From NCBI GenBank assembly GCA_013289085.1, contig JABDAR010000004.1:5184-69183 (forward strand): DNA of 64,000 nucleotides. Reading direction: 5' to 3'. A program made the position numbers and the translations under genes. The stretch's first letter is position 1. Each line of letters starts with the position of its first letter. This DNA is from Gammaproteobacteria bacterium (lineage in GTDB: Bacteria > Pseudomonadota > Gammaproteobacteria > JABCZS01). The notes beneath the pieces were generated by a model. The model was not told the origin of the DNA and made no database searches. It was given only the letters and a program-made list of their open reading frames with translations. Of the stretch, positions 1 to 64,000 are shown piece after piece.

Positions 1-1
1 A

Positions 2-382
2 CAGGTGGGTTTGTCTGCGGCAGTCATTGATCAATACCCTCATCAATTTTCGGGTGGACAAAGACAACGTATTGCCATTGCCAGAGCGCTCGCAGTTTCA
101 CCTAAAATTATTATTTGCGATGAACCCACGAGTGCACTTGATGTATCTGTGCAAGCTCAGATTGTTAACCTACTTAAAAATTTGCAACAAGAATTAGGGA
201 TAGCCTATATTTTTATTAGCCATAATCTTGCTGTAGTATCTTACTTAGCTGATACCATAGCGGTGATGTATGAAGGTAAAATAGTTGAGTCTGCTGACGC
301 AGAAACACTATTTTCAGCACCGAAGCATCCCTATACTCAGGCTCTTTTATCAGCAGTACCTGAAGTTACATCTCCGGAATGA
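2..382 (+). CDS. Oligopeptide/dipeptide-type ABC transporter ATP-binding protein (OppF/DppF-like), C-terminal part; 5' end lies outside the window
   Basis: ABC signature [15 protein letters not shown], Walker [14 protein letters not shown]-loop FISHNL, and the Opp/Dpp-type C-terminal tail [14 protein letters not shown]. The frame is open to the window edge. Confidence 0.85.
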
Positions 383-572
383 GATAATCACGTTTTTTAT
401 TGTGAGATATTCGCCATACCTATGATTTGTACATAGCGTTTTTAAATTCTGTCTCTATAATTTAAAAATATCGTATTGTTTGGAAGCATGTGTTATTCGA
501 CTATGTTTCAGATAGTGTCTAGGTTATCTAAATGTTCTTCAAGTTAATTCTTATATATAAGAGGATAAAATA

Positions 573-1991
573 ATGACTAAAGGTATCAGTTTCAAATTCG
601 CACTTTTAGGTTGCGTTTCATCATGTTTGATGAGTGCAGCGTATGCAAATACAAGTAATGAAGGGATAGTGACCCTTGAGCTGTTGGCAGGAGAAGACAT
701 CAGAGGCGTTACTTGCGGCGCAGATGATCGTTATTACACATTCCAATTAACTAATGGAACAGATGATGATTTAACTATTAGAAAAATTCATGTTGAAAAT
801 AACAGCGGCCATGATAGTCCAATTGATTTTCATCATTTTGTAAGAAATACAACTCCAGTATCAGGTGAGTGCCAATGGGATGGTAATGTTCTTGATGAAG
901 GCGATGATTGCTTAATTACTGTCAAAGTTGATGCAGATAGTCTTGACTGCGGCAGCGCAATTCCAGTAGAAGCTGTTTTTACTGGCGAATTAGAAGTTGA
1001 ATATAGTGATGCAGAATTTAGTGAAATTGAAGCAGATATCACAATTCCAGTGACCATAGTGGGCTCTGGTGATGATGTTAGCTTGTTAGGTCAAAATCTT
1101 TGCGGTACAGAATATTCTCAGCAAGGCCAATGCGATATCGACAGCCTATCAAATTTAGCAGCTACAAATGTCACTGTAGATCAAGATTTAGTAGCAACCT
1201 CAGAGACTGCTTATATTTCTTCTAATATTGTTTCAGTTAACGGTGATAAATATCGTGATGATGATATCATCGCTGAAAATGCAAAATCTGATGTGAAAGC
1301 AGCATTCAATAATATTATGGATCTTGCAATCGATGGGCCTTTTCTTGCAGATGCACAAGATTCTTCTGTAGGTTTAGGTTTTAGCAGTAATTGTAGATTA
1401 TTGGCTTATGATTGGTTTAATACTCCTGTAGATCCTATGGATTTAAGTCTAGGAAATGTAGAGCGTACAATTTCTGGCGGTGGTCTATATTGCTTCACTA
1501 CAGATGATGGCGACACTTTACCAGGCTGTGACGATGTGGAACCTGTGGTCATCAATACAAACGTTATTGTTGAAACCACTCAACCTGCTATTTTTGTCAT
1601 AAATCCTGAGGTTTGTGATCCTCGTGATGGCAGTTTACCCGATGATTTCTACGCACTTGTGATTGGTGAAGATGGCAATAATGTTGCAAACTTTAATGTG
1701 GATACAGATATTGGTGATCCACGTGTAAGTGCGGGTAATCTATATTTCTTTGTAGATGGTAAAGCTGAAATGCATGCTCCTGCAGCAACTTCAGATACTT
1801 GCGATCCAACTACAGACCCAGACTGCGATTATAATCTTGCCGGTAGATATATACTAGAAGACTACTTTGAAGCAGATGCTGGTGATTTCCCTGCCAACAT
1901 CATAGGTAATATCTATTCTACTAGAGGCAGTGTAGGGTTAGTTGAAGGTTATGTTGTAAATGACCCAAATCCAACAGTAGGTACTAAATAA
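573..1991 (+). CDS. Secreted, highly acidic, Cys-containing protein, paralog 1 of 3. Function unknown. N-terminal beta-sandwich-like module plus a C-terminal region with DUF3494/ice-binding-like motif order.
   Basis: RBS gaggataaaataATG. Sec signal MTKGISFKFALLGCVSSCLMSAAYA|N. My hand count gives about 83 Asp+Glu versus about 20 Lys+Arg, and 12 Cys in the mature part. Motifs VTCG, DDCLITVKV, GLYCF, AIFVINP, LYFFVDG and NIIGNIY are shared in order with ORFs 2030-3457 and 4380-5612. Confidence 0.7.
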   Translation: MTKGISFKFALLGCVSSCLMSAAYANTSNEGIVTLELLAGEDIRGVTCGADDRYYTFQLTNGTDDDLTIRKIHVENNSGHDSPIDFHHFVRNTTPVSGECQWDGNVLDEGDDCLITVKVDADSLDCGSAIPVEAVFTGELEVEYSDAEFSEIEADITIPVTIVGSGDDVSLLGQNLCGTEYSQQGQCDIDSLSNLAATNVTVDQDLVATSETAYISSNIVSVNGDKYRDDDIIAENAKSDVKAAFNNIMDLAIDGPFLADAQDSSVGLGFSSNCRLLAYDWFNTPVDPMDLSLGNVERTISGGGLYCFTTDDGDTLPGCDDVEPVVINTNVIVETTQPAIFVINPEVCDPRDGSLPDDFYALVIGEDGNNVANFNVDTDIGDPRVSAGNLYFFVDGKAEMHAPAATSDTCDPTTDPDCDYNLAGRYILEDYFEADAGDFPANIIGNIYSTRGSVGLVEGYVVNDPNPTVGTK

Positions 1992-2029
1992 GTTTAGGTA
2001 ACTAATACAGATTATATAATGAGGATAAA

Positions 2030-3457
2030 ATGATGAGTAAAGTATTTAATTTAAAATTAGCAGTAATGGGTTTTGTATCTTCTACCTGCTTGATTGGTGC
2101 CGCTAATGCTGAAGTTGGTGTGACTGGTGCAGTGGTTGAGCTTAAGCAAATAGGCCATCACCATGAAGATGGTATATTGCCTGTTGCCTGTGGAACTGAA
2201 GAATTTACAGTAAAGTATAAGTTAAAAAACATAAGCGATGATCCTGCAACTATTACCAGCGTTGATACTATTGTAATTAATCCCGGTGATCATTTTTTTC
2301 TTGACCCAGAAAATGAAACTGTAACTGTACTTCCACCAGATGATAAAGATGATTGCGGTTATAAGTTACCATTTACATTGGCAGGCGATAATGATGACGA
2401 TGGTGATGGTGAATCATGCTATATACATGTACAAATCAATCCTGAATCACATGCCGTTCAAGCTCTTTGTGAAGACAATGTATTTGACCCCGCAATAATA
2501 ATCGACAGAACTTTAGATGTTGAAGGTTATGTAGATTTTGGTGGTGCAACTGCTCCGATTACATTTCCAATTACAACATTGGGTGCAGCTGAAACATTGT
2601 CAATATTAGGTAATAATATTTGTGATGAATCAGAGAGTTCAAACATCTTACTGCCTTGCGATAATGGTGATTCAAGCCTAAATGCAGGTTTCAGTACAGT
2701 AGAGCAGAATGTAGCTGTATATGGTTGGGGAAATGGATTACTAAATCCTGATGGATATATTACACCGTCATTAAGTGGTTACCCACATGCTTATGATGGT
2801 GATGATAGAGAAACTGATCGTTTTATTGATGATTCTGAAGCTGCATATAATAATTTATTAGCCATGGCAAGTGATGTTTGTAGTGGTGGTGCTAATCAAT
2901 ATCCAGCATATCTAACAAGTAATCAGACTGTTCCTCCTACTATTGAGATTCCTGTTTCACAAGCTATAGAAATAGATGGTGCAGGTGAAGGTATGCCCAC
3001 CTTTATATGTACTGACACACATGATATTACTCAAATAGATAATACGATTACATTAGATGGCGCAGGGATTTATGTCTTCGTTATTAATCCAATCCTACCT
3101 GTTGACCCAGATGACTTTATTTCGCTTAACTTCTTAGCAAATGCTGATATGGAATTAACTTGTATTGATGATAGCGATCCAACTACATGTGCGGAATCTG
3201 GTGATGTATTTTGGGTAGTGAATGGTCAGATGGAAGTTGATCCAACATCTCCAGATGATAATGATAATCCAGTAGTGGATAATCTTTACGGATCATTTTT
3301 ATTAAAAGGTGGTTTGGAATTTGATACAGCAATGAATACTGGAACTAACATTATCGGTAGAATTTTATCATTTGATGGTGAAAATGTTATACTAGATGGT
3401 ACTACAGTGACAGCACCTGAAGACGAAGATGATACTACTGTTCCAGATTCTATCTAA
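2030..3457 (+). CDS. Secreted, highly acidic, Cys-containing protein, paralog 2 of 3 (function unknown)
   Basis: The upstream context is nearly the same as paralog 1 (tatataatgaggataaaATGATG). Signal peptide ...CLIGAANA|E. Motifs VACG, SCYIHVQI, DRTLDV, LGAAETLSILG, GIYVFVINP, DVFWVVNG, NIIGRILSFDGENVILDGTTVTAP. Acidic tail EDEDDTTVPDSI. Confidence 0.7.
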   Translation: MMSKVFNLKLAVMGFVSSTCLIGAANAEVGVTGAVVELKQIGHHHEDGILPVACGTEEFTVKYKLKNISDDPATITSVDTIVINPGDHFFLDPENETVTVLPPDDKDDCGYKLPFTLAGDNDDDGDGESCYIHVQINPESHAVQALCEDNVFDPAIIIDRTLDVEGYVDFGGATAPITFPITTLGAAETLSILGNNICDESESSNILLPCDNGDSSLNAGFSTVEQNVAVYGWGNGLLNPDGYITPSLSGYPHAYDGDDRETDRFIDDSEAAYNNLLAMASDVCSGGANQYPAYLTSNQTVPPTIEIPVSQAIEIDGAGEGMPTFICTDTHDITQIDNTITLDGAGIYVFVINPILPVDPDDFISLNFLANADMELTCIDDSDPTTCAESGDVFWVVNGQMEVDPTSPDDNDNPVVDNLYGSFLLKGGLEFDTAMNTGTNIIGRILSFDGENVILDGTTVTAPEDEDDTTVPDSI

Positions 3458-3480
3458 TAGGACTTGACTGTAAGCTGTAA

Positions 3481-3515
3481 AAAGGGGAAGCTGTTCATTT
3501 GAATGTTTCCCCTTT
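3481..3515 (+). terminator. Possible stem-loop terminator/attenuator between paralog 2 and the OMP gene
   Basis: aaaggggaa (3481-3489) pairs with ttccccttt (3507-3515). The loop is long and the T-tail weak, so read-through is plausible. The stem sequence resembles the terminator at 5629-5658. Confidence 0.4.
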
Positions 3516-3576
3516 GTTTACACAAAGGAATTGTTTTAGTTTTAATATTTAGTATTTTTGAGAAGGAACTTAACTA

Positions 3577-4356
3577 ATGTCTACACAACAAAAAATTCTC
3601 CTGGCAAGTACACTCTTGGCGTTCAGTTCAACTGTCGCTTTGGCTGATGAAAATGAAGATCAGCTTGATACTGGCTTTCAACTTAATTTTATGGCTGGTT
3701 TGACTTCACTTGAGCAAGATGGTCATTATGATTTCAGTACAACTGAAAAAGACAGTTTGATTCAAGATGGCACTGATTGGAGTTCTTGGACAATTGCCGT
3801 TGGTGTAGGCTATCTTTACCCTCTACAAGAAGCTGAAGACGATGCTGAATTGACTTGGTTTCCTGCCATAACACCAGAATTAAATTTATATTATCTAAAT
3901 GGTAGTGACATCGAAGGCGATGTATATCGTTACCAAGATCCTGATTTAAATGATGGGACTTATACAAGCGAATTTAGTAGTACCCGTTTAATGTTAGATT
4001 TTGATCTGACAGTAATTGAGATTGAAAAATTTTCTGTATTTGCATTAGCCGGTTTGGGAATTGCTTTTAATAGTACAGATTTAAATGTAATGGTAAACGA
4101 AGAACATAATTTCCCTGATTTCTCATTGGATTCAAATGAAAGTACTGCATTTGCTTATGAGTTCGGTGCAGGCTTTGGCTATGCTATTACAGATGATTGG
4201 GGCGTGTCATTGGAATATCTATACGCAAATCTAGGTGAAGCAAATGTTTCAGGCTCTTCACCAATACCAGGAGATCCTGATGATTTAGTGATCGATAGCT
4301 CAGATATTGACATGACATCACAATCAATTATATTAGGAATGACATTTGCGCTTTAA
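3577..4356 (+). CDS. Small outer-membrane beta-barrel protein (OMP_b-brl / OmpW-Opacity-like class)
   Basis: Signal peptide MSTQQKILLASTLLAFSSTVALA|D. Alternating hydrophobic beta-strand segments (WTIAVGVGYLY, FALAGLGIAF, AYEFGAGFGYAI, WGVSLEYLYANLG, SIILGMTFAL). RBS aagga. Confidence 0.7.
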   Translation: MSTQQKILLASTLLAFSSTVALADENEDQLDTGFQLNFMAGLTSLEQDGHYDFSTTEKDSLIQDGTDWSSWTIAVGVGYLYPLQEAEDDAELTWFPAITPELNLYYLNGSDIEGDVYRYQDPDLNDGTYTSEFSSTRLMLDFDLTVIEIEKFSVFALAGLGIAFNSTDLNVMVNEEHNFPDFSLDSNESTAFAYEFGAGFGYAITDDWGVSLEYLYANLGEANVSGSSPIPGDPDDLVIDSSDIDMTSQSIILGMTFAL

Positions 4357-4379
4357 TTTAAATCATAAGGAAATACAAA

Positions 4380-5612
4380 ATGAAAATAAGATTTAAACAT
4401 CATATTGCACTTATTAGTCTTTGTGCAAGCGGTGTATTTATGCAATTTGCTCAAGCAAATTCATGTGACGAAGGCTGTGATGTTATTATTGAACCACCTG
4501 AATTGACTCCCGTCGCTTGTGGTCCAACTTCACAAATTTTTCCTTATAAAGTCATTAATTTAATTGGTAAACCAATTGTCATCGAAGACTGGGATATATT
4601 GACAGATGATCATGATGGCGAAAGAGATGGTGATTCTTGGCCAGACATTAAGGATCTTGTTACAATTCAATCTTCTAAAGATTGCAAAGCAAATGAAGCC
4701 AACACAGAAGAATGTTGTGAGTTGGGTGAATCTTTTACCGACGAATGTATAGTCAATGTATCTATTAATACCACAGAAATAGGATCTTGTCCTGCTGGAG
4801 GTTTACGAGGAAATATTGACAGAACTTTACGACTTGATATAGAGAGTTGGCAACCATTTGCTTATGCGCCTATCGATCTAAAAGTTACTAAAAAAGGTGA
4901 TTTACGTGATTGGACTTACCTTGGTCCTAGCGTAATTAACTTTGCCGATGCAAATGCGCAAGCGAATAAAAACGTGGGACAAACAGATGATGATGGATTT
5001 ATTACTGAAGATAAAATCGATTTAGGACCAGGTGCAAATTTTTACCTGTGGTATCAAACTAAAACCATGAATGCATTAGCTAATTTAGAAGCTGTCTTTT
5101 TGAACTACTATCTTTACTATTTTAGTAGTACTGAGATTAGTAGTAAACTGGGATCTAACGGTGATGAAGCCGAGTTAGCGGCTAGTTTTTATAAATTTAA
5201 TCCAAAATATTGGCCTGTAACACTTGATGGAACACTTACGATTAATGGTGGAAAGAATCAAGAAGCAGTGTTTGTGCTAGCTGGTTTTGAAGATTCAACT
5301 CCAGAGAAGATTATTTTCAGTGTATTGCAAGGCGGAAAAATAGAACTTAAAGGTGGAATTCGTCCTGAAAACGTAACCTTTGTTTTGGATAATGGTTCCG
5401 CTGAAACAGAAGGTGATTGTACACTTGTAGGCACTTATATCATTAATAATGGTGGATTTGAAGATGAACCTGTGGATCTCGCTGGCCCTTGTTATATTAA
5501 CGGGAGTGTTTTCGTATTAGTTGATGATGATGATTCAGATCCAGATGAACCGCCATTTGATCCTGAAGATACTAACATCAATTTATTTGGTACGACTGCA
5601 AATACACCATAA
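4380..5612 (+). CDS. Secreted acidic Cys-containing protein, paralog 3 of 3 (most divergent; function unknown)
   Basis: Signal peptide ...GVFMQFAQA|N. Motifs VACG, DECIVNVSI, DRTLRLD, AVFVLAG, NVTFVLDNG, TLVGTYIINNGG, INGSVFVL. Acidic tail DDDDSDPDEPPFDPED. RBS aagga. Confidence 0.65.
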   Translation: MKIRFKHHIALISLCASGVFMQFAQANSCDEGCDVIIEPPELTPVACGPTSQIFPYKVINLIGKPIVIEDWDILTDDHDGERDGDSWPDIKDLVTIQSSKDCKANEANTEECCELGESFTDECIVNVSINTTEIGSCPAGGLRGNIDRTLRLDIESWQPFAYAPIDLKVTKKGDLRDWTYLGPSVINFADANAQANKNVGQTDDDGFITEDKIDLGPGANFYLWYQTKTMNALANLEAVFLNYYLYYFSSTEISSKLGSNGDEAELAASFYKFNPKYWPVTLDGTLTINGGKNQEAVFVLAGFEDSTPEKIIFSVLQGGKIELKGGIRPENVTFVLDNGSAETEGDCTLVGTYIINNGGFEDEPVDLAGPCYINGSVFVLVDDDDSDPDEPPFDPEDTNINLFGTTANTP

Positions 5613-5628
5613 TAGATTGTTGGGAATT

Positions 5629-5658
5629 AAAAAGGGGAACATTGTTCCCCTTTTTTTA
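5629..5658. terminator. Bidirectional rho-independent terminator (paralog 3 on +, mltD on -)
   Basis: aaaaaggggaac-att-gttccccttttttt: a GC-rich stem flanked by an A-run and a T-run, lying between convergent genes. Confidence 0.75.
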
Positions 5659-5671
5659 TTGCTGAATATTT

Positions 5672-6784
5672 TTAAGCACCACGTGGGATTTTAAGTTTTT
5701 GTCCAATCTGCAGATTATTTGAAGACAAATTATTATATTGTTGTATCATCGCCACACTTGCACCATGGGTTTTACTGATTTGATTTAATGAATCACCTGC
5801 TTGAACTACATAACTGTAAGTTGCTTTCTTTACAGGTACATAATTGGCTAGTGCAGTTTCAAAGATTTCTACTTTATCATGAGGTATTAATAACGTATCG
5901 GTGTTATTAGCAATAATGGTTTGGGTAAAACCAGGATTCATTTCAAGTAATGTTTCAGGTTCAACATCCGCTAAATCAGCTGCAATAGTGATATCTAAAT
6001 AATCTTCCACATCAATATCAACTACAGCCACTTGTGGTTCATCAGGAACAACAGGTAGTTCCATATCATGACGTTCATAGTGCTTTACTACATCAGCAAG
6101 GGCAATCAGTTTAGGGACGTAATTTAATGTTTCTTTAGGTAGGTTATTTAAATCCCAGAAACTAGTACCACGACCAGCGGCTTTATTTTTCGCAATTTCT
6201 TTATTAATACGGCCATGGCCCACGTTATATGCAGCTAACACTAAGTGCCAATCATTGTCATAAACAGTTGCTAAATACGCTAAGTGATTTAATGCCGCAT
6301 CTGTAGATTCTTGCACAGAACGACGGCCATCATACATGCTGTTTTGAACAATCTTATAATGCTTAGCTGTAACAGCCATTAACTGCCATAAACCTGTAGC
6401 ACCGGCGTGTGAGCGCGCATGTGGATCATACATACTTTCAATTACTGGAATTAATACAAATTCCATAGGCAAATCGCGCGCTTTAATTTCTTCCGCTATA
6501 TAATAGAGATAAGGTTCAGCACGGCTAAAGACTTTTTCAATATAATCAGGGTTGTTAAGAAACCAGGTGCGATGGGTTTGCACAAGCTTTTGCTCTGTGG
6601 CATGATCTAAGCTAAAATCAGCGCGCAGGCGATCCCATAAGTTGTCGTCGTCGTGTTCGGTGGGAATTGGGCGTTCGCTTGATTCTGGTATTAAAGGCAC
6701 TTGTAATGCACCAGAACTCACGACCAATCCTACGACGATAAAGAACAATGATAAATGCTTGATAAACTTATTTATTGTGTTCAT
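5672..6784 (-). CDS. mltD: Membrane-bound lytic murein transglycosylase D-like (SLT domain + LysM)
   Basis: N-terminal anchor/signal. SLT core ESMYDPHARSHAGATGLWQLM ... AAYNVGHGRI. C-terminal LysM YVVQAGDSLNQISKTHGASVAMIQQYNNLSSNNLQIGQKLKIP. Confidence 0.85.
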   Translation of the reverse strand: MNTINKFIKHLSLFFIVVGLVVSSGALQVPLIPESSERPIPTEHDDDNLWDRLRADFSLDHATEQKLVQTHRTWFLNNPDYIEKVFSRAEPYLYYIAEEIKARDLPMEFVLIPVIESMYDPHARSHAGATGLWQLMAVTAKHYKIVQNSMYDGRRSVQESTDAALNHLAYLATVYDNDWHLVLAAYNVGHGRINKEIAKNKAAGRGTSFWDLNNLPKETLNYVPKLIALADVVKHYERHDMELPVVPDEPQVAVVDIDVEDYLDITIAADLADVEPETLLEMNPGFTQTIIANNTDTLLIPHDKVEIFETALANYVPVKKATYSYVVQAGDSLNQISKTHGASVAMIQQYNNLSSNNLQIGQKLKIPRGA

Positions 6785-6872
6785 AGTCCATATTGTACCA
6801 GTTCTAGGTCAAAAAATGAACCCCTAAACAGGGATTATTTTTGAATATCTATTAAAATCAAGAGGTTATAGG

Positions 6873-7310
6873 TTGATAAAGAAAGTAGAATTATTTACAG
6901 ATGGTGCTTGTAGAGGCAATCCAGGTCCTGGAGGTTGGGGAGTCATCCTACGTTATAATGGTGTGGAGAAGCATCTAAAAGGCGCTGAAATCATGACTAC
7001 CAACAACCGTATGGAGCTTATGGCAGCGATTTGTGGTTTAAATGCAATAAAAGAGCCTTGTCAGGTGGAAATTACCACAGATTCTCAATATGTAAGGCAA
7101 GGTATTACTACTTGGATACATAATTGGCGTAAAAATGGCTGGCGAACAGCGGCTAAACAGCCCGTGAAAAACGCCGATTTGTGGGAAGCATTAACCAGCG
7201 CTTTAGAAAAACATCAGGTAGAATGGCATTGGGTAAAAGGCCATAGTGGCCATAGAGAAAATGAACTTGCAGATGAATTAGCCAATCAGGCAATAGATGA
7301 GTTGGAATAA
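6873..7310 (+). CDS. rnhA: Ribonuclease HI
   Basis: TTG start after agagg. [36 protein letters not shown] and [18 protein letters not shown] match the RNase HI catalytic pattern over the full length. Confidence 0.95.
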
Positions 7311-7316
7311 AATTTT

Positions 7317-7343
7317 GCCCCCTTTCATAAAGGGGGCGAATGC
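7317..7343. repeat. Short hairpin repeat, family A core (gccccctttcataaagggggc)
   Basis: Perfect 8-bp G/C-rich stem directly after the rnhA stop. The same core recurs at 14534-14578 and in both arms of 60275-60444. Confidence 0.7.
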
Positions 7344-7358
7344 TTTATAAGGATATAT

Positions 7359-8063
7359 ATGCGTCAAATAGTACTCGACACAGAAACAACGGGCTTGAGC
7401 CCGGAAGCAGGGCATCGCATTATCGAAATCGGTGCACTTGAATTAATTAATCGCCGTTTAACCGGTAAACAATTTCATTATTATTTAAATCCTGATCGTG
7501 ATGTCGATTATGGTGCACAAAAAGTCCATGGCTTAACCCGAGCATTTTTAAAAGATAAACCCCGTTTCCCAGAAATTGTGCGCGAATTCCTAGCGTTTAT
7601 TCGCGATGCAGAATTAATCATTCATAATGCGCCCTTTGATATTGGTTTTTTAAATTATGAATTATCGTTACATGATAAATCTTTAGGCATCATTTCAGAT
7701 TATGCACAAGTACTGGATAGTTTAGTGCTCGCCCGCAAACAACATCCCAATCAAAAAAATTCACTCGATGCGCTCAGCAAGCGTTATGAAATAGATTGTT
7801 TTGATCGCGAGCTTCACGGCGCTTTATTAGATTCAAAAATTTTAGCACAGGTTTATTTATCAATGACGGGTGGTCAAGCCGATTTATCGCTTGAACTTGA
7901 AGAAAGCAGCAAGGTTATTGTAGAAAATAAAGAACAGGCAGAACAACAACATCAACCTTTTAAAGTCATTTATGCAGATACAACAGAGTTGGCAATACAT
8001 GAACAATATCTACAAAAAATAAAAGAGGCCAATCGTGGGCAATGTGTGTGGTTACAAGACTAA
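7359..8063 (+). CDS. dnaQ: DNA polymerase III epsilon subunit (3'-5' proofreading exonuclease)
   Basis: Exo I MRQIVLDTETTGL, Exo II IIHNAPFDIGFLN, Exo III HGALLDSKILAQVY. RBS aagga. Confidence 0.93.
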   Translation: MRQIVLDTETTGLSPEAGHRIIEIGALELINRRLTGKQFHYYLNPDRDVDYGAQKVHGLTRAFLKDKPRFPEIVREFLAFIRDAELIIHNAPFDIGFLNYELSLHDKSLGIISDYAQVLDSLVLARKQHPNQKNSLDALSKRYEIDCFDRELHGALLDSKILAQVYLSMTGGQADLSLELEESSKVIVENKEQAEQQHQPFKVIYADTTELAIHEQYLQKIKEANRGQCVWLQD

Positions 8064-10350
8064 TGTGATTCATGATTACCAAGCATTCCTAAGCGAACTA
8101 GGTAATGCCGATTTAATTCTCACACCTACGCGGCGTCTTGCCAGCCGTCTTAATCAAGATTATGCAAAACTACAAGCCAAGCAAAATAATAGTGTCTGGA
8201 AAATTGATATTATTTCACTTAATGGTTGGCTAGAAAGACTTTGGCAGGAACGGCAAGATGATGTAGATCAAACTTATATGACACGTTTAAATGCTTGGCA
8301 AAATTTATTGATATGGCAATCATTCACCGATAATAATGAACAGCTGGCCCGCCTGGCTATACAAGCGTGGAGCAGTTTGAAAGAGTGGAATATTGATTGG
8401 CAATCGATTGATACCCATAGTGTATCATCAGATATTCAGGTTTTTTTAACTTGGTGTCAACACTACCAAGCACGCTGCGATAAAGAAAATTTATGTGATT
8501 CGGCAAGCATGCTCGCGCTGCTTAAGCCCAATGCAAATAACATAAATAAAATATATTTAATTGGTTTTACAGATATAAAACCTGCAGTTTTAAAGTTATT
8601 GGAAAGTGTAAACACCTCTATTGAAATATTAGAATATCGAGTGCCTGATGCGATTATAAATCATACGCCGCAAGTTGATGCAAATTCTGAATTAGTACAA
8701 GCAGCCCTGTGGGCTAAAGCATTACTCAAGCAAGAGTTAAGCGCACCTATAGGCATCATTATTCCAGATTTAGCCAAACGGTTTAATGAAGTTGAAAATA
8801 TATTTTCAAGAATTTTGATGCCTGAAACATTATTAGCTAATCACTATCATGATCAAAAACCCTATAATATTTCATCAGGTAATAAATTATCAGATTTTCA
8901 TATTATTGCCACAGCATTTAATTTATTACGGAACCTGTCATTGCAAGCGGAGCGAAGCAACCCAGGTGATTGGTCTGAAACCATAAAAAATCATTTACAT
9001 TCTTCTGGCTGGCCAGGTGAGCGTGTATTGAATAGTTTAGAGTATCAAGTCGTCAAACGTTTTTATGAATTGTTAACTGATTATGCCACCCTAGATAGGG
9101 TACAAGAAAAAATATCATATATAACTGCAGTCAACCAAATTTATCAACAGGCCAGCACGGTTATATTTCAAGGTGAAAGTGAGCATGCGCCTTTACAAAT
9201 TCTGGGCGCCTTAGAAGGCGAGGGATTGTATTTTCACGCATTATGGGTAATGGGCTTGCATCATGAAAACTGGCCGCCACCCTCAGCGCCACATCCGTTT
9301 TTGCCGATTGATTTACAGCGTCAACATCACATGCCACATGCGAGTCAAGAGCGTGAATATATTTTCGCAAGCCATTTAACCGAGCGCTTTACCGAGCAGG
9401 CACATCATGTGATTTTAAGTTACCCACAAATTATCGAGGATAAAACATTATTACCCAGTCACTTAATACGTGATTATCCCATTTTAAATCAAAAAATTCA
9501 TGATGAATTAGCGGTATTCGATCCAAACTTAAACCTTGAAACATGGCAAGATGTAAATGTACCCTTTAAAAAAGATAAAGTATCAGGTGGTGTCGGTTTG
9601 TTGCAGTCGCAAAGTGTTTGTCCATTTCAAGCATTTGCACGTTATCGTTTGAAAGTAGCGATTGAAGAACCCGCACAAACCGGGCTCACATTTGCAGAGC
9701 GCGGAGAACTGACGCACGCAGCTTTAGAGTTTTTTTGGAAAAACATTGAGACATCAAGTGCTATGCATGCGCTCAATAATGATGAGTTAAATGAGATGAT
9801 TAAAACATCCGTTGATCATGCGTTAAAGCAGTTTACGCCCAGCAAACATTTAGATTTAGAAAAAATCAGATTACATAAATTATTAAATGAATGGTTACAG
9901 CTCGAAAAAACCAGACCCGAATTTAAAGTAATTCATACTGAAAAAAGTATTGATATTAAGTTATCAAATCTCAAATTACGTACACGCATAGACAGGATAG
10001 ATCAGCTACCTTCTGGAGAAGTTATTTTAATTGACTATAAAACGGGGCAGATTTATCAAAATGATTGGTTAGAGGCACGTCCACGACAAGTGCAATTACC
10101 GCTCTACGCCATTAGTTTTCCAATCGCAAGCAGCGTTGCGATTGCAAAAGTAAAAGCCAATGATCTGCAATTTCAACATCACACAGAATTTGATTTATCC
10201 TGGGATGAGATGAAAGTGCATTGGCAAAATGTTTTAAGCGAGCTTGCCGATGAATTTTTTGAAGGCGAAGCTATCGTTGCGCCCCTAGATGGCGAGCATA
10301 CTTGTCAATATTGTGGCTTAGCATTATTATGCCGAATTAGGAGCGCATAA
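8035..10350 (+). CDS. addB: AddB-like PD-(D/E)XK nuclease subunit of a helicase-nuclease complex
   Basis: C-terminal nuclease block IDRIDQL...VILIDYKTG is bracketed by four Cys (CPFQAF ... CQYCGLALLC), as in AddB Fe-S nuclease domains. The stop overlaps the addA ATG. GTG 8035 overlaps dnaQ by 29 nt, and the in-frame GTG at 8065 is an alternative start. Confidence 0.75.
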   Translation: MGNVCGYKTNVIHDYQAFLSELGNADLILTPTRRLASRLNQDYAKLQAKQNNSVWKIDIISLNGWLERLWQERQDDVDQTYMTRLNAWQNLLIWQSFTDNNEQLARLAIQAWSSLKEWNIDWQSIDTHSVSSDIQVFLTWCQHYQARCDKENLCDSASMLALLKPNANNINKIYLIGFTDIKPAVLKLLESVNTSIEILEYRVPDAIINHTPQVDANSELVQAALWAKALLKQELSAPIGIIIPDLAKRFNEVENIFSRILMPETLLANHYHDQKPYNISSGNKLSDFHIIATAFNLLRNLSLQAERSNPGDWSETIKNHLHSSGWPGERVLNSLEYQVVKRFYELLTDYATLDRVQEKISYITAVNQIYQQASTVIFQGESEHAPLQILGALEGEGLYFHALWVMGLHHENWPPPSAPHPFLPIDLQRQHHMPHASQEREYIFASHLTERFTEQAHHVILSYPQIIEDKTLLPSHLIRDYPILNQKIHDELAVFDPNLNLETWQDVNVPFKKDKVSGGVGLLQSQSVCPFQAFARYRLKVAIEEPAQTGLTFAERGELTHAALEFFWKNIETSSAMHALNNDELNEMIKTSVDHALKQFTPSKHLDLEKIRLHKLLNEWLQLEKTRPEFKVIHTEKSIDIKLSNLKLRTRIDRIDQLPSGEVILIDYKTGQIYQNDWLEARPRQVQLPLYAISFPIASSVAIAKVKANDLQFQHHTEFDLSWDEMKVHWQNVLSELADEFFEGEAIVAPLDGEHTCQYCGLALLCRIRSA
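8937..8969. repeat. Family C mini-repeat, copy 1, in frame inside addB
   Basis: gtcattgcaagcggagcgaagcaacccaggtga matches 12848-12880 inside the unrelated addA gene at 32 of 33 nt. It encodes SLQAERSNPGD. Confidence 0.8.
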
Positions 10351-13300
10351 TGGATGCAATGATTAGACAACAAGCGCTGAATCCCACACAATCTTTTATT
10401 GTAGAAGCCCCTGCAGGATCAGGCAAAACTGAATTATTAGTACAAAGATTTTTAAGTTTACTATCAAGTGGCGCACGTTTTCCAGAAGAAATATTAGCCA
10501 TTACCTTTACGAGAAAGGCTGCACATGAAATGCGGGGTCGTATTATCACGGCTTTAGAAAAAGCCAAATTAAATGATATTACGACCATGCAATCAACAAC
10601 CGTTGAATTGGCAAAAAAAGTTTTAGTGCGTGATGCAAAAGAAAATTGGCAATTATTGGCTAATCCTAATCGTATGCGCATTCAAACTATCGATGCGCTT
10701 TGTATGTATTTAACTCAGCAAATGCCGATTATTTCTGGTCTCGGTGGACAAGCCCATATGGCGACTCATCCAGATGAACTTTATAAAAAAGCAGTACAAG
10801 CATTACTTGCAATGCTCGATGAAGAAAGTCCTATTCAAGATGCACTCATTACTGTTTTTAATCATTTTGATAATCAATACAGCACCATAGAAGCTGAATT
10901 AATGAAAATGCTCAAAAATCGTGATCAATGGCTGCCCTATGTTGTCGGCATTCATAATCACGATCAACTGAAAGCTCAATTTGAAACTCATTTGCAGCGC
11001 ATACAAAGTGAAGCTTCAAAAAATGTTAATGCGCTTTTTCCTATAGAAATTCTAAAAGAACTAGTGCCCCTTGCTGAGTATGCAGATAAAGAGTTAACTA
11101 CATTGTTGCTAACACAAGAAGGTACTTACCGTAAACAAGTAGATAAACGCTTAGGTTTTCCTGCGGATGCAAAAAATGATAATAAAAAAATAATGCTAGA
11201 GATTTTAGAGAAATTACAAGATTATGAAGATTTAAGAATTGCACTCATTAATTTACGTGAAGCACCACCTGCGCAATATACACAAGAGAGCTGGGAATTT
11301 TTACAAGCATTAATTACCTTATTGCCCCTATTGGCAGCACAATTATGGCTGATATTCCAGCAGCATAAACAAATCGATTTTATAGAAGTATCTACAAGAG
11401 CCTTGCAAGCATTGGGAGATGAAGAGTGTCCTACGGATCTGGCTTTGGTGCTCGACTATCAATTGCAACATATTTTAGTGGATGAATTTCAAGATACTTC
11501 CATCACACAGTTTAGATTATTGGAAAAATTAACTTATCAGTGGCAGCAGGGTGATGGACATACTTTGTTTCTTGTTGGCGATCCAATGCAATCGATTTAT
11601 CGCTTTCGACAAGCGAATGTGGGTTTATTTTTAAAAGCAAAATTTAATGGCATAGGTAATATTCACTTAACTCCATTACAGTTATGTCAAAACTTTAGAT
11701 CTCATCCTGTATTAATTGATTGGCTGAATCAAACAATGCCTAACATAATGCCGCAATCACCCAATATAAGCCTAGGTGCTGTGCCATTTACATCATGTCA
11801 AGCTACAAAACAACAGGATGACAAGGGATCTTTAACATGTTTACTGGCTGATGATGCGATGATTGAGGCCGCAATAGTTGTAGATGAAATAAAAGCTTTA
11901 ATACGTAAGCATCCTGATTGGCAGATTGCAATATTAGTACGGGCACGTAGCCATTTAGCGCATATTTTACCGCTATTGAAATCAGAAAATATTCCCTATC
12001 ATGCACTTGAGATTGAACCGCTCGCAACACAAGCGGTTATTCAAGATTTGCTGGCTTTAACTTTTGCATTATTAGATGATAACAATAAACTTGCATGGCT
12101 TGCCTTATTACGCTCGCCCATGTGTGGCTTAGCATTAGCTGAAATAGAAATTTTGGCTACCTTTGATGAACAACAAAATATTTGGCATTTAATGAATGAG
12201 CCTTTGGTTTTAGAATTATTAACAAGCAAAGGACGTGCACGTATTGAAAGATTAACGCGTGCACTGCAACCGACTATGAATGAACGTGGCCGCATGCCAC
12301 TTGCGCGCTTTGTTGAAAGCGCATGGGTAGCGCTCGGCGCGCAATTTTACACTTTAAAAAAGGATAGAAAAAACATTGATGCATTTTATCAATTATTAAC
12401 TGATTTAGAATCTGAATATCAGTATATTGATATGCACGTCATTCATGAGAAAATTTCCAAGCTTTATACGGATGAACTGCAATCGTCTGATAATCCTATT
12501 CAAGTAATGACTATCCATAAAGCTAAAGGTTTAGAATTTGATGCCGTGTTTTTACCCGGACTTTCACGAAGATCCGCATCTAATTCACCGCCTTTATTAC
12601 GTTATATTGAACAGACATTAGATGAAGGTACTTATTGGTTACTTGCACCTGTGCATGCAAAAACTGCTGAGCATGATCCTATTTATCAATATTTGGGTCG
12701 TTTAGAAAAACATCAAGATGCATATGAAACGCAACGTTTATTATATGTTGCCTTAACACGTGCTAAATACCAATTACATTTATTTGCAGTGCAAGATCCT
12801 GAAAAGCCGAGTATATCCTCGCAAAGTTTATATGGTTTACTTGCCCCGTCATTGCGAGCGGAGCGAAGCAACCCAGGTGAATTGCCAAGCTACACTCGCA
12901 ATGAAGTGCAAAATAAGCGAATCCCACTTAATTGGCAAATGCCCAATCCATGGCATGATTGGCTGTTCAATCAGCCTGAAATTACCCTTACAGAAAATGA
13001 AGTAGATACCACTTTATTTACGCCAGAAAATATCATGCGAAAACATGTGGGCACTTTATTGCATCGAATATTAAAATATATGGCTGAAACGGGTAATCAT
13101 AAACTGGATTTGAAACGTGCCAAAATTCAATTATTAGAACTAGGCGTTAGCATCGCTCAAATTGAACCTGCAATTAAAATTTTATCACAAGCAGTAGATG
13201 GGATTATAAGCGATTCACGAGGCCAATGGATATTGCAACCTCATCAAGATGCATTATGTGAACATGTGCTACATACGCATTTTAAAAATAAATATACGCG

Positions 13301-13490
13301 TATAGTCATAGATAGAACGTTTATTTTTGAAGGCGAACGTTGGATTATTGATTATAAATCAGGCCAAGAAAGTGATGATCACACTGCCCAATTACAAGCC
13401 TATGCACATGTGATGCAAAAAATGGACCCTCGTCCAATCAGATTAGCCTTATATTTTCCATTAACCCGTAATTGGAAGGAGTTAGTATGA
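10350..13490 (+). CDS. addA: AddA-like UvrD/Rep-family helicase with C-terminal RecB-type nuclease
   Basis: Walker A VEAPAGSGKTELL. UvrD motifs LAITFTRKAA, ILVDEFQDTS, LFLVGDPMQSIYRFRQA, QNFRS, VMTIHKAKGLEFD, RLLYVALTRAK. C-terminal IIDYKSG nuclease motif. Confidence 0.82.
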   Translation: MDAMIRQQALNPTQSFIVEAPAGSGKTELLVQRFLSLLSSGARFPEEILAITFTRKAAHEMRGRIITALEKAKLNDITTMQSTTVELAKKVLVRDAKENWQLLANPNRMRIQTIDALCMYLTQQMPIISGLGGQAHMATHPDELYKKAVQALLAMLDEESPIQDALITVFNHFDNQYSTIEAELMKMLKNRDQWLPYVVGIHNHDQLKAQFETHLQRIQSEASKNVNALFPIEILKELVPLAEYADKELTTLLLTQEGTYRKQVDKRLGFPADAKNDNKKIMLEILEKLQDYEDLRIALINLREAPPAQYTQESWEFLQALITLLPLLAAQLWLIFQQHKQIDFIEVSTRALQALGDEECPTDLALVLDYQLQHILVDEFQDTSITQFRLLEKLTYQWQQGDGHTLFLVGDPMQSIYRFRQANVGLFLKAKFNGIGNIHLTPLQLCQNFRSHPVLIDWLNQTMPNIMPQSPNISLGAVPFTSCQATKQQDDKGSLTCLLADDAMIEAAIVVDEIKALIRKHPDWQIAILVRARSHLAHILPLLKSENIPYHALEIEPLATQAVIQDLLALTFALLDDNNKLAWLALLRSPMCGLALAEIEILATFDEQQNIWHLMNEPLVLELLTSKGRARIERLTRALQPTMNERGRMPLARFVESAWVALGAQFYTLKKDRKNIDAFYQLLTDLESEYQYIDMHVIHEKISKLYTDELQSSDNPIQVMTIHKAKGLEFDAVFLPGLSRRSASNSPPLLRYIEQTLDEGTYWLLAPVHAKTAEHDPIYQYLGRLEKHQDAYETQRLLYVALTRAKYQLHLFAVQDPEKPSISSQSLYGLLAPSLRAERSNPGELPSYTRNEVQNKRIPLNWQMPNPWHDWLFNQPEITLTENEVDTTLFTPENIMRKHVGTLLHRILKYMAETGNHKLDLKRAKIQLLELGVSIAQIEPAIKILSQAVDGIISDSRGQWILQPHQDALCEHVLHTHFKNKYTRIVIDRTFIFEGERWIIDYKSGQESDDHTAQLQAYAHVMQKMDPRPIRLALYFPLTRNWKELV
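12848..12904. repeat. Family C mini-repeat, copy 2 (apparently complete palindromic unit), in frame inside addA
   Basis: The core gtcattgcgagcggagcgaagcaacccaggtga (12848-12880) is followed at 12895-12904 by ctcgcaatga, the exact reverse complement of tcattgcgag at 12849-12858. It encodes SLRAERSNPGELPSYTRNE. Confidence 0.8.
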
Positions 13491-14395
13491 AACACTTAAA
13501 TCATGCGTTAGTCGTTGCGATTTCATCACGGGCATTATTTAATCTCGAAGAATCTCATCATATTTATGAAGCACAAGGTGTTGAGGCTTATCAGGACTAT
13601 CAAATTAAACATGAGAATGATCCTTTAAAACCAGGCTCAGCTTTCCATTTAGTGCATAAATTATTACACTTGAATGAGGGGCAAAAAGATCCATTAGTTG
13701 AAGTGATTTTATTATCACGTAATAGTGCAGATACAGGGTTGCGGGTTTTTAATTCAATTAAACATTATGATTTAAATATCACGCGTGCAGTATTCACAAG
13801 TGGCCAGACGCCATATCCTTATGTGTCAGCATTTGGCGCGCATTTGTTTTTATCTGCAGATCCGCGTGATGTTATCCAAGCTTTGGAGGCAGGCTTTGCC
13901 GCTGCCACTATTCTTTCATCCGTAAGTAATGCTAATCAATCTGAACAATTGCGCATTGCATTTGATGGTGATGCTGTATTATTTTCAGATGAATCTGAGC
14001 GTATTTATCAAGAGCAAAATTTAGAAGCATTTAATGACAATGAATCTAAAAGTGCAGATAAACCCTTATCCGGTGGACCTTTTAAACCAGTGCTTGCTGC
14101 ATTAGCGCATATACAAAGCTTATTTCCTGCTGAAAGTTCACCTATTCGTACCGCGCTTGTAACAGCGCGCAGTGCACCTGCACATGAGCGTGTGATTCGC
14201 ACACTACGTGCTTGGAATATTCGTTTAGATGAAGCTTTATTTTTAGGCGGTTTAAGTAAAGGTGAATTTTTACGCGCATTTGCGGCGGATGTTTTTTTTG
14301 ATGATCATCCAGCACATATAGAGGCCGCGCAACAACATGTTACTGCAGGACATGTTCCGCACGGTATTAATAACACAAAAAAAAACACCCCGTAA
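13487..14395 (+). CDS. 5'-nucleotidase (NT5C1-type, HAD-like family)
   Basis: ATG 13487 overlaps the addA stop (ATGA), with RBS ggaagga. Motif series VVAISSRALFNLEE, VEVILLSRNSADTGLRVFNSIKHY, RIAFDGDAVLFSDESE, IRTALVTARSAPAHERVIRTLRAW and FFDD, as recalled for this family. The TTG at 13472 in the ORF track is less likely. Confidence 0.75.
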   Translation: MKHLNHALVVAISSRALFNLEESHHIYEAQGVEAYQDYQIKHENDPLKPGSAFHLVHKLLHLNEGQKDPLVEVILLSRNSADTGLRVFNSIKHYDLNITRAVFTSGQTPYPYVSAFGAHLFLSADPRDVIQALEAGFAAATILSSVSNANQSEQLRIAFDGDAVLFSDESERIYQEQNLEAFNDNESKSADKPLSGGPFKPVLAALAHIQSLFPAESSPIRTALVTARSAPAHERVIRTLRAWNIRLDEALFLGGLSKGEFLRAFAADVFFDDHPAHIEAAQQHVTAGHVPHGINNTKKNTP

Positions 14396-14467
14396 ACGAG
14401 GTGTAAATCCAATTGTAGTTGGAGATTGACATTAACGATCTTAATGTCTTGCTCATAAAAATAAAAC

Positions 14468-14501
14468 AGCAGATCTCGCTTTATAATGTAAGAGATCTGC
14501 T
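14468..14501. terminator. 10-bp perfect hairpin between the convergent 5'-nucleotidase gene and rpsT (possible terminator)
   Basis: agcagatctc (14468-14477) pairs with gagatctgct (14492-14501) around a 14-nt loop. There is no strong T-run. Confidence 0.4.
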
Positions 14502-14533
14502 ATAAGAATTGTTTAATATTAGAGCTGATGTTT

Positions 14534-14578
14534 ATTCGCCCCCTTTACGAAAGGGGGCCGCGCTTCACGGGAGGATTT
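14534..14578. repeat. Family A repeat arm (attcgccccctttacgaaagggggccgcgcttcacgggaggattt)
   Basis: Collinear with the right arm of the 60275-60444 element (ccccctttatgaaagggggtcggcgtcttcgccggggggattt). It sits just downstream of rpsT. Confidence 0.7.
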
Positions 14579-14594
14579 GACGATCTTAGAATTA

Positions 14595-14876
14595 TTAATC
14601 CGCTTGTTGTTGCGTACCGATCGCTTTAATCCGTGCATTTAAACGGCTTTTATAACGAGCAGCTGCATTTTTATGAATTAAACCTTTAGTGGCTAAACGA
14701 TCAATAATAGGCTGAGCAACGCGAAATGCCGCATTGGCTGCCGCTTGATCCATGCTTGCAATGGCTTTACGAACCTTCTTAATTAAGGTACGCAACATAG
14801 ATTTACGACTGGCATTATGCAAACGAGTTTTCTCACTCTGTATCGCACGTTTCTTCGCTTGAGCTGAATTGGCCAC
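14595..14876 (-). CDS. rpsT: 30S ribosomal protein S20
   Basis: [30 protein letters not shown]... Basic, about 90 aa, typical S20 N-terminus. Confidence 0.95.
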
Positions 14877-14951
14877 ATTGACTCCTTGGATTAAAGACTA
14901 AAAGAGCCTATTGTGTTGATTATTGACTGATTTGTCAAGTATTTGGTTTAG

Positions 14952-15449
14952 TTAGAAGCCCTTAAATAGTGCTAGCAGCGCAGCGAAATCAATATTTAAA
15001 CTTAGAATGGCTAAGATAGTCCACAGGGTGTTTTTTAAGGTGAAAGCGCGCATCTCGCTTACAGCGGTAGTAATTTTAGCTTCAAGTCGTTGTTCAACGC
15101 CATCGATTTTAGCTTCAAGTCGTTGCTCAACACCATCGATTTTAGCTTCAAGTCTTTGTTCAACGCCATCGATTTTAGCTTCAAGTCGTTGCTCAACACT
15201 ATTGATTTTAGCTACAAGTTTATGTTGAACTTCTGAAATTTCAGCGCGAAGCTTATGTTCAGTTTCAATTAAATCTGCACGTAGTGCATATTCTGAGTAT
15301 CTTAAATCCTCTTGAGTCACCATGCGAGCTAAAGTCGATTGTAAAACATATATTTCTGCGCTCATAAGACCTTGGACCTGTGTATCAGAAAAATGATGTT
15401 CTGATAATAGCTTCATATACTTAAATGTATCAAAATATGGTTGTATCAT
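14952..15449 (-). CDS. DUF1640-like coiled-coil protein with C-terminal transmembrane helix and an 11-aa tandem repeat
   Basis: MIQPYFDTFKYMKLLSEHHFSDTQVQGL resembles the DUF1640 N-terminus. Four copies of VEQRLEAKIDG. C-terminal TM LWTILAILSLNIDFAALLALF. ATG 15449 has RBS aggaag 5 nt upstream, so it is preferred over 15464. Confidence 0.65.
   Translation of the reverse strand: MIQPYFDTFKYMKLLSEHHFSDTQVQGLMSAEIYVLQSTLARMVTQEDLRYSEYALRADLIETEHKLRAEISEVQHKLVAKINSVEQRLEAKIDGVEQRLEAKIDGVEQRLEAKIDGVEQRLEAKITTAVSEMRAFTLKNTLWTILAILSLNIDFAALLALFKGF
15074..15212. repeat. 33-bp tandem repeat, 4 near-identical units plus a degenerate fifth, inside the coiled-coil CDS
   Basis: The marker ttttagc starts at 15074, 15107, 15140, 15173 and 15206, an exact 33-nt period. 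Units differ by 1-3 nt. Confidence 0.9.
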
Positions 15450-15588
15450 AGTTGCTTCCTGCATATTATAGTGTATTTATTCATTCTTGTTTATTCACAG
15501 TATATTAATCTATGGACATTTCCCAAGTCAAATGTTTCTGGGTTATTACTTCATGATACAATATGCCTTTTTTGAATAAAGGTGGCTT

Positions 15589-16365
15589 GTGGGCAATCTC
15601 TTTGTTTTTGATATAGAAACGATACCAGATACGCAAACGGGTCGGCGTTTATATCAATTGGATAATTGCAATGATGATGAAGTGGCGCAGACCATGTTCG
15701 CTAAAGTTCGGGCCCAATCTGGGCGGGATTTTTTGCCTTTACATTTGCAGAAGATAGTTGCTATTTCGGTGGTGTTAGCAACAGATAAGCGCGTTAAGGT
15801 TTGGTCTTTAGGTGAAATTGAGGCTGATGAAAAAGAAATTATCAGCCGATTTTTTACGGGGCTTGAACAATATACGCCTACTCTGATTTCTTGGAATGGC
15901 AGTGGTTTTGATTTGCCAGTGTTACACTATCGATCTTTATTGCACGGCGTAGCCGCCCCAAAATATTGGGAAATAGGCGACTTTGATACCCAGTTTAAGT
16001 GGAATAACTATTTAAATCGTTATCATTACCGCCACTTAGATTTAATGGATGTCTTAGCAGGATACCAAGCCAGAGCGAATGCACCATTGACTGAAATAGC
16101 CGTGATGTTAGGCTTTCCTGGCAAAATGGGTATGTCTGGAGAAGATGTTTGGCCTGCTTATCAAGCAGGTGAGCTTGAAAAAATTCGTAATTACTGTGAA
16201 ACCGATGTCATTAATACCTATTTAGTCTATTTGCAATTTGAACTGATGCGTGGACGTTTGACCCTTGATGGTCATGCAAATGCACAAGCTTTATTGCGGG
16301 AGAATTTAATGAGTGAACAAAAATCGCATTTTAATGAATTTCTTATCGCATGGGATAAAGTTTAA
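15589..16365 (+). CDS. Predicted 3'-5' exonuclease related to the family-B DNA polymerase exonuclease domain (RNase H-like fold)
   Basis: GTG start after aaggtgg. VFDIETIPD, FLPLHLQKIVAISVV, LISWNGSGFDLPVLHYRSL, FKWNNYLNRYHYRHLDLMDVL, IRNYCETDVINTYLVYLQFELMRG. Confidence 0.75.
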   Translation: MGNLFVFDIETIPDTQTGRRLYQLDNCNDDEVAQTMFAKVRAQSGRDFLPLHLQKIVAISVVLATDKRVKVWSLGEIEADEKEIISRFFTGLEQYTPTLISWNGSGFDLPVLHYRSLLHGVAAPKYWEIGDFDTQFKWNNYLNRYHYRHLDLMDVLAGYQARANAPLTEIAVMLGFPGKMGMSGEDVWPAYQAGELEKIRNYCETDVINTYLVYLQFELMRGRLTLDGHANAQALLRENLMSEQKSHFNEFLIAWDKV

Positions 16366-17645
16366 TGCAGTTAACAATAAAATCACTTAATCATCAAGGG
16401 CAGGGCGTAGCTAGCCATGAAGGTAAAACCGTATTTGTCAGTAATGCGCTCGCTGGTGAAGAAGTAATTGTGCGTATCACTAAAACACATCGCAGATATG
16501 ATGAAGCACTCGCTCTAGAAATTTTATCGCCATCACATGATCGCACAGAACCTGTGTGTCCACATTTTTTAATGTGCGGTGGATGCTCGCTGCAGCATAT
16601 GCAAGCAAATGCACAAGTGGCGTTAAAGCAAGATGTTTTACTCGAGCAATTACATCATATTGCACAAGCAAAACCAAAAATTATTTTACCACCTTTGCAA
16701 GGACCCACAGAAGGCTATCGTCGTAAAGCCCGTATGGGTGTTAAGTTTGTGGATAAAAAAAATAAATTACTCATTGGCTTTCGTGAGCAAAATAATCGTT
16801 ATTTAGCCGATCTAGAAACGTGTAAAGTATTATTGCCGCAAATAGGCGCGTCGTTTGAACCTTTGCGTGAAGCTTTAATGCAATTATCAAATTATCGCAG
16901 CATTGCGCAAATTGAACTGTCTGCGGGCGATCATGTGACGGCTATCATTGTGCGACATTTAGAAGCATTGACAGAAAATGATCTAGATGTGTTAAAAAAA
17001 TACGGTGCAAATAATAATATTCATATTTATTTACAGCCAAAAGGTCCTGATACAGTACATTTACTTTATCCTGAACAATCAGAATTATCTTATGAAATAG
17101 ATAATAGTCTCTTAAAATTTAATCCTTTGGATTTTGTTCAAGTCAATGCGAACATTAATCATCAAATGGTAGCAGCGGCATTGGAGCAACTTGAGTTAAA
17201 ACCAACCGATCAGGTATTGGATTTATTTTCAGGGTTGGGTAATTTTACGATACCCATAGCTAAACGCGCAGCAAAAGTAGTCGGCGTTGAGGGCAGTCAA
17301 CAAATGGCCAATCAATTATTGGCAAATGCACAACACAATGATTTAAATAATGTTGAAGCTTATATGTATGATTTAACCAAACCCTTAGATGACCAACCTT
17401 GGGTGCGCGCCTATGATAAATTAGTACTCGATCCACCGCGTGCAGGTGCACTAGAAATTGCCCAGCAAATAAAACGCTTCCAAGCGAAAAAAATTGTTTA
17501 TATTTCCTGTCATTTAGCCACGCTTGCTCGCGATACCAAAGTGATTTTAGAGCAAGGCTATGAATTGCAAGCAGCAGGTGTCATTGATATGTTCCCACAC
17601 ACTATGCATGCAGAATCCATGGCAGTCTTTGTAAAGCAGAAGTAA
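16365..17645 (+). CDS. rlmD: 23S rRNA (uracil1939-C5)-methyltransferase
   Basis: TRAM-like N-terminus, Cys cluster CPHFLMCGGCSLQH, SAM motif VLDLFSGLGNFT, catalytic region KIVYISCH. Located upstream of relA as in E. coli. Confidence 0.9.
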   Translation: MQLTIKSLNHQGQGVASHEGKTVFVSNALAGEEVIVRITKTHRRYDEALALEILSPSHDRTEPVCPHFLMCGGCSLQHMQANAQVALKQDVLLEQLHHIAQAKPKIILPPLQGPTEGYRRKARMGVKFVDKKNKLLIGFREQNNRYLADLETCKVLLPQIGASFEPLREALMQLSNYRSIAQIELSAGDHVTAIIVRHLEALTENDLDVLKKYGANNNIHIYLQPKGPDTVHLLYPEQSELSYEIDNSLLKFNPLDFVQVNANINHQMVAAALEQLELKPTDQVLDLFSGLGNFTIPIAKRAAKVVGVEGSQQMANQLLANAQHNDLNNVEAYMYDLTKPLDDQPWVRAYDKLVLDPPRAGALEIAQQIKRFQAKKIVYISCHLATLARDTKVILEQGYELQAAGVIDMFPHTMHAESMAVFVKQK

Positions 17646-17650
17646 TTATT

Positions 17651-19717
17651 ATGGTCCAACTTAAAAAAGAACTACAGTATATTTGGTTAGATGAACCTTT
17701 GGTGCAAAAAGCGATCGCCTGGGTGAACGCGCAATCATCATCTACTGATTTGTTGACTCAAGGCCAAGTGATGGCTGATATTTTATTTGATTTAAATATG
17801 GATGCACAGTCATTAGCTGCAGCTATTATTTTCCCAACAATATCTGCTTTAAAGATCAAAACTGAAATTTTAAATACTGAATTTTCACCGCAAATGTCTA
17901 AATTAATAAATGGCGTTCTGCAAATGGATGCCATCCAAGGGTCAAGTAAAATGCTACTTGCCATGGTGGAAGATGTGCGTGTAGTTTTGATTAAATTAGC
18001 GGAGCAAGTTTACGTGATGCGACATTTGCGTGATAAAGATACCGAAACACAACTGACCATTGCACATCAAACCATGAATATTTATGCGCCGCTTGCGAAT
18101 CGCTTGGGCGTTGGGCAAGTGAAATGGGAATTAGAAGATTTATCATTTCGTTATTTACATCCCGATGATTATAAAAATATCGCTAGGCTTTTAGAAGAAA
18201 AAAGATTGCAGCGTGAAGCTTATATAGATGATATTTTAAATATTCTGAATAATGCCTTGCGTGAAGAGGGTCTTGAAGCACAGGTTGAAGGCCGCGTTAA
18301 ACACATCTACAGTATCTGGCGCAAGATGCAAAAAAAGAATTTAGATTATCATCAAATATATGATGTTCGCGCAGTGCGTATTTTAGTACCGGAAATTAAA
18401 GATTGTTATGCAGCACTTGGCACCGTGCATCAATTATGGCAGCCTATTACCAGTGAATTTGATGATTATATTGCCCGACCCAAAGAAAATGGTTACCGTT
18501 CATTACATACTGCAGTGTTTGGTCCACAAGGTAAAGCCCTTGAAGTGCAAATCAGAACTCATAAAATGCATGAAGAATCTGAGCTTGGGGTTGCATCACA
18601 TTGGCGCTACAAAGAAGGTGTCAAACATGATGCAGGTTATGAACAAAAACTCGCTTGGTTACGTGAACTATTAGAGTGGCAAATCGATGCAGAGCTGCCC
18701 AGTCAATTTGTCGATGAACATATTTATGCTTTAACGCCAAAAGGCGATATTGTTGATTTACCCATAGGCGCAACACCGCTTGATTTTGCATATCATGTGC
18801 ATACTTCTATTGGCCATCGTTGTCGTGGTGCTAAAGTCAACGGCCATATGGTGCCATTAACTTATAAACTTAAAACCGGTGATCAAGTCGATGTTTTAAC
18901 CACAAAAGAAAATAAACCCAGTCGCGATTGGCTTAATTTAGAGTTAGGTTATGCTGTATCTGCAAGAACTCGGCAAAAAATACAATCTTGGTTTAGGCAG
19001 CAAAATCGTGATCACAATATTGCAACGGGCAAAGCAATGATTGATCGTGAATTAGAGCGACTAGATTTAAAATCATTTAATTACGAACAATTGGCTGAAA
19101 AATTTAATTATAAAACGGGTGATGAAATATTAGCTGCAATGGGTCGTGGCGATATTGGTTTTCATCAATTACTGAATGCTGCAGGTGTTTCTTTGCAATC
19201 ATTAGCGCCTGAACGCGCTCCCAAATTAACCACAGTTAAATCTTCAACTGCAAATATTACTATTAATGGTGTGGGTAATTTATTGACACAATTAGCGAAA
19301 TGTTGTCATCCTGTGCCTGGGGATTCTATTATTGGATATATTACGATTGGTCGTGGTGTGACGATTCATCGTAAAGATTGTAGTAATATTTTTGAGTTTG
19401 AAGAACATCATAAAGAGCGTTTAGTGCAAGTAGAGTGGGGAGAATCTCGTGCGACACGCACCTATGCTGTGAGTGTGCATGTAGAAGCCTACGATAGACC
19501 TGATTTATTACGCGATATTACCAATATGTTATCTACAGAAAAAATTTCTTTAAGTGGTTTGCAAACGCATATCAATGCGATGCAACAAACGATACAATTG
19601 GATATAGTCATGCAAGTCGTGGATATGTCCACTTTGAGTCGATTATTAGACCGAATGAATAGTATTCCCAATGTCATTAGCGCAAGTCGCTATCAAGAAG
19701 CTAAAAATAGGAGTTAA
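17651..19717 (+). CDS. relA: GTP pyrophosphokinase ((p)ppGpp synthetase I, RelA type)
   Basis: Synthetase block RVKHIYSIWRKMQKK, YDVRAVRILV, DYIARPKENGYRSLHT, LEVQIRTHKMH. TGS IYALTPKGDIVDLPIGATPLDFAY. C-terminal ACT-like region. I saw no HD hydrolase dyad in the N-terminus. Confidence 0.9.
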   Translation: MVQLKKELQYIWLDEPLVQKAIAWVNAQSSSTDLLTQGQVMADILFDLNMDAQSLAAAIIFPTISALKIKTEILNTEFSPQMSKLINGVLQMDAIQGSSKMLLAMVEDVRVVLIKLAEQVYVMRHLRDKDTETQLTIAHQTMNIYAPLANRLGVGQVKWELEDLSFRYLHPDDYKNIARLLEEKRLQREAYIDDILNILNNALREEGLEAQVEGRVKHIYSIWRKMQKKNLDYHQIYDVRAVRILVPEIKDCYAALGTVHQLWQPITSEFDDYIARPKENGYRSLHTAVFGPQGKALEVQIRTHKMHEESELGVASHWRYKEGVKHDAGYEQKLAWLRELLEWQIDAELPSQFVDEHIYALTPKGDIVDLPIGATPLDFAYHVHTSIGHRCRGAKVNGHMVPLTYKLKTGDQVDVLTTKENKPSRDWLNLELGYAVSARTRQKIQSWFRQQNRDHNIATGKAMIDRELERLDLKSFNYEQLAEKFNYKTGDEILAAMGRGDIGFHQLLNAAGVSLQSLAPERAPKLTTVKSSTANITINGVGNLLTQLAKCCHPVPGDSIIGYITIGRGVTIHRKDCSNIFEFEEHHKERLVQVEWGESRATRTYAVSVHVEAYDRPDLLRDITNMLSTEKISLSGLQTHINAMQQTIQLDIVMQVVDMSTLSRLLDRMNSIPNVISASRYQEAKNRS

Positions 19718-19720
19718 GCA

Positions 19721-20371
19721 ATGCGTATTATATTATTAGGCGCCCCAGGGGTAGGGAAAGGTACACAAGCAAGTTTATTGGCACAAGCGCTTAATATTCC
19801 TAAAATTGCAACCGGTGATATGTTGCGCACTGCAGTACAAGAGCAAAGTTCTTTGGGTTTAAAAGCCAAATCATTTATGGATGCTGGGCATTTAGTGCCT
19901 GATGATGTCATCATAGGATTAGCTGTAGATAGAATTCATCAAGCAGATTGCCAACCAGGTTTTATATTTGATGGGTTTCCGCGTACACTTGCACAAGCGC
20001 AAGCTTTGCAAGAGCATCAGGTAAACATTGATCAAGTGATAGAGATTCAGGTCAGTGATGAAGAAATCATTCACCGCCTAAGTGGTAGACGTATTCATTT
20101 ATCTTCCGGCAGAATTTATCATACGCACTTTAATCCACCTAAAATAGAGGGTAAAGATGATCATACCGGTGAAGATCTAATTCAACGTGAAGATGATAAA
20201 GAAGTAACGATTCGTAAACGTTTGCAAGTGTATCGTGAACAAACAGAAGCGTTGGTTTCTTATTATAAAAATATGCCAGGTGATGCACCAGAATTTCACA
20301 CGATTTCCGGGGTAGGGGATACGAATGAGATTCATAAGAAAATGTTGGAATTATTGCAATTCAAACGTTAA
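19721..20371 (+). CDS. adk: Adenylate kinase
   Basis: [18 protein letters not shown]-loop, [14 protein letters not shown], and a LID segment [12 protein letters not shown] lacking the Zn Cys. RBS aggag. Confidence 0.95.
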
Positions 20372-22438
20372 CCACACACTGCGTGGACTACCTACAGTAA
20401 CATTTGAACGGCGATAACCGTAGTAATAGGTGACATCGTTTATATTTTCGATGTTTAAACGAATGGCTAATTCTTTATCTTGTTCGCGAATGGGAAAGTA
20501 ATACGCAGCGCCGGTGTCTACGCGTGCGTAAGGATCTAAAATAAATGTATTTTGATCATCACCATAGCGTTCTCCTTCATAAAATACACCTGCATTTACG
20601 CCGAAATTATTTAATTTACCTTTATGAAAACGATATTCACCCCATAAAGTCGCAGCAAGTTTCGGAACTGCTGCGGGCTGATTACCTGCAATATCAGGTT
20701 CATTATCTTCTGAAAATTCTGCATCTAGCCACATTAGCGTACTTAATATCGTCCAATTTTCATAAACTTTACCTTGCGCGCCTAATTCTAAACCTTGATG
20801 GTGTTGTTCACCGCGTTGAATAATAATCACTTCATTAGGATCATCCCCACCTGTTTCCTCGGTGATTGGTTGATTATGCCGTAAAATATCAAACACAGCC
20901 GCGGATAACAATAAGTGTGAATCAAATAATTCCATTTTGGTACCCACTTCTACTTGTTCAGAAAAAGTAGGTTCCAGTGCTTCACCAAAATTAACGGCAT
21001 TTCTATCACTCACAGGTTCATTAAACTCAAAGCCTTCACTGTAACTGATATAGTTACTCCAAAATATAAGTGGTTTGTATAATAATGCTAAATGTGGACT
21101 CGTATGATTGATACTGCTTTCATCTAAAGTAGAAGAATCCGCTTGATAAGTATCAAAACGCGCACCCAATATAAATTCCCATTGCGTACTGAGTTGTACC
21201 ACATCTTGTGCATAAACCCCTATATTATGGGTGAGCACACTAGTCGGATCTTGGAATTCACCAAAGTCAGGTTCATCTAAAGTAGGGGGATCATAAATAC
21301 TGTAAGTTTGTGTCACAATCGCTTCGGTTTCTTCGGCTTCATGATCCATCAATGAATAGCTTGTACCGAATAATAATTTTTGATCAAGTCCAAGAAATGC
21401 TACATCACCCATGGTTTCTACCAAGACATTGTAATAATTCCAAGTATCTAAGCGTCGATAAATATTATATTTAAAATCACCATTATCTTCACTTGATAAT
21501 AACAAATTACTTAAAATACGATCGCGAGTGACGTATTGATAAAATAATGCGCTGTGCAGTGTCCAATCATATGACAAATCACTATAGTTATCTAAAAATG
21601 TATTAATAGAGCTTTGATCAGTTTTAGTCCACTTTTGATTTAAATATGCACTGCGTGGAAGATCTGCAACATGCTCGCCCACTGCGACCAGCCCACTGTC
21701 TTGAGGTTGGGTACTGTTTTGCACATTAAAATTAAACCAGGTATCCGTATTATCGAGCGTATCACCATTGACACTCATATCAAATAATTGCCGGTTTTGA
21801 TAATACACATCACGAAAGCTATTAGCATCTTGCACAGCTAAATTAGCACGATAATCTACCTTGTCAGTACTTTGATTGAGATCAGCATAAGCACGGTAAT
21901 AGTCCCAACTACCCGCCTGTACGCCGCCATTATTAAAATCTTCATCTTGCGGTTTTTTGGTTATAAAATTAATCATACCGCCAGGCGATCCCGGTCCATA
22001 TAAAAAAGAAGAGGGACCTTTTAATACTTCAACCCTATCAATAATTTCAATGGCAGGTGAATCTAAAAAGAAATAGAGCAAACCATTGCGTAAATAATTG
22101 CCTGTAGGATTTAAGCTAAAACCACGTGAACGAAAATTGGATCGCGTGCCAAAACCACCTTCATTACTGAGACTGGCATCATTTTTGAGAATATCATCAA
22201 CATTAATAGCTTGTTGATCATCCATGACTTCATCGTCAATAACAGTACTGGACTCAGGACTATCAAGCGGTGCTAAACCAACACGATTGCCAGTTCCAGT
22301 CACATCAATGGCTTCTGCTGTGACTTCTATGGTGTCGAAGGTAAAGACCGGCGTTGTATCATCTTCAATGGCATACGCTGTAGTTATACTGAACACATAT
22401 ATAACTAAGCTTGCTAAATAAACTCTGATAACGCTCAT
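20351..22438 (-). CDS. TonB-dependent outer-membrane receptor (siderophore/iron-type)
   Basis: Signal [23 protein letters not shown]. TonB-box-like [13 protein letters not shown]. Plug motif [28 protein letters not shown]. Long beta-barrel. Start at ATG 22438, not 22501, because the upstream 21 codons run across the Fur-box region. Confidence 0.85.
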
Positions 22439-22467
22439 AGGGGTTACTTCACTAAATGATTTGCAAA

Positions 22468-22492
22468 TGCAAATGATAATGATTATTATTCG
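22468..22492. promoter_or_regulatory. Putative Fur box in the divergent receptor / tonB-exbBD intergenic region
   Basis: gataatgattattattcgg matches 14 of 19 positions of the consensus GATAATGATAATCATTATC. It is preceded by a related aatgatttgcaaatgc. Confidence 0.5.
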
Positions 22493-22513
22493 GAATAACA
22501 AGAGGAACAGTTC

Positions 22514-23104
22514 ATGTTGGGTTTGACACGTAGTGATGGGGTGTTAATTAGCGCATTGCTTATTTCTATAAGCCTACATTTAGGTTTTCTTTGGTATAAG
22601 CCTATGCAGCCTAAAAATACATTTCAAGCGCCTGCAGGGCAGTCTATGGCTGTTACTTTAGGTTCGCCACCTGTACCTAAAAAAATAATTACAGAAGCGC
22701 AACCTGTCATTGATGAACTGATTACCACAGCAGCACAAAATACTAAAACTGAAATTATTCCTGAAAAACCAGAGTCAGAAATTGAAGAAATACCACCTGA
22801 CATTGTAGGTGAACTAGAAGAATTAATAGTGACGCGCGAAGTACAATTAAGCCAAAAGCCCATTGCACCGATTTATCCAGAAAAATCGCGGCGCGAGCGG
22901 CAGGAAGGTTTAGTGTTAGTGCGTGCACAAGTAGATGAATCCGGGAACACCCATAAAGTGATCGTTTCACACTCATCGGGTTTTCCATTATTAGATAAAG
23001 CAGCGATTGAAGCGGTTTTGCAATGGTCATTTTTGCCCGCAAAAGAAAATGAACAAGCGATTACCGCATGGATAGAAGTTCCCATTGATTTTAAATTGAG
23101 GTAA
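22514..23104 (+). CDS. tonB: Energy transducer TonB
   Basis: N-terminal TM, Pro/Glu-rich spacer (PPVPKK...EKPESEIEEIPPD), C-terminal TonB domain EGLVLVRAQVDESGNTHKVIVSHSSGFPLLDKAAIEAVLQWSFLPA. Confidence 0.85.
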   Translation: MLGLTRSDGVLISALLISISLHLGFLWYKPMQPKNTFQAPAGQSMAVTLGSPPVPKKIITEAQPVIDELITTAAQNTKTEIIPEKPESEIEEIPPDIVGELEELIVTREVQLSQKPIAPIYPEKSRRERQEGLVLVRAQVDESGNTHKVIVSHSSGFPLLDKAAIEAVLQWSFLPAKENEQAITAWIEVPIDFKLR

Positions 23105-23107
23105 AAC

Positions 23108-23584
23108 ATGTTATTAGAAATATTTCACAGTAGTTGGTTGATGTATCCTTTATTTGCTGCATCTATAATAGCTTTCGCTATTATTCTAGAGCGCTTATGT
23201 ATACTCAATTTTACCTTAAAACGTGCAACAAAGCGTGTGCTTGCCAAAGGTAGTCAAGAAAAAATGACGCATCAAGCAAAGCATGAAATATTCCTATGGG
23301 AAAAACATTTAAATATGTTAGGCACGGTAGCAACCACAACGCCATTATTAGGTTTACTCGGCACAGTGCTAGGCATGATTACTATTTTTGATGTCATGAT
23401 GCAAGAAGGTTTAGGTAAAGCGCAAGAATTAGCAGGCGGTATCAGTGAAGCGTTATTGACTACAGCAGTGGGTATGTCGATAGCCATTATTGCGCTCTTA
23501 TTTCACCGTTATTTTAACCGCAAAATAAACGGCCTTATTTTACATCTTGAAACGGCGATGATGGAGTGTGCTAAAGATGCGTAG
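23108..23584 (+). CDS. exbB: MotA/TolQ/ExbB proton-channel family protein
   Basis: TTTPLLGLLGTVLGMITIF and GGISEALLTTAVGMSIAI are typical ExbB/TolQ helices. It lies between tonB and exbD. Confidence 0.82.
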   Translation: MLLEIFHSSWLMYPLFAASIIAFAIILERLCILNFTLKRATKRVLAKGSQEKMTHQAKHEIFLWEKHLNMLGTVATTTPLLGLLGTVLGMITIFDVMMQEGLGKAQELAGGISEALLTTAVGMSIAIIALLFHRYFNRKINGLILHLETAMMECAKDA

Positions 23585-23975
23585 AACAACTCCTGATATC
23601 AGTTTAGATTTAACACCCTTGATCGATGTCGTATTTTTATTATTAATATTTTTCATGCTATCTAGTTCATTTGATGAAACACAGTGGTTGGATGTACAAT
23701 TACCAAGTATTAATGAGCAAGCCGTTGTTGAATCTGATAACACACCTTTTGTGATAGGCATAGATGCGAGTGGCGCGCTGCTGATGCAAGAACAAAACAT
23801 AGGTACTTTAAGCAATGAAGCATTAAAAAAATATTTAACGGAACACTTGCCTAAAGATCCCATGATAGTTATTCACGGCGATGCCAAAGCACCGCATGAG
23901 CGCTTAGTGCAGTTGATGTCGGTTTTGGGAGAATTAAAAATTAGCAATTTGCAAATAGCTGCGATAGCCCAATAG
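23577..23975 (+). CDS. exbD: Biopolymer transport protein ExbD/TolR
   Basis: MRRTTPDISLDLTPLIDVVFLLLIFFM. ATG 23577 overlaps exbB by 8 nt and is preferred over GTG 23568. Confidence 0.82.
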   Translation: MRRTTPDISLDLTPLIDVVFLLLIFFMLSSSFDETQWLDVQLPSINEQAVVESDNTPFVIGIDASGALLMQEQNIGTLSNEALKKYLTEHLPKDPMIVIHGDAKAPHERLVQLMSVLGELKISNLQIAAIAQ

Positions 23976-23980
23976 GGTAT

Positions 23981-24997
23981 TTAATTTTTGTATTTGTAGT
24001 TTTTTTGTTGATATGACATTCGTATATCTTGCAATCGTTTTAATACTTCCATAGAGGTGGGGCGTGTTTTTGAATGGGGTGAAACCATCTCGCAACACAC
24101 TTCCCAAATTTTTCTTTCAATAGAGTTGTGGTGTGGTGGATTATCACGATATTCCAAAGCATTTTCAGCTAAATTTGTTTGTGTGGTTTTTTTTGTACAA
24201 TCAAACGGACTGAAAATATCCATTAAAGTGGCTCCCAAAGCGTAAATATCTGTCTGTTGTGTATGATTGAAACCATTGCTAAAATACTCAAGTGCAATAT
24301 AGCCATGAGTGACTAAAGCTTTAGAGCCACTTTTTTCACCAGCGCGATGAAGATGATCTAAATCAATAATTGTGCATTTATTATGATAGGCAATAAAATT
24401 ATTGGGTTTTATATCACAGATAATCAAACCTTTTTGATGACGTTTATTGATTTCTTCAACTGCTGAAATGGCTAATTCTAACTGGTCTGCGAATGATATG
24501 TGTTTTTTCATCGATTTTTGATCTTCATAATGAAATAGAACATCTAGCAAATTATCACCGGGTGCAAATTTTGTGATGATATAATCTTTTCCGTCGGTAT
24601 GAATATGGTTGATATAACAATCATCTTGTTTTAAATTTTGAATGATTTGTGCAATTTCGAGCGGATCGGCATCGCTATATATTTTGATTGCGACAGGTGA
24701 TGCTGAGTGTGCATCAATCCCAAGCTTTACTCTACCCGAACCGCCAAGGCCTAAAGCAAATCTTGACATAACAAATTTTTCTTTATTCTGTGCAACAAGA
24801 ATAGAGTGAGTGTATTCTTGTTGTGGATAGCAATAGTTAATAAATGCATGGAGCATCCCATGACGGGTCCGTCTGGTTTTACCTATGTGTTCAGGTAATA
24901 TTGCAGCGGTTGCGTCTGCAAGCAATTGTAAGGGATTAGTATCTGATTGCTTAATTGCAGTTTGAAGCCCTATAGGTAATTCATCAATGTTTATCAT
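23981..24997 (-). CDS. Eukaryotic-like Ser/Thr protein kinase (non-RD type), effector candidate
   Basis: Gly-loop LGLGGSGRV, VAIK lysine, catalytic loop ICDIKPNNF, DFG equivalent IIDLDH, activation/APE equivalent HGYIALEY, subdomain IX DIYALGATL, subdomain XI KTRPT. No signal peptide. Confidence 0.8.
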   Translation of the reverse strand: MINIDELPIGLQTAIKQSDTNPLQLLADATAAILPEHIGKTRRTRHGMLHAFINYCYPQQEYTHSILVAQNKEKFVMSRFALGLGGSGRVKLGIDAHSASPVAIKIYSDADPLEIAQIIQNLKQDDCYINHIHTDGKDYIITKFAPGDNLLDVLFHYEDQKSMKKHISFADQLELAISAVEEINKRHQKGLIICDIKPNNFIAYHNKCTIIDLDHLHRAGEKSGSKALVTHGYIALEYFSNGFNHTQQTDIYALGATLMDIFSPFDCTKKTTQTNLAENALEYRDNPPHHNSIERKIWEVCCEMVSPHSKTRPTSMEVLKRLQDIRMSYQQKNYKYKN

Positions 24998-25026
24998 CGC
25001 AGCAGTATAAATGAAGAGTCTGATGG

Positions 25027-26073
25027 CTACCTTAAGGGGATGGCTGCATTGGGCTTAGAGAAGTCGATTGTTGCCATATCTACAGTACGTATGCTGAGAT
25101 CATCATAAGTACGATAATAAAGTTTCTTATGGGTTAAATCTTTAAATACCACCCATTGGGTGGATTCTAAAGTGGCAGTATTCGTATCACCTACAACGCG
25201 AACAAAACCTTTGGGAATATCGACATTATTGATCATATGTTGGCTTAGATTTAAGGCTTCAGTCGCGTCTTTTGGTTTAATCACTGTATTTAACATGACA
25301 GCCATTTTTACAAATCTTGAAGGTGGGCTGATATCACCGGGTAAGCCTATCATGCCAGAACCTTGGCCGGTCGCCGTATAAGTAATTCCATCTGCAATCA
25401 CAGGTTTAGGATTTGTGGGTGAGAGTTGCAAGTAATTGCGCAAATTGGTGACATGCCAATCATAAGTGGGCGAATTGGTCATGACACCCATATGTTCATG
25501 AATGTGAAGTTCACCTTTGACATATTCAATCACTATACCTTTGCCAGTACTATCAAATACTGAATAATGGACAGGAAATATCATATTTTGTAGTTGTGGT
25601 AATTGTTCAGAAAAAACATAAATAGAGCCAAGTGCGCTACGTACTTCGTCGACGGTTTTAAAATTACCTAATACCCAATCGCCAAACTGTAAATAAGATA
25701 ACGCTTGTTTTTCTTGGCCCGCAGGCACTGTTTGATATTCTGCTTCATCAGGAAATAATAAGGCTTCAAAAGATAAGCCAGCCTCATTCATGCCATCAAT
25801 AGGCACTCCTAAACTAAGACCATCAAGAAAGATATAATTGTATTGAGATTTCCAGGAAAGTCCTGCCGCACCATTAGGCGCACTGATATGAAAATCGTGG
25901 CCACGGCTCGTGGCAATAATGCTGGAATTCATAGGTTCAGCAAATTCCATACTGCGTGCAATCATAACGGTACCATCATTTGCAATGAGGCGAAAACTAG
26001 TACACGCTAACACTGGGCTTATACCCAGTGTAAACGCCGCGCATAATGCTGTTATTTTATAAATAGTCTTCAC
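25027..26073 (-). CDS. Secreted Ntn hydrolase of the choloylglycine hydrolase / linear amide C-N hydrolase family
   Basis: The signal peptide ends ...SPVLA|CTSFRL, placing the nucleophilic Cys at the mature N-terminus. The length (about 325 aa mature) and layout fit the CBAH family. Confidence 0.78.
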   Translation of the reverse strand: MKTIYKITALCAAFTLGISPVLACTSFRLIANDGTVMIARSMEFAEPMNSSIIATSRGHDFHISAPNGAAGLSWKSQYNYIFLDGLSLGVPIDGMNEAGLSFEALLFPDEAEYQTVPAGQEKQALSYLQFGDWVLGNFKTVDEVRSALGSIYVFSEQLPQLQNMIFPVHYSVFDSTGKGIVIEYVKGELHIHEHMGVMTNSPTYDWHVTNLRNYLQLSPTNPKPVIADGITYTATGQGSGMIGLPGDISPPSRFVKMAVMLNTVIKPKDATEALNLSQHMINNVDIPKGFVRVVGDTNTATLESTQWVVFKDLTHKKLYYRTYDDLSIRTVDMATIDFSKPNAAIPLR

Positions 26074-26474
26074 TTTTTATCCACGCTATAAGCACCTGGA
26101 CCAAACGCGAAAATATACAAAGCACCGCCTATCATGGCCATATTTTTCATAAATTGAATCATTTGCATTTGTGCCATATCTGCAGGATAGGACCAAAAGT
26201 GATGAATTAAGAAACTTGTCAGTAGCGTTAAAAGAAGCAAACAAGCAGCCCCTAAACGGGTATGCCAGCCCAGTAATACCAATAATCCGCCACCTAATTC
26301 TAAAATAATGGCAATGATTTCAAGCCCTACTGGGTGCCAGCTAAGCCCCGCACTGGTCATATAAGCCAAGGTAGCCTGAAAGCCAATAATCTTGGCAATG
26401 CCGGAAAAAATAAAAATGGCTGAAAAAAGAATACGGGCCATAAGTAATACGGTGTTGTGAGCTTTAGGTTGCAT
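26070..26474 (-). CDS. DoxX family inner-membrane protein
   Basis: Four TM helices. LLMARILFSAIFIFSGIAKI is typical of the DoxX N-terminus. The stop overlaps the hydrolase ATG (ATGA). Confidence 0.78.
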   Translation of the reverse strand: MQPKAHNTVLLMARILFSAIFIFSGIAKIIGFQATLAYMTSAGLSWHPVGLEIIAIILELGGGLLVLLGWHTRLGAACLLLLTLLTSFLIHHFWSYPADMAQMQMIQFMKNMAMIGGALYIFAFGPGAYSVDKK

Positions 26475-26579
26475 GAATACTCTCCGATAATAATGTTAAA
26501 GTCCTTAAGCTAGAGCATAGCAAATATTAAATTTTATGGTAGAGTATGGGATTATTTGGCGCCATAGGAGCAGTAACCA

Positions 26580-28415
26580 ATGCCAAAAAAGAAAGGCCCA
26601 CTTGAAGAGGGCGATAAATTATTTGATCAAAAGAATTTTGCAGAAGCAAAGATTAAGTATCAACAAGCCGTCCTTTCTGGCAGCGCTGCGGCCAGAAACA
26701 ATTTAGGTATTATTGCGGTAATAAATGATGAATATAATGACGCTTATCGTTTATTTTATGAAGCAATGCTCGCAGGCGATGTAGATGCTCTTCATAATCT
26801 TGGCGCATGCTATGAGTATGGAATTGGCGCTCCAGAGTATATCCCTTGCGCCATACATTATTACGCTAGAGCGTCAATGGCGGGGAATGATCCAGCCACA
26901 AAAACATTTGAAAATTATATAAAGGCACAAGCGCAAGAATTAGCCAATACATTGCTTGCATCCGAGACTTCACAGATAACAGATATTATCGAGTCAAAGA
27001 TAATACAATCTGTTATTCCAGATAATGTCATGACGCCTTTTCAATTATTAAAACATCCTACTAATCGCAAGGTTGTTACCAGTATTTTGCGAGAAGCACA
27101 AAAATGTATTGTAAAATCCACATCTCCTAAAGTATTGGCAATTCTTTCCCAATTGTTTAGATATGAATTTGTCATTCATGATTATAGATATAATAGTGAT
27201 CGAAATTTAGGCATAAATTGGGGTAAGGTGTACGATTTAATTAAAGAATTTCAAAGATATCAAAATTATCTGGAGAAGAACCGTGCATCTAAAGCAAACG
27301 TATTTAAATCCATATTTAATACCTTAAAGATTGAATTTTTAACAAGCACACAACGAAAGTTTATTTATAATGATTTTTTAGTTGAGATTAATAATGAAGA
27401 TTGGCAATTGTCAGATGCGTGCAAACGATTGGCAAAGGAATTTGCATCGATGATTATAGGAGCTAAGCCACCTATCAGTATTCTTGAAATACTTGATGTC
27501 AATACCGATCTTGATAATCAATTGGCTAGAGCAGTTATACCTAAATTGCCCTATAAGGCTAATTTAAAAACAATAGAAATATTTAAACACCCTGAGAATC
27601 GTGAAATCGTTGAAAATGTATTGGATGAGGCTGTAGATACCTTAATGAGGTCTTTGACGATTGGCAATGCTGTAAAATTAATTGCGCTACTTGAGTTTAA
27701 AGATAAAATATTTGGCTTAGAAATAGCGCCGTTGTTTTTCATGAAAATATTACATGATTTAAAATTGGTTTGCCCAAGTAATATGATATGGGTATTGGAA
27801 CGATTGGAAAATATCTCGTGTCAGAATGTGCGTGATAGCAATGGTTTTTATACCATAATGGATAGAATGGTGGCGGTTATCGACCCAAACAGCGTTGATG
27901 ATATTTTGAAAGAACTAAGCCATGCCATCACCAATATGGTTACTGCTATTCATGCAACGTCGCCCAATACAGTATTATGGAAACAAGCACGACACATTTT
28001 AGCAGAATATCGTATGGCATTGATTGCTTATATGTATCAAAGGACAAATCAATTGGATCCAATTGTTGAAATAATGTCAAAAGAAAATGATCTTTCTGCT
28101 AGAAATAATTGGCCAGTTATTTTTTCTAAATTACCTAGACCACCAGAAGGGGTGGATCGTTTAACTTTCACGAGTGATGCGATGTGGTTTGTAACTACGC
28201 TCAAAGGTTCTAAATTAATTGTTTTAAATGACACGCATAGTAATTTACTAAAAAATGTTAATCACCTCCAAAATTTTATTGAATCTTACGATACTTATCT
28301 TATCCAATTAGAAAAGGGTACAAATACTTCTAAAAAAATCACACCTTCGAGGAGTAGCACCCCTCAAATCCCAGCAAAGAACTCATCTACCGATGTTAAG
28401 AGTTTATTAATTTAG
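26580..28415 (+). CDS. Sel1-repeat (SLR/TPR-like) protein with a long unique C-terminal region containing an internal duplication; effector candidate
   Basis: Sel1-like units AARNNLGIIAV...AYRLFYEAMLAGDVDALHNLGACYEYGIGAPEYIPCAIHYYARASMAGN. Internal repeat FQLLKHPTNRKVVTSILREAQKCIV (about nt 27050) versus IEIFKHPENREIVENVLDEAVDTLM (about nt 27580). Confidence 0.6.
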   Translation: MPKKKGPLEEGDKLFDQKNFAEAKIKYQQAVLSGSAAARNNLGIIAVINDEYNDAYRLFYEAMLAGDVDALHNLGACYEYGIGAPEYIPCAIHYYARASMAGNDPATKTFENYIKAQAQELANTLLASETSQITDIIESKIIQSVIPDNVMTPFQLLKHPTNRKVVTSILREAQKCIVKSTSPKVLAILSQLFRYEFVIHDYRYNSDRNLGINWGKVYDLIKEFQRYQNYLEKNRASKANVFKSIFNTLKIEFLTSTQRKFIYNDFLVEINNEDWQLSDACKRLAKEFASMIIGAKPPISILEILDVNTDLDNQLARAVIPKLPYKANLKTIEIFKHPENREIVENVLDEAVDTLMRSLTIGNAVKLIALLEFKDKIFGLEIAPLFFMKILHDLKLVCPSNMIWVLERLENISCQNVRDSNGFYTIMDRMVAVIDPNSVDDILKELSHAITNMVTAIHATSPNTVLWKQARHILAEYRMALIAYMYQRTNQLDPIVEIMSKENDLSARNNWPVIFSKLPRPPEGVDRLTFTSDAMWFVTTLKGSKLIVLNDTHSNLLKNVNHLQNFIESYDTYLIQLEKGTNTSKKITPSRSSTPQIPAKNSSTDVKSLLI

Positions 28416-28483
28416 ACAATAAGCATGGTTTTGAAAAATGACTCTATATGATATAGTGAATTTTTTTCTCTATGAGGTGCGTG

Positions 28484-30286
28484 ATGGGATGGTCAACTGA
28501 TGAAGAATTTATAGCGCTTGTGCATGACAAAGATCTAACTATCGAAGGACTCGCGCATCAATATGGTTCATATCGTGCACAGCTTAGTGAAACCAATGGT
28601 TCAGAAGAGGCGGTTTTACTCGGAAAATTTTTAAGAATACTTTGGACAGAATATCCCGAACCATCTGAGCTACTTATCGAGGCTTCGCCTGCAATGGTGT
28701 TTGAAGCACTTTATGCAATGACGCGTTTAGATGATTTAAAGCAAAAACCTCAAAACGATGAATTAAAAAAATTAAATAAACTGATTGAGCTATTAAAGCA
28801 ACAGAATAAAACCTTTTTAAAAGACTATAAAACAGATACAGATGCTGTAAATAATTATAAAGCTTTTGATGATGATTCATGGGTTTTATTTGAATATTTA
28901 AGCATTCTCATCAAACGTAATCCACAATGTACAAATGAAGATCATGTATTTGCTGATCGTTTAATGAATATTTATAATGCTGTTAGAGCAGATAGGCAAA
29001 AAAGTGTGGCTAGTGCACCTCAAGAAGAGCAACGGCTCGTTGTTATTGCTAAACCACCTGCAAATACTGCACAGCCTATTGAGACTCCTTCAACTATTGT
29101 TGCCGACTCCATTGAAGACAATAAAAACTCCAGCAATAATACACCACCAGCTGAAAATAATAATACTCAAAATAATCACCATAAACATAAGCCCAAAAAG
29201 AAAAATAAACACACCCATAAAGAATCATCAAGCAGAAATGAAAAACCTAAAGAACAAGCGAATGTCTTACTGCAAGAAATACATAAGTTAAAACCGACTC
29301 AGGATACTTTAATAGGTGACGCTTGGGATAAGTTTTTTTTAGTGCTCAGTGAAGCACTTAAGCAATATTTGCCATATAAGAATAATGATCTTCAATCTAA
29401 TGTTTTGCTCATGCATGAACGTAACGAGGCTGAATTTAAAAGAATTATTCTTGAAGCCATTAAATTTACCCAATTAAATGATTTGACGGCTTTTCCTGAT
29501 AAGCAGCTTTTATTAGTAATCATTGGTAAATTTAATGATCGTTGTATTCAACTAAAACACGATACTGTTGCTATCTCATTAGCAACTATCCAGAAATATT
29601 TTGAAGATCCTAGTCCTGTAATATGGAAGAATAGAGCGAGCAGTCAAACAACTAAAGATCATATTTTTAATAAGAACTTTCCAAATACTGCTATACAACA
29701 ATTAACCCTTAAGGACCGTTATGATTTACGTATGAAGTTTGTAAATGCAGTAAAACATTTACCAGCCATGCCTGGTCGTTCTGAATTAATCACATATTGT
29801 GCTAATAAATTGGGCCCTGAAGATGATCCAAGGCCTGCAACTCAACTTGAACCGCAACGTGCATCAGCTTCTTTTCATGTTCCACCTGGTTCAGAAAATA
29901 AACCTTGGGGAAAATTTATTGAAAATGTTTATAAAGTTTTTGAAAAAGATAACCCGCTGTGGAATGAAGATGGCAGTGACACCGAAATCGTCCAAAAATT
30001 GCAACCCATTTTAGAACAATTTAAAAAGGATTTTCCGACAGAAGCAGAGCGTGCGCAAGCACAACGGCATTTCATTAGTTTTATTCCTAGTAATGATTGT
30101 AAATTTGCTAAAGGTGCTGATAGATTTGCATGGTTGTTTCTTGAGGAGATGATCCCTCAATCCACCGCAAGTCTATTATCTCAACGGGAGGCTATTCGTA
30201 ATCTTAAAAAAGAAATTAATCAAACCAATACTCAGTATCAACAAGCTGAATCTTTATTAAAATCTTTATTTACTTACCAGAAATAA
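28484..30286 (+). CDS. Hypothetical protein with an Asn/His/Lys-rich low-complexity, NLS-like segment; effector candidate
   Basis: Long ORF with no recognisable catalytic motif. Basic patch NNHHKHKPKKKNKHTHKESSSRNEKPKEQ. ATG 28484 (gagg 6 nt upstream) is preferred over 28472. Confidence 0.55.
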   Translation: MGWSTDEEFIALVHDKDLTIEGLAHQYGSYRAQLSETNGSEEAVLLGKFLRILWTEYPEPSELLIEASPAMVFEALYAMTRLDDLKQKPQNDELKKLNKLIELLKQQNKTFLKDYKTDTDAVNNYKAFDDDSWVLFEYLSILIKRNPQCTNEDHVFADRLMNIYNAVRADRQKSVASAPQEEQRLVVIAKPPANTAQPIETPSTIVADSIEDNKNSSNNTPPAENNNTQNNHHKHKPKKKNKHTHKESSSRNEKPKEQANVLLQEIHKLKPTQDTLIGDAWDKFFLVLSEALKQYLPYKNNDLQSNVLLMHERNEAEFKRIILEAIKFTQLNDLTAFPDKQLLLVIIGKFNDRCIQLKHDTVAISLATIQKYFEDPSPVIWKNRASSQTTKDHIFNKNFPNTAIQQLTLKDRYDLRMKFVNAVKHLPAMPGRSELITYCANKLGPEDDPRPATQLEPQRASASFHVPPGSENKPWGKFIENVYKVFEKDNPLWNEDGSDTEIVQKLQPILEQFKKDFPTEAERAQAQRHFISFIPSNDCKFAKGADRFAWLFLEEMIPQSTASLLSQREAIRNLKKEINQTNTQYQQAESLLKSLFTYQK

Positions 30287-30288
30287 AA

Positions 30289-30315
30289 AAAAGCCCCGAA
30301 CTTGGCGGGGCTTTT
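30289..30315. terminator. Bidirectional rho-independent terminator
   Basis: aaaaaaagccccg-aacttgg-cggggctttt lies between convergent genes: a GC stem with an A-run and a T-run. Confidence 0.75.
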
Positions 30316-30335
30316 AGTATCAAAGAAAATAACGA

Positions 30336-30833
30336 CTATTTAGCCATTTCTTTAAGTTTTTTCAAGGCAAGCACTTTGACAACATTACGTGCAGGTTTTG
30401 CTTTGAATACAGTCGGTTCACCAGTAAAGGGGTTAATGCCTTTACGTGCTTTAGTAGCAGGTTTATTGATAACTTTAATTTTTGCAAGGCCTGGCAATGT
30501 GAATAATTGTGGTCCACGACGTTTGATGTGTTGCTCAATGATTTCATAAAGAGTGTCTAACACGGCAACGACTTCTTTTTTGCTCACACCTGAAGATTCA
30601 GAAAGGGTTGTGAGTAATTGTGTCTTACTGTAAACGCTGTTTACGGCAGGAACAGGTTTTTTAACGATAGCAACAGCGGCTTTTTTAGCAGCAGGTGCTT
30701 TCTTAGCAACAACTTTACGTTTTGCGGCTGGCTTAGCTTTTTTAGCAGGGGCTTTACGCGTAACTTTTGCTTTGCTAGCTTTTTTAACAGTTGGTTTAGC
30801 TTTCGCTGATTTCTTTTTAACTGGCATTTCCAT
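30336..30833 (-). CDS. HU/IHF-family DNA-binding protein with an N-terminal histone H1-like Lys/Ala/Pro-rich extension
   Basis: The C-terminal 95 aa are a complete HU fold signature (SKTQLLTTLSE...FTLPGLAKIKVINKPATKARKGINPFTGEPTVFKAKPARNVVKVLALKKLK). The N-terminal 60 aa read KKSAKAKPTVKKASKAKVTRKAPAKKAKPAAKRKVVAKKAPAAKKAA. Confidence 0.82.
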   Translation of the reverse strand: MEMPVKKKSAKAKPTVKKASKAKVTRKAPAKKAKPAAKRKVVAKKAPAAKKAAVAIVKKPVPAVNSVYSKTQLLTTLSESSGVSKKEVVAVLDTLYEIIEQHIKRRGPQLFTLPGLAKIKVINKPATKARKGINPFTGEPTVFKAKPARNVVKVLALKKLKEMAK

Positions 30834-30916
30834 ATCTCCATTTAGTTTATTCAGGATATCCTATGTCTTTAAAATAGCATAATTTAGCCAGATTGTAAGT
30901 TTTTGAGAAAAAAATC

Positions 30917-30945
30917 TTGTATGATTGCGCAAGCTTCGGTAGAAT
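30917..30945 (+). promoter_or_regulatory. Candidate sigma70 promoter for rplM-rpsI
   Basis: ttgtat (30917-30922), a 17-nt spacer, then tagaat (30940-30945), about 35 nt upstream of the rplM start. Confidence 0.35.
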
Positions 30946-30979
30946 AACCCTTTTATTGTGAATTACAGGGGATTTGTCT

Positions 30980-31408
30980 ATGAAAACGATGAGCGCTAAA
31001 GCCCATGAGGTGAGTCGGCGTTGGTTTCTGGTGGATGCAACAGATAAGATTTTAGGCCGTTTAGCAGTCGAAATTGCTACACGTTTGCGTGGTAAACATA
31101 AGGCGATTTATACGCCACACGTGGATACGGGTGATTATATAGTGGTCGTCAATGCCGGCAAACTACGGGTTACAGGCAATAAAGCTACCGATAAGATGTA
31201 TCATCATCATACAGGTTTCCCAGGAGGCATTAAGTCTACCAGCTTTAATCAGTTAATAAGCAAACATCCTGAACGCGTGATTGAATTAGCCGTTAAAGGC
31301 ATGTTACCTAGAGGACCTTTAGGTAGAGAAATGTTTCGTAAATTAAAGGTTTATGCCGGTAATACTCATCCGCATACTGGACAACAACCTGAAGATCTTC
31401 CCTTATAG
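30980..31408 (+). CDS. rplM: 50S ribosomal protein L13
   Basis: [29 protein letters not shown]..., canonical L13. ATG 30980 is preferred over TTG 30974. Confidence 0.95.
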
Positions 31409-31423
31409 TTTGTAGGAATAAAT

Positions 31424-31852
31424 ATGGCACAGCAGCAACAGTTTTATGGCACAGGTCGTCGCAAAAGTTCTACCGCACGCGTATTTTTACGTCGTGGAAC
31501 TGGTAAAATAAGTATTAATGAAAAAGCCTTTGAAGCTTTTTTTCAACGTCCTTCTCACCAGATTTTAATTTTAGAACCTTTAAAAGCAGTTGAATTAGAC
31601 GGTAAATTTGATTTAATCGTCACCGTGCGCGGTGGTGGAAATTCAGGGCAAGCGGGCGCTGTACGTCATGGATTAGCACGTGCACTTGTTGCCTATGATG
31701 AAGGTGAAGAAGGTTCTACCGGAAGTGGTGGCTTAGGCTTACGAAAAATTTTAGGTGGTTTAGGATTGTTAACACGTGACTCTCGTCGTGTTGAACGTAA
31801 AAAAGTGGGTCGTCCAAAAGCCCGTAAAGATAAACAATTCTCTAAACGTTAA
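31424..31852 (+). CDS. rpsI: 30S ribosomal protein S9 (with an extra Gly-rich segment of about 11 aa)
   Basis: YGTGRRKSSTARVFL, GGGNSGQAGAVRHGLARAL, C-terminal RKARKDKQFSKR. Confidence 0.95.
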   Translation: MAQQQQFYGTGRRKSSTARVFLRRGTGKISINEKAFEAFFQRPSHQILILEPLKAVELDGKFDLIVTVRGGGNSGQAGAVRHGLARALVAYDEGEEGSTGSGGLGLRKILGGLGLLTRDSRRVERKKVGRPKARKDKQFSKR

Positions 31853-31879
31853 TTATTATTGCTAAAAGGAAGACAGCAA

Positions 31880-32470
31880 ATGAGTGAACAGGATATTAAC
31901 GTCGGTCGTCGACGTTTTTTGACTGCCGCAACGACTGTTATTGGTGGAATTGGTGTCGCTTGTGTTGCTGTTCCTTTTATACGTTCTTGGGAACCTAGTG
32001 CGCGTGCAGAAGCAGCTGGGGCTCCGGTACAAGCAGATATAAGTAAATTAAGCGTGGGCCAACAACTTACTGTTGAATGGCGCGGCAAACCTGTTTGGAT
32101 TATTCATAGAACTAAAGCCATGCTGGAAGAATTACCCAAACTAGATTCACAATTACGTGATCCTTATTCAGAAGTCCCTCAACAACCCGAATATGCTAAA
32201 AATGAATACAGAGCTAGAAAAGCAGAGATTTTTGTAGCTGTGGGTTTATGCACGCATTTAGGTTGTGTGCCGACTTATCGTCCTGATGTCGGAAGTGTAA
32301 ATGATACCTGGCCAGGCGGTTTTTTCTGTCCTTGTCATGGTTCTTCCTTCGATTTAGCAGGTCGTGTGTTTAAAGATGTACCTGCACCCACAAATTTAGA
32401 GATTCCCCCGTATCAATATTTAAGTGATACCGTTATTCTCATTGGTGACGACAAGGAGAAAACTGCGTGA
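31880..32470 (+). CDS. petA: Ubiquinol-cytochrome c reductase Rieske iron-sulfur subunit
   Basis: Tat motif GRRRFL. Rieske boxes CTHLGC and CPCHGS. ATG 31880 follows aagga. Confidence 0.92.
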   Translation: MSEQDINVGRRRFLTAATTVIGGIGVACVAVPFIRSWEPSARAEAAGAPVQADISKLSVGQQLTVEWRGKPVWIIHRTKAMLEELPKLDSQLRDPYSEVPQQPEYAKNEYRARKAEIFVAVGLCTHLGCVPTYRPDVGSVNDTWPGGFFCPCHGSSFDLAGRVFKDVPAPTNLEIPPYQYLSDTVILIGDDKEKTA

Positions 32471-33687
32471 GTAAGATTATATCAGGACTAGTAGATTGGA
32501 TAGATGCACGCATTCCCGTAGTGAAAGCTTGGAATACGCACGTCGGCCAATATTATGCACCCAAAAACTTTAATATTTGGTATATTTTTGGTGTTTTAGC
32601 AATTGTAGTGTTGGTCATTCAATTTGTTTCAGGGATTTGGCTCGCCATGAGCTATTCACCTACAGAAACAGGTGCTTTTGCTTCCGTAGAATATATTATG
32701 CGTGACGTGAATTACGGTTGGCTTATCCGTTATATGCATACTACGGGTGCTTCATTCTTTTTCTTAGTGGTTTATTTACATATGTTTCGCGGCATTATTT
32801 ATGGCTCCTCGCGCAAGCCGCGTGAATTAGTCTGGCTGATTGGTATGGGTATTTTCTTAGTATTAATGGCTGCTGCGTTTACGGGTTATTTATTACCTTG
32901 GGGACAAATGTCATTTTGGGGCGCGCAAGTGATCACCTCATTATTTAGTGCTATTCCCTATATTGGCGATAGTTTAGTGTTATGGATACGCGGTGACTAT
33001 AACGTATCCGGTGCAACCCTTAATCGTTATTTTGCGCTACATGTAGTTGTATTCCCCATTATCTTGCTGATACTCGTATATTTACACATTATCGCTTTGC
33101 ATACGGTGGGTTCTAATAATCCAGATGGCATAGAAATTAAAAACCTTAAAAATGCGGAAGGTCATCCTGTTGATGGCATTCGTTTTCACCCTTATTATTC
33201 AGTAAAAGATTTAGTGGGCGTGATAGTCTTTTTGATTATTTTTGCTGCGGTGATGTTTTTTGCACCAGAAATGGGCGGCTTCTTTATTGAATATCCTAAT
33301 TTTACGCCTGCAGATTGGCTTAAAACGCCAGAACATGTGGCTCCTGTTTGGTATATGACTCCATTTTATTCCGTGCTGCGTGCTGTGCCTGATAAAGTAG
33401 GTGGTGTGATGGCCATGGGCGCTGCAATTGCATTTTTATTCATCATTCCTTGGTTGGATCGTTCTCCGGTTAAATCTATTCGTTATCGCGGTAATTACTT
33501 TAAAATTGCGATCACTGTGTTTGTGATTAGTTTTATTGTGCTGGCTTATTTGGGTACCCAAGCACCAAGTGAAGCAAAAACTATGTTAGCACGTGTTTTT
33601 ACCATCACATATTTCTTGTTCTTTATCTTAATGCCGTTTTACACCCATTATGATAAAGTGAAACCAGTACCAGAGAGGGTGCGGTAA
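32467..33687 (+). CDS. petB: Cytochrome b
   Basis: GTG start overlapping the petA stop. Multi-TM with GASFFFLVVYLHMFRG and YLLPWGQMSFWGA. Confidence 0.95.
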   Translation: MSKIISGLVDWIDARIPVVKAWNTHVGQYYAPKNFNIWYIFGVLAIVVLVIQFVSGIWLAMSYSPTETGAFASVEYIMRDVNYGWLIRYMHTTGASFFFLVVYLHMFRGIIYGSSRKPRELVWLIGMGIFLVLMAAAFTGYLLPWGQMSFWGAQVITSLFSAIPYIGDSLVLWIRGDYNVSGATLNRYFALHVVVFPIILLILVYLHIIALHTVGSNNPDGIEIKNLKNAEGHPVDGIRFHPYYSVKDLVGVIVFLIIFAAVMFFAPEMGGFFIEYPNFTPADWLKTPEHVAPVWYMTPFYSVLRAVPDKVGGVMAMGAAIAFLFIIPWLDRSPVKSIRYRGNYFKIAITVFVISFIVLAYLGTQAPSEAKTMLARVFTITYFLFFILMPFYTHYDKVKPVPERVR

Positions 33688-34478
33688 TGTTAATGATTAA
33701 AAAGCTATGGATTGCGAGTTTATTTTACTGCTTAATGTTTGCACTGCCACAGGCATTTGCAGCAGGTCCCACCCATTACTTATTTGATATGCCTAAGATG
33801 GATCACTCGGATCAAGCGTCATTGCAACGTGGTGCAAAATATTACATGAATTATTGCAGTGGTTGTCATAGTCTACAATATATGCGCTATGACCGTATGG
33901 CACGTGATATGGGCATGACTGATGATAAAGGCGAAGTCTTAAGTGATGTCGTTAAAAAGAATTTAATGTTTACGTCTGATCGTATTGGCGATCAAATTAC
34001 TATTGCCATGCAACCTGAAGAAGCACGCCAATGGTTTGGTGTGACACCACCTGATTTATCGCTTACATCACGCTATCGTTCAGAAAAATGGATTTATAAT
34101 TATTTACTGTCTTTTTATATGGACAGTAAACGTCCTTGGGGTGTGAATAACGCATTATTTCCTGATGTAGCGATGCCAAATGTATTGATAAATTTACAAG
34201 GTGAACAACACCCCGTTTATACTAGCCATGAATTAGATGTGAATGGTCAAAAAGTCACTCATAAAACCATTACTGGTTTTGAATTGGTGAAGCCAGGTGA
34301 GCTATCCCCGGAAGAATTTAAAAGTGTAGTCTATGATATTGTGAATTTCATGTCTTATGTAGGCGATCCTGTTAAACTTGAGCGTGAACATTTAGGCACC
34401 ATGGTGATATTCTTCTTGCTAATACTTTTAGTATTTGCCTATTTATTAAAACGCGAATATTGGAAAGACATAAAATAA
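33687..34478 (+). CDS. petC: Cytochrome c1
   Basis: Signal peptide, heme motif CSGCHS, C-terminal TM anchor MVIFFLLILLVFAYLL. Confidence 0.9.
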   Translation: MLMIKKLWIASLFYCLMFALPQAFAAGPTHYLFDMPKMDHSDQASLQRGAKYYMNYCSGCHSLQYMRYDRMARDMGMTDDKGEVLSDVVKKNLMFTSDRIGDQITIAMQPEEARQWFGVTPPDLSLTSRYRSEKWIYNYLLSFYMDSKRPWGVNNALFPDVAMPNVLINLQGEQHPVYTSHELDVNGQKVTHKTITGFELVKPGELSPEEFKSVVYDIVNFMSYVGDPVKLEREHLGTMVIFFLLILLVFAYLLKREYWKDIK

Positions 34479-34491
34479 GTAAGGAACGCAT

Positions 34492-35133
34492 TTGGTTACA
34501 AACTCGCTGAATATCACTTTATATTCTGATGCATTAGGTCTTGATAGCCATTATTGTCGATTGATACTCGCGGAAAAAGATGTTCCGGTCAATATCATTG
34601 AAGTAAATGCCAATGCTTTGCCTGAAGATGTATTGCACCTTAGTCCTTATCAGCGATTGCCCTTATTAATAGATCGTGATGTGGTGTTGTATGAAACACG
34701 GATTATTGCCGAATATTTAGATGAACGTTTTCCGCATCCAGCATTACTACCTACGTATCCTGCCCAAAGGGCGAGTGCAAGATTATTATGTTATCGGATA
34801 TTTCGTGATTGGATCTCCTTAACTGAAAACATTTTAAATACAGATAATGTCACTATTAAGGCGCAGCAGGCAAAATTATTATCTGATGGTTTAACCGGTG
34901 TTATAGCATTATTTGCTGATAAACCTTTTTTTCTAAGTGATAGTTATTCACTTGCTGATTGTGCCTTAAGTGTTTTATTATGGCGGTTACCGATGCTGGG
35001 TGTTGTTTTACCTGCACAAGCTAAGCCTATTATTAAATATGCAGAACGTATGTTTAAACGTGAAGGGTTTACGCTGAGTTTATCAGCGCAGGAAAAACGA
35101 TTACCACAGTTACAAGCCTGGAGTATCGCATGA
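34492..35133 (+). CDS. sspA: Stringent starvation protein A (GST-like)
   Basis: TTG start. RLPLLIDRDVVLYETRIIAEYLDERFPHPALLP closely parallels the E. coli SspA core. Located directly upstream of sspB. Confidence 0.9.
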   Translation: MVTNSLNITLYSDALGLDSHYCRLILAEKDVPVNIIEVNANALPEDVLHLSPYQRLPLLIDRDVVLYETRIIAEYLDERFPHPALLPTYPAQRASARLLCYRIFRDWISLTENILNTDNVTIKAQQAKLLSDGLTGVIALFADKPFFLSDSYSLADCALSVLLWRLPMLGVVLPAQAKPIIKYAERMFKREGFTLSLSAQEKRLPQLQAWSIA

Positions 35134-35498
35134 CATCTAGTCGTCCTTATTTGATTCGCGCATTATATGAGTGGATAGTTGATAATCACTTAACGCCACA
35201 TTTATTGGTGAATGCAACACTTCCAGAAGTGGATGTGCCGCCGCAATATGTAAAAGAAGGTCGAATTGTTTTGAACATTGGCCCAAGTGCCATTGAAGAA
35301 TTACTGATTGCTAATCAAGCGATTACATTTAGTGCACGTTTTAACGAAGGTGTGTATGAACTTTATGTGCCGACTATTGCCGTGCTTGCAATTTATGCCA
35401 GTGAAAATGGTCGCGGTATGTTTTTTAGTGAGGAAGAAGAAGAGACGCCTCCACCCGAAAAACTTAAAAGAAAACCTAATTTAAAGGTAGTAAAATGA
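35130..35498 (+). CDS. sspB: ClpXP adaptor / stringent starvation protein B
   Basis: SRPYLIRALYEWIVDNHLTPHLLV, an acidic linker, and a C-terminal LKVVK ClpX-binding-like tail. Confidence 0.88.
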   Translation: MTSSRPYLIRALYEWIVDNHLTPHLLVNATLPEVDVPPQYVKEGRIVLNIGPSAIEELLIANQAITFSARFNEGVYELYVPTIAVLAIYASENGRGMFFSEEEEETPPPEKLKRKPNLKVVK

Positions 35499-37207
35499 AA
35501 CCATTATTTTCATATAAGCAAGATTTAGAAAACAATACCGCTTGGATTGAAACTTCTTTAAAAGGCAAATTACTGCAGAGTTTATCTTTTCTTAACAAAG
35601 GAACGTCTTTTTCTTCGCAAGAACGTTTAGAATTTGGTCTTATTGGTAAATTACCATCAGCAGTTGAAACCATAGAACAACAAGTGACACGTGCTTACGA
35701 GCAATACCGTCGATATACCGTTGATTTAAGCCGACAAATATTTTTATATAGCTTACATGATCGTAATGAAGTCGTATTTTATCGGTTAATCAGTGATCAT
35801 TTAGCTGAAATGATGCCAATTATTTATACACCCACAGTAGGTTTTGCTGTTCAACAATATAGCCGTGAATTTCGTCGTCCACGTGGTCTTTATATTTCTT
35901 ATCCTGATCGCGATCATATGGATAGCATTATTGCTAATCGTACGCATGATGAAATTGATCTCATTGTTGCCACAGACGGTAGTGGCGTTTTAGGCATTGG
36001 TGATCAAGGTGTGGGTGGTATGTATATTCCCCTTGCAAAACTAATGGTTTATACCATTTGCGGCGGCATAAATCCCTGCAAAACATTACCTGTCATGTTA
36101 GATGTGGGTACCGATAATCAATTATTATTAGACGATCCATTGTATCTGGGTTGGCGTCATGAACGCTTAAGAGGCGCAGAGTACGATGATTTTATTGATC
36201 AATTTGTACAAACAGTCAAAAAACATTTTCCAAACGTCATGCTACATTGGGAAGATTTTGGCCGTGACCCAGCACACCAGATTTTGCATCGTTATAAAAA
36301 TGATTTTTGTACTTTTAATGATGATGTTCAAGGTACCGGAGCCGTGGTTTTAGCGGCTATTTTAGCGGGCGTGCAAAAAACTGGCCGACCACTTTCAGAG
36401 CAACGTATTGTGATTCATGGCGCAGGTGCTGCGGGTGTTGGTATTGCTAATGAAATTATCAGCGCAATGCAATGTGCAGGTTTGTCTGAAGCTGAGGCGG
36501 CTAAAAAGTTTTGGTTATTGGACAGTAATGGTTTAATCGTTAACAATAGCGCCACCTTAAAATCATTTCAAAAAATTTATGCAAGAGATGCCGGTGAAAT
36601 TGCCAATTGGCCATTAACGAATGAAAAAATTGATCTTGAAACTGTGGTGGCACAAGTTAAACCCACAATTTTAATCGGCAGCTCTGCGGTCCCAGGCGCA
36701 TTTACTGAAAAATTAGTGCGGGAAATGGCTAAACATGTTGATAATCCCATTATTATGCCGCTCTCTAATCCAACTCAAAAAAGTGAAGCGAATCCAGTTG
36801 ATTTGTATGAATGGTCAGAAGGTCGTGCACTCATTGCAACCGGTAGTCCGTTTGATCCAGTCACCTATAATGGCAAAATATATCCCATTGCCCAATGTAA
36901 TAATGCATTAGTTTTTCCAGGAATAGGTTTAGGTACCTTAGCGGTACGTGCACGCTTAGTGACAGATAATATGATCTGGGCTGCATGTGAAGCGTTAAGT
37001 GAATTATCACCGAGTTTAAAAGATCACAATGCACCTTTATTACCCCCTTTTGTAGAAGCAAGAAAAGCATCGTATATTATTGCAAAACGTGTAGCCGAAC
37101 AGGCTAGAAAAGATGGTGTTGATAGGGTAGGGCAAGGAGTGGATGTTACTCAATTAATCGATCAAATCTTATGGCATCCACGTTATGTGCCTTTAAAGTC
37201 TGTTTAG
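35495..37207 (+). CDS. maeA: NAD-dependent malic enzyme
   Basis: 570 aa. LLNKGTSFSSQERLEFGLIGKLP, YTPTVG, VATDGSGVLGIGDQGVGGM, FNDDVQGTGAV, GAGAAGVGIA. Confidence 0.92.
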   Translation: MKPLFSYKQDLENNTAWIETSLKGKLLQSLSFLNKGTSFSSQERLEFGLIGKLPSAVETIEQQVTRAYEQYRRYTVDLSRQIFLYSLHDRNEVVFYRLISDHLAEMMPIIYTPTVGFAVQQYSREFRRPRGLYISYPDRDHMDSIIANRTHDEIDLIVATDGSGVLGIGDQGVGGMYIPLAKLMVYTICGGINPCKTLPVMLDVGTDNQLLLDDPLYLGWRHERLRGAEYDDFIDQFVQTVKKHFPNVMLHWEDFGRDPAHQILHRYKNDFCTFNDDVQGTGAVVLAAILAGVQKTGRPLSEQRIVIHGAGAAGVGIANEIISAMQCAGLSEAEAAKKFWLLDSNGLIVNNSATLKSFQKIYARDAGEIANWPLTNEKIDLETVVAQVKPTILIGSSAVPGAFTEKLVREMAKHVDNPIIMPLSNPTQKSEANPVDLYEWSEGRALIATGSPFDPVTYNGKIYPIAQCNNALVFPGIGLGTLAVRARLVTDNMIWAACEALSELSPSLKDHNAPLLPPFVEARKASYIIAKRVAEQARKDGVDRVGQGVDVTQLIDQILWHPRYVPLKSV

Positions 37208-37213
37208 TTATTC

Positions 37214-37406
37214 TTTTCCCCTCACCCTTTCCCTCTCCCACACTTATTTTTCGTCTTTGTCGAATTATTGCAAAGTGGGAGAGGGGACTAATAACATAAA
37301 TTAGTTTTTAATATTGAGAATTACGAGAGAGTCCCCTCTCCCACGATGCTATGTTTATACGAAGACGGATAAATAGTGTGGGAGAGGGAAAGGGTGAGGG
37401 GGAAAA
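37214..37406. repeat. Family B nested palindromic element (MITE-like), copy 1
   Basis: The outer arm ttttcccctcaccctttccctctcccacac... (37214-37257) is the near-perfect reverse complement of ...gtgtgggagagggaaagggtgagggggaaaa (37360-37406). The inner arms are aagtgggagaggggact (37273-37289) and agtcccctctcccac (37330-37344). Confidence 0.85.
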
Positions 37407-37454
37407 CATTCTTATTACGTCTATACTTAATAAATTAATCAAGGAATATTCATC

Positions 37455-37988
37455 ATGGCGAATACATTAAGCGAACGTTGGGGCTGGCTTTTTGCTTGGG
37501 GCTTAGTACTTGTTATTTTAGGTGTGCTGGCAATTGCCTATGCAACTGTTTCCACAGTAGTTTCTGTCATTTTTCTAGGTTTTTTATTAACTGTCTCTGG
37601 TATAGTCATTATCTTCGATAGCGTAAAATCCAGTTGGGGACGGTGGAATGAATTCTTTATGCACCTTGGCATGGGGCTTTTATATTTAATTGCCGGTTTA
37701 ATATTAATCAAAGGACCTGTAGCAGGTTCAATTACCCTCACATTATTATTAGCCATTTTTTATATTGCTTTAGGTTTATTACGGACAATCTCGTGTTTAA
37801 CACGCGAAGTCACCAACCGTGGCTGGCGTTTGTTCAGTAGTATCATAACCTTACTTTTAGGTATTTTAATTTTATTAGAATGGCCCGCGTCAGGTTTATT
37901 TATCATTGGCTTATTTATCGGCATTGATTTAATATTCACAGGTTGGATATATATCATGACTGCTTTAACTGTAAAATCGATTAAATAG
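37455..37988 (+). CDS. HdeD/DUF308-family membrane protein
   Basis: Six TM segments with a repeated small-helix pattern and a WGWLFAWGLVLVILGVLAI-type N-terminus. Confidence 0.65.
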   Translation: MANTLSERWGWLFAWGLVLVILGVLAIAYATVSTVVSVIFLGFLLTVSGIVIIFDSVKSSWGRWNEFFMHLGMGLLYLIAGLILIKGPVAGSITLTLLLAIFYIALGLLRTISCLTREVTNRGWRLFSSIITLLLGILILLEWPASGLFIIGLFIGIDLIFTGWIYIMTALTVKSIK

Positions 37989-37999
37989 GTATCACCCAT

Positions 38000-39190
38000 A
38001 TGAGTAGTCGTTTTTTTTCGCAGACATTTATCACGATGTCTGTTGTCATTTTAGTGATCATCAGTGCCGCTGTTGAAACGGATATTTTCGTCCCTAGCTT
38101 TCCCGCGCTGCAAGACTATTTTGCAACAACAGAAAGCAAAATCCAGATGATTATCAGCGTCAACTTTTTAGGTTTATGTATTGCAAGTTTATTTTACGGA
38201 CCTCTTGCCGATGCTTATGGTCGCAGGCCAATTTTACTGATAGGCATGTCAATATTTTCCGTGAGCAGTATTGCTTGTGTGATGGTCAATACCATTGAAG
38301 CCATGTTATTTTGGCGTTTTGTACAAGGTGTGGGCAGTAGTGTTGCCTTTGTAGTACCGGCAGCCATTATTTACGATACCTTTAATCAAGAAAAAGCTGC
38401 AAAAATGCTGGGTATATATAATAGTATTATTACTTTTGCAATGTCATTTGCACCTATTATTGGTAGTATTTTATACTTAACATTTAATTGGCGTGCAAAT
38501 TTTATGTTTGTGGCTGCGCTTGCCACGATAACATTTATATCTGCAATATTTTTTGTAAAAGAATCACATCCTCCAGAAAAACGCCCACGCATGCATCTTC
38601 CCAGTGTAATGAAAAGTTATATTCAACTGCTTAAAAATCCCAAAGCCATGCTGAATTTATATTTAGTCTGTGGTGTTTGTGGTGCTTATTTTGCATATAT
38701 TGCCAACTTGTCATTGATTTTTATTAATCACTTGGGTGTAAGCAACGAAACCTATGGTTATTATCAAGCAGTGATTCTATTAATTTTTGCATTTGTGAGT
38801 TTTTCATCAGGTTATGTGATTATGCATTTAGGCATGAAACGGACCCGAATGCTGGGGATGAAAATCACCGTCATAGGCGCTATTTTATTTTTACTAGTCA
38901 CACTGTTTTTTGGAAAAAATCCTATTCTCATTACGTCAGCCATGGCCATTTTCACCGGCGGTTTTGCGCTAAGCATGAATGTATTTTTCGGTGATTATAT
39001 GAATGTCTTTCCAGATATTAAAGGCATCGCCTCAGCGCTTGCGAACAGTATTCGCTTATTTGTAATGGCTGCTTTAATTGGACTTTCAGGCATATTCTTC
39101 AATGGCACGATGATGGCTGTTGCTGTGATTGTGTTTTTTGCAGGTGTATCATCATTGTTAATATTATATTGGCTAAAAGCGCAGAAATAA
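38000..39190 (+). CDS. MFS transporter (Bcr/CflA-like drug-resistance subfamily)
   Basis: 12 predicted TM helices. MFS motif A GPLADAYGRRPILL between TM2 and TM3. Confidence 0.82.
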   Translation: MSSRFFSQTFITMSVVILVIISAAVETDIFVPSFPALQDYFATTESKIQMIISVNFLGLCIASLFYGPLADAYGRRPILLIGMSIFSVSSIACVMVNTIEAMLFWRFVQGVGSSVAFVVPAAIIYDTFNQEKAAKMLGIYNSIITFAMSFAPIIGSILYLTFNWRANFMFVAALATITFISAIFFVKESHPPEKRPRMHLPSVMKSYIQLLKNPKAMLNLYLVCGVCGAYFAYIANLSLIFINHLGVSNETYGYYQAVILLIFAFVSFSSGYVIMHLGMKRTRMLGMKITVIGAILFLLVTLFFGKNPILITSAMAIFTGGFALSMNVFFGDYMNVFPDIKGIASALANSIRLFVMAALIGLSGIFFNGTMMAVAVIVFFAGVSSLLILYWLKAQK

Positions 39191-39263
39191 AACGCGAATA
39201 CAAGTCATTTATGAATGCAATGGATTTTTTAAATTCCCAAGATGTTTAATATCCCACGTTAAA

Positions 39264-42200
39264 TCATAATGTATGATGCGATGAAGCAGACGCAGTATTT
39301 TTTTCTTGTAGCTTTTCTTGTTTCTGTGTTAATTTTTTCTGAATGTCTGCGACTTCAGTGCTGACTAGTTTATTTTCTTTGCATAATTCCAACGCTAATT
39401 TACAGGCTTGTTTAGCTTCTTCCAGTTTATTCAGTTCTAGATAACATAAAGCAATATTCGAGTAACAGACAGCAATCTTGATTGGCGGACTTTTGTTTTC
39501 TTTAAACCCTTTTAAGGCAAGATTTAAAAAACATAATGCAGACTCATATTCTTTTTCCTCACGACATATTCGCAGGCCCATTATGTAATACTGCATTGGA
39601 TCGCTGCAACTTAATGCTTGATAATATTCATGGACTCTATCAAATACTGTCCAGAACATTTCACATTTAATTCTTTTATAATTTTTACGTTGGTCTTTTG
39701 GAATATTTGCTAATACGGTGAGGATTGTTTCAAAAAAATTTTGGCGCCCGGTTTGGTAAACTGTAAAAAAACCTTTTAATTCTCCATTTACATAAATATG
39801 CGGCCAAACCATGGCTAGACTTTCGATAAAATGCACAACCTCCTTGGAAAATTTAGTGATTTCGATATCTGGGAAAAGACATTCATCCTCCTGGACGATT
39901 ATAAAATTATTGCTTGTACGATGACACCAGTTTTCATAGCGCTGATTGGCATAAACCATGATATCAACTGCCTCAGGATCAGTATCAAAAATGCCCGCTA
40001 ATATTCTTTGTGGGGTGAAATTGTTTGATATGTTTATTAATGAGGTATGTACGATAGTATGATATCTCATTACGCCTATTTTATTTTTGTGACACAGTGC
40101 TGTTAGATTTTTTATTCTGGAGTCAACACCTTTATTGTTCATGTCTAGTTCTTCAATATAACTTAAGAGATATCCATGCATGGTTTCTGCAGAGGGCACT
40201 TGTGTGCCCTGGGACATTGCCCCATGTAGTTTAGTCTTAATAGTTTCGAATATGATGGTTTCCAATATGGAGAGATTTTCTGCTTCGTTATCTAATTTTT
40301 TCAATAACTTACCTTTATCAGACTCATAAAAAAGCTGCATCAGGCCTGGAATAATCACACAGCCATTGCGGGTAAACTTAAATCCCACGCGTTTGCCTGG
40401 TGAATCAGCAGCCAAAGATAGTTCTGCACAAGTCTTGGCTTGTTCTCTTGCAAATAAACCTTGGGACTTCATTTCTTGATAAATATGTTTAATCTGTTGA
40501 TAGATTTTGTCACCAAAACTATAACGATGACTGAGGATGAAACTATCCAACATCGCCATGGTATGTTCATTTAAGTGTTGTAATGAATCAGCAGTTTTTG
40601 TTGCTTGAAAAAATATTTTTATTAATCTGAAGTTAGTAAATATATTGACGATATAGGCTTTCAAATTATTTTCTTTCTTGAAATATTTTTCTAGATCTAC
40701 ATCAAAATAAGGTATTATTACGCGTAATAAGTCAGCACACGTTTCTGGGTCGAGCCCAGGTGTCGTGTTTGTTAAAGCAAGAACTTTAGATTTTAATCCC
40801 CAAAAAAATCTGGCTTTATGGTCCTCTGTTTTGAGTAGTTCAGCAAAGGGTTTTGCAAATTCTTGGCTTAATTTAGTAATAAAATTATGTTCTTTGCCTA
40901 AAGCGACTGTCTTGCCCCATCGATTAAATTCAGCTATCAATTCATCATTGAAACATTCCAAAGTTAAATTAACTATTATATTATCAGGATCTTCTGCATC
41001 GGTTTTTGGTTTTTCTTGTTTCTGGATAAAAGAAGAAGATGAAGATGATGATGATGATGATGATGAAGGCATAACATTCTTTTGTTTGGCAATTTTAATT
41101 TCTTTACTTGCTATCGTTGATTGCGCTTCTTTTGCAGCTACATTTTTTTTGAGTTCCTGTCTTGCCACTTCAATGGCGGCAATGGATGCTTTGATTTTCT
41201 CTTTCAATGTTTCCACATGCTGATAATCAAAAGATTCTTTATCCATTAGGCGCATGATTGTTGGAATGCCAAAGTAGGTATTTTCTAGGAAATTCGAGTG
41301 CTTATAAAATTCATATTGCTCACCGCAATAAAAATTATATACAGTCATCAAGCGGTAAAATAGTCCTTGCAGCTCTGTTTTGTCAGATTTGATTTCTTGA
41401 ACTCTTTGCCGCCAATATTCAATAAATAAACGATTGGTTTCAGCTTCAATATTTTTTGCTTCCAATCTTGCTTGTTGTTTTATTTTTTCTTCTTCTGCTG
41501 CGAGGCTGGCTTTTTCTTCTTTTTCATTACGTGCCGATGCATCTGAATAAATCTTTTTTACATAGGCTTCAAATTCGAGCAATTCTATTGGATTAACTTC
41601 AACGACCCAGTTATTTTGTACTGATTTACTCTTTAAATGTGCTTTTATCAGCGCATAATGAGTAGGCGATGCTTGAATAAATTTTGCCCAAGTGATGGCG
41701 GTGTCTTCATCTAATTTATAATCCATATCGCGCAATGGCTTGATAGATGATTTTAAATAATAACTTAAGTGCGATAAATAGCCTTGTAGGAGATGGGGAT
41801 TTGCTAGTCTTTGTGGGAATTCTGTCAGAAAAATTTGCAGAGTCGGTATGGCAACAATATGTGCAGTAAATAATTCTTCATGAGATTTATTATCCACTCT
41901 AAAATTTGGATGTAAAATGATCTGTCCATCTTGATCTGCCTTTGCATCCACACTATTAGAAGGTTCTTTTTGGGCATTTTCAAGATTGACATGATAAATG
42001 TTGTTATTGTGCGTCAATTGCGCATGATAATGATTGCTCCATTGCGACGGTGCAGGAAAGTTATATTTTTCAGCTAAATGATGGGCGATTCTATTTATCT
42101 GTGGAAGTGTGAGCGTGATTTTAGGTTCTAACGGTTCGATACAGATATCACGGCTGGCTGCATTTAATTCAGAAACTATTTTTTCTAAACGTGCTGTGTC

Positions 42201-42359
42201 TGCAACATTTTGAAATTGATATAGCAAACGTATTACTGATCCTATTAAAGTAACCCGTAGTTTTGGTAGACTTGTATCACCACGACATAGTTCATCCAAG
42301 CAACTCTGCAGTGCTTTTAGGATGCTTTGATCTTTTGCGTCTAATTTGATATTAAGCAT
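39264..42359 (-). CDS. Large (1031 aa) orphan protein with coiled-coil regions, a 12-Ser run and C-terminal TPR-like repeats; effector candidate
   Basis: No signal peptide. Lys/Glu-rich coiled coil around EEKASLAAEEEKIKQQARLEAKNIEAE. SSSSSSSSSSSS. C-terminal TPR-like ALCFLNLALKGF...CYSNIALCYLELNKLEEAKQACKLALELC. Confidence 0.55.
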   Translation of the reverse strand: MLNIKLDAKDQSILKALQSCLDELCRGDTSLPKLRVTLIGSVIRLLYQFQNVADTARLEKIVSELNAASRDICIEPLEPKITLTLPQINRIAHHLAEKYNFPAPSQWSNHYHAQLTHNNNIYHVNLENAQKEPSNSVDAKADQDGQIILHPNFRVDNKSHEELFTAHIVAIPTLQIFLTEFPQRLANPHLLQGYLSHLSYYLKSSIKPLRDMDYKLDEDTAITWAKFIQASPTHYALIKAHLKSKSVQNNWVVEVNPIELLEFEAYVKKIYSDASARNEKEEKASLAAEEEKIKQQARLEAKNIEAETNRLFIEYWRQRVQEIKSDKTELQGLFYRLMTVYNFYCGEQYEFYKHSNFLENTYFGIPTIMRLMDKESFDYQHVETLKEKIKASIAAIEVARQELKKNVAAKEAQSTIASKEIKIAKQKNVMPSSSSSSSSSSSSFIQKQEKPKTDAEDPDNIIVNLTLECFNDELIAEFNRWGKTVALGKEHNFITKLSQEFAKPFAELLKTEDHKARFFWGLKSKVLALTNTTPGLDPETCADLLRVIIPYFDVDLEKYFKKENNLKAYIVNIFTNFRLIKIFFQATKTADSLQHLNEHTMAMLDSFILSHRYSFGDKIYQQIKHIYQEMKSQGLFAREQAKTCAELSLAADSPGKRVGFKFTRNGCVIIPGLMQLFYESDKGKLLKKLDNEAENLSILETIIFETIKTKLHGAMSQGTQVPSAETMHGYLLSYIEELDMNNKGVDSRIKNLTALCHKNKIGVMRYHTIVHTSLINISNNFTPQRILAGIFDTDPEAVDIMVYANQRYENWCHRTSNNFIIVQEDECLFPDIEITKFSKEVVHFIESLAMVWPHIYVNGELKGFFTVYQTGRQNFFETILTVLANIPKDQRKNYKRIKCEMFWTVFDRVHEYYQALSCSDPMQYYIMGLRICREEKEYESALCFLNLALKGFKENKSPPIKIAVCYSNIALCYLELNKLEEAKQACKLALELCKENKLVSTEVADIQKKLTQKQEKLQEKNTASASSHHTL
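41031..41066. repeat. Trinucleotide microsatellite encoding the poly-Ser tract
   Basis: The + strand reads agaagaagatgaagatgatgatgatgatgatgatga, which is (TCA)7 plus TCT/TCA codons on the coding strand. Confidence 0.9.
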
Positions 42360-42389
42360 AAAAGTTAAGTTGCGTGTTTTAGCGTGTGA

Positions 42390-42905
42390 TTAATTAGGCT
42401 TTTGCATCTTTCTACCTGTATGCGTAGATTGTTGACCGTTAGATACCTGTTCTGCATTTAACAAATCTCTTATTCTTGCATTGGCTGCAGCATGATTGAT
42501 AGGTTTTTTTAAATCGTAAGCAAGCTTATTGAAGGTCAGCAGTTCTTTGTCACCAAATGCTTCGTGACCCTCATTATCCATTGCTTGTTTAAAATTTGAA
42601 TATGCTAGGTCTAAATCAGATTTACTATTAGGCTGCTTGATTGAATTTCCAAAGTTACCGTAATCGTTATTATACAAACTCATTGCGACGTTAATTCTCA
42701 TGCTTGCTGCTGGTCCGTCTGAATTCTGAGCAATACCCGTATGGTGCGGACCCATTTGGTACACTTTGCCAGGAGGAGTTGAGTAACACGGTGCATTTGT
42801 AGCGCGATTATTGCAATTACCTTGCGTTTCTTTGGCAATCGCACTTGTCACTGCAAGTAATAAGAGCATTGCCTGAGGTACTGTCATTTGCGTTTTAATT
42901 TTCAT
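42390..42905 (-). CDS. Small secreted hypothetical protein
   Basis: Signal peptide MKIKTQMTVPQAMLLLLAVTSAIA|KE. Two Cys (CNNRATNAPC). No recognisable family. Confidence 0.5.
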   Translation of the reverse strand: MKIKTQMTVPQAMLLLLAVTSAIAKETQGNCNNRATNAPCYSTPPGKVYQMGPHHTGIAQNSDGPAASMRINVAMSLYNNDYGNFGNSIKQPNSKSDLDLAYSNFKQAMDNEGHEAFGDKELLTFNKLAYDLKKPINHAAANARIRDLLNAEQVSNGQQSTHTGRKMQKPN

Positions 42906-42921
42906 CGTTTTTTCCTTAGTG

Positions 42922-43944
42922 TTAATTAAGTTTCATATTCATTCGTTCATCTATTTTATCAATAAAATCATCAATTCTATAAATATTATTATCTTGGCTA
43001 GCAAAGGGATCATGTTTATGATTAGTTTTGACCACATGCACCATCTCATCAACATGGGCTTTTATTTTAGGAAAGAATTTTTCAATAATGGGCTTGGGTA
43101 TTTCGGCGTGAAGTAGGGCTATGCGTATTTTAAGCACATTGGCTGCGCCGTTGGCATTTTTTAATCCATCTATCCACTCCGGAATAAACATACTTTCTGC
43201 TTCAGCAAGCGCTGCTAACAGTGGATCAACACCTTTATAGATTTCATGTCCTAAATTATTTTTATTTTTAGGATAGGTATAATGGTGTTGCATGTCTTTT
43301 ACATTTTTTCTAAGAATGGCATTATTACGATCATGTTTGTTATCAAGGTATTGAAGTTGCTCTCTATATTTTTTCAATTTTTTAAACCCTTGGTCAAGTG
43401 CTTTTTGTAATGTTTCTTTTTGATCTTCATTTACAAAAGGTTGGCAACTCGTACTGTCTTTATTTTCCGTGAGTTGGTAAGCATGGCAGGTACCGTAAAA
43501 AAATATTTCTCGTAATTTATTTTCAAGATGTGCTTCACCTTTCATGGCCGAACTACCCAAAGCATATACTTTAGTAGCTGGGTCATAAGTTGCATCAAAT
43601 AGATGCCCTATACCGACATTGTTTGTAGGTGATAAAATAAGTTTTCTATTTTTAATCAGTAATCCCGCATTGATATAATCATATTGTGCAGTCACAGCTT
43701 CCATACCTGTTATGACATCGACGCATCGTGTCGTGTCACCACTCGTAATAGAAAAGAAATTTAGATAATTGGTTTCAGCAATTTGATGCGGTGATGAATT
43801 TTTTGCAAATGGTAAACATGTGGGTTTGCTAGTTGCAGAAGAGTCGTTGGTTAAGCTTGAACCGTTTGAAGGTGTGGTGTTATTTTTTAATAGAGTAAAT
43901 AACGTACCTACAACTATCATGGCGAGCTGGACCTGTATTATCAT
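42922..43944 (-). CDS. Hypothetical exported/anchored protein with several Cys
   Basis: N-terminal hydrophobic segment MIIQVQLAMIVVGTLFTLL, a Ser/Thr/Asn-rich linker, and Cys at TCLPF, RCVDV, GTCHAY, TSCQPF. No recognisable family. Confidence 0.5.
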   Translation of the reverse strand: MIIQVQLAMIVVGTLFTLLKNNTTPSNGSSLTNDSSATSKPTCLPFAKNSSPHQIAETNYLNFFSITSGDTTRCVDVITGMEAVTAQYDYINAGLLIKNRKLILSPTNNVGIGHLFDATYDPATKVYALGSSAMKGEAHLENKLREIFFYGTCHAYQLTENKDSTSCQPFVNEDQKETLQKALDQGFKKLKKYREQLQYLDNKHDRNNAILRKNVKDMQHHYTYPKNKNNLGHEIYKGVDPLLAALAEAESMFIPEWIDGLKNANGAANVLKIRIALLHAEIPKPIIEKFFPKIKAHVDEMVHVVKTNHKHDPFASQDNNIYRIDDFIDKIDERMNMKLN

Positions 43945-43996
43945 TCTATACCCTTTATTTTAAATCAGAATGATAACACAGGCTTGAAGAGAATGT

Positions 43997-44728
43997 CTAT
44001 TCAGATTTTAAAACAAGCGTAATTAAATCACTTGCAGGCATATAACCTGGAATAACCGTACCATCTTGTAAAATAATAATCGGCGTTGCACTTGCACCTA
44101 TGCCACGAATAAATGCGGTATGTTCAGCAAAAGGATCTTGGCAATCAGCAGGTTTTTCTGGGGGAGTACCACCTTTAAGGACGCTATCGAGCGTAGCTTT
44201 AGGATCTTTAGCACACCAAATGGCAGCAGATTTATCATAAGAAGGTGTGCCTTTAGGCGTTCTTGGAAAGGCAACATATTGCACAGTAATGCCGGCAGCA
44301 TTAAGCGCAGGGATTTCTTCGTGGAGTTTTCGGCAATAGCCACAATCTATGTCAGTCCCGATGGTAATAACGGCTTTTTCTTTATCGGTTGCAGGGAAGG
44401 TGATAAAGGTTTTAGGGTCAATTTTAGCTAATTCAGCTTTAACATAGACTTGTTTTGATTTTTCAGTGATGCTGGTGATAGTATCATTTTTAATTTCAAA
44501 TAATTCACCATAAAATAAATATTGGCCATCTTCACTGACGTAGAAAACAGAAGGCCCGCTGGTTACTTCATAAAAGCCTTTTACAGGCGTTGGTTTTACG
44601 CTATCAACGTTGATTTGAGGCACGGCTTTAATGAGCATTTGTTGCATGCTGTCAACAGAAGGAGTATCTGCATAAGTGGCATAAGAAATTAAGACTAGAC
44701 TGCTGAGTGTAAAAATCCGTTTTAACAT
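43997..44728 (-). CDS. dsbC: Thiol:disulfide interchange protein (disulfide isomerase) DsbC
   Basis: Signal peptide, N-terminal dimerisation-type domain, thioredoxin fold with active site CGYC (DIDCGYCRKLH). Confidence 0.82.
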   Translation of the reverse strand: MLKRIFTLSSLVLISYATYADTPSVDSMQQMLIKAVPQINVDSVKPTPVKGFYEVTSGPSVFYVSEDGQYLFYGELFEIKNDTITSITEKSKQVYVKAELAKIDPKTFITFPATDKEKAVITIGTDIDCGYCRKLHEEIPALNAAGITVQYVAFPRTPKGTPSYDKSAAIWCAKDPKATLDSVLKGGTPPEKPADCQDPFAEHTAFIRGIGASATPIIILQDGTVIPGYMPASDLITLVLKSE

Positions 44729-44880
44729 GATGTCCTCGTTAGATTAAATGATTAGATGAACTTTGACATATATAGCATAACCTAAAACATAATATAATGA
44801 ATTATTGCAGTAATAGGTGATAGGTCATTATTTTATATAAGTATAATAACTTACTTATGTAAAATAAAGGGATACTAATA

Positions 44881-47223
44881 ATGCCAGCGAAGCAAAACGA
44901 CCTTGAAACCATTAAAAAGCTAAAGGAAAATTTTTATCAATTTTCTCAAGAGATTATAGAAAAATATTACCTTAAACCCTTAAGCAAGGATACTCATGGT
45001 TTAGATTTAACACCGCGAAAAAAGGACAATCTAAAAGATGGCGTATTAGAGCGCTTAGTACATGGGGGCATGCATGTGGGCCGAGCACAATTTTGGGTCA
45101 CTATTTTGCATAAAGAACTCAAAAAAATATTGCCTGATGAGATTCAAAATAACCTTACACATTTATCAGCACAATTGGGACTGAGTGAGGATCAAATCAT
45201 CACTCTGATCTGCTATGTCGCTTTATTCCATGACAGTGCGCGCCAACATGAAGCACAGGATGAGTGGGATAAGGAAAGTGCACAAAACGCTAAGGCATTT
45301 TTTGAAGCGCAAGGCTTAAGCACAGAATTAGCAGATATTTTTTCACAAGCAGCTGCATTAAAAAACAAGCCTGAAGAGTTTGGAAAATTATTTCCCGATT
45401 TCCAATACATTCGAGAACTCGTTTACCTTGCCGATTGCTTTGAGATCATGCGTTGTAGCGGTTGTTTTAGTTTAAAGGAAACCTTACGCGGTTTTAGTGA
45501 GGAAAAGCATGGAATATTGACTCCAATATTTATTGACATCGCAAAACAAATATACCAATTGCTGCGTGTACAAGAAGATATGTTAGAACCTTGCGTGATT
45601 GTGCTCCCAAATAATCAAAAGATAGATTTAAATGACGGTAAAAGTCACTTTAGTATTGCTAAAAAAATAAAGTTTGAACATGCAGATAATGTGTGTTCAG
45701 TCCTGTGTGAATCTATCAAAACACATACACGATTTGCGCCTTACTTAGCAGATGAAGCTTTATTGTCTACTGAGCTCTCGAAGATTACACCCGCATTTAA
45801 TCCTTATATTCACGGCACAAATTCCAGTATTTTTTCTCTTTTAAAACGTACAAAAGGCAGAATGATGCCCACTTTAGATTTATTAAATGAAGGCATTGCA
45901 CCCATGACGGGTGAAATTGAAAATGTATACGGTGGTGGTGGTATCGCCGCTTCTTTAGAAGCAGAAAGCCACCTTTGCTTTGGGCGTCTCGATTGCGCAG
46001 GTCATAACGTATACAATTTTAGCCGAGTTTCTTTGTATGCTGATACTAAATCCCGCACCTCCAGTCTTGAGGCAGCGGCGAGCAATGCACTATATTATTG
46101 TGAGGAATATATTTCCCCAGGTTTAAAAAATTGTTTTGAAAAAATAAATGGTATTTTAGTATACGTTGGAAGAGCAAAACAACTTGGCATAGAAGCATTT
46201 GAAAAAAAATCTTATCAAAGATTTAAAATCGAGTTTAATGCGCTTATACAACTGTATTACTTGTATCTATTAATCGATACGCATATTCATCCTAAATTTA
46301 ATATGGTTGAAATTGAAAAAAGTGATAAAGATTTATTTTATGAGATCGTTAGCTCTTTTGATGCGCACTTAACCTATGAAAAATTAATCGAAAAAATCAT
46401 AGAAAGTAAATTGAACATTAAAGATATTTATGCAAATCCTACACAGGAAGGGTTACAACAAGTATTGGATTTATTGAAGTTTCCAGCTGAGGCGACCATC
46501 ACCATCAGTACAGGATGGGGGAGGTCACATATAGGAACCGTCACACTTAAGGCAGGACATCAGCAAATGTTTAGCTTGTCTGCCTCAGATTGGCAAGGAT
46601 CAAATGCTTATGATTACACGGCTTACAGGATGCAAAGTTTACTCTGTAGAAAATCTTCTGAAGACACCGAAGAATTTTTATCAAAAACCCTGTGGAAAAA
46701 TCGCAATATGGACCTCAAATTATTTAAAAATCTCGTGTTAGGTCGTATCAAAAAGCTAGAAGAAAAAATGGCTTTGCTAGAAAAAATATATATGGCGGAT
46801 AGTCAATCTGTAACATTCACCGCGCGTGAGAAAAGTTTTTTGATTAAGCCGTTCCCCGTTATTTTAGTGTGTAGTGACAGAGCAGATGGAAAAATTCATA
46901 TATCTAATCTTGGAAAACAAGAATACCTCGCTTATGAAACGCTCCAATTAGGCGAGGACATTGATATGATTGCAACAGATACGATAGAGCATCAGCATAT
47001 TATCATGACATTTCTAAAAGAAAATAATATTGATAATGTACAAGTCGTTTTAATGAAGCAATTAGAGCAAAGTCTAAGCGATCATGCCAAACCCGCACCT
47101 TTGGTATCCAATATACCCATCCTGGTGTCGTCTATTGCTATGGGTGTGGCAGGGACATCTAGTGTTACTGAGGAAAACAGGATGAATATTCCTTTGCTTG
47201 TGGATAAAAAATCTGTAAAATAG
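44881..47223 (+). CDS. Large (780 aa) orphan protein with an N-terminal HD-superfamily-like motif pattern; effector candidate
   Basis: HGGMHVGRAQ, then about 50 aa, then VALFHDSARQHE, then LVYLADCFEIMR. This follows the H...HD...D spacing of HD phosphohydrolases. The rest is unrecognised. Confidence 0.5.
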   Translation: MPAKQNDLETIKKLKENFYQFSQEIIEKYYLKPLSKDTHGLDLTPRKKDNLKDGVLERLVHGGMHVGRAQFWVTILHKELKKILPDEIQNNLTHLSAQLGLSEDQIITLICYVALFHDSARQHEAQDEWDKESAQNAKAFFEAQGLSTELADIFSQAAALKNKPEEFGKLFPDFQYIRELVYLADCFEIMRCSGCFSLKETLRGFSEEKHGILTPIFIDIAKQIYQLLRVQEDMLEPCVIVLPNNQKIDLNDGKSHFSIAKKIKFEHADNVCSVLCESIKTHTRFAPYLADEALLSTELSKITPAFNPYIHGTNSSIFSLLKRTKGRMMPTLDLLNEGIAPMTGEIENVYGGGGIAASLEAESHLCFGRLDCAGHNVYNFSRVSLYADTKSRTSSLEAAASNALYYCEEYISPGLKNCFEKINGILVYVGRAKQLGIEAFEKKSYQRFKIEFNALIQLYYLYLLIDTHIHPKFNMVEIEKSDKDLFYEIVSSFDAHLTYEKLIEKIIESKLNIKDIYANPTQEGLQQVLDLLKFPAEATITISTGWGRSHIGTVTLKAGHQQMFSLSASDWQGSNAYDYTAYRMQSLLCRKSSEDTEEFLSKTLWKNRNMDLKLFKNLVLGRIKKLEEKMALLEKIYMADSQSVTFTAREKSFLIKPFPVILVCSDRADGKIHISNLGKQEYLAYETLQLGEDIDMIATDTIEHQHIIMTFLKENNIDNVQVVLMKQLEQSLSDHAKPAPLVSNIPILVSSIAMGVAGTSSVTEENRMNIPLLVDKKSVK

Positions 47224-47271
47224 GTCGGTAAACAGGTTTTCATAGTTAGCTATTTAAATAAGAGGATTGTT

Positions 47272-47538
47272 ATGGTTAGTATTCGTTTATCTCGCAGTGG
47301 GGCTAAAAAGCGTCCATTTTACCGTATTGTGGTGATTGATAGCCGCAAGCGTCGTGATGGTCGTTATATTGAAAAATTAGGCTTTTTTAACCCGATTGCA
47401 CAAGGTGCTGCTGAACGTTTAAAGTTAAATTTAGATAGAATGGAACATTGGATTTCTGTAGGCGCTCAAGCGTCTAAGCGTGTGTCTGAATTGGCTAGAG
47501 AAGCAAAACGCCAGCCTGCTGAACAAAAGGCCGCATGA
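47272..47538 (+). CDS. rpsP: 30S ribosomal protein S16
   Basis: [41 protein letters not shown]. Confidence 0.95.
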
Positions 47539-48029
47539 TTGAACTTGGAAGAATTACCGGATTATTCGGTATTCACGGTTGGTTAAAAGTGGAATCTTAT
47601 ACAGATCCACGAGAGAATATCTTAAATTACCAGCCTTGGGCCATAAAATTGAAGAATCAGCCTTTACAACATGTAATGGTTGAAAACAGTGAAAACCATG
47701 CCAAAGGCTTGGTGGTTCACTTAAAAGGTTTTGAAAGTATGGAAACTGCCCGTGGCCTTATAGGTGCACGGATTAATGTTGATAGGGAGAAATTACCAAA
47801 GTTACCAGAGGGACAATATTACTGGACCGATCTAGAAGGACTCGAAGTGGTCACAATAGCAGGTGTAAGTTTAGGCAAGGTCGCTTATTTATTTGATACA
47901 CCGGCTAATGATGTTTTAGTCGTTAAAGGTGATAGAGAGCGGTTTATTCCATACCTACCCGGAAATGTGGTGAAGCACGTTGATCTATCTAAGAAAATAA
48001 TGCAGGTTGATTGGGACCCGGAGTTTTAA
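47535..48029 (+). CDS. rimM: 16S rRNA processing protein RimM
   Basis: [16 protein letters not shown], with a PRC-barrel C-terminus. Located between rpsP and trmD. Confidence 0.9.
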
Positions 48030-48030
48030 T

Positions 48031-48801
48031 ATGTTGCGCTTTGATGTCATAACTTTGTTTCCAGAAATGTTTAATGCACTGACTGATGCCGGTATTTCTG
48101 GTCGTGCAATTAGAAATCGTTTAGCGATGGTGAATTATTGGAATCCGCGTGATTACGCGGATGATAGACATCACACTGTAGATGATAAAACATACGGTGG
48201 TGGTCCTGGAATGGTGATGAAAGCTGAACCTTTGCGTGATGCGATTTTAGCAGCGCAAGATGCGAGTTGTTTAGAACCTTCCAAGGTGATTTATTTAAGC
48301 CCACAGGGCGCTTGTTTAACGCAAGCAAAAGTGCGGGAATTAACAACGTGCGGGCAATTGATTTTAATTGCCGGACGTTATGAAGGAATTGATGAGCGTG
48401 TTGTCACGCGTTATGTGGATGAAGAAATATCCATAGGAGATTATGTATTAAGTGGCGGCGAATTGGCTGCTATGGTGGTGATGGATGCGGTGATTCGCTT
48501 ATTACCTGGTGCATTACATTCTGAGCAATCTGCATTGCAAGATTCGTTTAGTAATTCACTATTGGATCATCCGCATTATACACGGCCAGAAATATTTGAA
48601 GGACAACGTATTCCGGGTGTATTGGCAAGTGGCAATCATGATGAAGTGCGTAAATGGCGCTTGCAACAAGCTTTGGGACGGACTTGGTTACGTAAGCCAA
48701 GTTTGTTGAAAAATATGCGTATGGATCCGGAGCAACAAATTCTATTGCGTGAATTTATTCATGCATATGAAAAGAATCCGACTAATTTTAACGAAGAGTA
48801 A
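48031..48801 (+). CDS. trmD: tRNA (guanine37-N1)-methyltransferase
   Basis: [46 protein letters not shown] 48031 is preferred over the upstream start that overlaps rimM. Confidence 0.95.
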
Positions 48802-48812
48802 GGGAGCATTAA

Positions 48813-49208
48813 ATGAATATTATTGATCAAATTGAAAAAGAACAAATGCGCGATGACATTCCAGCGTTTTCACCAGGTGATACCGTTGTGGTGCAAGTGC
48901 GCGTGATTGAAGCGACCAGCGAAAGACAGCAAGCATTTGAAGGCGTTGTAATCGCTAAGCGTAATCGTGGTTTAAACTCATCTTTTACGGTACGGAAAAT
49001 ATCTTATGGTGAAGGTGTTGAGCGGACTTTTCAAACTCACAGTCGTATGATTCACAGTATTGAAGTGAAAAGAACGGGTGATGTACGTAGTGCTAAATTG
49101 TATTATTTACGTGATCGTACGGGTAAAGCTGCACGTATTAAAGAAAAATTGGTTAACAAAAATAAAGGCGTACAAGCTGCTGCTGCAGTGCAAGATACTG
49201 CTGAATAA
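48813..49208 (+). CDS. rplS: 50S ribosomal protein L19
   Basis: [58 protein letters not shown]. Confidence 0.95.
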
Positions 49209-49213
49209 TTTAG

Positions 49214-49368
49214 TTTTCCCCCTCACCCGGAGCTAAGGCTCCGGCCTCTCCCCCAAGGGGGCGAGGCAACTTATTACACAGGTTATTGTGTATAGCTCCC
49301 TCTCCCACGTTGCAATAATAGCGACAAGATAATATCTCACAGTGGGAGAGGGTTGGGGTGAGGGAAAA
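49214..49368. repeat. Family B palindromic element (MITE-like), copy 2
   Basis: The termini ttttccccctcaccc... and ...gtgggagagggttggggtgagggaaaa are inverted and match the copy-1 termini. Internal hairpins ggagctaaggctcc and cctctcccccaagggggcgagg. Confidence 0.8.
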
Positions 49369-49383
49369 CAATGGAACACAATC

Positions 49384-50553
49384 ATGGACACAACCCCAGT
49401 CATTTTTTACATTTTCCTTATTTTCTTTGGGGCATCTATTCTTGCAACTATTGCGTTATACACGCGACAATCTTTAATCGTTGCTTATATTGCTTTGGGC
49501 GTTATTATTGGTCCCTTTGGCCTACAATGGGTCGATGATCCCGCATTAATTTCTCATATCTCTGACATCGGCATTATATTTTTATTATTTTTATTAGGTC
49601 TAAATCTTGATCCCAAAGATCTCATCCGCCTATTAAAAAACACCACTTGGATTACTCTTATTAGCTCATCCATATTCGCTCTGGTCGGTTTTGGCATTGC
49701 GATCTATTTTGGCTTTAATATGGTTGAATCATTGCTAGTCGGGGCTGCAATGATGTTTTCAAGTACTATTATTGGCTTAAAATTATTGCCTACCACGGTA
49801 TTGCATCATCAGCACACAGGTCAAATTGTCATTAGTATTCTATTGTTGCAAGATTTAATTGCTATCGTTGTCATGTTGCTCATCAATGCCGCCGGCGGCC
49901 CCGGCTTAAGTGTCTGGGAAATTGTTCAAATTACAATTGCTTTGCCTTTGTTAAGCGCATTTTGTTATTTCTTTGAACGCTATGTATTAACCAAGCTCAT
50001 TGCGCGCTTTGATAAAATCCAAGAGTTTATTTTCTTAATTGCCATTGGCTGGTGTTTAGCCATTGCAGAATTAGCACATAGCATTCATCTATCTCACGAA
50101 ATCGGTGCTTTTATTGCAGGTGTTGCCATTGCAAGTGGTCCCATTGCATTATTTATTTCTGAGAGTTTAAAACCATTACGAGATTTTTTCTTAGTGTTAT
50201 TTTTCTTTTCCTTAGGCGCAGGATTTAATTTACACGTAGTAGGGGAAATATTATTACCTGCAACAATACTCGCTACATTGATGTTGATTATTAAACCATT
50301 TGTTTTTTCATTTTTACTCAAACGTACCGAAGAAATTAAAAGTCAATCGTTTGAAATCGGCGTACGCCTAGGTCAAGTCAGCGAATTTTCACTATTAGTC
50401 GCATATGTAGCCCACGAGAATCAAGTAGTAGGCGATCCCATTTATTATCTCATCCAAACCACCACTATATTCACATTTATTGTTTCATCATATGTTATCG
50501 TAATGAAATATCCAACCCCTATAGCCATGTCAGATAAATTGCGCCGAGATTAG
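49384..50553 (+). CDS. Cation:proton antiporter (CPA2 / Kef-type Na+/H+ exchanger family), no KTN domain
   Basis: About 12 TM helices. LGVIIGPFGL, GIIFLLFLLGLNLD and EIGAFIAGVAIA are typical of Na_H_Exchanger domains. ATG 49384 (MDTTPVIFY) is chosen because the upstream 14 codons (MGEGWGEGKQWNTI) are read from the repeat. Confidence 0.78.
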   Translation: MDTTPVIFYIFLIFFGASILATIALYTRQSLIVAYIALGVIIGPFGLQWVDDPALISHISDIGIIFLLFLLGLNLDPKDLIRLLKNTTWITLISSSIFALVGFGIAIYFGFNMVESLLVGAAMMFSSTIIGLKLLPTTVLHHQHTGQIVISILLLQDLIAIVVMLLINAAGGPGLSVWEIVQITIALPLLSAFCYFFERYVLTKLIARFDKIQEFIFLIAIGWCLAIAELAHSIHLSHEIGAFIAGVAIASGPIALFISESLKPLRDFFLVLFFFSLGAGFNLHVVGEILLPATILATLMLIIKPFVFSFLLKRTEEIKSQSFEIGVRLGQVSEFSLLVAYVAHENQVVGDPIYYLIQTTTIFTFIVSSYVIVMKYPTPIAMSDKLRRD

Positions 50554-50573
50554 ATTCACACCTTCGTGCAAGA

Positions 50574-51767
50574 TTATATAACTAATTGCAACTGCGTGCG
50601 CAGAACCCATTGGCCGGAATGTTCGGTTTCGCGCCAGCCGTCTATGGTATCTTCCCAGATGGCATCAACACCAGTGAATGCGTAACCTAAGTCTGCAGTT
50701 AATTTGAGATGTTTTGGATCGATATAATAATTTGCGCCTGCGGTTAATAGGCTGAGATTTTCTTTTTCTTGACCATTACCCCATTCATAACGCGTAAACA
50801 ATTCTACAATATCTTGCTGTGGATCAACATATAGACCGCCTTGGGCAACAGCGCCATAAACCGTGGGATCATCACTCAATTGATCTTTGTTTGCACCCAA
50901 CATTGCAAATGTACTCCAGCCGCTGCCTAAAAAACTGACATCCACTGTTGCTGTAGTAAATTCTTGATCCTGAAAACTAGTATTGTTATTGCGTTGGTAA
51001 CCAAAACCCGCGCCTAACAATAAACCGGTTTCATTATCACTCGGTGAATTATAATCACGTAATTCCTCCCAGCTACCAAAAGGTTTATATTCTAAACGCG
51101 TAAGAAAAGCATACGTAGTACCGTTTTGGAATTCTTCATCATTAATATTTTGTTCTTCATTAGCCGTCGGCTCAAAATAACCATTGTTTGCAGATACAGT
51201 TAATTTAATAGGACCTTGTTCTGTGCCTGCCAAAATACCATTCGTATCTTTTACAGAAAAATATTGTCCAACTATAGAGCGCTCAACGGCTAATTGACGT
51301 GTAGTTGAAATTAAAAACTCACGAAATAAAGGTACATTAAATTGACCGACTTGCATCCAGGTATCTGGGGTAAACGCTTTCGCAATATATCCTTCATCTA
51401 CCGCAAATGTACCATTGGGACCGGCAAGCATGCCCATCGTATAATGCCATGATTCATCAATAAAATGCCCGGTAAAAAACAATTTAGTACGCGCATTTTC
51501 AAAGCGTTGATAATCACTCAATCCTTCTACGGATGAATAAAGATATCGTGCTTGCAAAGCACCATTAAATTTTAATGAAAAGGTATTATCGTGATTGTGA
51601 ATATAAAAGCCATCATCATAACCATACATTTTATCTGCAGGTAATGCATGTTCGCCTTCAGCAGGAGGCGGATGGGCTTCATCTGGGAAGTCCATCGCCT
51701 CATCTTTGCTTATTGCAAATGCAGAACAAGAACACAAAATACAAAATAATGCCAAGGTTGATTTCAT
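50574..51767 (-). CDS. Putative outer-membrane porin (phosphate-selective porin O/P-like), paralog A
   Basis: Signal MKSTLALFCILCSCSAFA. FSLKFNGALQARYLY, RTKLFFTGHF, and VGQFNVPLFREFLISTTRQLAVERSI, which resembles the iGqfK.Pfs.e...s...l.f.ERs motif of Porin_O_P. Confidence 0.6.
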   Translation of the reverse strand: MKSTLALFCILCSCSAFAISKDEAMDFPDEAHPPPAEGEHALPADKMYGYDDGFYIHNHDNTFSLKFNGALQARYLYSSVEGLSDYQRFENARTKLFFTGHFIDESWHYTMGMLAGPNGTFAVDEGYIAKAFTPDTWMQVGQFNVPLFREFLISTTRQLAVERSIVGQYFSVKDTNGILAGTEQGPIKLTVSANNGYFEPTANEEQNINDEEFQNGTTYAFLTRLEYKPFGSWEELRDYNSPSDNETGLLLGAGFGYQRNNNTSFQDQEFTTATVDVSFLGSGWSTFAMLGANKDQLSDDPTVYGAVAQGGLYVDPQQDIVELFTRYEWGNGQEKENLSLLTAGANYYIDPKHLKLTADLGYAFTGVDAIWEDTIDGWRETEHSGQWVLRTQLQLVI

Positions 51768-51773
51768 TAAATA

Positions 51774-53060
51774 TTAAATCACCAATTGTAACTGCGCGCG
51801 ACCTACATATTGACCACTGGTATTGCTGGTTCTCCAGCCATCTGTGGTATTTGCCCAGTTTCCACCAATGGCGGTGAAAGCATAACCAAAGTCAGCAGAT
51901 AATTTTAAGTGTCTTGGGTAAATATAATAATTTGCACCGGCAGTTAAAATGCTGAGATCATCATTCTCTGGATAAATAAAATCTTCATGTGAGCCAGAAT
52001 TACCCCATTCATAACGTGAAAATAATTCAACCGTATCAAGATCTTCATCCACAAATAAACCACCTTGAATTTGCGCACCGTAAGAAGATCCTGCATCATT
52101 TTCAAGATCTTGTGTCACAGCACCCATCGCAAAAGTACTCCAACCACTGCCTTGGAAGCTGACATCGATAGTAGCTGAAGCTTCTTCAATATCTGCATTA
52201 TCGTTATCACGCTGATACGCACCGGCAACACCGATGAGTAAACCCATATCATTTTCGCCAAATGAATTAAAGCCGCGGAATTCTTCCCATTCACCTAAAG
52301 GTTTAAATTCAAGGCGGGTTATGAAAGAATAACTTTGACCATTTTGGAAATTATGATCAACAACATCTTGATTTTCATCTGTTTCATCTGGATATGAATC
52401 ATGTGCAAAATAACCATTGGTCGCTGCGGCTTCCCATTTTACTGAATCATTTTCAGCACCGTATAAAATACCTGTTGAATTATTGGTCGAGAAATATTTT
52501 GAAACTAAAGAGCGTTCAACCGTTAATTGACGAGTGCTTGAAATTAAAGTTTCGCGCAAGAACGGTGTGGAGAATTGACCGACTTGCCCCCAGGTGTTTT
52601 CAGTAAATGCTTTAGCAATATACACATCATCCGCAGCAAAAGTACCGTCAGGACCTGCTTCAGTACCTAAAACATAAGTCCATGATTCATCAATAAAATG
52701 CCCAGTAAAATATAAATCAGTACGACGTAATTCAAACCGATAATAATTTTCGTTTTCAGGTTCAGGCACACTTTGTGCTTGTGAATAAATAAAACGGCCT
52801 TGTAACATACCGTTAAAAAATAGTGAGAACGTATTATCTGCATTGCGAATAAAAAATCCATCGTTATAACCAATACGTTCACTTAGAGGTAAAGGTTCAT
52901 CGTCTTCTTCTTCTTCGGGTGGATAATAAGGCTCATCCGGAAAATCCATTTCTTGATCTTGTTCATCTTCAGGTTCAATGGTATCAGTTGGAATTGCATA
53001 TGCAGGGAATGCAAAAATCAATGAACATAATGTGCTATAGAAAACTACAGTTGGTTTCAT
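51774..53060 (-). CDS. Putative outer-membrane porin (porin O/P-like), paralog B
   Basis: Signal MKPTVVFYSTLCSLIFAFPAYA. Collinear with paralog A (FTGHFIDESW, VGQFSTPFLRETLISSTRQLTVERSL, LTAGANYYI, LQLQLVI end). Confidence 0.6.
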   Translation of the reverse strand: MKPTVVFYSTLCSLIFAFPAYAIPTDTIEPEDEQDQEMDFPDEPYYPPEEEEDDEPLPLSERIGYNDGFFIRNADNTFSLFFNGMLQGRFIYSQAQSVPEPENENYYRFELRRTDLYFTGHFIDESWTYVLGTEAGPDGTFAADDVYIAKAFTENTWGQVGQFSTPFLRETLISSTRQLTVERSLVSKYFSTNNSTGILYGAENDSVKWEAAATNGYFAHDSYPDETDENQDVVDHNFQNGQSYSFITRLEFKPLGEWEEFRGFNSFGENDMGLLIGVAGAYQRDNDNADIEEASATIDVSFQGSGWSTFAMGAVTQDLENDAGSSYGAQIQGGLFVDEDLDTVELFSRYEWGNSGSHEDFIYPENDDLSILTAGANYYIYPRHLKLSADFGYAFTAIGGNWANTTDGWRTSNTSGQYVGRAQLQLVI

Positions 53061-53147
53061 AAATACATCCTTCTATTTTTTAAGGCGGCAAGAAGCCGAT
53101 ACGCTATCACTACAGACATTATTTTGTCAATGAGTTAGAATATTATT

Positions 53148-53702
53148 ATGAAAATAAACAATGCTTGGTTAGAAAATATTAAGAGAACTGTATCAGATAA
53201 TTTTGATGCAAGGCCTGCAGGTGTGGAAATTAACTTACTTGTAATTCATAACATCAGTTTGCCACCTGGTGAATTTGGTAACGGTAATATTGAAAAATTA
53301 TTTACGAATCAATTACTCGCGACAGCGCATCCATATTTTGCTACAATATTGCCATTAAAGGTTTCATCGCATGTATTGATTGACAGGGAAGGTGTGCTGA
53401 CCCAATTTGTCTCGTTTAATGATCGTGCATGGCATGCGGGTGTTTCTGAATTTCAGGGTCAACCCGCCTGTAACGATTATTCAATTGGTATAGAATTAGA
53501 AGGTACTGATAATACCGCCTATACTGACAAACAATATCAGGCATTGGCTGAATTGACTCGATGTTTAATGCAATATTATCCAGAAATTACTTTGGATCGC
53601 ATTAAAGGTCACAGCGATATTGCACCGGGGAGAAAAACCGATCCAGGTGTAGCATTTGATTGGGTATATTTTAGGACTTTGTTGCAACAAACTGAAAACT
53701 AG
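53148..53702 (+). CDS. ampD: 1,6-anhydro-N-acetylmuramyl-L-alanine amidase AmpD
   Basis: LLVIHNISLPPGEFG, SSHVLIDREG, RAWHAGVS, NDYSIGIELEG, IKGHSDIAPGRKTDPG. Confidence 0.9.
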   Translation: MKINNAWLENIKRTVSDNFDARPAGVEINLLVIHNISLPPGEFGNGNIEKLFTNQLLATAHPYFATILPLKVSSHVLIDREGVLTQFVSFNDRAWHAGVSEFQGQPACNDYSIGIELEGTDNTAYTDKQYQALAELTRCLMQYYPEITLDRIKGHSDIAPGRKTDPGVAFDWVYFRTLLQQTEN

Positions 53703-53711
53703 GGATGGATC

Positions 53712-54563
53712 ATGAAACTCACACTTCTTTTAGCATGTTTATGGCTTGATTATTATTTTGATACTGGCGCGCGCTTTCGTAATCAATCGTGGTTTGATTA
53801 CTATATACAACGTTTAAAATCTCTCTTTGGTAGTCATCCTAGCATTTGGGGCGGACCGATGTCACTTGTGGTGATATTAGTGCCGGTATTTATTATTGTG
53901 GCAGTGCTTTGGAGTATTGCTGCACGGTTTTCAGGTGTAGTTGAACTTGCCATTGGCTTTGTGGTGTTATGGTATTGTTTTGGTCCGACCAATTTACAAG
54001 AATCTCTAGTGCATTATTTGAAAAAAGATGCAGATGTTGCGGCAACAGAACAAGAAGTGAAAGCAGCAGCGGGTTCTTTAATTAATCCTCAAACGTTTCA
54101 CCGTAGTGTCACAGAACTTGTTTTTTGGCAAGCACATGAACGTTTCTTTGGCGTAATATTTTGGTTTTTAGTTTTAGGCCCAGTCGGTGCGTTGTTATAT
54201 CGCATGATCAGTTGGTTGCAAGAAAATGCTGCGCGCTTACAAGCCGAATTTTATCCTAATTTTTCTAATCATGTGCATCAGTTATATTGGCTAGCTGCCT
54301 GGGTCCCATCTCGTTTAGCCGCTTTAAGTTATACCTTGACCGGTAACTTTATGCCTGGATTTGATGTCTGGAAAAATGATTTAGTCAAAGGAAATCATTG
54401 TAAAGAAGTATTGGTTGATTCAGGTTTAGCTGCTTTAACTACCGAAAGTGCAGAACAAGCCACTCGTGAAGAAAACTTAAAAGCCCAAGCGGTTGTGCAA
54501 CGTGGATTATTAATCTGGGTATTAGTAGCTGCTGTAGCGACATTAGGTCACGCTTTTCTTTAG
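53712..54563 (+). CDS. ampE: AmpE-like regulatory inner-membrane protein
   Basis: Follows ampD. FWQAHERFFGVIFWFLVLGPVGALLYR and WLAAWVPSRLAALSYTLTGNF parallel segments of E. coli AmpE as I recall them. Confidence 0.75.
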   Translation: MKLTLLLACLWLDYYFDTGARFRNQSWFDYYIQRLKSLFGSHPSIWGGPMSLVVILVPVFIIVAVLWSIAARFSGVVELAIGFVVLWYCFGPTNLQESLVHYLKKDADVAATEQEVKAAAGSLINPQTFHRSVTELVFWQAHERFFGVIFWFLVLGPVGALLYRMISWLQENAARLQAEFYPNFSNHVHQLYWLAAWVPSRLAALSYTLTGNFMPGFDVWKNDLVKGNHCKEVLVDSGLAALTTESAEQATREENLKAQAVVQRGLLIWVLVAAVATLGHAFL

Positions 54564-54634
54564 GGTTACAACTCTAGCCTGTCAGTGTATACTAGGCAGG
54601 CTTAAAAGTTACCCGAAATTTAAAAGAGATTTAC

Positions 54635-57274
54635 ATGACTGTCGATTTGCAAACAGAGGAATGGTTAGAAGCGCTGCAGGAAGTTATTGAACGTGAAGGC
54701 GCAGCGCGAGCACAGTTTTTGTTAACAAAATTACAAGAACAAGCTAGCCAACAAGGCATTACACTGGGTGAAGGTTTTAATACGCCTTACGTCAATACTA
54801 TTCCTGTGGCACAACAACCTACTTATCCAGGTGATAAAGCGCTCGAAACACGTTTACAAGCCATTATTCGCTGGAATGCAATTACTATGGTGTTGCGAGC
54901 GGGTTACACCGCACCAGAATTAGGTGGTCATATTGCTTCTTATGCTTCTGCGGCTTATTTATATGAAGTCGGATTTAATCATTTTTTTCACGCGCCCAAT
55001 GACTCTCATGGTGGAGATTTAATTTATTATCAAGGCCATAGCTCGCCTGGTATTTACGCACGCTCATTTGTTGAAGGTCGCTTAACAGAAGAACAACTCA
55101 ATCATTTTCGTCAGGAAGTGGAGACGGATGGTTTATCATCTTATCCACATCCTTGGTTAATGCCTCATTATTGGCAGTTTCCAACAGTATCTATGGGCTT
55201 AGGGCCCATACAAGCGATATATCAAGCGCGCTTTATGAAATATCTACAAGCAAGAGAGTTAGCTGATACACAAAATCGTAAAGTCTGGTGTTTTTGTGGT
55301 GATGGTGAAATGGATGAGCCTGAATCGTTAGGTGCATTGACCGTTGCTGGACGTGAAAATTTAGATAATTTAATTTTTGTGATTAATTGTAATTTACAAC
55401 GTTTAGATGGCCCGGTACGGGGAAATGGCAAAATTATTCAAGAATTAGAAGCTCTGTTTCGTGGTGCAGGTTGGCATGTGATTAAAGTGATATGGGGTAG
55501 TGGCTGGGATGCACTGTTAGCACAAGATACAACGGGTATTTTACGTAAACGTATGAATGAAGTGGTCGATGGTGACTACCAAAATTATAAAGCTAAAGGT
55601 GGCGCCTATACACGTGAACATTTTTTTGGAAAATCACCAGAACTGATGAATATGGTTGCTCATTTATCTGATGATGATATCTATAAATTAAATCGCGGCG
55701 GTCATGATAGTGAAAAAGTATATGCGGCATATGATGCTGCGGTTAATCACAAAAATCAGCCCGTGGTGATTCTTGCAAAAACGGTGAAAGGCTATGGCAT
55801 GGGCGTTTCAGGTGAAGCATTAAACTATAGCCATCAAGCCAAAAAAATGGATCTTGAATCCTTACAAGCATTCCGTACGCGTTTTAATTTACCCATTACT
55901 GATGAACAAATTAGCGAACATCAGTTTTATACCGTGGATGAAAATACGGAAGAGATGCGTTATTTACATGCCCGTCGTAAAGCTTTAGGTGGTTACTTGC
56001 CCGTGCGTTTGGTGCCGAAAATATCGTTTAAAATACCTGAACTTTCTGCCTTTGACGCGTTATTAAAAGAAACAGGCGATCGTCATATTTCAACGACGAT
56101 GGCTTTTGTACGTATTTTAAATATTTTATTAAAAGACGAATCGCTTGCGCAGTATGTCGTGCCAATTATTCCGGATGAGGCACGCACTTTTGGTATGGAA
56201 GGCTTGTTTCGCACCATCGGTATTTATTCGAGTAAAGGACAACTGTACGAACCTGTTGATGCAGGTCAAGTCATGTATTATCGCGAAGATAAAAAAGGCC
56301 AATTATTAGAAGAAGGTATTAATGAAGGCGGTGCATTTTGTTCTTGGATCGCTGCAGCTACATCTTACAGCGCGCATCAAAAACCTTTGATCCCATTTTA
56401 TATTTTTTATTCTATGTTTGGTTTTCAAAGAATTGGTGATTTAGCCTGGGCTGCGGGTGATTCGCAAGCGCGTGGGTTTTTATTAGGCGCAACGGCAGGA
56501 CGCACGACACTTGCCGGCGAAGGTTTACAACATCAAGATGGACATAGTCTGGTGCTTGCTGCAACCATTCCCAATTGCGTGAGTTATGATCCGGCATTTG
56601 CTTATGAATTAGCCGTGATTATGCAAGATGGACTGCGCCGCATGTACGTTAATGAAGAAAATATATTTTATTATTTAACGGTAATGAATGAAAATTATGC
56701 GCATCCTGCTATGCCAGAAAATGTAGAAGCAGGTATTATTAAAGGCATGTATCGCTTACACACTATGCCTGCAAGTGAATTACATGTTCAACTATTAGGC
56801 TCAGGTACTATATTACTCGAAGTCATGAAAGCCGCAGAGCTGCTAAAAAATGATTATCAGATTACCAGTGATGTCTGGAGTGTCACCAGCTTTAATGAAT
56901 TACAACGTGAGGGCAGTAGTATTGAACGTTATAATCGCATGCATCCAGAAGAAACACCGCAAGTACCTTATGTGACGCAGTGTTTAGCAGGACAAAAAGG
57001 TCCAGTGATTGCAGCGACAGATTATATTCGTGCTTATGCCGAACAAATTCGTGCGTTTGTGCCTAATAAATATGTGACTTTAGGCACGGATGGTTTTGGT
57101 CGTAGTGATACAAGGCAAAGATTACGTTACTTTTTTGAAGTGAACAGTGATTTTATAGTGGTTACTGCATTAAAAGCATTGGTTGATAGAGGACAATTAC
57201 AGGCAAGTGTTGTCACAAAAGCCATGCAAAAATTTAATATTAATCCAAACAAACCCGATCCAGTAAGGGAGTAG
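54635..57274 (+). CDS. aceE: Pyruvate dehydrogenase E1 component (homodimeric type)
   Basis: 879 aa. GGHIASYASAA, YYQGHSSPGIYAR, GDGEMDEPES, NCNLQRLDGPVRGN. Confidence 0.95.
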   Translation: MTVDLQTEEWLEALQEVIEREGAARAQFLLTKLQEQASQQGITLGEGFNTPYVNTIPVAQQPTYPGDKALETRLQAIIRWNAITMVLRAGYTAPELGGHIASYASAAYLYEVGFNHFFHAPNDSHGGDLIYYQGHSSPGIYARSFVEGRLTEEQLNHFRQEVETDGLSSYPHPWLMPHYWQFPTVSMGLGPIQAIYQARFMKYLQARELADTQNRKVWCFCGDGEMDEPESLGALTVAGRENLDNLIFVINCNLQRLDGPVRGNGKIIQELEALFRGAGWHVIKVIWGSGWDALLAQDTTGILRKRMNEVVDGDYQNYKAKGGAYTREHFFGKSPELMNMVAHLSDDDIYKLNRGGHDSEKVYAAYDAAVNHKNQPVVILAKTVKGYGMGVSGEALNYSHQAKKMDLESLQAFRTRFNLPITDEQISEHQFYTVDENTEEMRYLHARRKALGGYLPVRLVPKISFKIPELSAFDALLKETGDRHISTTMAFVRILNILLKDESLAQYVVPIIPDEARTFGMEGLFRTIGIYSSKGQLYEPVDAGQVMYYREDKKGQLLEEGINEGGAFCSWIAAATSYSAHQKPLIPFYIFYSMFGFQRIGDLAWAAGDSQARGFLLGATAGRTTLAGEGLQHQDGHSLVLAATIPNCVSYDPAFAYELAVIMQDGLRRMYVNEENIFYYLTVMNENYAHPAMPENVEAGIIKGMYRLHTMPASELHVQLLGSGTILLEVMKAAELLKNDYQITSDVWSVTSFNELQREGSSIERYNRMHPEETPQVPYVTQCLAGQKGPVIAATDYIRAYAEQIRAFVPNKYVTLGTDGFGRSDTRQRLRYFFEVNSDFIVVTALKALVDRGQLQASVVTKAMQKFNINPNKPDPVRE

Positions 57275-57278
57275 CATC

Positions 57279-58805
57279 GTGAGTATTGTAAATATAACTG
57301 TTCCTGATATCGGTAATGTGGATAATGTCACCGTTATAGAAGTGCAGGTCGCACCAGGTGATACTATTAAAAAAGAACAAAGTTTAGTGACCTTGGAAAG
57401 TGACAAGGCCTCTATGGAAATTCCATCACCTTCAGCGGGTGTAGTTAAAGAAGTAAAAGTGAAAGTAGGTGATAAAATTAAACAAAATGATTTAATTTTA
57501 ACGCTTGAACAAGCGGATCAAACTACCAGTCAAGCATTACCAAAAACCGAACCTGAAGCAACCCAGGTTTCATCCACTGCAAATGTGCAAGTAATCCGCA
57601 TCCCAGATATTGGTAATGTTGATAAAGTCGATGTTATTGAAGTGCCCATTAAAGTAGGGCAAAGTATTAAGAAAAATCAAACCTTAGCGGTATTAGAAAG
57701 CGATAAAGCGTCTATGGAAATTCCATCACCTATCGAAGGCATAGTGCATGACATCGCCATTAAAGTAGGGGATAAGGTTGCGCAGGATTCAGTGATTTGC
57801 AGTTTAACTTCGCAAGAACAAAAGCCTGAAGCAAAACCTGAGCAAAAAATTGAACCAAAACCTGAACCAAAACCTCAACCTATCGCAGAGCCAACATCTG
57901 AAGCAAAACCAGTATCTAATGATTCCATTTATGCCAGCCCAGGCGTACGTAGATTAGCACGCGAATTAAATATTGATTTAAAAACCATTGCACCCACAGG
58001 TGAAAAAGGGCGTATTACAAAAGATGATTTAAATAATTTTATTAAAAATCGTATGCAATCAACTGGAGCAAGTATGGGTGTAGAACCTATGCCAGTCGTT
58101 GATTTTTCCCAATTTGGCCCCATAGAATTTCAAGAATTATCACGTATTAAAAAATTAAGTGCAAAATTCTTGCATCGTAATTGGGTTAGCATTCCTCATG
58201 TGACACAGTTTGATGAAGTCGATATTACTGATTTAGAAGAATTTCGTCAGCAAAATAAATCGAAATTTGAAGAGCGTGGCGTGAAATTAACACCCTTGGT
58301 ATTTTTGATGAAAGCCTCAGTTGCAGCATTAAAAGCATTCCCCACATTTAATTCATCGCTACAAGGCGATCAATTAGTGATAAAACATTATTATCACATA
58401 GGTGTTGCGGTGGATACACCTAATGGTTTAGTTGTACCAGTTGTACGCGATGTTAATTTAAAAGGCTTTATGGAACTTGCAGAAGAATTAAAAACCCTAA
58501 GTACCAAAGCGCGCGCAGGACAACTCACTGCAAAAGAAATGCAAGGCAGTACTTTTACGATTTCAAGTTTAGGCGGTATTGGTGGCAGTGCATTTACACC
58601 CATTATTAATGCACCCGATGTTGCTATTTTAGGCGCATCAAAAACACATATGGCGCCAGTATACCAAAACGGTACCTTTGTACCACGTTTAATGTTGCCC
58701 TTATCATTATCATATGATCATAGAGTGATTGATGGTGCACAAGGCGCACATTTTATTACTTATTTAGGCGAAATGTTAGGCGATATGCGCCAAATGTTAT
58801 TATAA
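57279..58805 (+). CDS. aceF: Dihydrolipoamide acetyltransferase E2 (two lipoyl domains)
   Basis: GTG start after aggga. Two copies of ESDKASMEIPSP. Subunit-binding IYASPGVRRLARELNIDL. Catalytic SLSYDHRVIDGA. Confidence 0.93.
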   Translation: MSIVNITVPDIGNVDNVTVIEVQVAPGDTIKKEQSLVTLESDKASMEIPSPSAGVVKEVKVKVGDKIKQNDLILTLEQADQTTSQALPKTEPEATQVSSTANVQVIRIPDIGNVDKVDVIEVPIKVGQSIKKNQTLAVLESDKASMEIPSPIEGIVHDIAIKVGDKVAQDSVICSLTSQEQKPEAKPEQKIEPKPEPKPQPIAEPTSEAKPVSNDSIYASPGVRRLARELNIDLKTIAPTGEKGRITKDDLNNFIKNRMQSTGASMGVEPMPVVDFSQFGPIEFQELSRIKKLSAKFLHRNWVSIPHVTQFDEVDITDLEEFRQQNKSKFEERGVKLTPLVFLMKASVAALKAFPTFNSSLQGDQLVIKHYYHIGVAVDTPNGLVVPVVRDVNLKGFMELAEELKTLSTKARAGQLTAKEMQGSTFTISSLGGIGGSAFTPIINAPDVAILGASKTHMAPVYQNGTFVPRLMLPLSLSYDHRVIDGAQGAHFITYLGEMLGDMRQMLL

Positions 58806-58825
58806 AATTATAGAGGAATATTCTT

Positions 58826-60238
58826 ATGTCAGACATACAAACACAAGTCATCGTTTTAGGCAGTGGTCCTGGCGGTTATACCGCAGCTTTTCGTGCCGCA
58901 GATTTAGGCAAAAAAGTTGTTTTAGTTGAACGTTATAATACTTTAGGTGGCGTTTGTTTAAACGTCGGCTGTATTCCATCAAAATCTTTACTACATATTG
59001 CAAAAGTAATCGACGAAGTCGACGAATTGAGCACACATGGCGTGAATTATGGCTCACGCAGTTTGGATGCTGCAAAAATATTAGAATGGAAACAAGGCGT
59101 AGTGAATCGTTTAACTGCAGGTTTAAAATCCTTAGCTAAACAACGCAATGTTACTGTAGTGCAAGGCGATGGCGTATTTTCAGGCCCCAATGAAGTCACT
59201 GTCACGACTGAAGGCAAAACCCAAACCATCAGTTTTGAAAATGCAATTATTGCAGTAGGCTCACAACCTGTTAAATTACCTAATTTACCTGATGATCCAC
59301 GCATTATGGATTCAACCGGCGCGCTAGAATTAAAAGATATCCCCGGAAAATTATTAGTCATCGGCGGCGGAATTATCGGCATGGAAATGGCGACCGTTTA
59401 TCATGCCTTAGGTTCAAAAATTACTGTAGTTGAATTAGGCGAAAGCTTAATCGGCGGCTTTGATAAAGACATTATTAAACCATTTTATCAACACGTTAAA
59501 AAACGTTACGAAAATATTTTCTTAAAAACAAAAGTAGTTAAAGTCGAAGCAAAAGAAGATGGCATTTATGTGACCTTCGAAGGTGAAGGCGCGCCGACTG
59601 AGCCACAAAAATTTGATCGTATATTAGCTGCCGTAGGACGCACACCCAACGGTAAAAAAATTGCTGCAGATAAAGCTAGCGTAAATGTAGATGAACGCGG
59701 ATTTATCAAAGCAGATAAACAATTACGTACCAATGTAAATCATATATTCGCAATTGGCGACGTGATTGGCCAACCCATGTTGGCACATAAAGCTGTAGCA
59801 GAAGGTCGCATTGCTGCAGAAGTGATTGCCGGTAAAAATCATTTCTTCGATGCAAAATGCATCCCAAGCGTATGTTATACCGATCCAGAAATTGCTTGGG
59901 TAGGTTTAACAGAAGAAGAAGCCAAAGCTCAAAACATTAATTATGGCAAAGGCGTATTCCCATGGGCTGCAAGCGGCAGATCATTAAGCATGGGAAGGTC
60001 TGAAGGTTTAACCAAATTAATATTCGACAATGACACCCACAGAATATTAGGCGCAGCGCTTGTGGGCCCACACGCCGGAGATTTAATTGCTGAAGTAGGA
60101 CTTGCAATTGAAATGGGATGTGACGCTGAAGATATTGCATTAACCATTCATGCACATCCAACATTATCTGAAACCGTAGCCCTTGCCACAGAAATTTTCG
60201 AAGGTACGATTACAGATTTGTACATGCCGAAGAAATAG
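58826..60238 (+). CDS. lpdA: Dihydrolipoyl dehydrogenase E3
   Basis: VLGSGPGGY, redox disulfide GGVCLNVGCIPSK, GGGIIGMEMA, HAHPTLSE. Confidence 0.95.
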   Translation: MSDIQTQVIVLGSGPGGYTAAFRAADLGKKVVLVERYNTLGGVCLNVGCIPSKSLLHIAKVIDEVDELSTHGVNYGSRSLDAAKILEWKQGVVNRLTAGLKSLAKQRNVTVVQGDGVFSGPNEVTVTTEGKTQTISFENAIIAVGSQPVKLPNLPDDPRIMDSTGALELKDIPGKLLVIGGGIIGMEMATVYHALGSKITVVELGESLIGGFDKDIIKPFYQHVKKRYENIFLKTKVVKVEAKEDGIYVTFEGEGAPTEPQKFDRILAAVGRTPNGKKIAADKASVNVDERGFIKADKQLRTNVNHIFAIGDVIGQPMLAHKAVAEGRIAAEVIAGKNHFFDAKCIPSVCYTDPEIAWVGLTEEEAKAQNINYGKGVFPWAASGRSLSMGRSEGLTKLIFDNDTHRILGAALVGPHAGDLIAEVGLAIEMGCDAEDIALTIHAHPTLSETVALATEIFEGTITDLYMPKK

Positions 60239-60274
60239 CTATCCTTCATGGAGTAGTTCTCCTTGATTCATCCT

Positions 60275-60444
60275 AAATCCCCCCGGCGAAGACGCCGACC
60301 CCCTTTCATAAAGGGGGTGAACTTCTCTCGTATTTATCGATAAAGTTTCATCACTTTATACAAGAGGGTGAACTTCCCACATATTTATCGATAAAATTTT
60401 ACCCCCTTTATGAAAGGGGGTCGGCGTCTTCGCCGGGGGGATTT
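60275..60444. repeat. Family A composite palindromic element (MITE-like, about 170 bp) with perfect 43-nt terminal inverted repeats
   Basis: aaatccccccggcgaagacgccgaccccctttcataaaggggg (left arm starting 60275) is the exact reverse complement of ccccctttatgaaagggggtcggcgtcttcgccggggggattt (right arm ending 60444). The centre carries a direct repeat, gggtgaacttctctcgtatttatcgataaa and gggtgaacttcccacatatttatcgataaa. Confidence 0.9.
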
Positions 60445-60490
60445 TAGCGATGGAAGAACTGCCCGGGTTATTGAGGTGTTACTTACTTAT

Positions 60491-61426
60491 TTATTTCTGT
60501 GCAAATCTCTGCAAATGCTGCACAGCCATAGCATTGCCTACTAATGCGGCTAAAAAATCTTTTTCTAGACTGGTCTTGCCCACTAAATGTTGCAAGGTAT
60601 CTATTGTTGATGTCGGTTCATCAAGTAGGGCATGCGCACCTGGTAGGATTTGTTCATCAGGACGTTGAAACTGTTGATTGGTAAATAATGTTTCGATAAA
60701 ATGTTTTTGTAATGTTTTAATAATATTACGCCATTCTGGTAAATGATGTTTATATGCATGGATGGTATCGTAAACGATTAATGTTTCTTTTGTATTCAAG
60801 GTTTTTAATAATTCGGGTAATGAAACGGTCGCGAGCTTTTCTACTAGCATTTTAGCTTCATTGTAATCATTATGCGCTAAAATCGCTTCGGCATTTTGAT
60901 AAAGTTTTACATCATCCATATGATCATATTCATGCACATAATAAAGTGCATATAAGGCATTTAGTAATTGATGTTTAACATGCGCTGGATGGGTTAATTT
61001 TTTCATCAAATGCATATGATTTTTTGCAGCGTTCATAAAATAATGATTGCGTTGCTGAAAAGCTTTGGCGTAAAGGGGGTTATAGGGTATTTCCGCATAC
61101 ACTTCATTCGCTTGATGATATTTGCCTTGTTCAATTAATCTGCGCGCACGTAACATATGCACTTCATCGACAAAATCTAGCTCATGATCAGGATGCGCAA
61201 AAAAACGTTCAATACGTTTCATCAGTGGGAGGACCATGGATGGATAATCAGCCGCATGTTCATCCACACTGGCACAGATCATGAGGGCATGTTCTTTGAG
61301 TAAATTACCACCATGAACGCTACTATGTGCATAGTATTCTTGATGACGTGCTTCTGCCCGCAATTTGGGATTAGCCTCTAGCGCATCTAATTGCTGGTTA
61401 ATCTCTTCGATAGTATTGATATTCAT
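60491..61426 (-). CDS. Hypothetical His-rich helical protein (orphan)
   Basis: 311-aa ORF with no signal peptide and many His (HPDHELDF, HMHLMKKLTHPAHVKH, HEYDHMDD). No recognisable family. Confidence 0.45.
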   Translation of the reverse strand: MNINTIEEINQQLDALEANPKLRAEARHQEYYAHSSVHGGNLLKEHALMICASVDEHAADYPSMVLPLMKRIERFFAHPDHELDFVDEVHMLRARRLIEQGKYHQANEVYAEIPYNPLYAKAFQQRNHYFMNAAKNHMHLMKKLTHPAHVKHQLLNALYALYYVHEYDHMDDVKLYQNAEAILAHNDYNEAKMLVEKLATVSLPELLKTLNTKETLIVYDTIHAYKHHLPEWRNIIKTLQKHFIETLFTNQQFQRPDEQILPGAHALLDEPTSTIDTLQHLVGKTSLEKDFLAALVGNAMAVQHLQRFAQK

Positions 61427-61518
61427 GGGTTTTGTCCGGCTATATTTTTATTATTCTCTATTTTAAGTCTAGTAGATATCGGTAGCACAAGACAGTTTAT
61501 ATAGGGTAAATCAGTACA

Positions 61519-61548
61519 TTGACCTATCTCTTAACCTTATGTTAAAAT
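61519..61548 (+). promoter_or_regulatory. Candidate sigma70 promoter for hisGDC
   Basis: ttgacc (61519-61524), an 18-nt spacer, then taaaat (61543-61548), about 25 nt upstream of the hisG ATG. RBS aagaagagg. Confidence 0.3.
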
Positions 61549-61573
61549 TAGATTTTTTCAAAGAAGAGGCCTT

Positions 61574-62467
61574 ATGAGTAACCGTATTCGCCTAGCCTTG
61601 CAAAAGTCAGGGCGCCTCAGTGAAGATTCCTTTGATTTACTGGCCCGTAGTGGCATTAAAATTCGACGCCACCGTGACCAATTGTTTTGCCACAGTGAGA
61701 ATTTTCCTATTGATGTCTTATTGGTGCGTGATGATGATATTCCTGCCTTAATCATGGAACAAGTCTGCGATTTTGGGATTGTAGGCCTTAATGTTCTGCA
61801 GGAGGCATCGCTTGCGCAAAATGCGCAAGATTTTACTGATCGCGTGGATATGATCCATAAACTTAATTTTGGCTTTTGTCGTTTATCGGTAGCTGTGCCG
61901 AGAGACTTTGAATATAAAAGCGTAAATGATTTAGCACATAAAAGCATTGCGACTACATATCCACATTTATTACAAAATTTTTTAGATAAAGAAAATATTC
62001 AAGCAAAAAGTATAGGCTTAACAGGCTCTATTGAAATTGCGCCTCGCCTTGGCATTGCGGATGCGATTTGTGATTTAGTGTCCACGGGTGGCACACTTGA
62101 AGCCAATCATTTAAAAGAAGTTCAAACCATCCTGCACAGTCAAGCCTTATTGATTAAAGCTAAACCTGCTTTAGATCGTGACAAACAAAAAACGGCTGAT
62201 TTATTTATCCGTCGTATTCAAGGCGTATTATTAGCCAGTGAAAGTAAATATATTATGCTGCATGCGCCTAAAGATAAATTAAAACAAATTGTTGCAATTT
62301 TACCGGGCGTTGAACATCCTACACTGATGACACTTGAAGGCGACCCAGATAAAATTGGGGTTCATGCTGTTTGTGGAGAAAGTGTATTTTGGGAAACTTT
62401 AGAAGCATTAAAAGAAGCAGGCGCTAGCTCAATTCTGGTGATGCCTGTTGAAAAAATGATGATGTAA
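61574..62467 (+). CDS. hisG: ATP phosphoribosyltransferase (long form with regulatory domain)
   Basis: RLALQKSGRLSEDSFDLL, DIPALIMEQVCDFGIVG, DLVSTGGTLEANHL, and a C-terminal HisG_C-like tail. Confidence 0.93.
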   Translation: MSNRIRLALQKSGRLSEDSFDLLARSGIKIRRHRDQLFCHSENFPIDVLLVRDDDIPALIMEQVCDFGIVGLNVLQEASLAQNAQDFTDRVDMIHKLNFGFCRLSVAVPRDFEYKSVNDLAHKSIATTYPHLLQNFLDKENIQAKSIGLTGSIEIAPRLGIADAICDLVSTGGTLEANHLKEVQTILHSQALLIKAKPALDRDKQKTADLFIRRIQGVLLASESKYIMLHAPKDKLKQIVAILPGVEHPTLMTLEGDPDKIGVHAVCGESVFWETLEALKEAGASSILVMPVEKMMM

Positions 62468-62468
62468 T

Positions 62469-63734
62469 ATGAAAATATATACGCAAGCACAAATAAAAAA
62501 CGGCTTAACTCGCCCAAGCGTACGTGACAATCAAGAAATTAATCAGCAAGTAAAAAATATTATTCAGCAAGTGCAGCAATCAGGCGACGTTGCTTTACGT
62601 GAATTGACGTTAAAATTAGACGGCGTACAACTTTCCGTCATTGCGAGCACAGCTGCGCAACCCAGGCTAGAACCAAAAGCACAACAAGCCATTGATATTG
62701 CATATCACAACATCCATGCTTTTCATAAAGCACAAATTTTACCTAAAATTAAAGTAGAAACAACCCCCGGCGTTATTTGCGAAAAAATAACACGACCTAT
62801 TCAATCAATAGGATTATATATTCCCGGCGGTACCGCACCACTTATTTCAACCACATTAATGCTAGGCGTGCCGGCACAAATCGCAGGCAATCCCAACAAA
62901 ATATTATGTACACCGCCCAATAAATCAGGTCAAATAGATCCGCACATTCTATATGCCGCACAATTATGTGGCATCGATACTATTTACACACTAGGTGGCG
63001 CGCAAGCAATTGCCGCCATGGCATATGGTACGCAAACGATTGCCAAAGTAGATAAAATTTTTGGCCCTGGCAATGCCTATGTGACTGCAGCCAAACAATA
63101 TGTGGCGCAAGATCCTAATGGCGCTGCCATTGATTTACCTGCAGGTCCTTCAGAAGTATTAGTGATTGCAGATGATGCTGCCAATCCAACTTATGTCGCG
63201 GCAGACTTATTGTCACAAGCAGAACATGGTATAGATTCACAAGTCATTTTAATTTGTTTATCAAATACATTTGCCGAAAAATTACAAAAAGAATTAGAAA
63301 GATTATTAATGCAATTACCGAGATCTGAAATTGCTAAACAATCATTATCTCATAGCGCCATTATTATTGCTGATGATTTAAATCAAGCGGTTGAAATAAG
63401 CAATCAATATGCACCTGAACATTTAATTATCCAAACGCATCATGCCCGGGATTTATTATCACTAGTGACTCGTGCAGGTTCTGTTTTCTTAGGCGCTTAT
63501 GCACCCGAATCAGTAGGGGATTATGCCAGCGGCACCAATCATGTGCTACCTACTTATGGTTATGCACGCAGTTACAGCGGTCTTAATTTAAATGATTTTA
63601 TGTTGCACATGAGTGTGCAAGAGTTAACAAAACAAGGCTTACAAACCATTGGACCTCATGTTGAAGTATTAGCAGGACTCGAAGGTTTAGACGCACATGC
63701 CTTGGCAGTAAAAGTCCGTTTACAGGATAAATAA
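62469..63734 (+). CDS. hisD: Histidinol dehydrogenase
   Basis: GLYIPGGTAPLISTTLM, GGAQAIAAMAYGT, IFGPGNAYVTAAK, LPAGPSEVLVIAD, LLSQAEHG, APEHL, GDYASGTNHVLPT. Confidence 0.95.
   Translation: MKIYTQAQIKNGLTRPSVRDNQEINQQVKNIIQQVQQSGDVALRELTLKLDGVQLSVIASTAAQPRLEPKAQQAIDIAYHNIHAFHKAQILPKIKVETTPGVICEKITRPIQSIGLYIPGGTAPLISTTLMLGVPAQIAGNPNKILCTPPNKSGQIDPHILYAAQLCGIDTIYTLGGAQAIAAMAYGTQTIAKVDKIFGPGNAYVTAAKQYVAQDPNGAAIDLPAGPSEVLVIADDAANPTYVAADLLSQAEHGIDSQVILICLSNTFAEKLQKELERLLMQLPRSEIAKQSLSHSAIIIADDLNQAVEISNQYAPEHLIIQTHHARDLLSLVTRAGSVFLGAYAPESVGDYASGTNHVLPTYGYARSYSGLNLNDFMLHMSVQELTKQGLQTIGPHVEVLAGLEGLDAHALAVKVRLQDK
62637..62668. repeat. Family C mini-repeat, probable copy 3, in frame inside hisD
   Basis: gtcattgcgagc-acagctgc-gcaacccagg shares both arms (12 nt and 10 nt) at identical 8-nt spacing with the addA/addB copies, 26 of 33 nt overall. 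It is read in a different frame (SVIASTAAQPRL). Confidence 0.55.
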
Positions 63735-63735
63735 T

Positions 63736-64000
63736 ATGATCGAAGATTTATTGAATTTAGTCAGACCTGAAATTAAAACTTTAAAAGCGTATAGTTCTGC
63801 ACGCCGTGAACATGCAGGACAAGGCATATATTTAAATGCCAATGAAAATCCCTATCCTAAAACTTCACAAGCTTCAGTCAATCGTTATCCGCAACCACAA
63901 CCTGAAGCGTTACGCCAACGTTTGGCAAATTTATATGATATCAACCCATCGCACATATTAATGACCAGAGGCAGTGACGAAGGCATTGATTTATGGCTAC
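63736..64000 (+). CDS. hisC: Histidinol-phosphate aminotransferase, N-terminal part (3' end outside the window)
   Basis: My translation is MIEDLLNLVRPEIKTLKAYSSARREHAGQGIYLNANENPYP...NRYPQPQPEALRQRLANLY...MTRGSDEGIDLWL, which carries the LNANENP, NRYP.PQP and RGSDEGI HisC hallmarks. It is not in the supplied ORF track because it runs off the window. Confidence 0.85.
   Translation, partial: MIEDLLNLVRPEIKTLKAYSSARREHAGQGIYLNANENPYPKTSQASVNRYPQPQPEALRQRLANLYDINPSHILMTRGSDEGIDLWL

Follow-up and report, generated by a model that had tools for sequence, protein, structure and literature searches.

Introduction

Among the described systems, those that resemble the proteins of the present locus most closely are the bacterial DUF3494 ice-binding proteins, e.g. 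SfIBP_1 (5uyt), FfIBP (4nu2), ColAFP (3wp9), EfcIBP (6eio) and the Shewanella frigidimarina IBP with its tandem beta-sandwich domains. Flanking beta-sandwich domains have already been described in DUF3494 proteins and occur in many bacterial ice-binding proteins, of which bona fide members may also show an acidic pI; hundreds of bacteria that live in non-freezing habitats have DUF3494 proteins as well, whose role there is not known (PMC11645318).

Two further kinds of system are relevant to the locus: the eight-stranded barrels of the OMP_b-brl / OmpA class (the OmpA N-domain, OmpX, Opa, Brucella Omp25/31 and Rickettsia Adr), and the Ig-like domains of the HYDIN/VesB/CFA65 type (PF22544, ASH / PapD-like superfamily). 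Barrels that translocate proteins are larger: the autotransporters have 12 strands, and the TpsB/Omp85 barrels have 16 strands and POTRA domains, while small OmpA-like barrels have no channel for a folded, disulfide-bonded protein of 40-50 kDa. Hypervariable tandem surface-protein gene families exist in host-associated bacteria.

Here, we describe a locus that we read, with a probability of roughly one half, as a cell-envelope module that diversifies rapidly and belongs to an uncultured Legionellales-like gammaproteobacterium; a small barrel would serve as its anchor.

Results

The four-gene locus

The window, i.e. the whole 64-kb stretch of DNA that was analysed, contains four genes on the same (+) strand, at exactly the ORF positions given by the initial annotation. 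The features of the locus are the following:

5' neighbour of P1: 3' end of an oligopeptide-type ABC ATPase gene
501..572, +, 5' leader and ribosome-binding site of P1; TATATAAGAGGATAAAATA precedes the ATG; conserved
573..1991, +, paralogue 1 (P1), 472 aa; from ORF, composition and family HMM
2030..3457, +, paralogue 2 (P2), 475 aa; from ORF, same architecture as P1
3482..3514, +, hairpin 3' of P2; AAGGGGAA, 17-nt loop, TTCCCCTT
3577..4356, +, small outer-membrane beta-barrel, 259 aa; from Pfam PF13505 and strand scan
4357..4379, +, barrel-to-P3 junction; 23 nt, ribosome-binding site, without hairpin
4380..5612, +, paralogue 3 (P3), 410 aa; from ORF, AlphaFold2 and Foldseek
5629..5655, bidirectional intrinsic terminator; A-run, GGGGAAC/GTTCCCC stem, T-run; common to the MltD-like gene
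3' neighbour past the terminator: convergent MltD-like gene

The existence of the locus, with its ORFs, Sec-type signal peptides, acidity and two related hairpins, has been confirmed, as has the ABC transporter gene upstream. The database copy of P2 has 474 aa and starts from the second ATG (2033), which is probably the real start; with P2 taken from 2033, its initiation context aligns with that of P1 as TATATAA[G/T]GAGGATAAAAT[A/G]ATG, in agreement with the near-identical contexts that had been noted for the two genes.

All four N-termini, as read from the sequence, display a K/R n-region, a hydrophobic core and an AxA cleavage motif (AYA/N in P1, ANA/E in P2, ALA/D in the barrel and AQA/N in P3, where "/" is the cut site), which upholds the assignment of Sec signal peptides to all four products. 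The numbers of D+E, K+R and Cys residues are 83, 20 and 14 (12 in the mature protein) for P1, 83, 13 and 11 for P2, 46, 5 and 0 for the barrel, each with a pI of about 4.05, and 68, 27 and 11 for P3 (pI 4.12); the earlier hand counts for P1 (about 83 D+E, about 20 K+R, 12 mature Cys) agree with this recount. The acidity, correctly counted, is less distinctive than had been proposed, because other outer-membrane proteins of the window are also acidic, namely a TonB-dependent receptor (pI 4.29) and two porin-like proteins (pI 4.05-4.44).

The paralogue family and its two domains

An exhaustive profile search has revealed about 55 full-length relatives of the paralogues, and the family alignment comprises 55 members, i.e. 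the three window proteins and 52 relatives. P1 and P2 share 26% identity over their full length (pairwise E=3e-17), and the pairwise matches of P3 to P1 and P2 are only marginal (E=0.006 and 0.016, respectively); a family HMM, from the build of which the window proteins and their close orthologues were left out, matches all three proteins end to end with E about 1e-60 (for P1, E=2e-59 over HMM positions 2-380 of 386). The three proteins are thus old, retained paralogues, as the initial annotation had suggested; the motif order that it described as common to them is seen in the family alignment, with the exception of DRTL, which is absent from P1. The copies at the last position (P3-type) form one orthologous clade, and the upstream copies are lineage-specific expansions.

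Each paralogue consists of a signal peptide, an Ig-like beta-sandwich (about 140 aa) in which four cysteines are invariant, and a DUF3494-like beta-helix; the C-terminal 240-300 residues, depending on the paralogue, are a divergent DUF3494 / ice-binding-like domain. The Pfam Ice_binding model (DUF3494, PF11999) matches 41 of the 55 aligned members (best E=1.8e-16), with P1, P2 and P3 each below its threshold when searched individually; the family profile matches 25 solved ice-binding proteins (5uyt, E=3.6e-35 over profile positions 160-384). Among the three paralogues, P3 is the one with a confident structure model (AlphaFold2, 55-sequence alignment; pLDDT 89.3, pTM 0.86), for which the top 28 Foldseek matches in the PDB are all ice-binding proteins, with a target TM-score of up to 0.74. 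In P3, the signal peptide (1-26) is followed by the N-domain (about 34-172), predicted as a beta-sandwich, with Cys 47, 113, 123 and 137 invariant across the family, and by the predicted beta-helix (about 173-408), which contains the long helix (227-248) that is a hallmark of the fold. The corresponding parts of P1 are the signal peptide (about 1-25), the Cys-containing Ig-like N-domain (to about 160) and the beta-helix (about 160-466). In the low-confidence model of P2, the best PDB matches of the C-terminal half are again ice-binding proteins, and the N-terminal part matches VesB (4lk4), VesC (6bqm), HYDIN and CEP192; P2 also carries a DxDxDG-type acidic loop at residues 120-127. The family profile also matches multi-repeat proteins of PF22544 HYDIN/VesB-like Ig and ASH domains, and Pfam significance for the HYDIN/VesB-type Ig models is reached by no window protein or family member; we regard the N-domain as distantly HYDIN/VesB/ASH-like. 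The earlier statement that no characterised system has this composition does not stand, the C-terminal domain being DUF3494 / ice-binding-like and the paralogues not being orphans.

The same matches, which point specifically to experimentally characterised ice-binding proteins, raise the alternative that the paralogues are genuine ice-binding or cold-protection proteins of seasonally frozen habitats, secreted or held by the barrel, which would inhibit recrystallisation or attach the cell to ice, with several isoforms broadening or boosting the activity. One family member is labelled 'ice-binding family protein' by NCBI, a MAG from a northern peatland (SPRUCE) supplied one relative, and the acidic pI and flanking beta-sandwich are also features of bona fide ice-binding proteins (PMC11645318); as a lead only, type II secretion is reported to help Legionella pneumophila grow at low temperature (PMC6617341). 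We nevertheless consider ice binding quite unlikely: the window proteins are too diverged for the Pfam threshold, DUF3494 is not confined to bacteria of freezing habitats, the sequences turn over rapidly between close relatives, which is unexpected for a face that matches an invariant ice lattice, and the barrel also partners a protein without DUF3494 (L014, see below).

The barrel

The claim that the fourth gene encodes a small outer-membrane barrel has been substantiated: the product scores 42.8 bits against Pfam OMP_b-brl (PF13505; cut-off 28.7, E=8e-11), and among solved structures it is closest to the OmpA transmembrane domain (E=0.004). The protein is OmpA-like; a strand scan predicts eight amphipathic strands, four long acidic extracellular loops, which hold 26 of the 46 D+E residues, and short periplasmic turns, in a mature chain of about 236 residues that ends in GMTFAL, a beta-signal-like motif.

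The initial annotation had allowed that the barrel exports the paralogues. A dedicated translocator, acting in a two-partner or autotransporter manner, would suit the tight linkage of the genes and the sub-threshold autotransporter matches (PF03797, 17.6 bits, cut-off 26; TIGR01414, 15.4, cut-off 16), yet it is hardly credible, since the barrel, with its eight predicted strands and its relationship to the OmpA transmembrane domain, is too small for folded proteins of 40-50 kDa, and the passengers, each a Sec-dependent protein in its own right with several conserved disulfides, are likely to fold in the periplasm.

Hairpins, gene linkage and copy number

The AAGGGGAA...TTCCCCTT stem occurs exactly twice in the 64-kb window (3482-3514 and 5632-5652; expected by chance, 0), as had been noted. 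The first hairpin is terminator-like with a weak T tract, and the second scores as a terminator on both strands, in line with the strong bidirectional terminator assigned to the end of the module. Both hairpins are kept in relative L001, and in L006 and L009 almost all upstream copies are followed by equivalents of the first; a promoter-like element, a ribosome-binding site and an AAAGGGG/CCCCTTT hairpin accompany almost every copy in the expanded arrays of relatives, which supports the proposal that the duplication included flanking sequence. The upstream copies appear, from these sequence signals, to be self-contained cassettes of variable copy number, from 2 to at least 7 per locus, with one frameshifted copy in L008.

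The order ABC gene, n paralogues, barrel, P3-type copy, MltD-like gene is found in L001, L006 and L008/L009/L010. A family member follows the barrel at a distance of 9-26 nt in four syntenic lineages and also in two unrelated genomic contexts, and the gap is without a hairpin in 7 of the 7 loci checked; in the non-syntenic L011 (a MAG labelled Legionellales), the barrel is followed after 9 nt by two family members, and in the non-syntenic L014, after 17 nt, by a protein with two N-domain copies and without DUF3494. The proposed barrel-paralogue linkage is thus retained beyond syntenic loci. Because their junction is short (23 nt), contains a ribosome-binding site and has no hairpin, the barrel and P3 probably form a bicistron.

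Some arrays lack an adjoining barrel: L007 has two copies, and L012 has six or seven, its sample containing a barrel gene on a different contig (L015); this observation speaks against an anchored module.

These arrays belong to the evidence for another alternative, in which the paralogues are soluble proteins, freely secreted or periplasmic, and the barrel would be an outer-membrane protein of independent function (a small porin, an adhesin or a structural protein); the two would be co-located and co-transcribed simply as envelope genes with shared regulation, and would not interact physically. Barrel genes without an adjacent family member (L015/L016) and the hairpin that stands between the upstream paralogues and the barrel are consistent with it, as is the finding that the paralogue sequences contain no in-register lipobox, C-terminal sorting tag or transmembrane segment. 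We hold this alternative to be unlikely, as the ABC/MltD locus, L011 and L014 provide at least three independent contexts in which the barrel precedes a family member at 9-26 nt, and as the barrel shares the raised divergence of the module, concentrated in its loops.

Divergence of the module

The flanking genes are 82-97% identical to those of L001, a close relative. At the amino acid level, the identity is 96.8% for the MltD-like protein, 97.2% for RnhA, 72.6% for the barrel (82% in strands, 63% in loops) and 49-53% for P1, P2 and P3 (P1, 49%). With dS near saturation, dN/dS is 0.25-0.42 for the paralogues and 0.04-0.12 for the flanks, the respective dN values being 0.40-0.49 and 0.02-0.12; the divergence of the mature coding regions proceeds at 4-25 times the rate of the flanking genes. 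Conserved islands are formed by the leaders, the signal-peptide regions and the terminator: the bin 501-600, including the first 28 nt of P1, is 94% identical, as against 40-60% in the mature coding region. With dN/dS below 1 and dS close to saturation, the divergence could stem from relaxed constraint or the recombinational import of old alleles, without positive selection.

Discussion

The surface-display or anchoring role suggested by the initial annotation is the most plausible reading of the locus. In the anchored module, all four products would be exported by Sec and cleaved by signal peptidase I. The paralogues would acquire their disulfides in the periplasm, the window also containing a DsbC gene, and would pass the outer membrane via a general pathway, for which type II secretion is the likeliest candidate. 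The Ig-like domain of at least the last paralogue may then dock to the acidic loops that the barrel exposes, as the adjacency of the genes suggests; as the two proteins both carry a strong negative charge, they could bind directly only with the help of cations or basic patches, and divalent cations could bridge the Ig-like domain and the loops. The flat face of the DUF3494 helix would be the outward binding surface, for a mineral, a polysaccharide or a host or prey surface, not necessarily ice, and diversifying pressure from hosts, grazers or phages may drive the sequence turnover and the changes in copy number.

Comparison with known systems

The paralogues share with the DUF3494 ice-binding proteins the Sec signal peptide, the flanking beta-sandwich domain and, as predicted by the P3 model, the IBP-1 fold, i.e. 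a beta-helix with a long alpha-helix packed alongside. Unlike those proteins, they are individually too diverged for the Pfam threshold, have an N-domain of a distinct four-Cys Ig-like type and a net charge of -10 to -15 per 100 residues, are encoded in tandem cassette arrays beside a dedicated small outer-membrane barrel, and are extremely divergent between close relatives. The N-domain is predicted to be a beta-sandwich, like the PF22544 Ig domains, from which it differs in its four invariant cysteines, which are specific to this family; in the type II-secreted proteases VesB and VesC of Vibrio cholerae the Ig domain is C-terminal, whereas here it is N-terminal and fused to DUF3494.

The barrel resembles the small eight-stranded barrels in its PF13505 match, predicted amphipathic strands, long variable loops, short periplasmic turns and C-terminal beta-signal-like motif, and matches OmpA and Adr weakly; it differs from them in its extreme charge (46 D+E vs 5 K+R), in having no periplasmic OmpA_C domain, in scoring far below the Adr family cut-off (29 bits, cut-off 210) and in its consistent pairing with a downstream gene for a four-Cys Ig-like domain.

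Set beside the hypervariable tandem surface-protein families, the module shows no sign of programmed recombination, silent cassettes or phase variation, and each of its copies apparently has its own expression signals; as in those families, there is lineage-specific tandem expansion and contraction, with a frameshifted copy, and diverged mature regions lie between conserved 5'/signal-peptide ends and hairpin flanks.

The four genes of the module

The four open reading frames of the module were found where the initial annotation had placed them, on the forward strand of the window:

573-1991, + strand, paralogue P1
2030-3457, + strand, paralogue P2
3577-4356, + strand, outer-membrane barrel of 259 aa
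4380-5612, + strand, paralogue P3

A predicted Sec signal peptide, with a basic n-region, a hydrophobic core and an AxA site, is located at each of the four N-termini, as had been proposed, and the composition that had been counted by hand for P1 is exact (83 D+E versus 20 K+R; 14 cysteines, 12 of them in the mature protein). The D+E and K+R counts are 83 and 13 in P2, 46 and 5 in the barrel and 68 and 27 in P3, the pI of all four products being about 4.05-4.12.

The two hairpins that share the AAGGGGAA/TTCCCCTT stem have no further counterpart in the 64 kb window, and both are kept in the close relative, locus L001; the second hairpin, located after P3, is a bidirectional terminator, and an Rfam scan of the window matched no RNA family. 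The near-identity of the initiation contexts shared by P1 and P2 holds, provided that P2 starts at its second ATG (2033), which is the start used by the database copy of P2 (474 aa).

The paralogues as divergent DUF3494 proteins

P1 and P2 are clear paralogues, being 26% identical over their full length (E=3e-17), and the pairwise similarity of P3 to either is marginal; all three match end to end (E about 1e-60, HMM positions 1-384) a family HMM from which the window proteins and their close orthologues had been excluded. A word-indexed search of 5.8 billion proteins returned just one syntenic relative and one protein from a metagenome-assembled genome (MAG); an exhaustive HMM search of 1.84 billion cluster representatives returned 66 matches, five of them the query's own sequences, and about 55 of the 66 are full-length proteins of 350-510 aa. 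The family alignment comprises 55 members, i.e. the three window paralogues and 52 relatives.

Pfam family PF11999 (Ice_binding / DUF3494) is matched by 41 of the 55 aligned members (best E=1.8e-16), and the family profile matches 25 solved ice-binding proteins of the PDB over profile positions of about 160-384 (5uyt, E=3.6e-35). Taken singly, the window paralogues miss the PF11999 gathering threshold of 28.7 bits (P3 reaches 13.1 bits, E=0.074; neither P1 nor P2 is matched), and Pfam and NCBIfam scans yielded nothing beyond this sub-threshold hint for P3. Neither P3 by itself nor a six-sequence profile found a match in PDB sequence searches, the link to the ice-binding structures having emerged only with the 55-sequence profile. 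P1-P3 are thus very divergent members, recognisable only by profile and fold comparison, and their genes, scoring below the Pfam thresholds, would otherwise stay “hypothetical” in annotation.

The first AlphaFold model, computed from a six-sequence alignment, was poor (pLDDT 50); the AlphaFold2 model of P3 from the 55-sequence alignment has a pLDDT of 89.3 and a pTM of 0.86. It consists of a β-sandwich (about residues 34-172), one coil, a long helix (residues 227-248) and a stack of β coils, the order of initial coil, long helix and coil stack being that of the canonical DUF3494 layout (PMC11645318). Ice-binding proteins fill each of the first 28 places among the Foldseek matches of this model in the PDB (probability 1.00, target TM-score 0.39-0.74); they are also the best matches of the low-confidence P2 model, but these are weak. 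P3 is thereby predicted to adopt the IBP-1 fold, a β-helix with a long α-helix alongside. By profile and fold, though not by the per-sequence threshold of Pfam, the paralogues belong to the DUF3494 superfamily; the HMMER, AlphaFold and Foldseek comparisons that the initial annotation had recommended lead to a known ice-binding family, and its statement that no characterised system of this composition was known to it is not supported for the paralogues.

The N-terminal domain that precedes the β-helix contains four invariant cysteines, located in P3 at positions 47, 113, 123 and 137. None of the 55 aligned members matches Pfam PF22544 (HYDIN/VesB/CFA65-like Ig) or ASH at E<=0.01; the family profile also matches two giant repeat proteins of PF22544 / ASH domains (P0052 and P0063), and the Ig domains of VesB and VesC, HYDIN and CEP192 are similar to the N-terminal region in the low-confidence P2 model, the Foldseek matches to these structures being weak (E 0.006-0.9). 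We regard the domain, with moderate confidence, as a putative ASH-like Ig domain.

The barrel

The barrel passes the PF13505 (OMP_b-brl) cut-off with 42.8 bits against 28.7 (E=8.1e-11, residues 12-225), and its nearest solved relative, at a weak E=0.004, is the transmembrane domain of OmpA. A simple scan for alternating hydrophobicity predicts eight strands in about 236 mature residues, which begin after the cleavage site of an ALA|DE motif and end in GMTFAL, a β-signal-like motif. Of its 46 acidic residues, 26 are located in four long loops, which are taken as extracellular; the loops are 63% identical to those of L001, versus 82% for the strands. The Rickettsia Adr adhesin (NF052636) was rejected as an assignment, at 29.1 bits against a cut-off of 210.

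The initial annotation had proposed that the barrel anchors or exports the paralogues. Scores for autotransporter barrels stay below the cut-offs (PF03797, 17.6 against 26; TIGR01414, 15.4 against 16), and the translocators of autotransporter and two-partner systems are barrels of 12 or 16 strands, TpsB having POTRA domains in addition, versus the eight strands predicted here. Barrels of the size of OmpA and OmpX have no channel able to pass a folded protein. The barrel being too small for such a channel, a role as translocator of the paralogues is very unlikely; it may, however, act as their anchor.

Conservation of the module across loci

The module occupies a slot that is lined by an oligopeptide-type ABC ATPase gene on one side and, on the other, by a convergent MltD-like SLT/LysM gene, rnhA, dnaQ and a PDDEXK nuclease gene. 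The same arrangement occurs in the same slot in at least three other lineages, with the family copies distributed around the barrel as follows.

Family copies before and after the barrel in syntenic loci
Locus; arrangement
L001 (close relative); 2 copies + barrel + 1 copy
L006; at least 7 copies + barrel + 1 copy
L008, L009, L010 (one lineage); 5-6 copies + barrel + 1 copy

In the family tree, the copies located directly after the barrel (P3 type) form one orthologous clade, and the upstream copies are lineage-specific expansions; depending on the locus, the slot carries from 3 to at least 8 copies. Nearly all upstream copies of the expanded arrays have an AAAGGGG/CCCCTTT hairpin of their own behind them, and a CTATACT promoter-like element precedes each upstream copy in L006, with one instance in L009. 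The duplicated unit is thus a self-contained cassette, in line with the earlier suggestion that the duplication included flanking sequence. The L006 element, GCTTCTATACTTCTTCTGAAG, contains a CTTC/GAAG inverted repeat that flanks a TATACT box.

Promoter-like element regions of L006 (intergenic, before paralogue copies)
1446-1642
2963-3094
4490-4644
6010-6204
7549-7751

The last copy follows the barrel, in every case, after a hairpin-free gap of 9-26 nt. In L008, one paralogue (7787-9039) is split into pieces of 288 aa and 119 aa and the barrel (9170-9916) is C-terminally truncated, both genes being intact in the near-identical locus L009 (7784-9040 and 9171-9974); the broken genes reflect either gene decay or assembly error.

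The survey of relatives that had been recommended shows that the pairing of barrel and family recurs outside the syntenic slot as well. In L011, from a MAG labelled Legionellales by NCBI, a barrel homologue (E=2e-61) is followed after 9 nt by two family members, with nrdAB and icd as neighbours. In L014, the partner of the barrel contains two copies of the N-domain and a different Cys-rich repeat region, with no DUF3494, which points to the Ig-like domain, not the β-helix, as the part that is tied to the barrel. This locus (5968-8849) comprises the barrel homologue and, 17 nt on, a 691-aa protein with two tandem four-Cys Ig-like domains and about seven Cys-containing repeats (VSCTG...C.A.G), which match no Pfam family. 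At 8001-12423 of L011, another family member is followed after 16 nt by a gene for a 1095-aa Cadherin_3-repeat protein, which ties the family once more to genes of adhesin type.

There are also counter-examples, L007 with two copies and L012 with six or seven, in which no barrel is adjacent; in the L012 sample, a barrel gene is present on another contig. That barrel and paralogues have no physical link, as these loci could suggest, we consider rather unlikely beside the recurrence of the pairing in syntenic and non-syntenic loci. The paralogue alignment recovered only the SPRUCE MAG in the genome scan and no loci in the metagenome scan, the barrel alignment being the productive query. The relatives are labelled “Legionellales bacterium” or “Gammaproteobacteria bacterium”, which fits a Legionellales-like assignment.

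Local divergence of the module

The window and L001 come from close relatives, but divergence within the module is far greater than in its flanks. Nucleotide identity in the flanks is mostly 85-96%, with dN of 0.02-0.12 and dN/dS of 0.04-0.12 in all flanking genes.

Divergence between the window and L001
Gene; amino-acid identity; dN; dN/dS
MltD-like; 96.8%; 0.019; 0.04
RnhA; 97.2%; 0.018; 0.04
DnaQ; 89.7%; 0.054; 0.10
P1; 49.2%; 0.489; 0.36
P2; 49.5%; 0.460; 0.42
P3; 52.8%; 0.403; 0.25
Barrel; 72.6%; 0.168; 0.14

Deeper comparisons give the same ranking. A 100-nt identity profile has sharp boundaries between mature coding regions, mostly 40-65% identical, and conserved islands at the leader and signal-peptide regions of P1 (94%) and P2 (82%), the barrel-P3 junction (84%) and the terminator (84%). 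Family-wide (alignment A4), mean pairwise identity is 36% in the signal peptides versus 25% in the mature domains, the reverse of the usual pattern; the conserved leader and signal-peptide ends may anchor recombination, act as a regulatory element or meet the needs of specific targeting. The signal peptides (window 573-650, 2030-2110 and 4380-4457) have the consensus ...KLALLGCxSSCLxxAAxA. Lipoprotein processing was rejected: the LLGC that is common in the family has its cysteine at about position 14, within an unbroken hydrophobic core that runs up to AxA, and is absent from P2 and P3, so that cleavage by signal peptidase I is preferred.

Positive selection is not proven, because dN/dS is below 1 and dS near saturation; the divergence would also be compatible with relaxed constraint or with old alleles imported by recombination. 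A function as true ice-binding proteins, which the fold supports, is unlikely in view of the rapid sequence turnover and of a barrel partner (L014) that lacks DUF3494.

Acidity, disulfides and envelope context

A strongly negative charge is widespread in the family without being universal: the net charge per 100 residues is -7 to -19 in proteins of the syntenic loci, L003 and L007, and less negative in L011 and L012. Barrels of the syntenic loci have 46-56 D+E versus 5-7 K+R. Other exported proteins of the window are acidic as well:

20351-22501, - strand, TonB-dependent siderophore receptor, pI 4.29
50574-51767, - strand, signal-peptide protein, pI 4.44
51774-53060, - strand, signal-peptide protein in tandem with the preceding one, pI 4.05, Porin_O_P match

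The tandem pair (50574-53060) was considered as a second family locus, but is porin-like and does not belong to the family. Cytoplasmic proteins in the window are near pI 5.3-7, and the outer-membrane proteome of the source organism seems acidic in general. Since other outer-membrane proteins are also acidic, the acidity of the paralogues fits an envelope or surface location and is not evidence for special chemistry.

An acidic loop of P2, DNDDDGDG (residues 120-127, window 2387-2410), fits the DxDxDG pattern of putative calcium-binding loops; P1, P3 and the barrel have no loop of this type, and the paralogue sequences have no C-terminal sorting tag (PEP-CTERM, GlyGly-CTERM or similar). A DsbC-type periplasmic disulfide isomerase (DsbC_N and a thioredoxin-like domain) is encoded at 43997-44728 on the - strand, consistent with secreted multi-disulfide proteins. 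Four large ORFs without an NCBIfam match could encode lineage-specific proteins, e.g. effectors:

26580-28415, 611 aa
28472-30286, 604 aa
39264-42359, - strand, 1031 aa
44881-47223, 780 aa

Proposed mechanism and relation to known systems

In the mechanism that we propose, to which as a whole we give a probability of about 0.5, the products would be exported by Sec and cleaved by signal peptidase I, disulfides would form in the periplasm, and a general route, type II secretion being the likeliest, would take the paralogues across the outer membrane. The exposed loops of the barrel would then retain at least the P3-type protein via the Ig-like domain of the latter, possibly by cation bridges, with the DUF3494 helix as the outward-facing binding surface; pressure on this exposed structure would lead to amplification of the cassettes and to their fast divergence. 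Architecture, linkage and divergence are observed, and we infer every other step.

More tentatively, and with well below even odds, the module may be a new outer-membrane display system, in which a hyper-acidic eight-stranded barrel docks a four-Cys Ig-like adaptor with interchangeable payloads, mostly the DUF3494 β-helix and, in L014, the Cys-rich seven-repeat region, and in which cassettes of Legionellales-like bacteria diversify fast into a variable acidic coat. In these bacteria, proteins that are about 50% identical lie beside neighbour genes that are about 97% identical, and copy number varies; judged from sequence comparison, this pattern would fit the signature of a surface structure under host, grazer or phage pressure.

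In the literature, we found no link between DUF3494 and Legionellales or an outer-membrane partner, no citation of the sample accessions, and no description of a four-Cys Ig-like subfamily combined with a dedicated small barrel, cassette arrays and extreme local divergence. DUF3494 proteins with signal peptides and flanking β-sandwiches are already known, and they are common in bacteria of non-freezing habitats, where their function is unexplained (PMC11645318). The conserved small-barrel partner and the adaptor-like Ig domain provide a concrete hypothesis for where and how such proteins act; if the display reading is true, the DUF3494 proteins of non-icy habitats would gain a role as surface-exposed binding modules.
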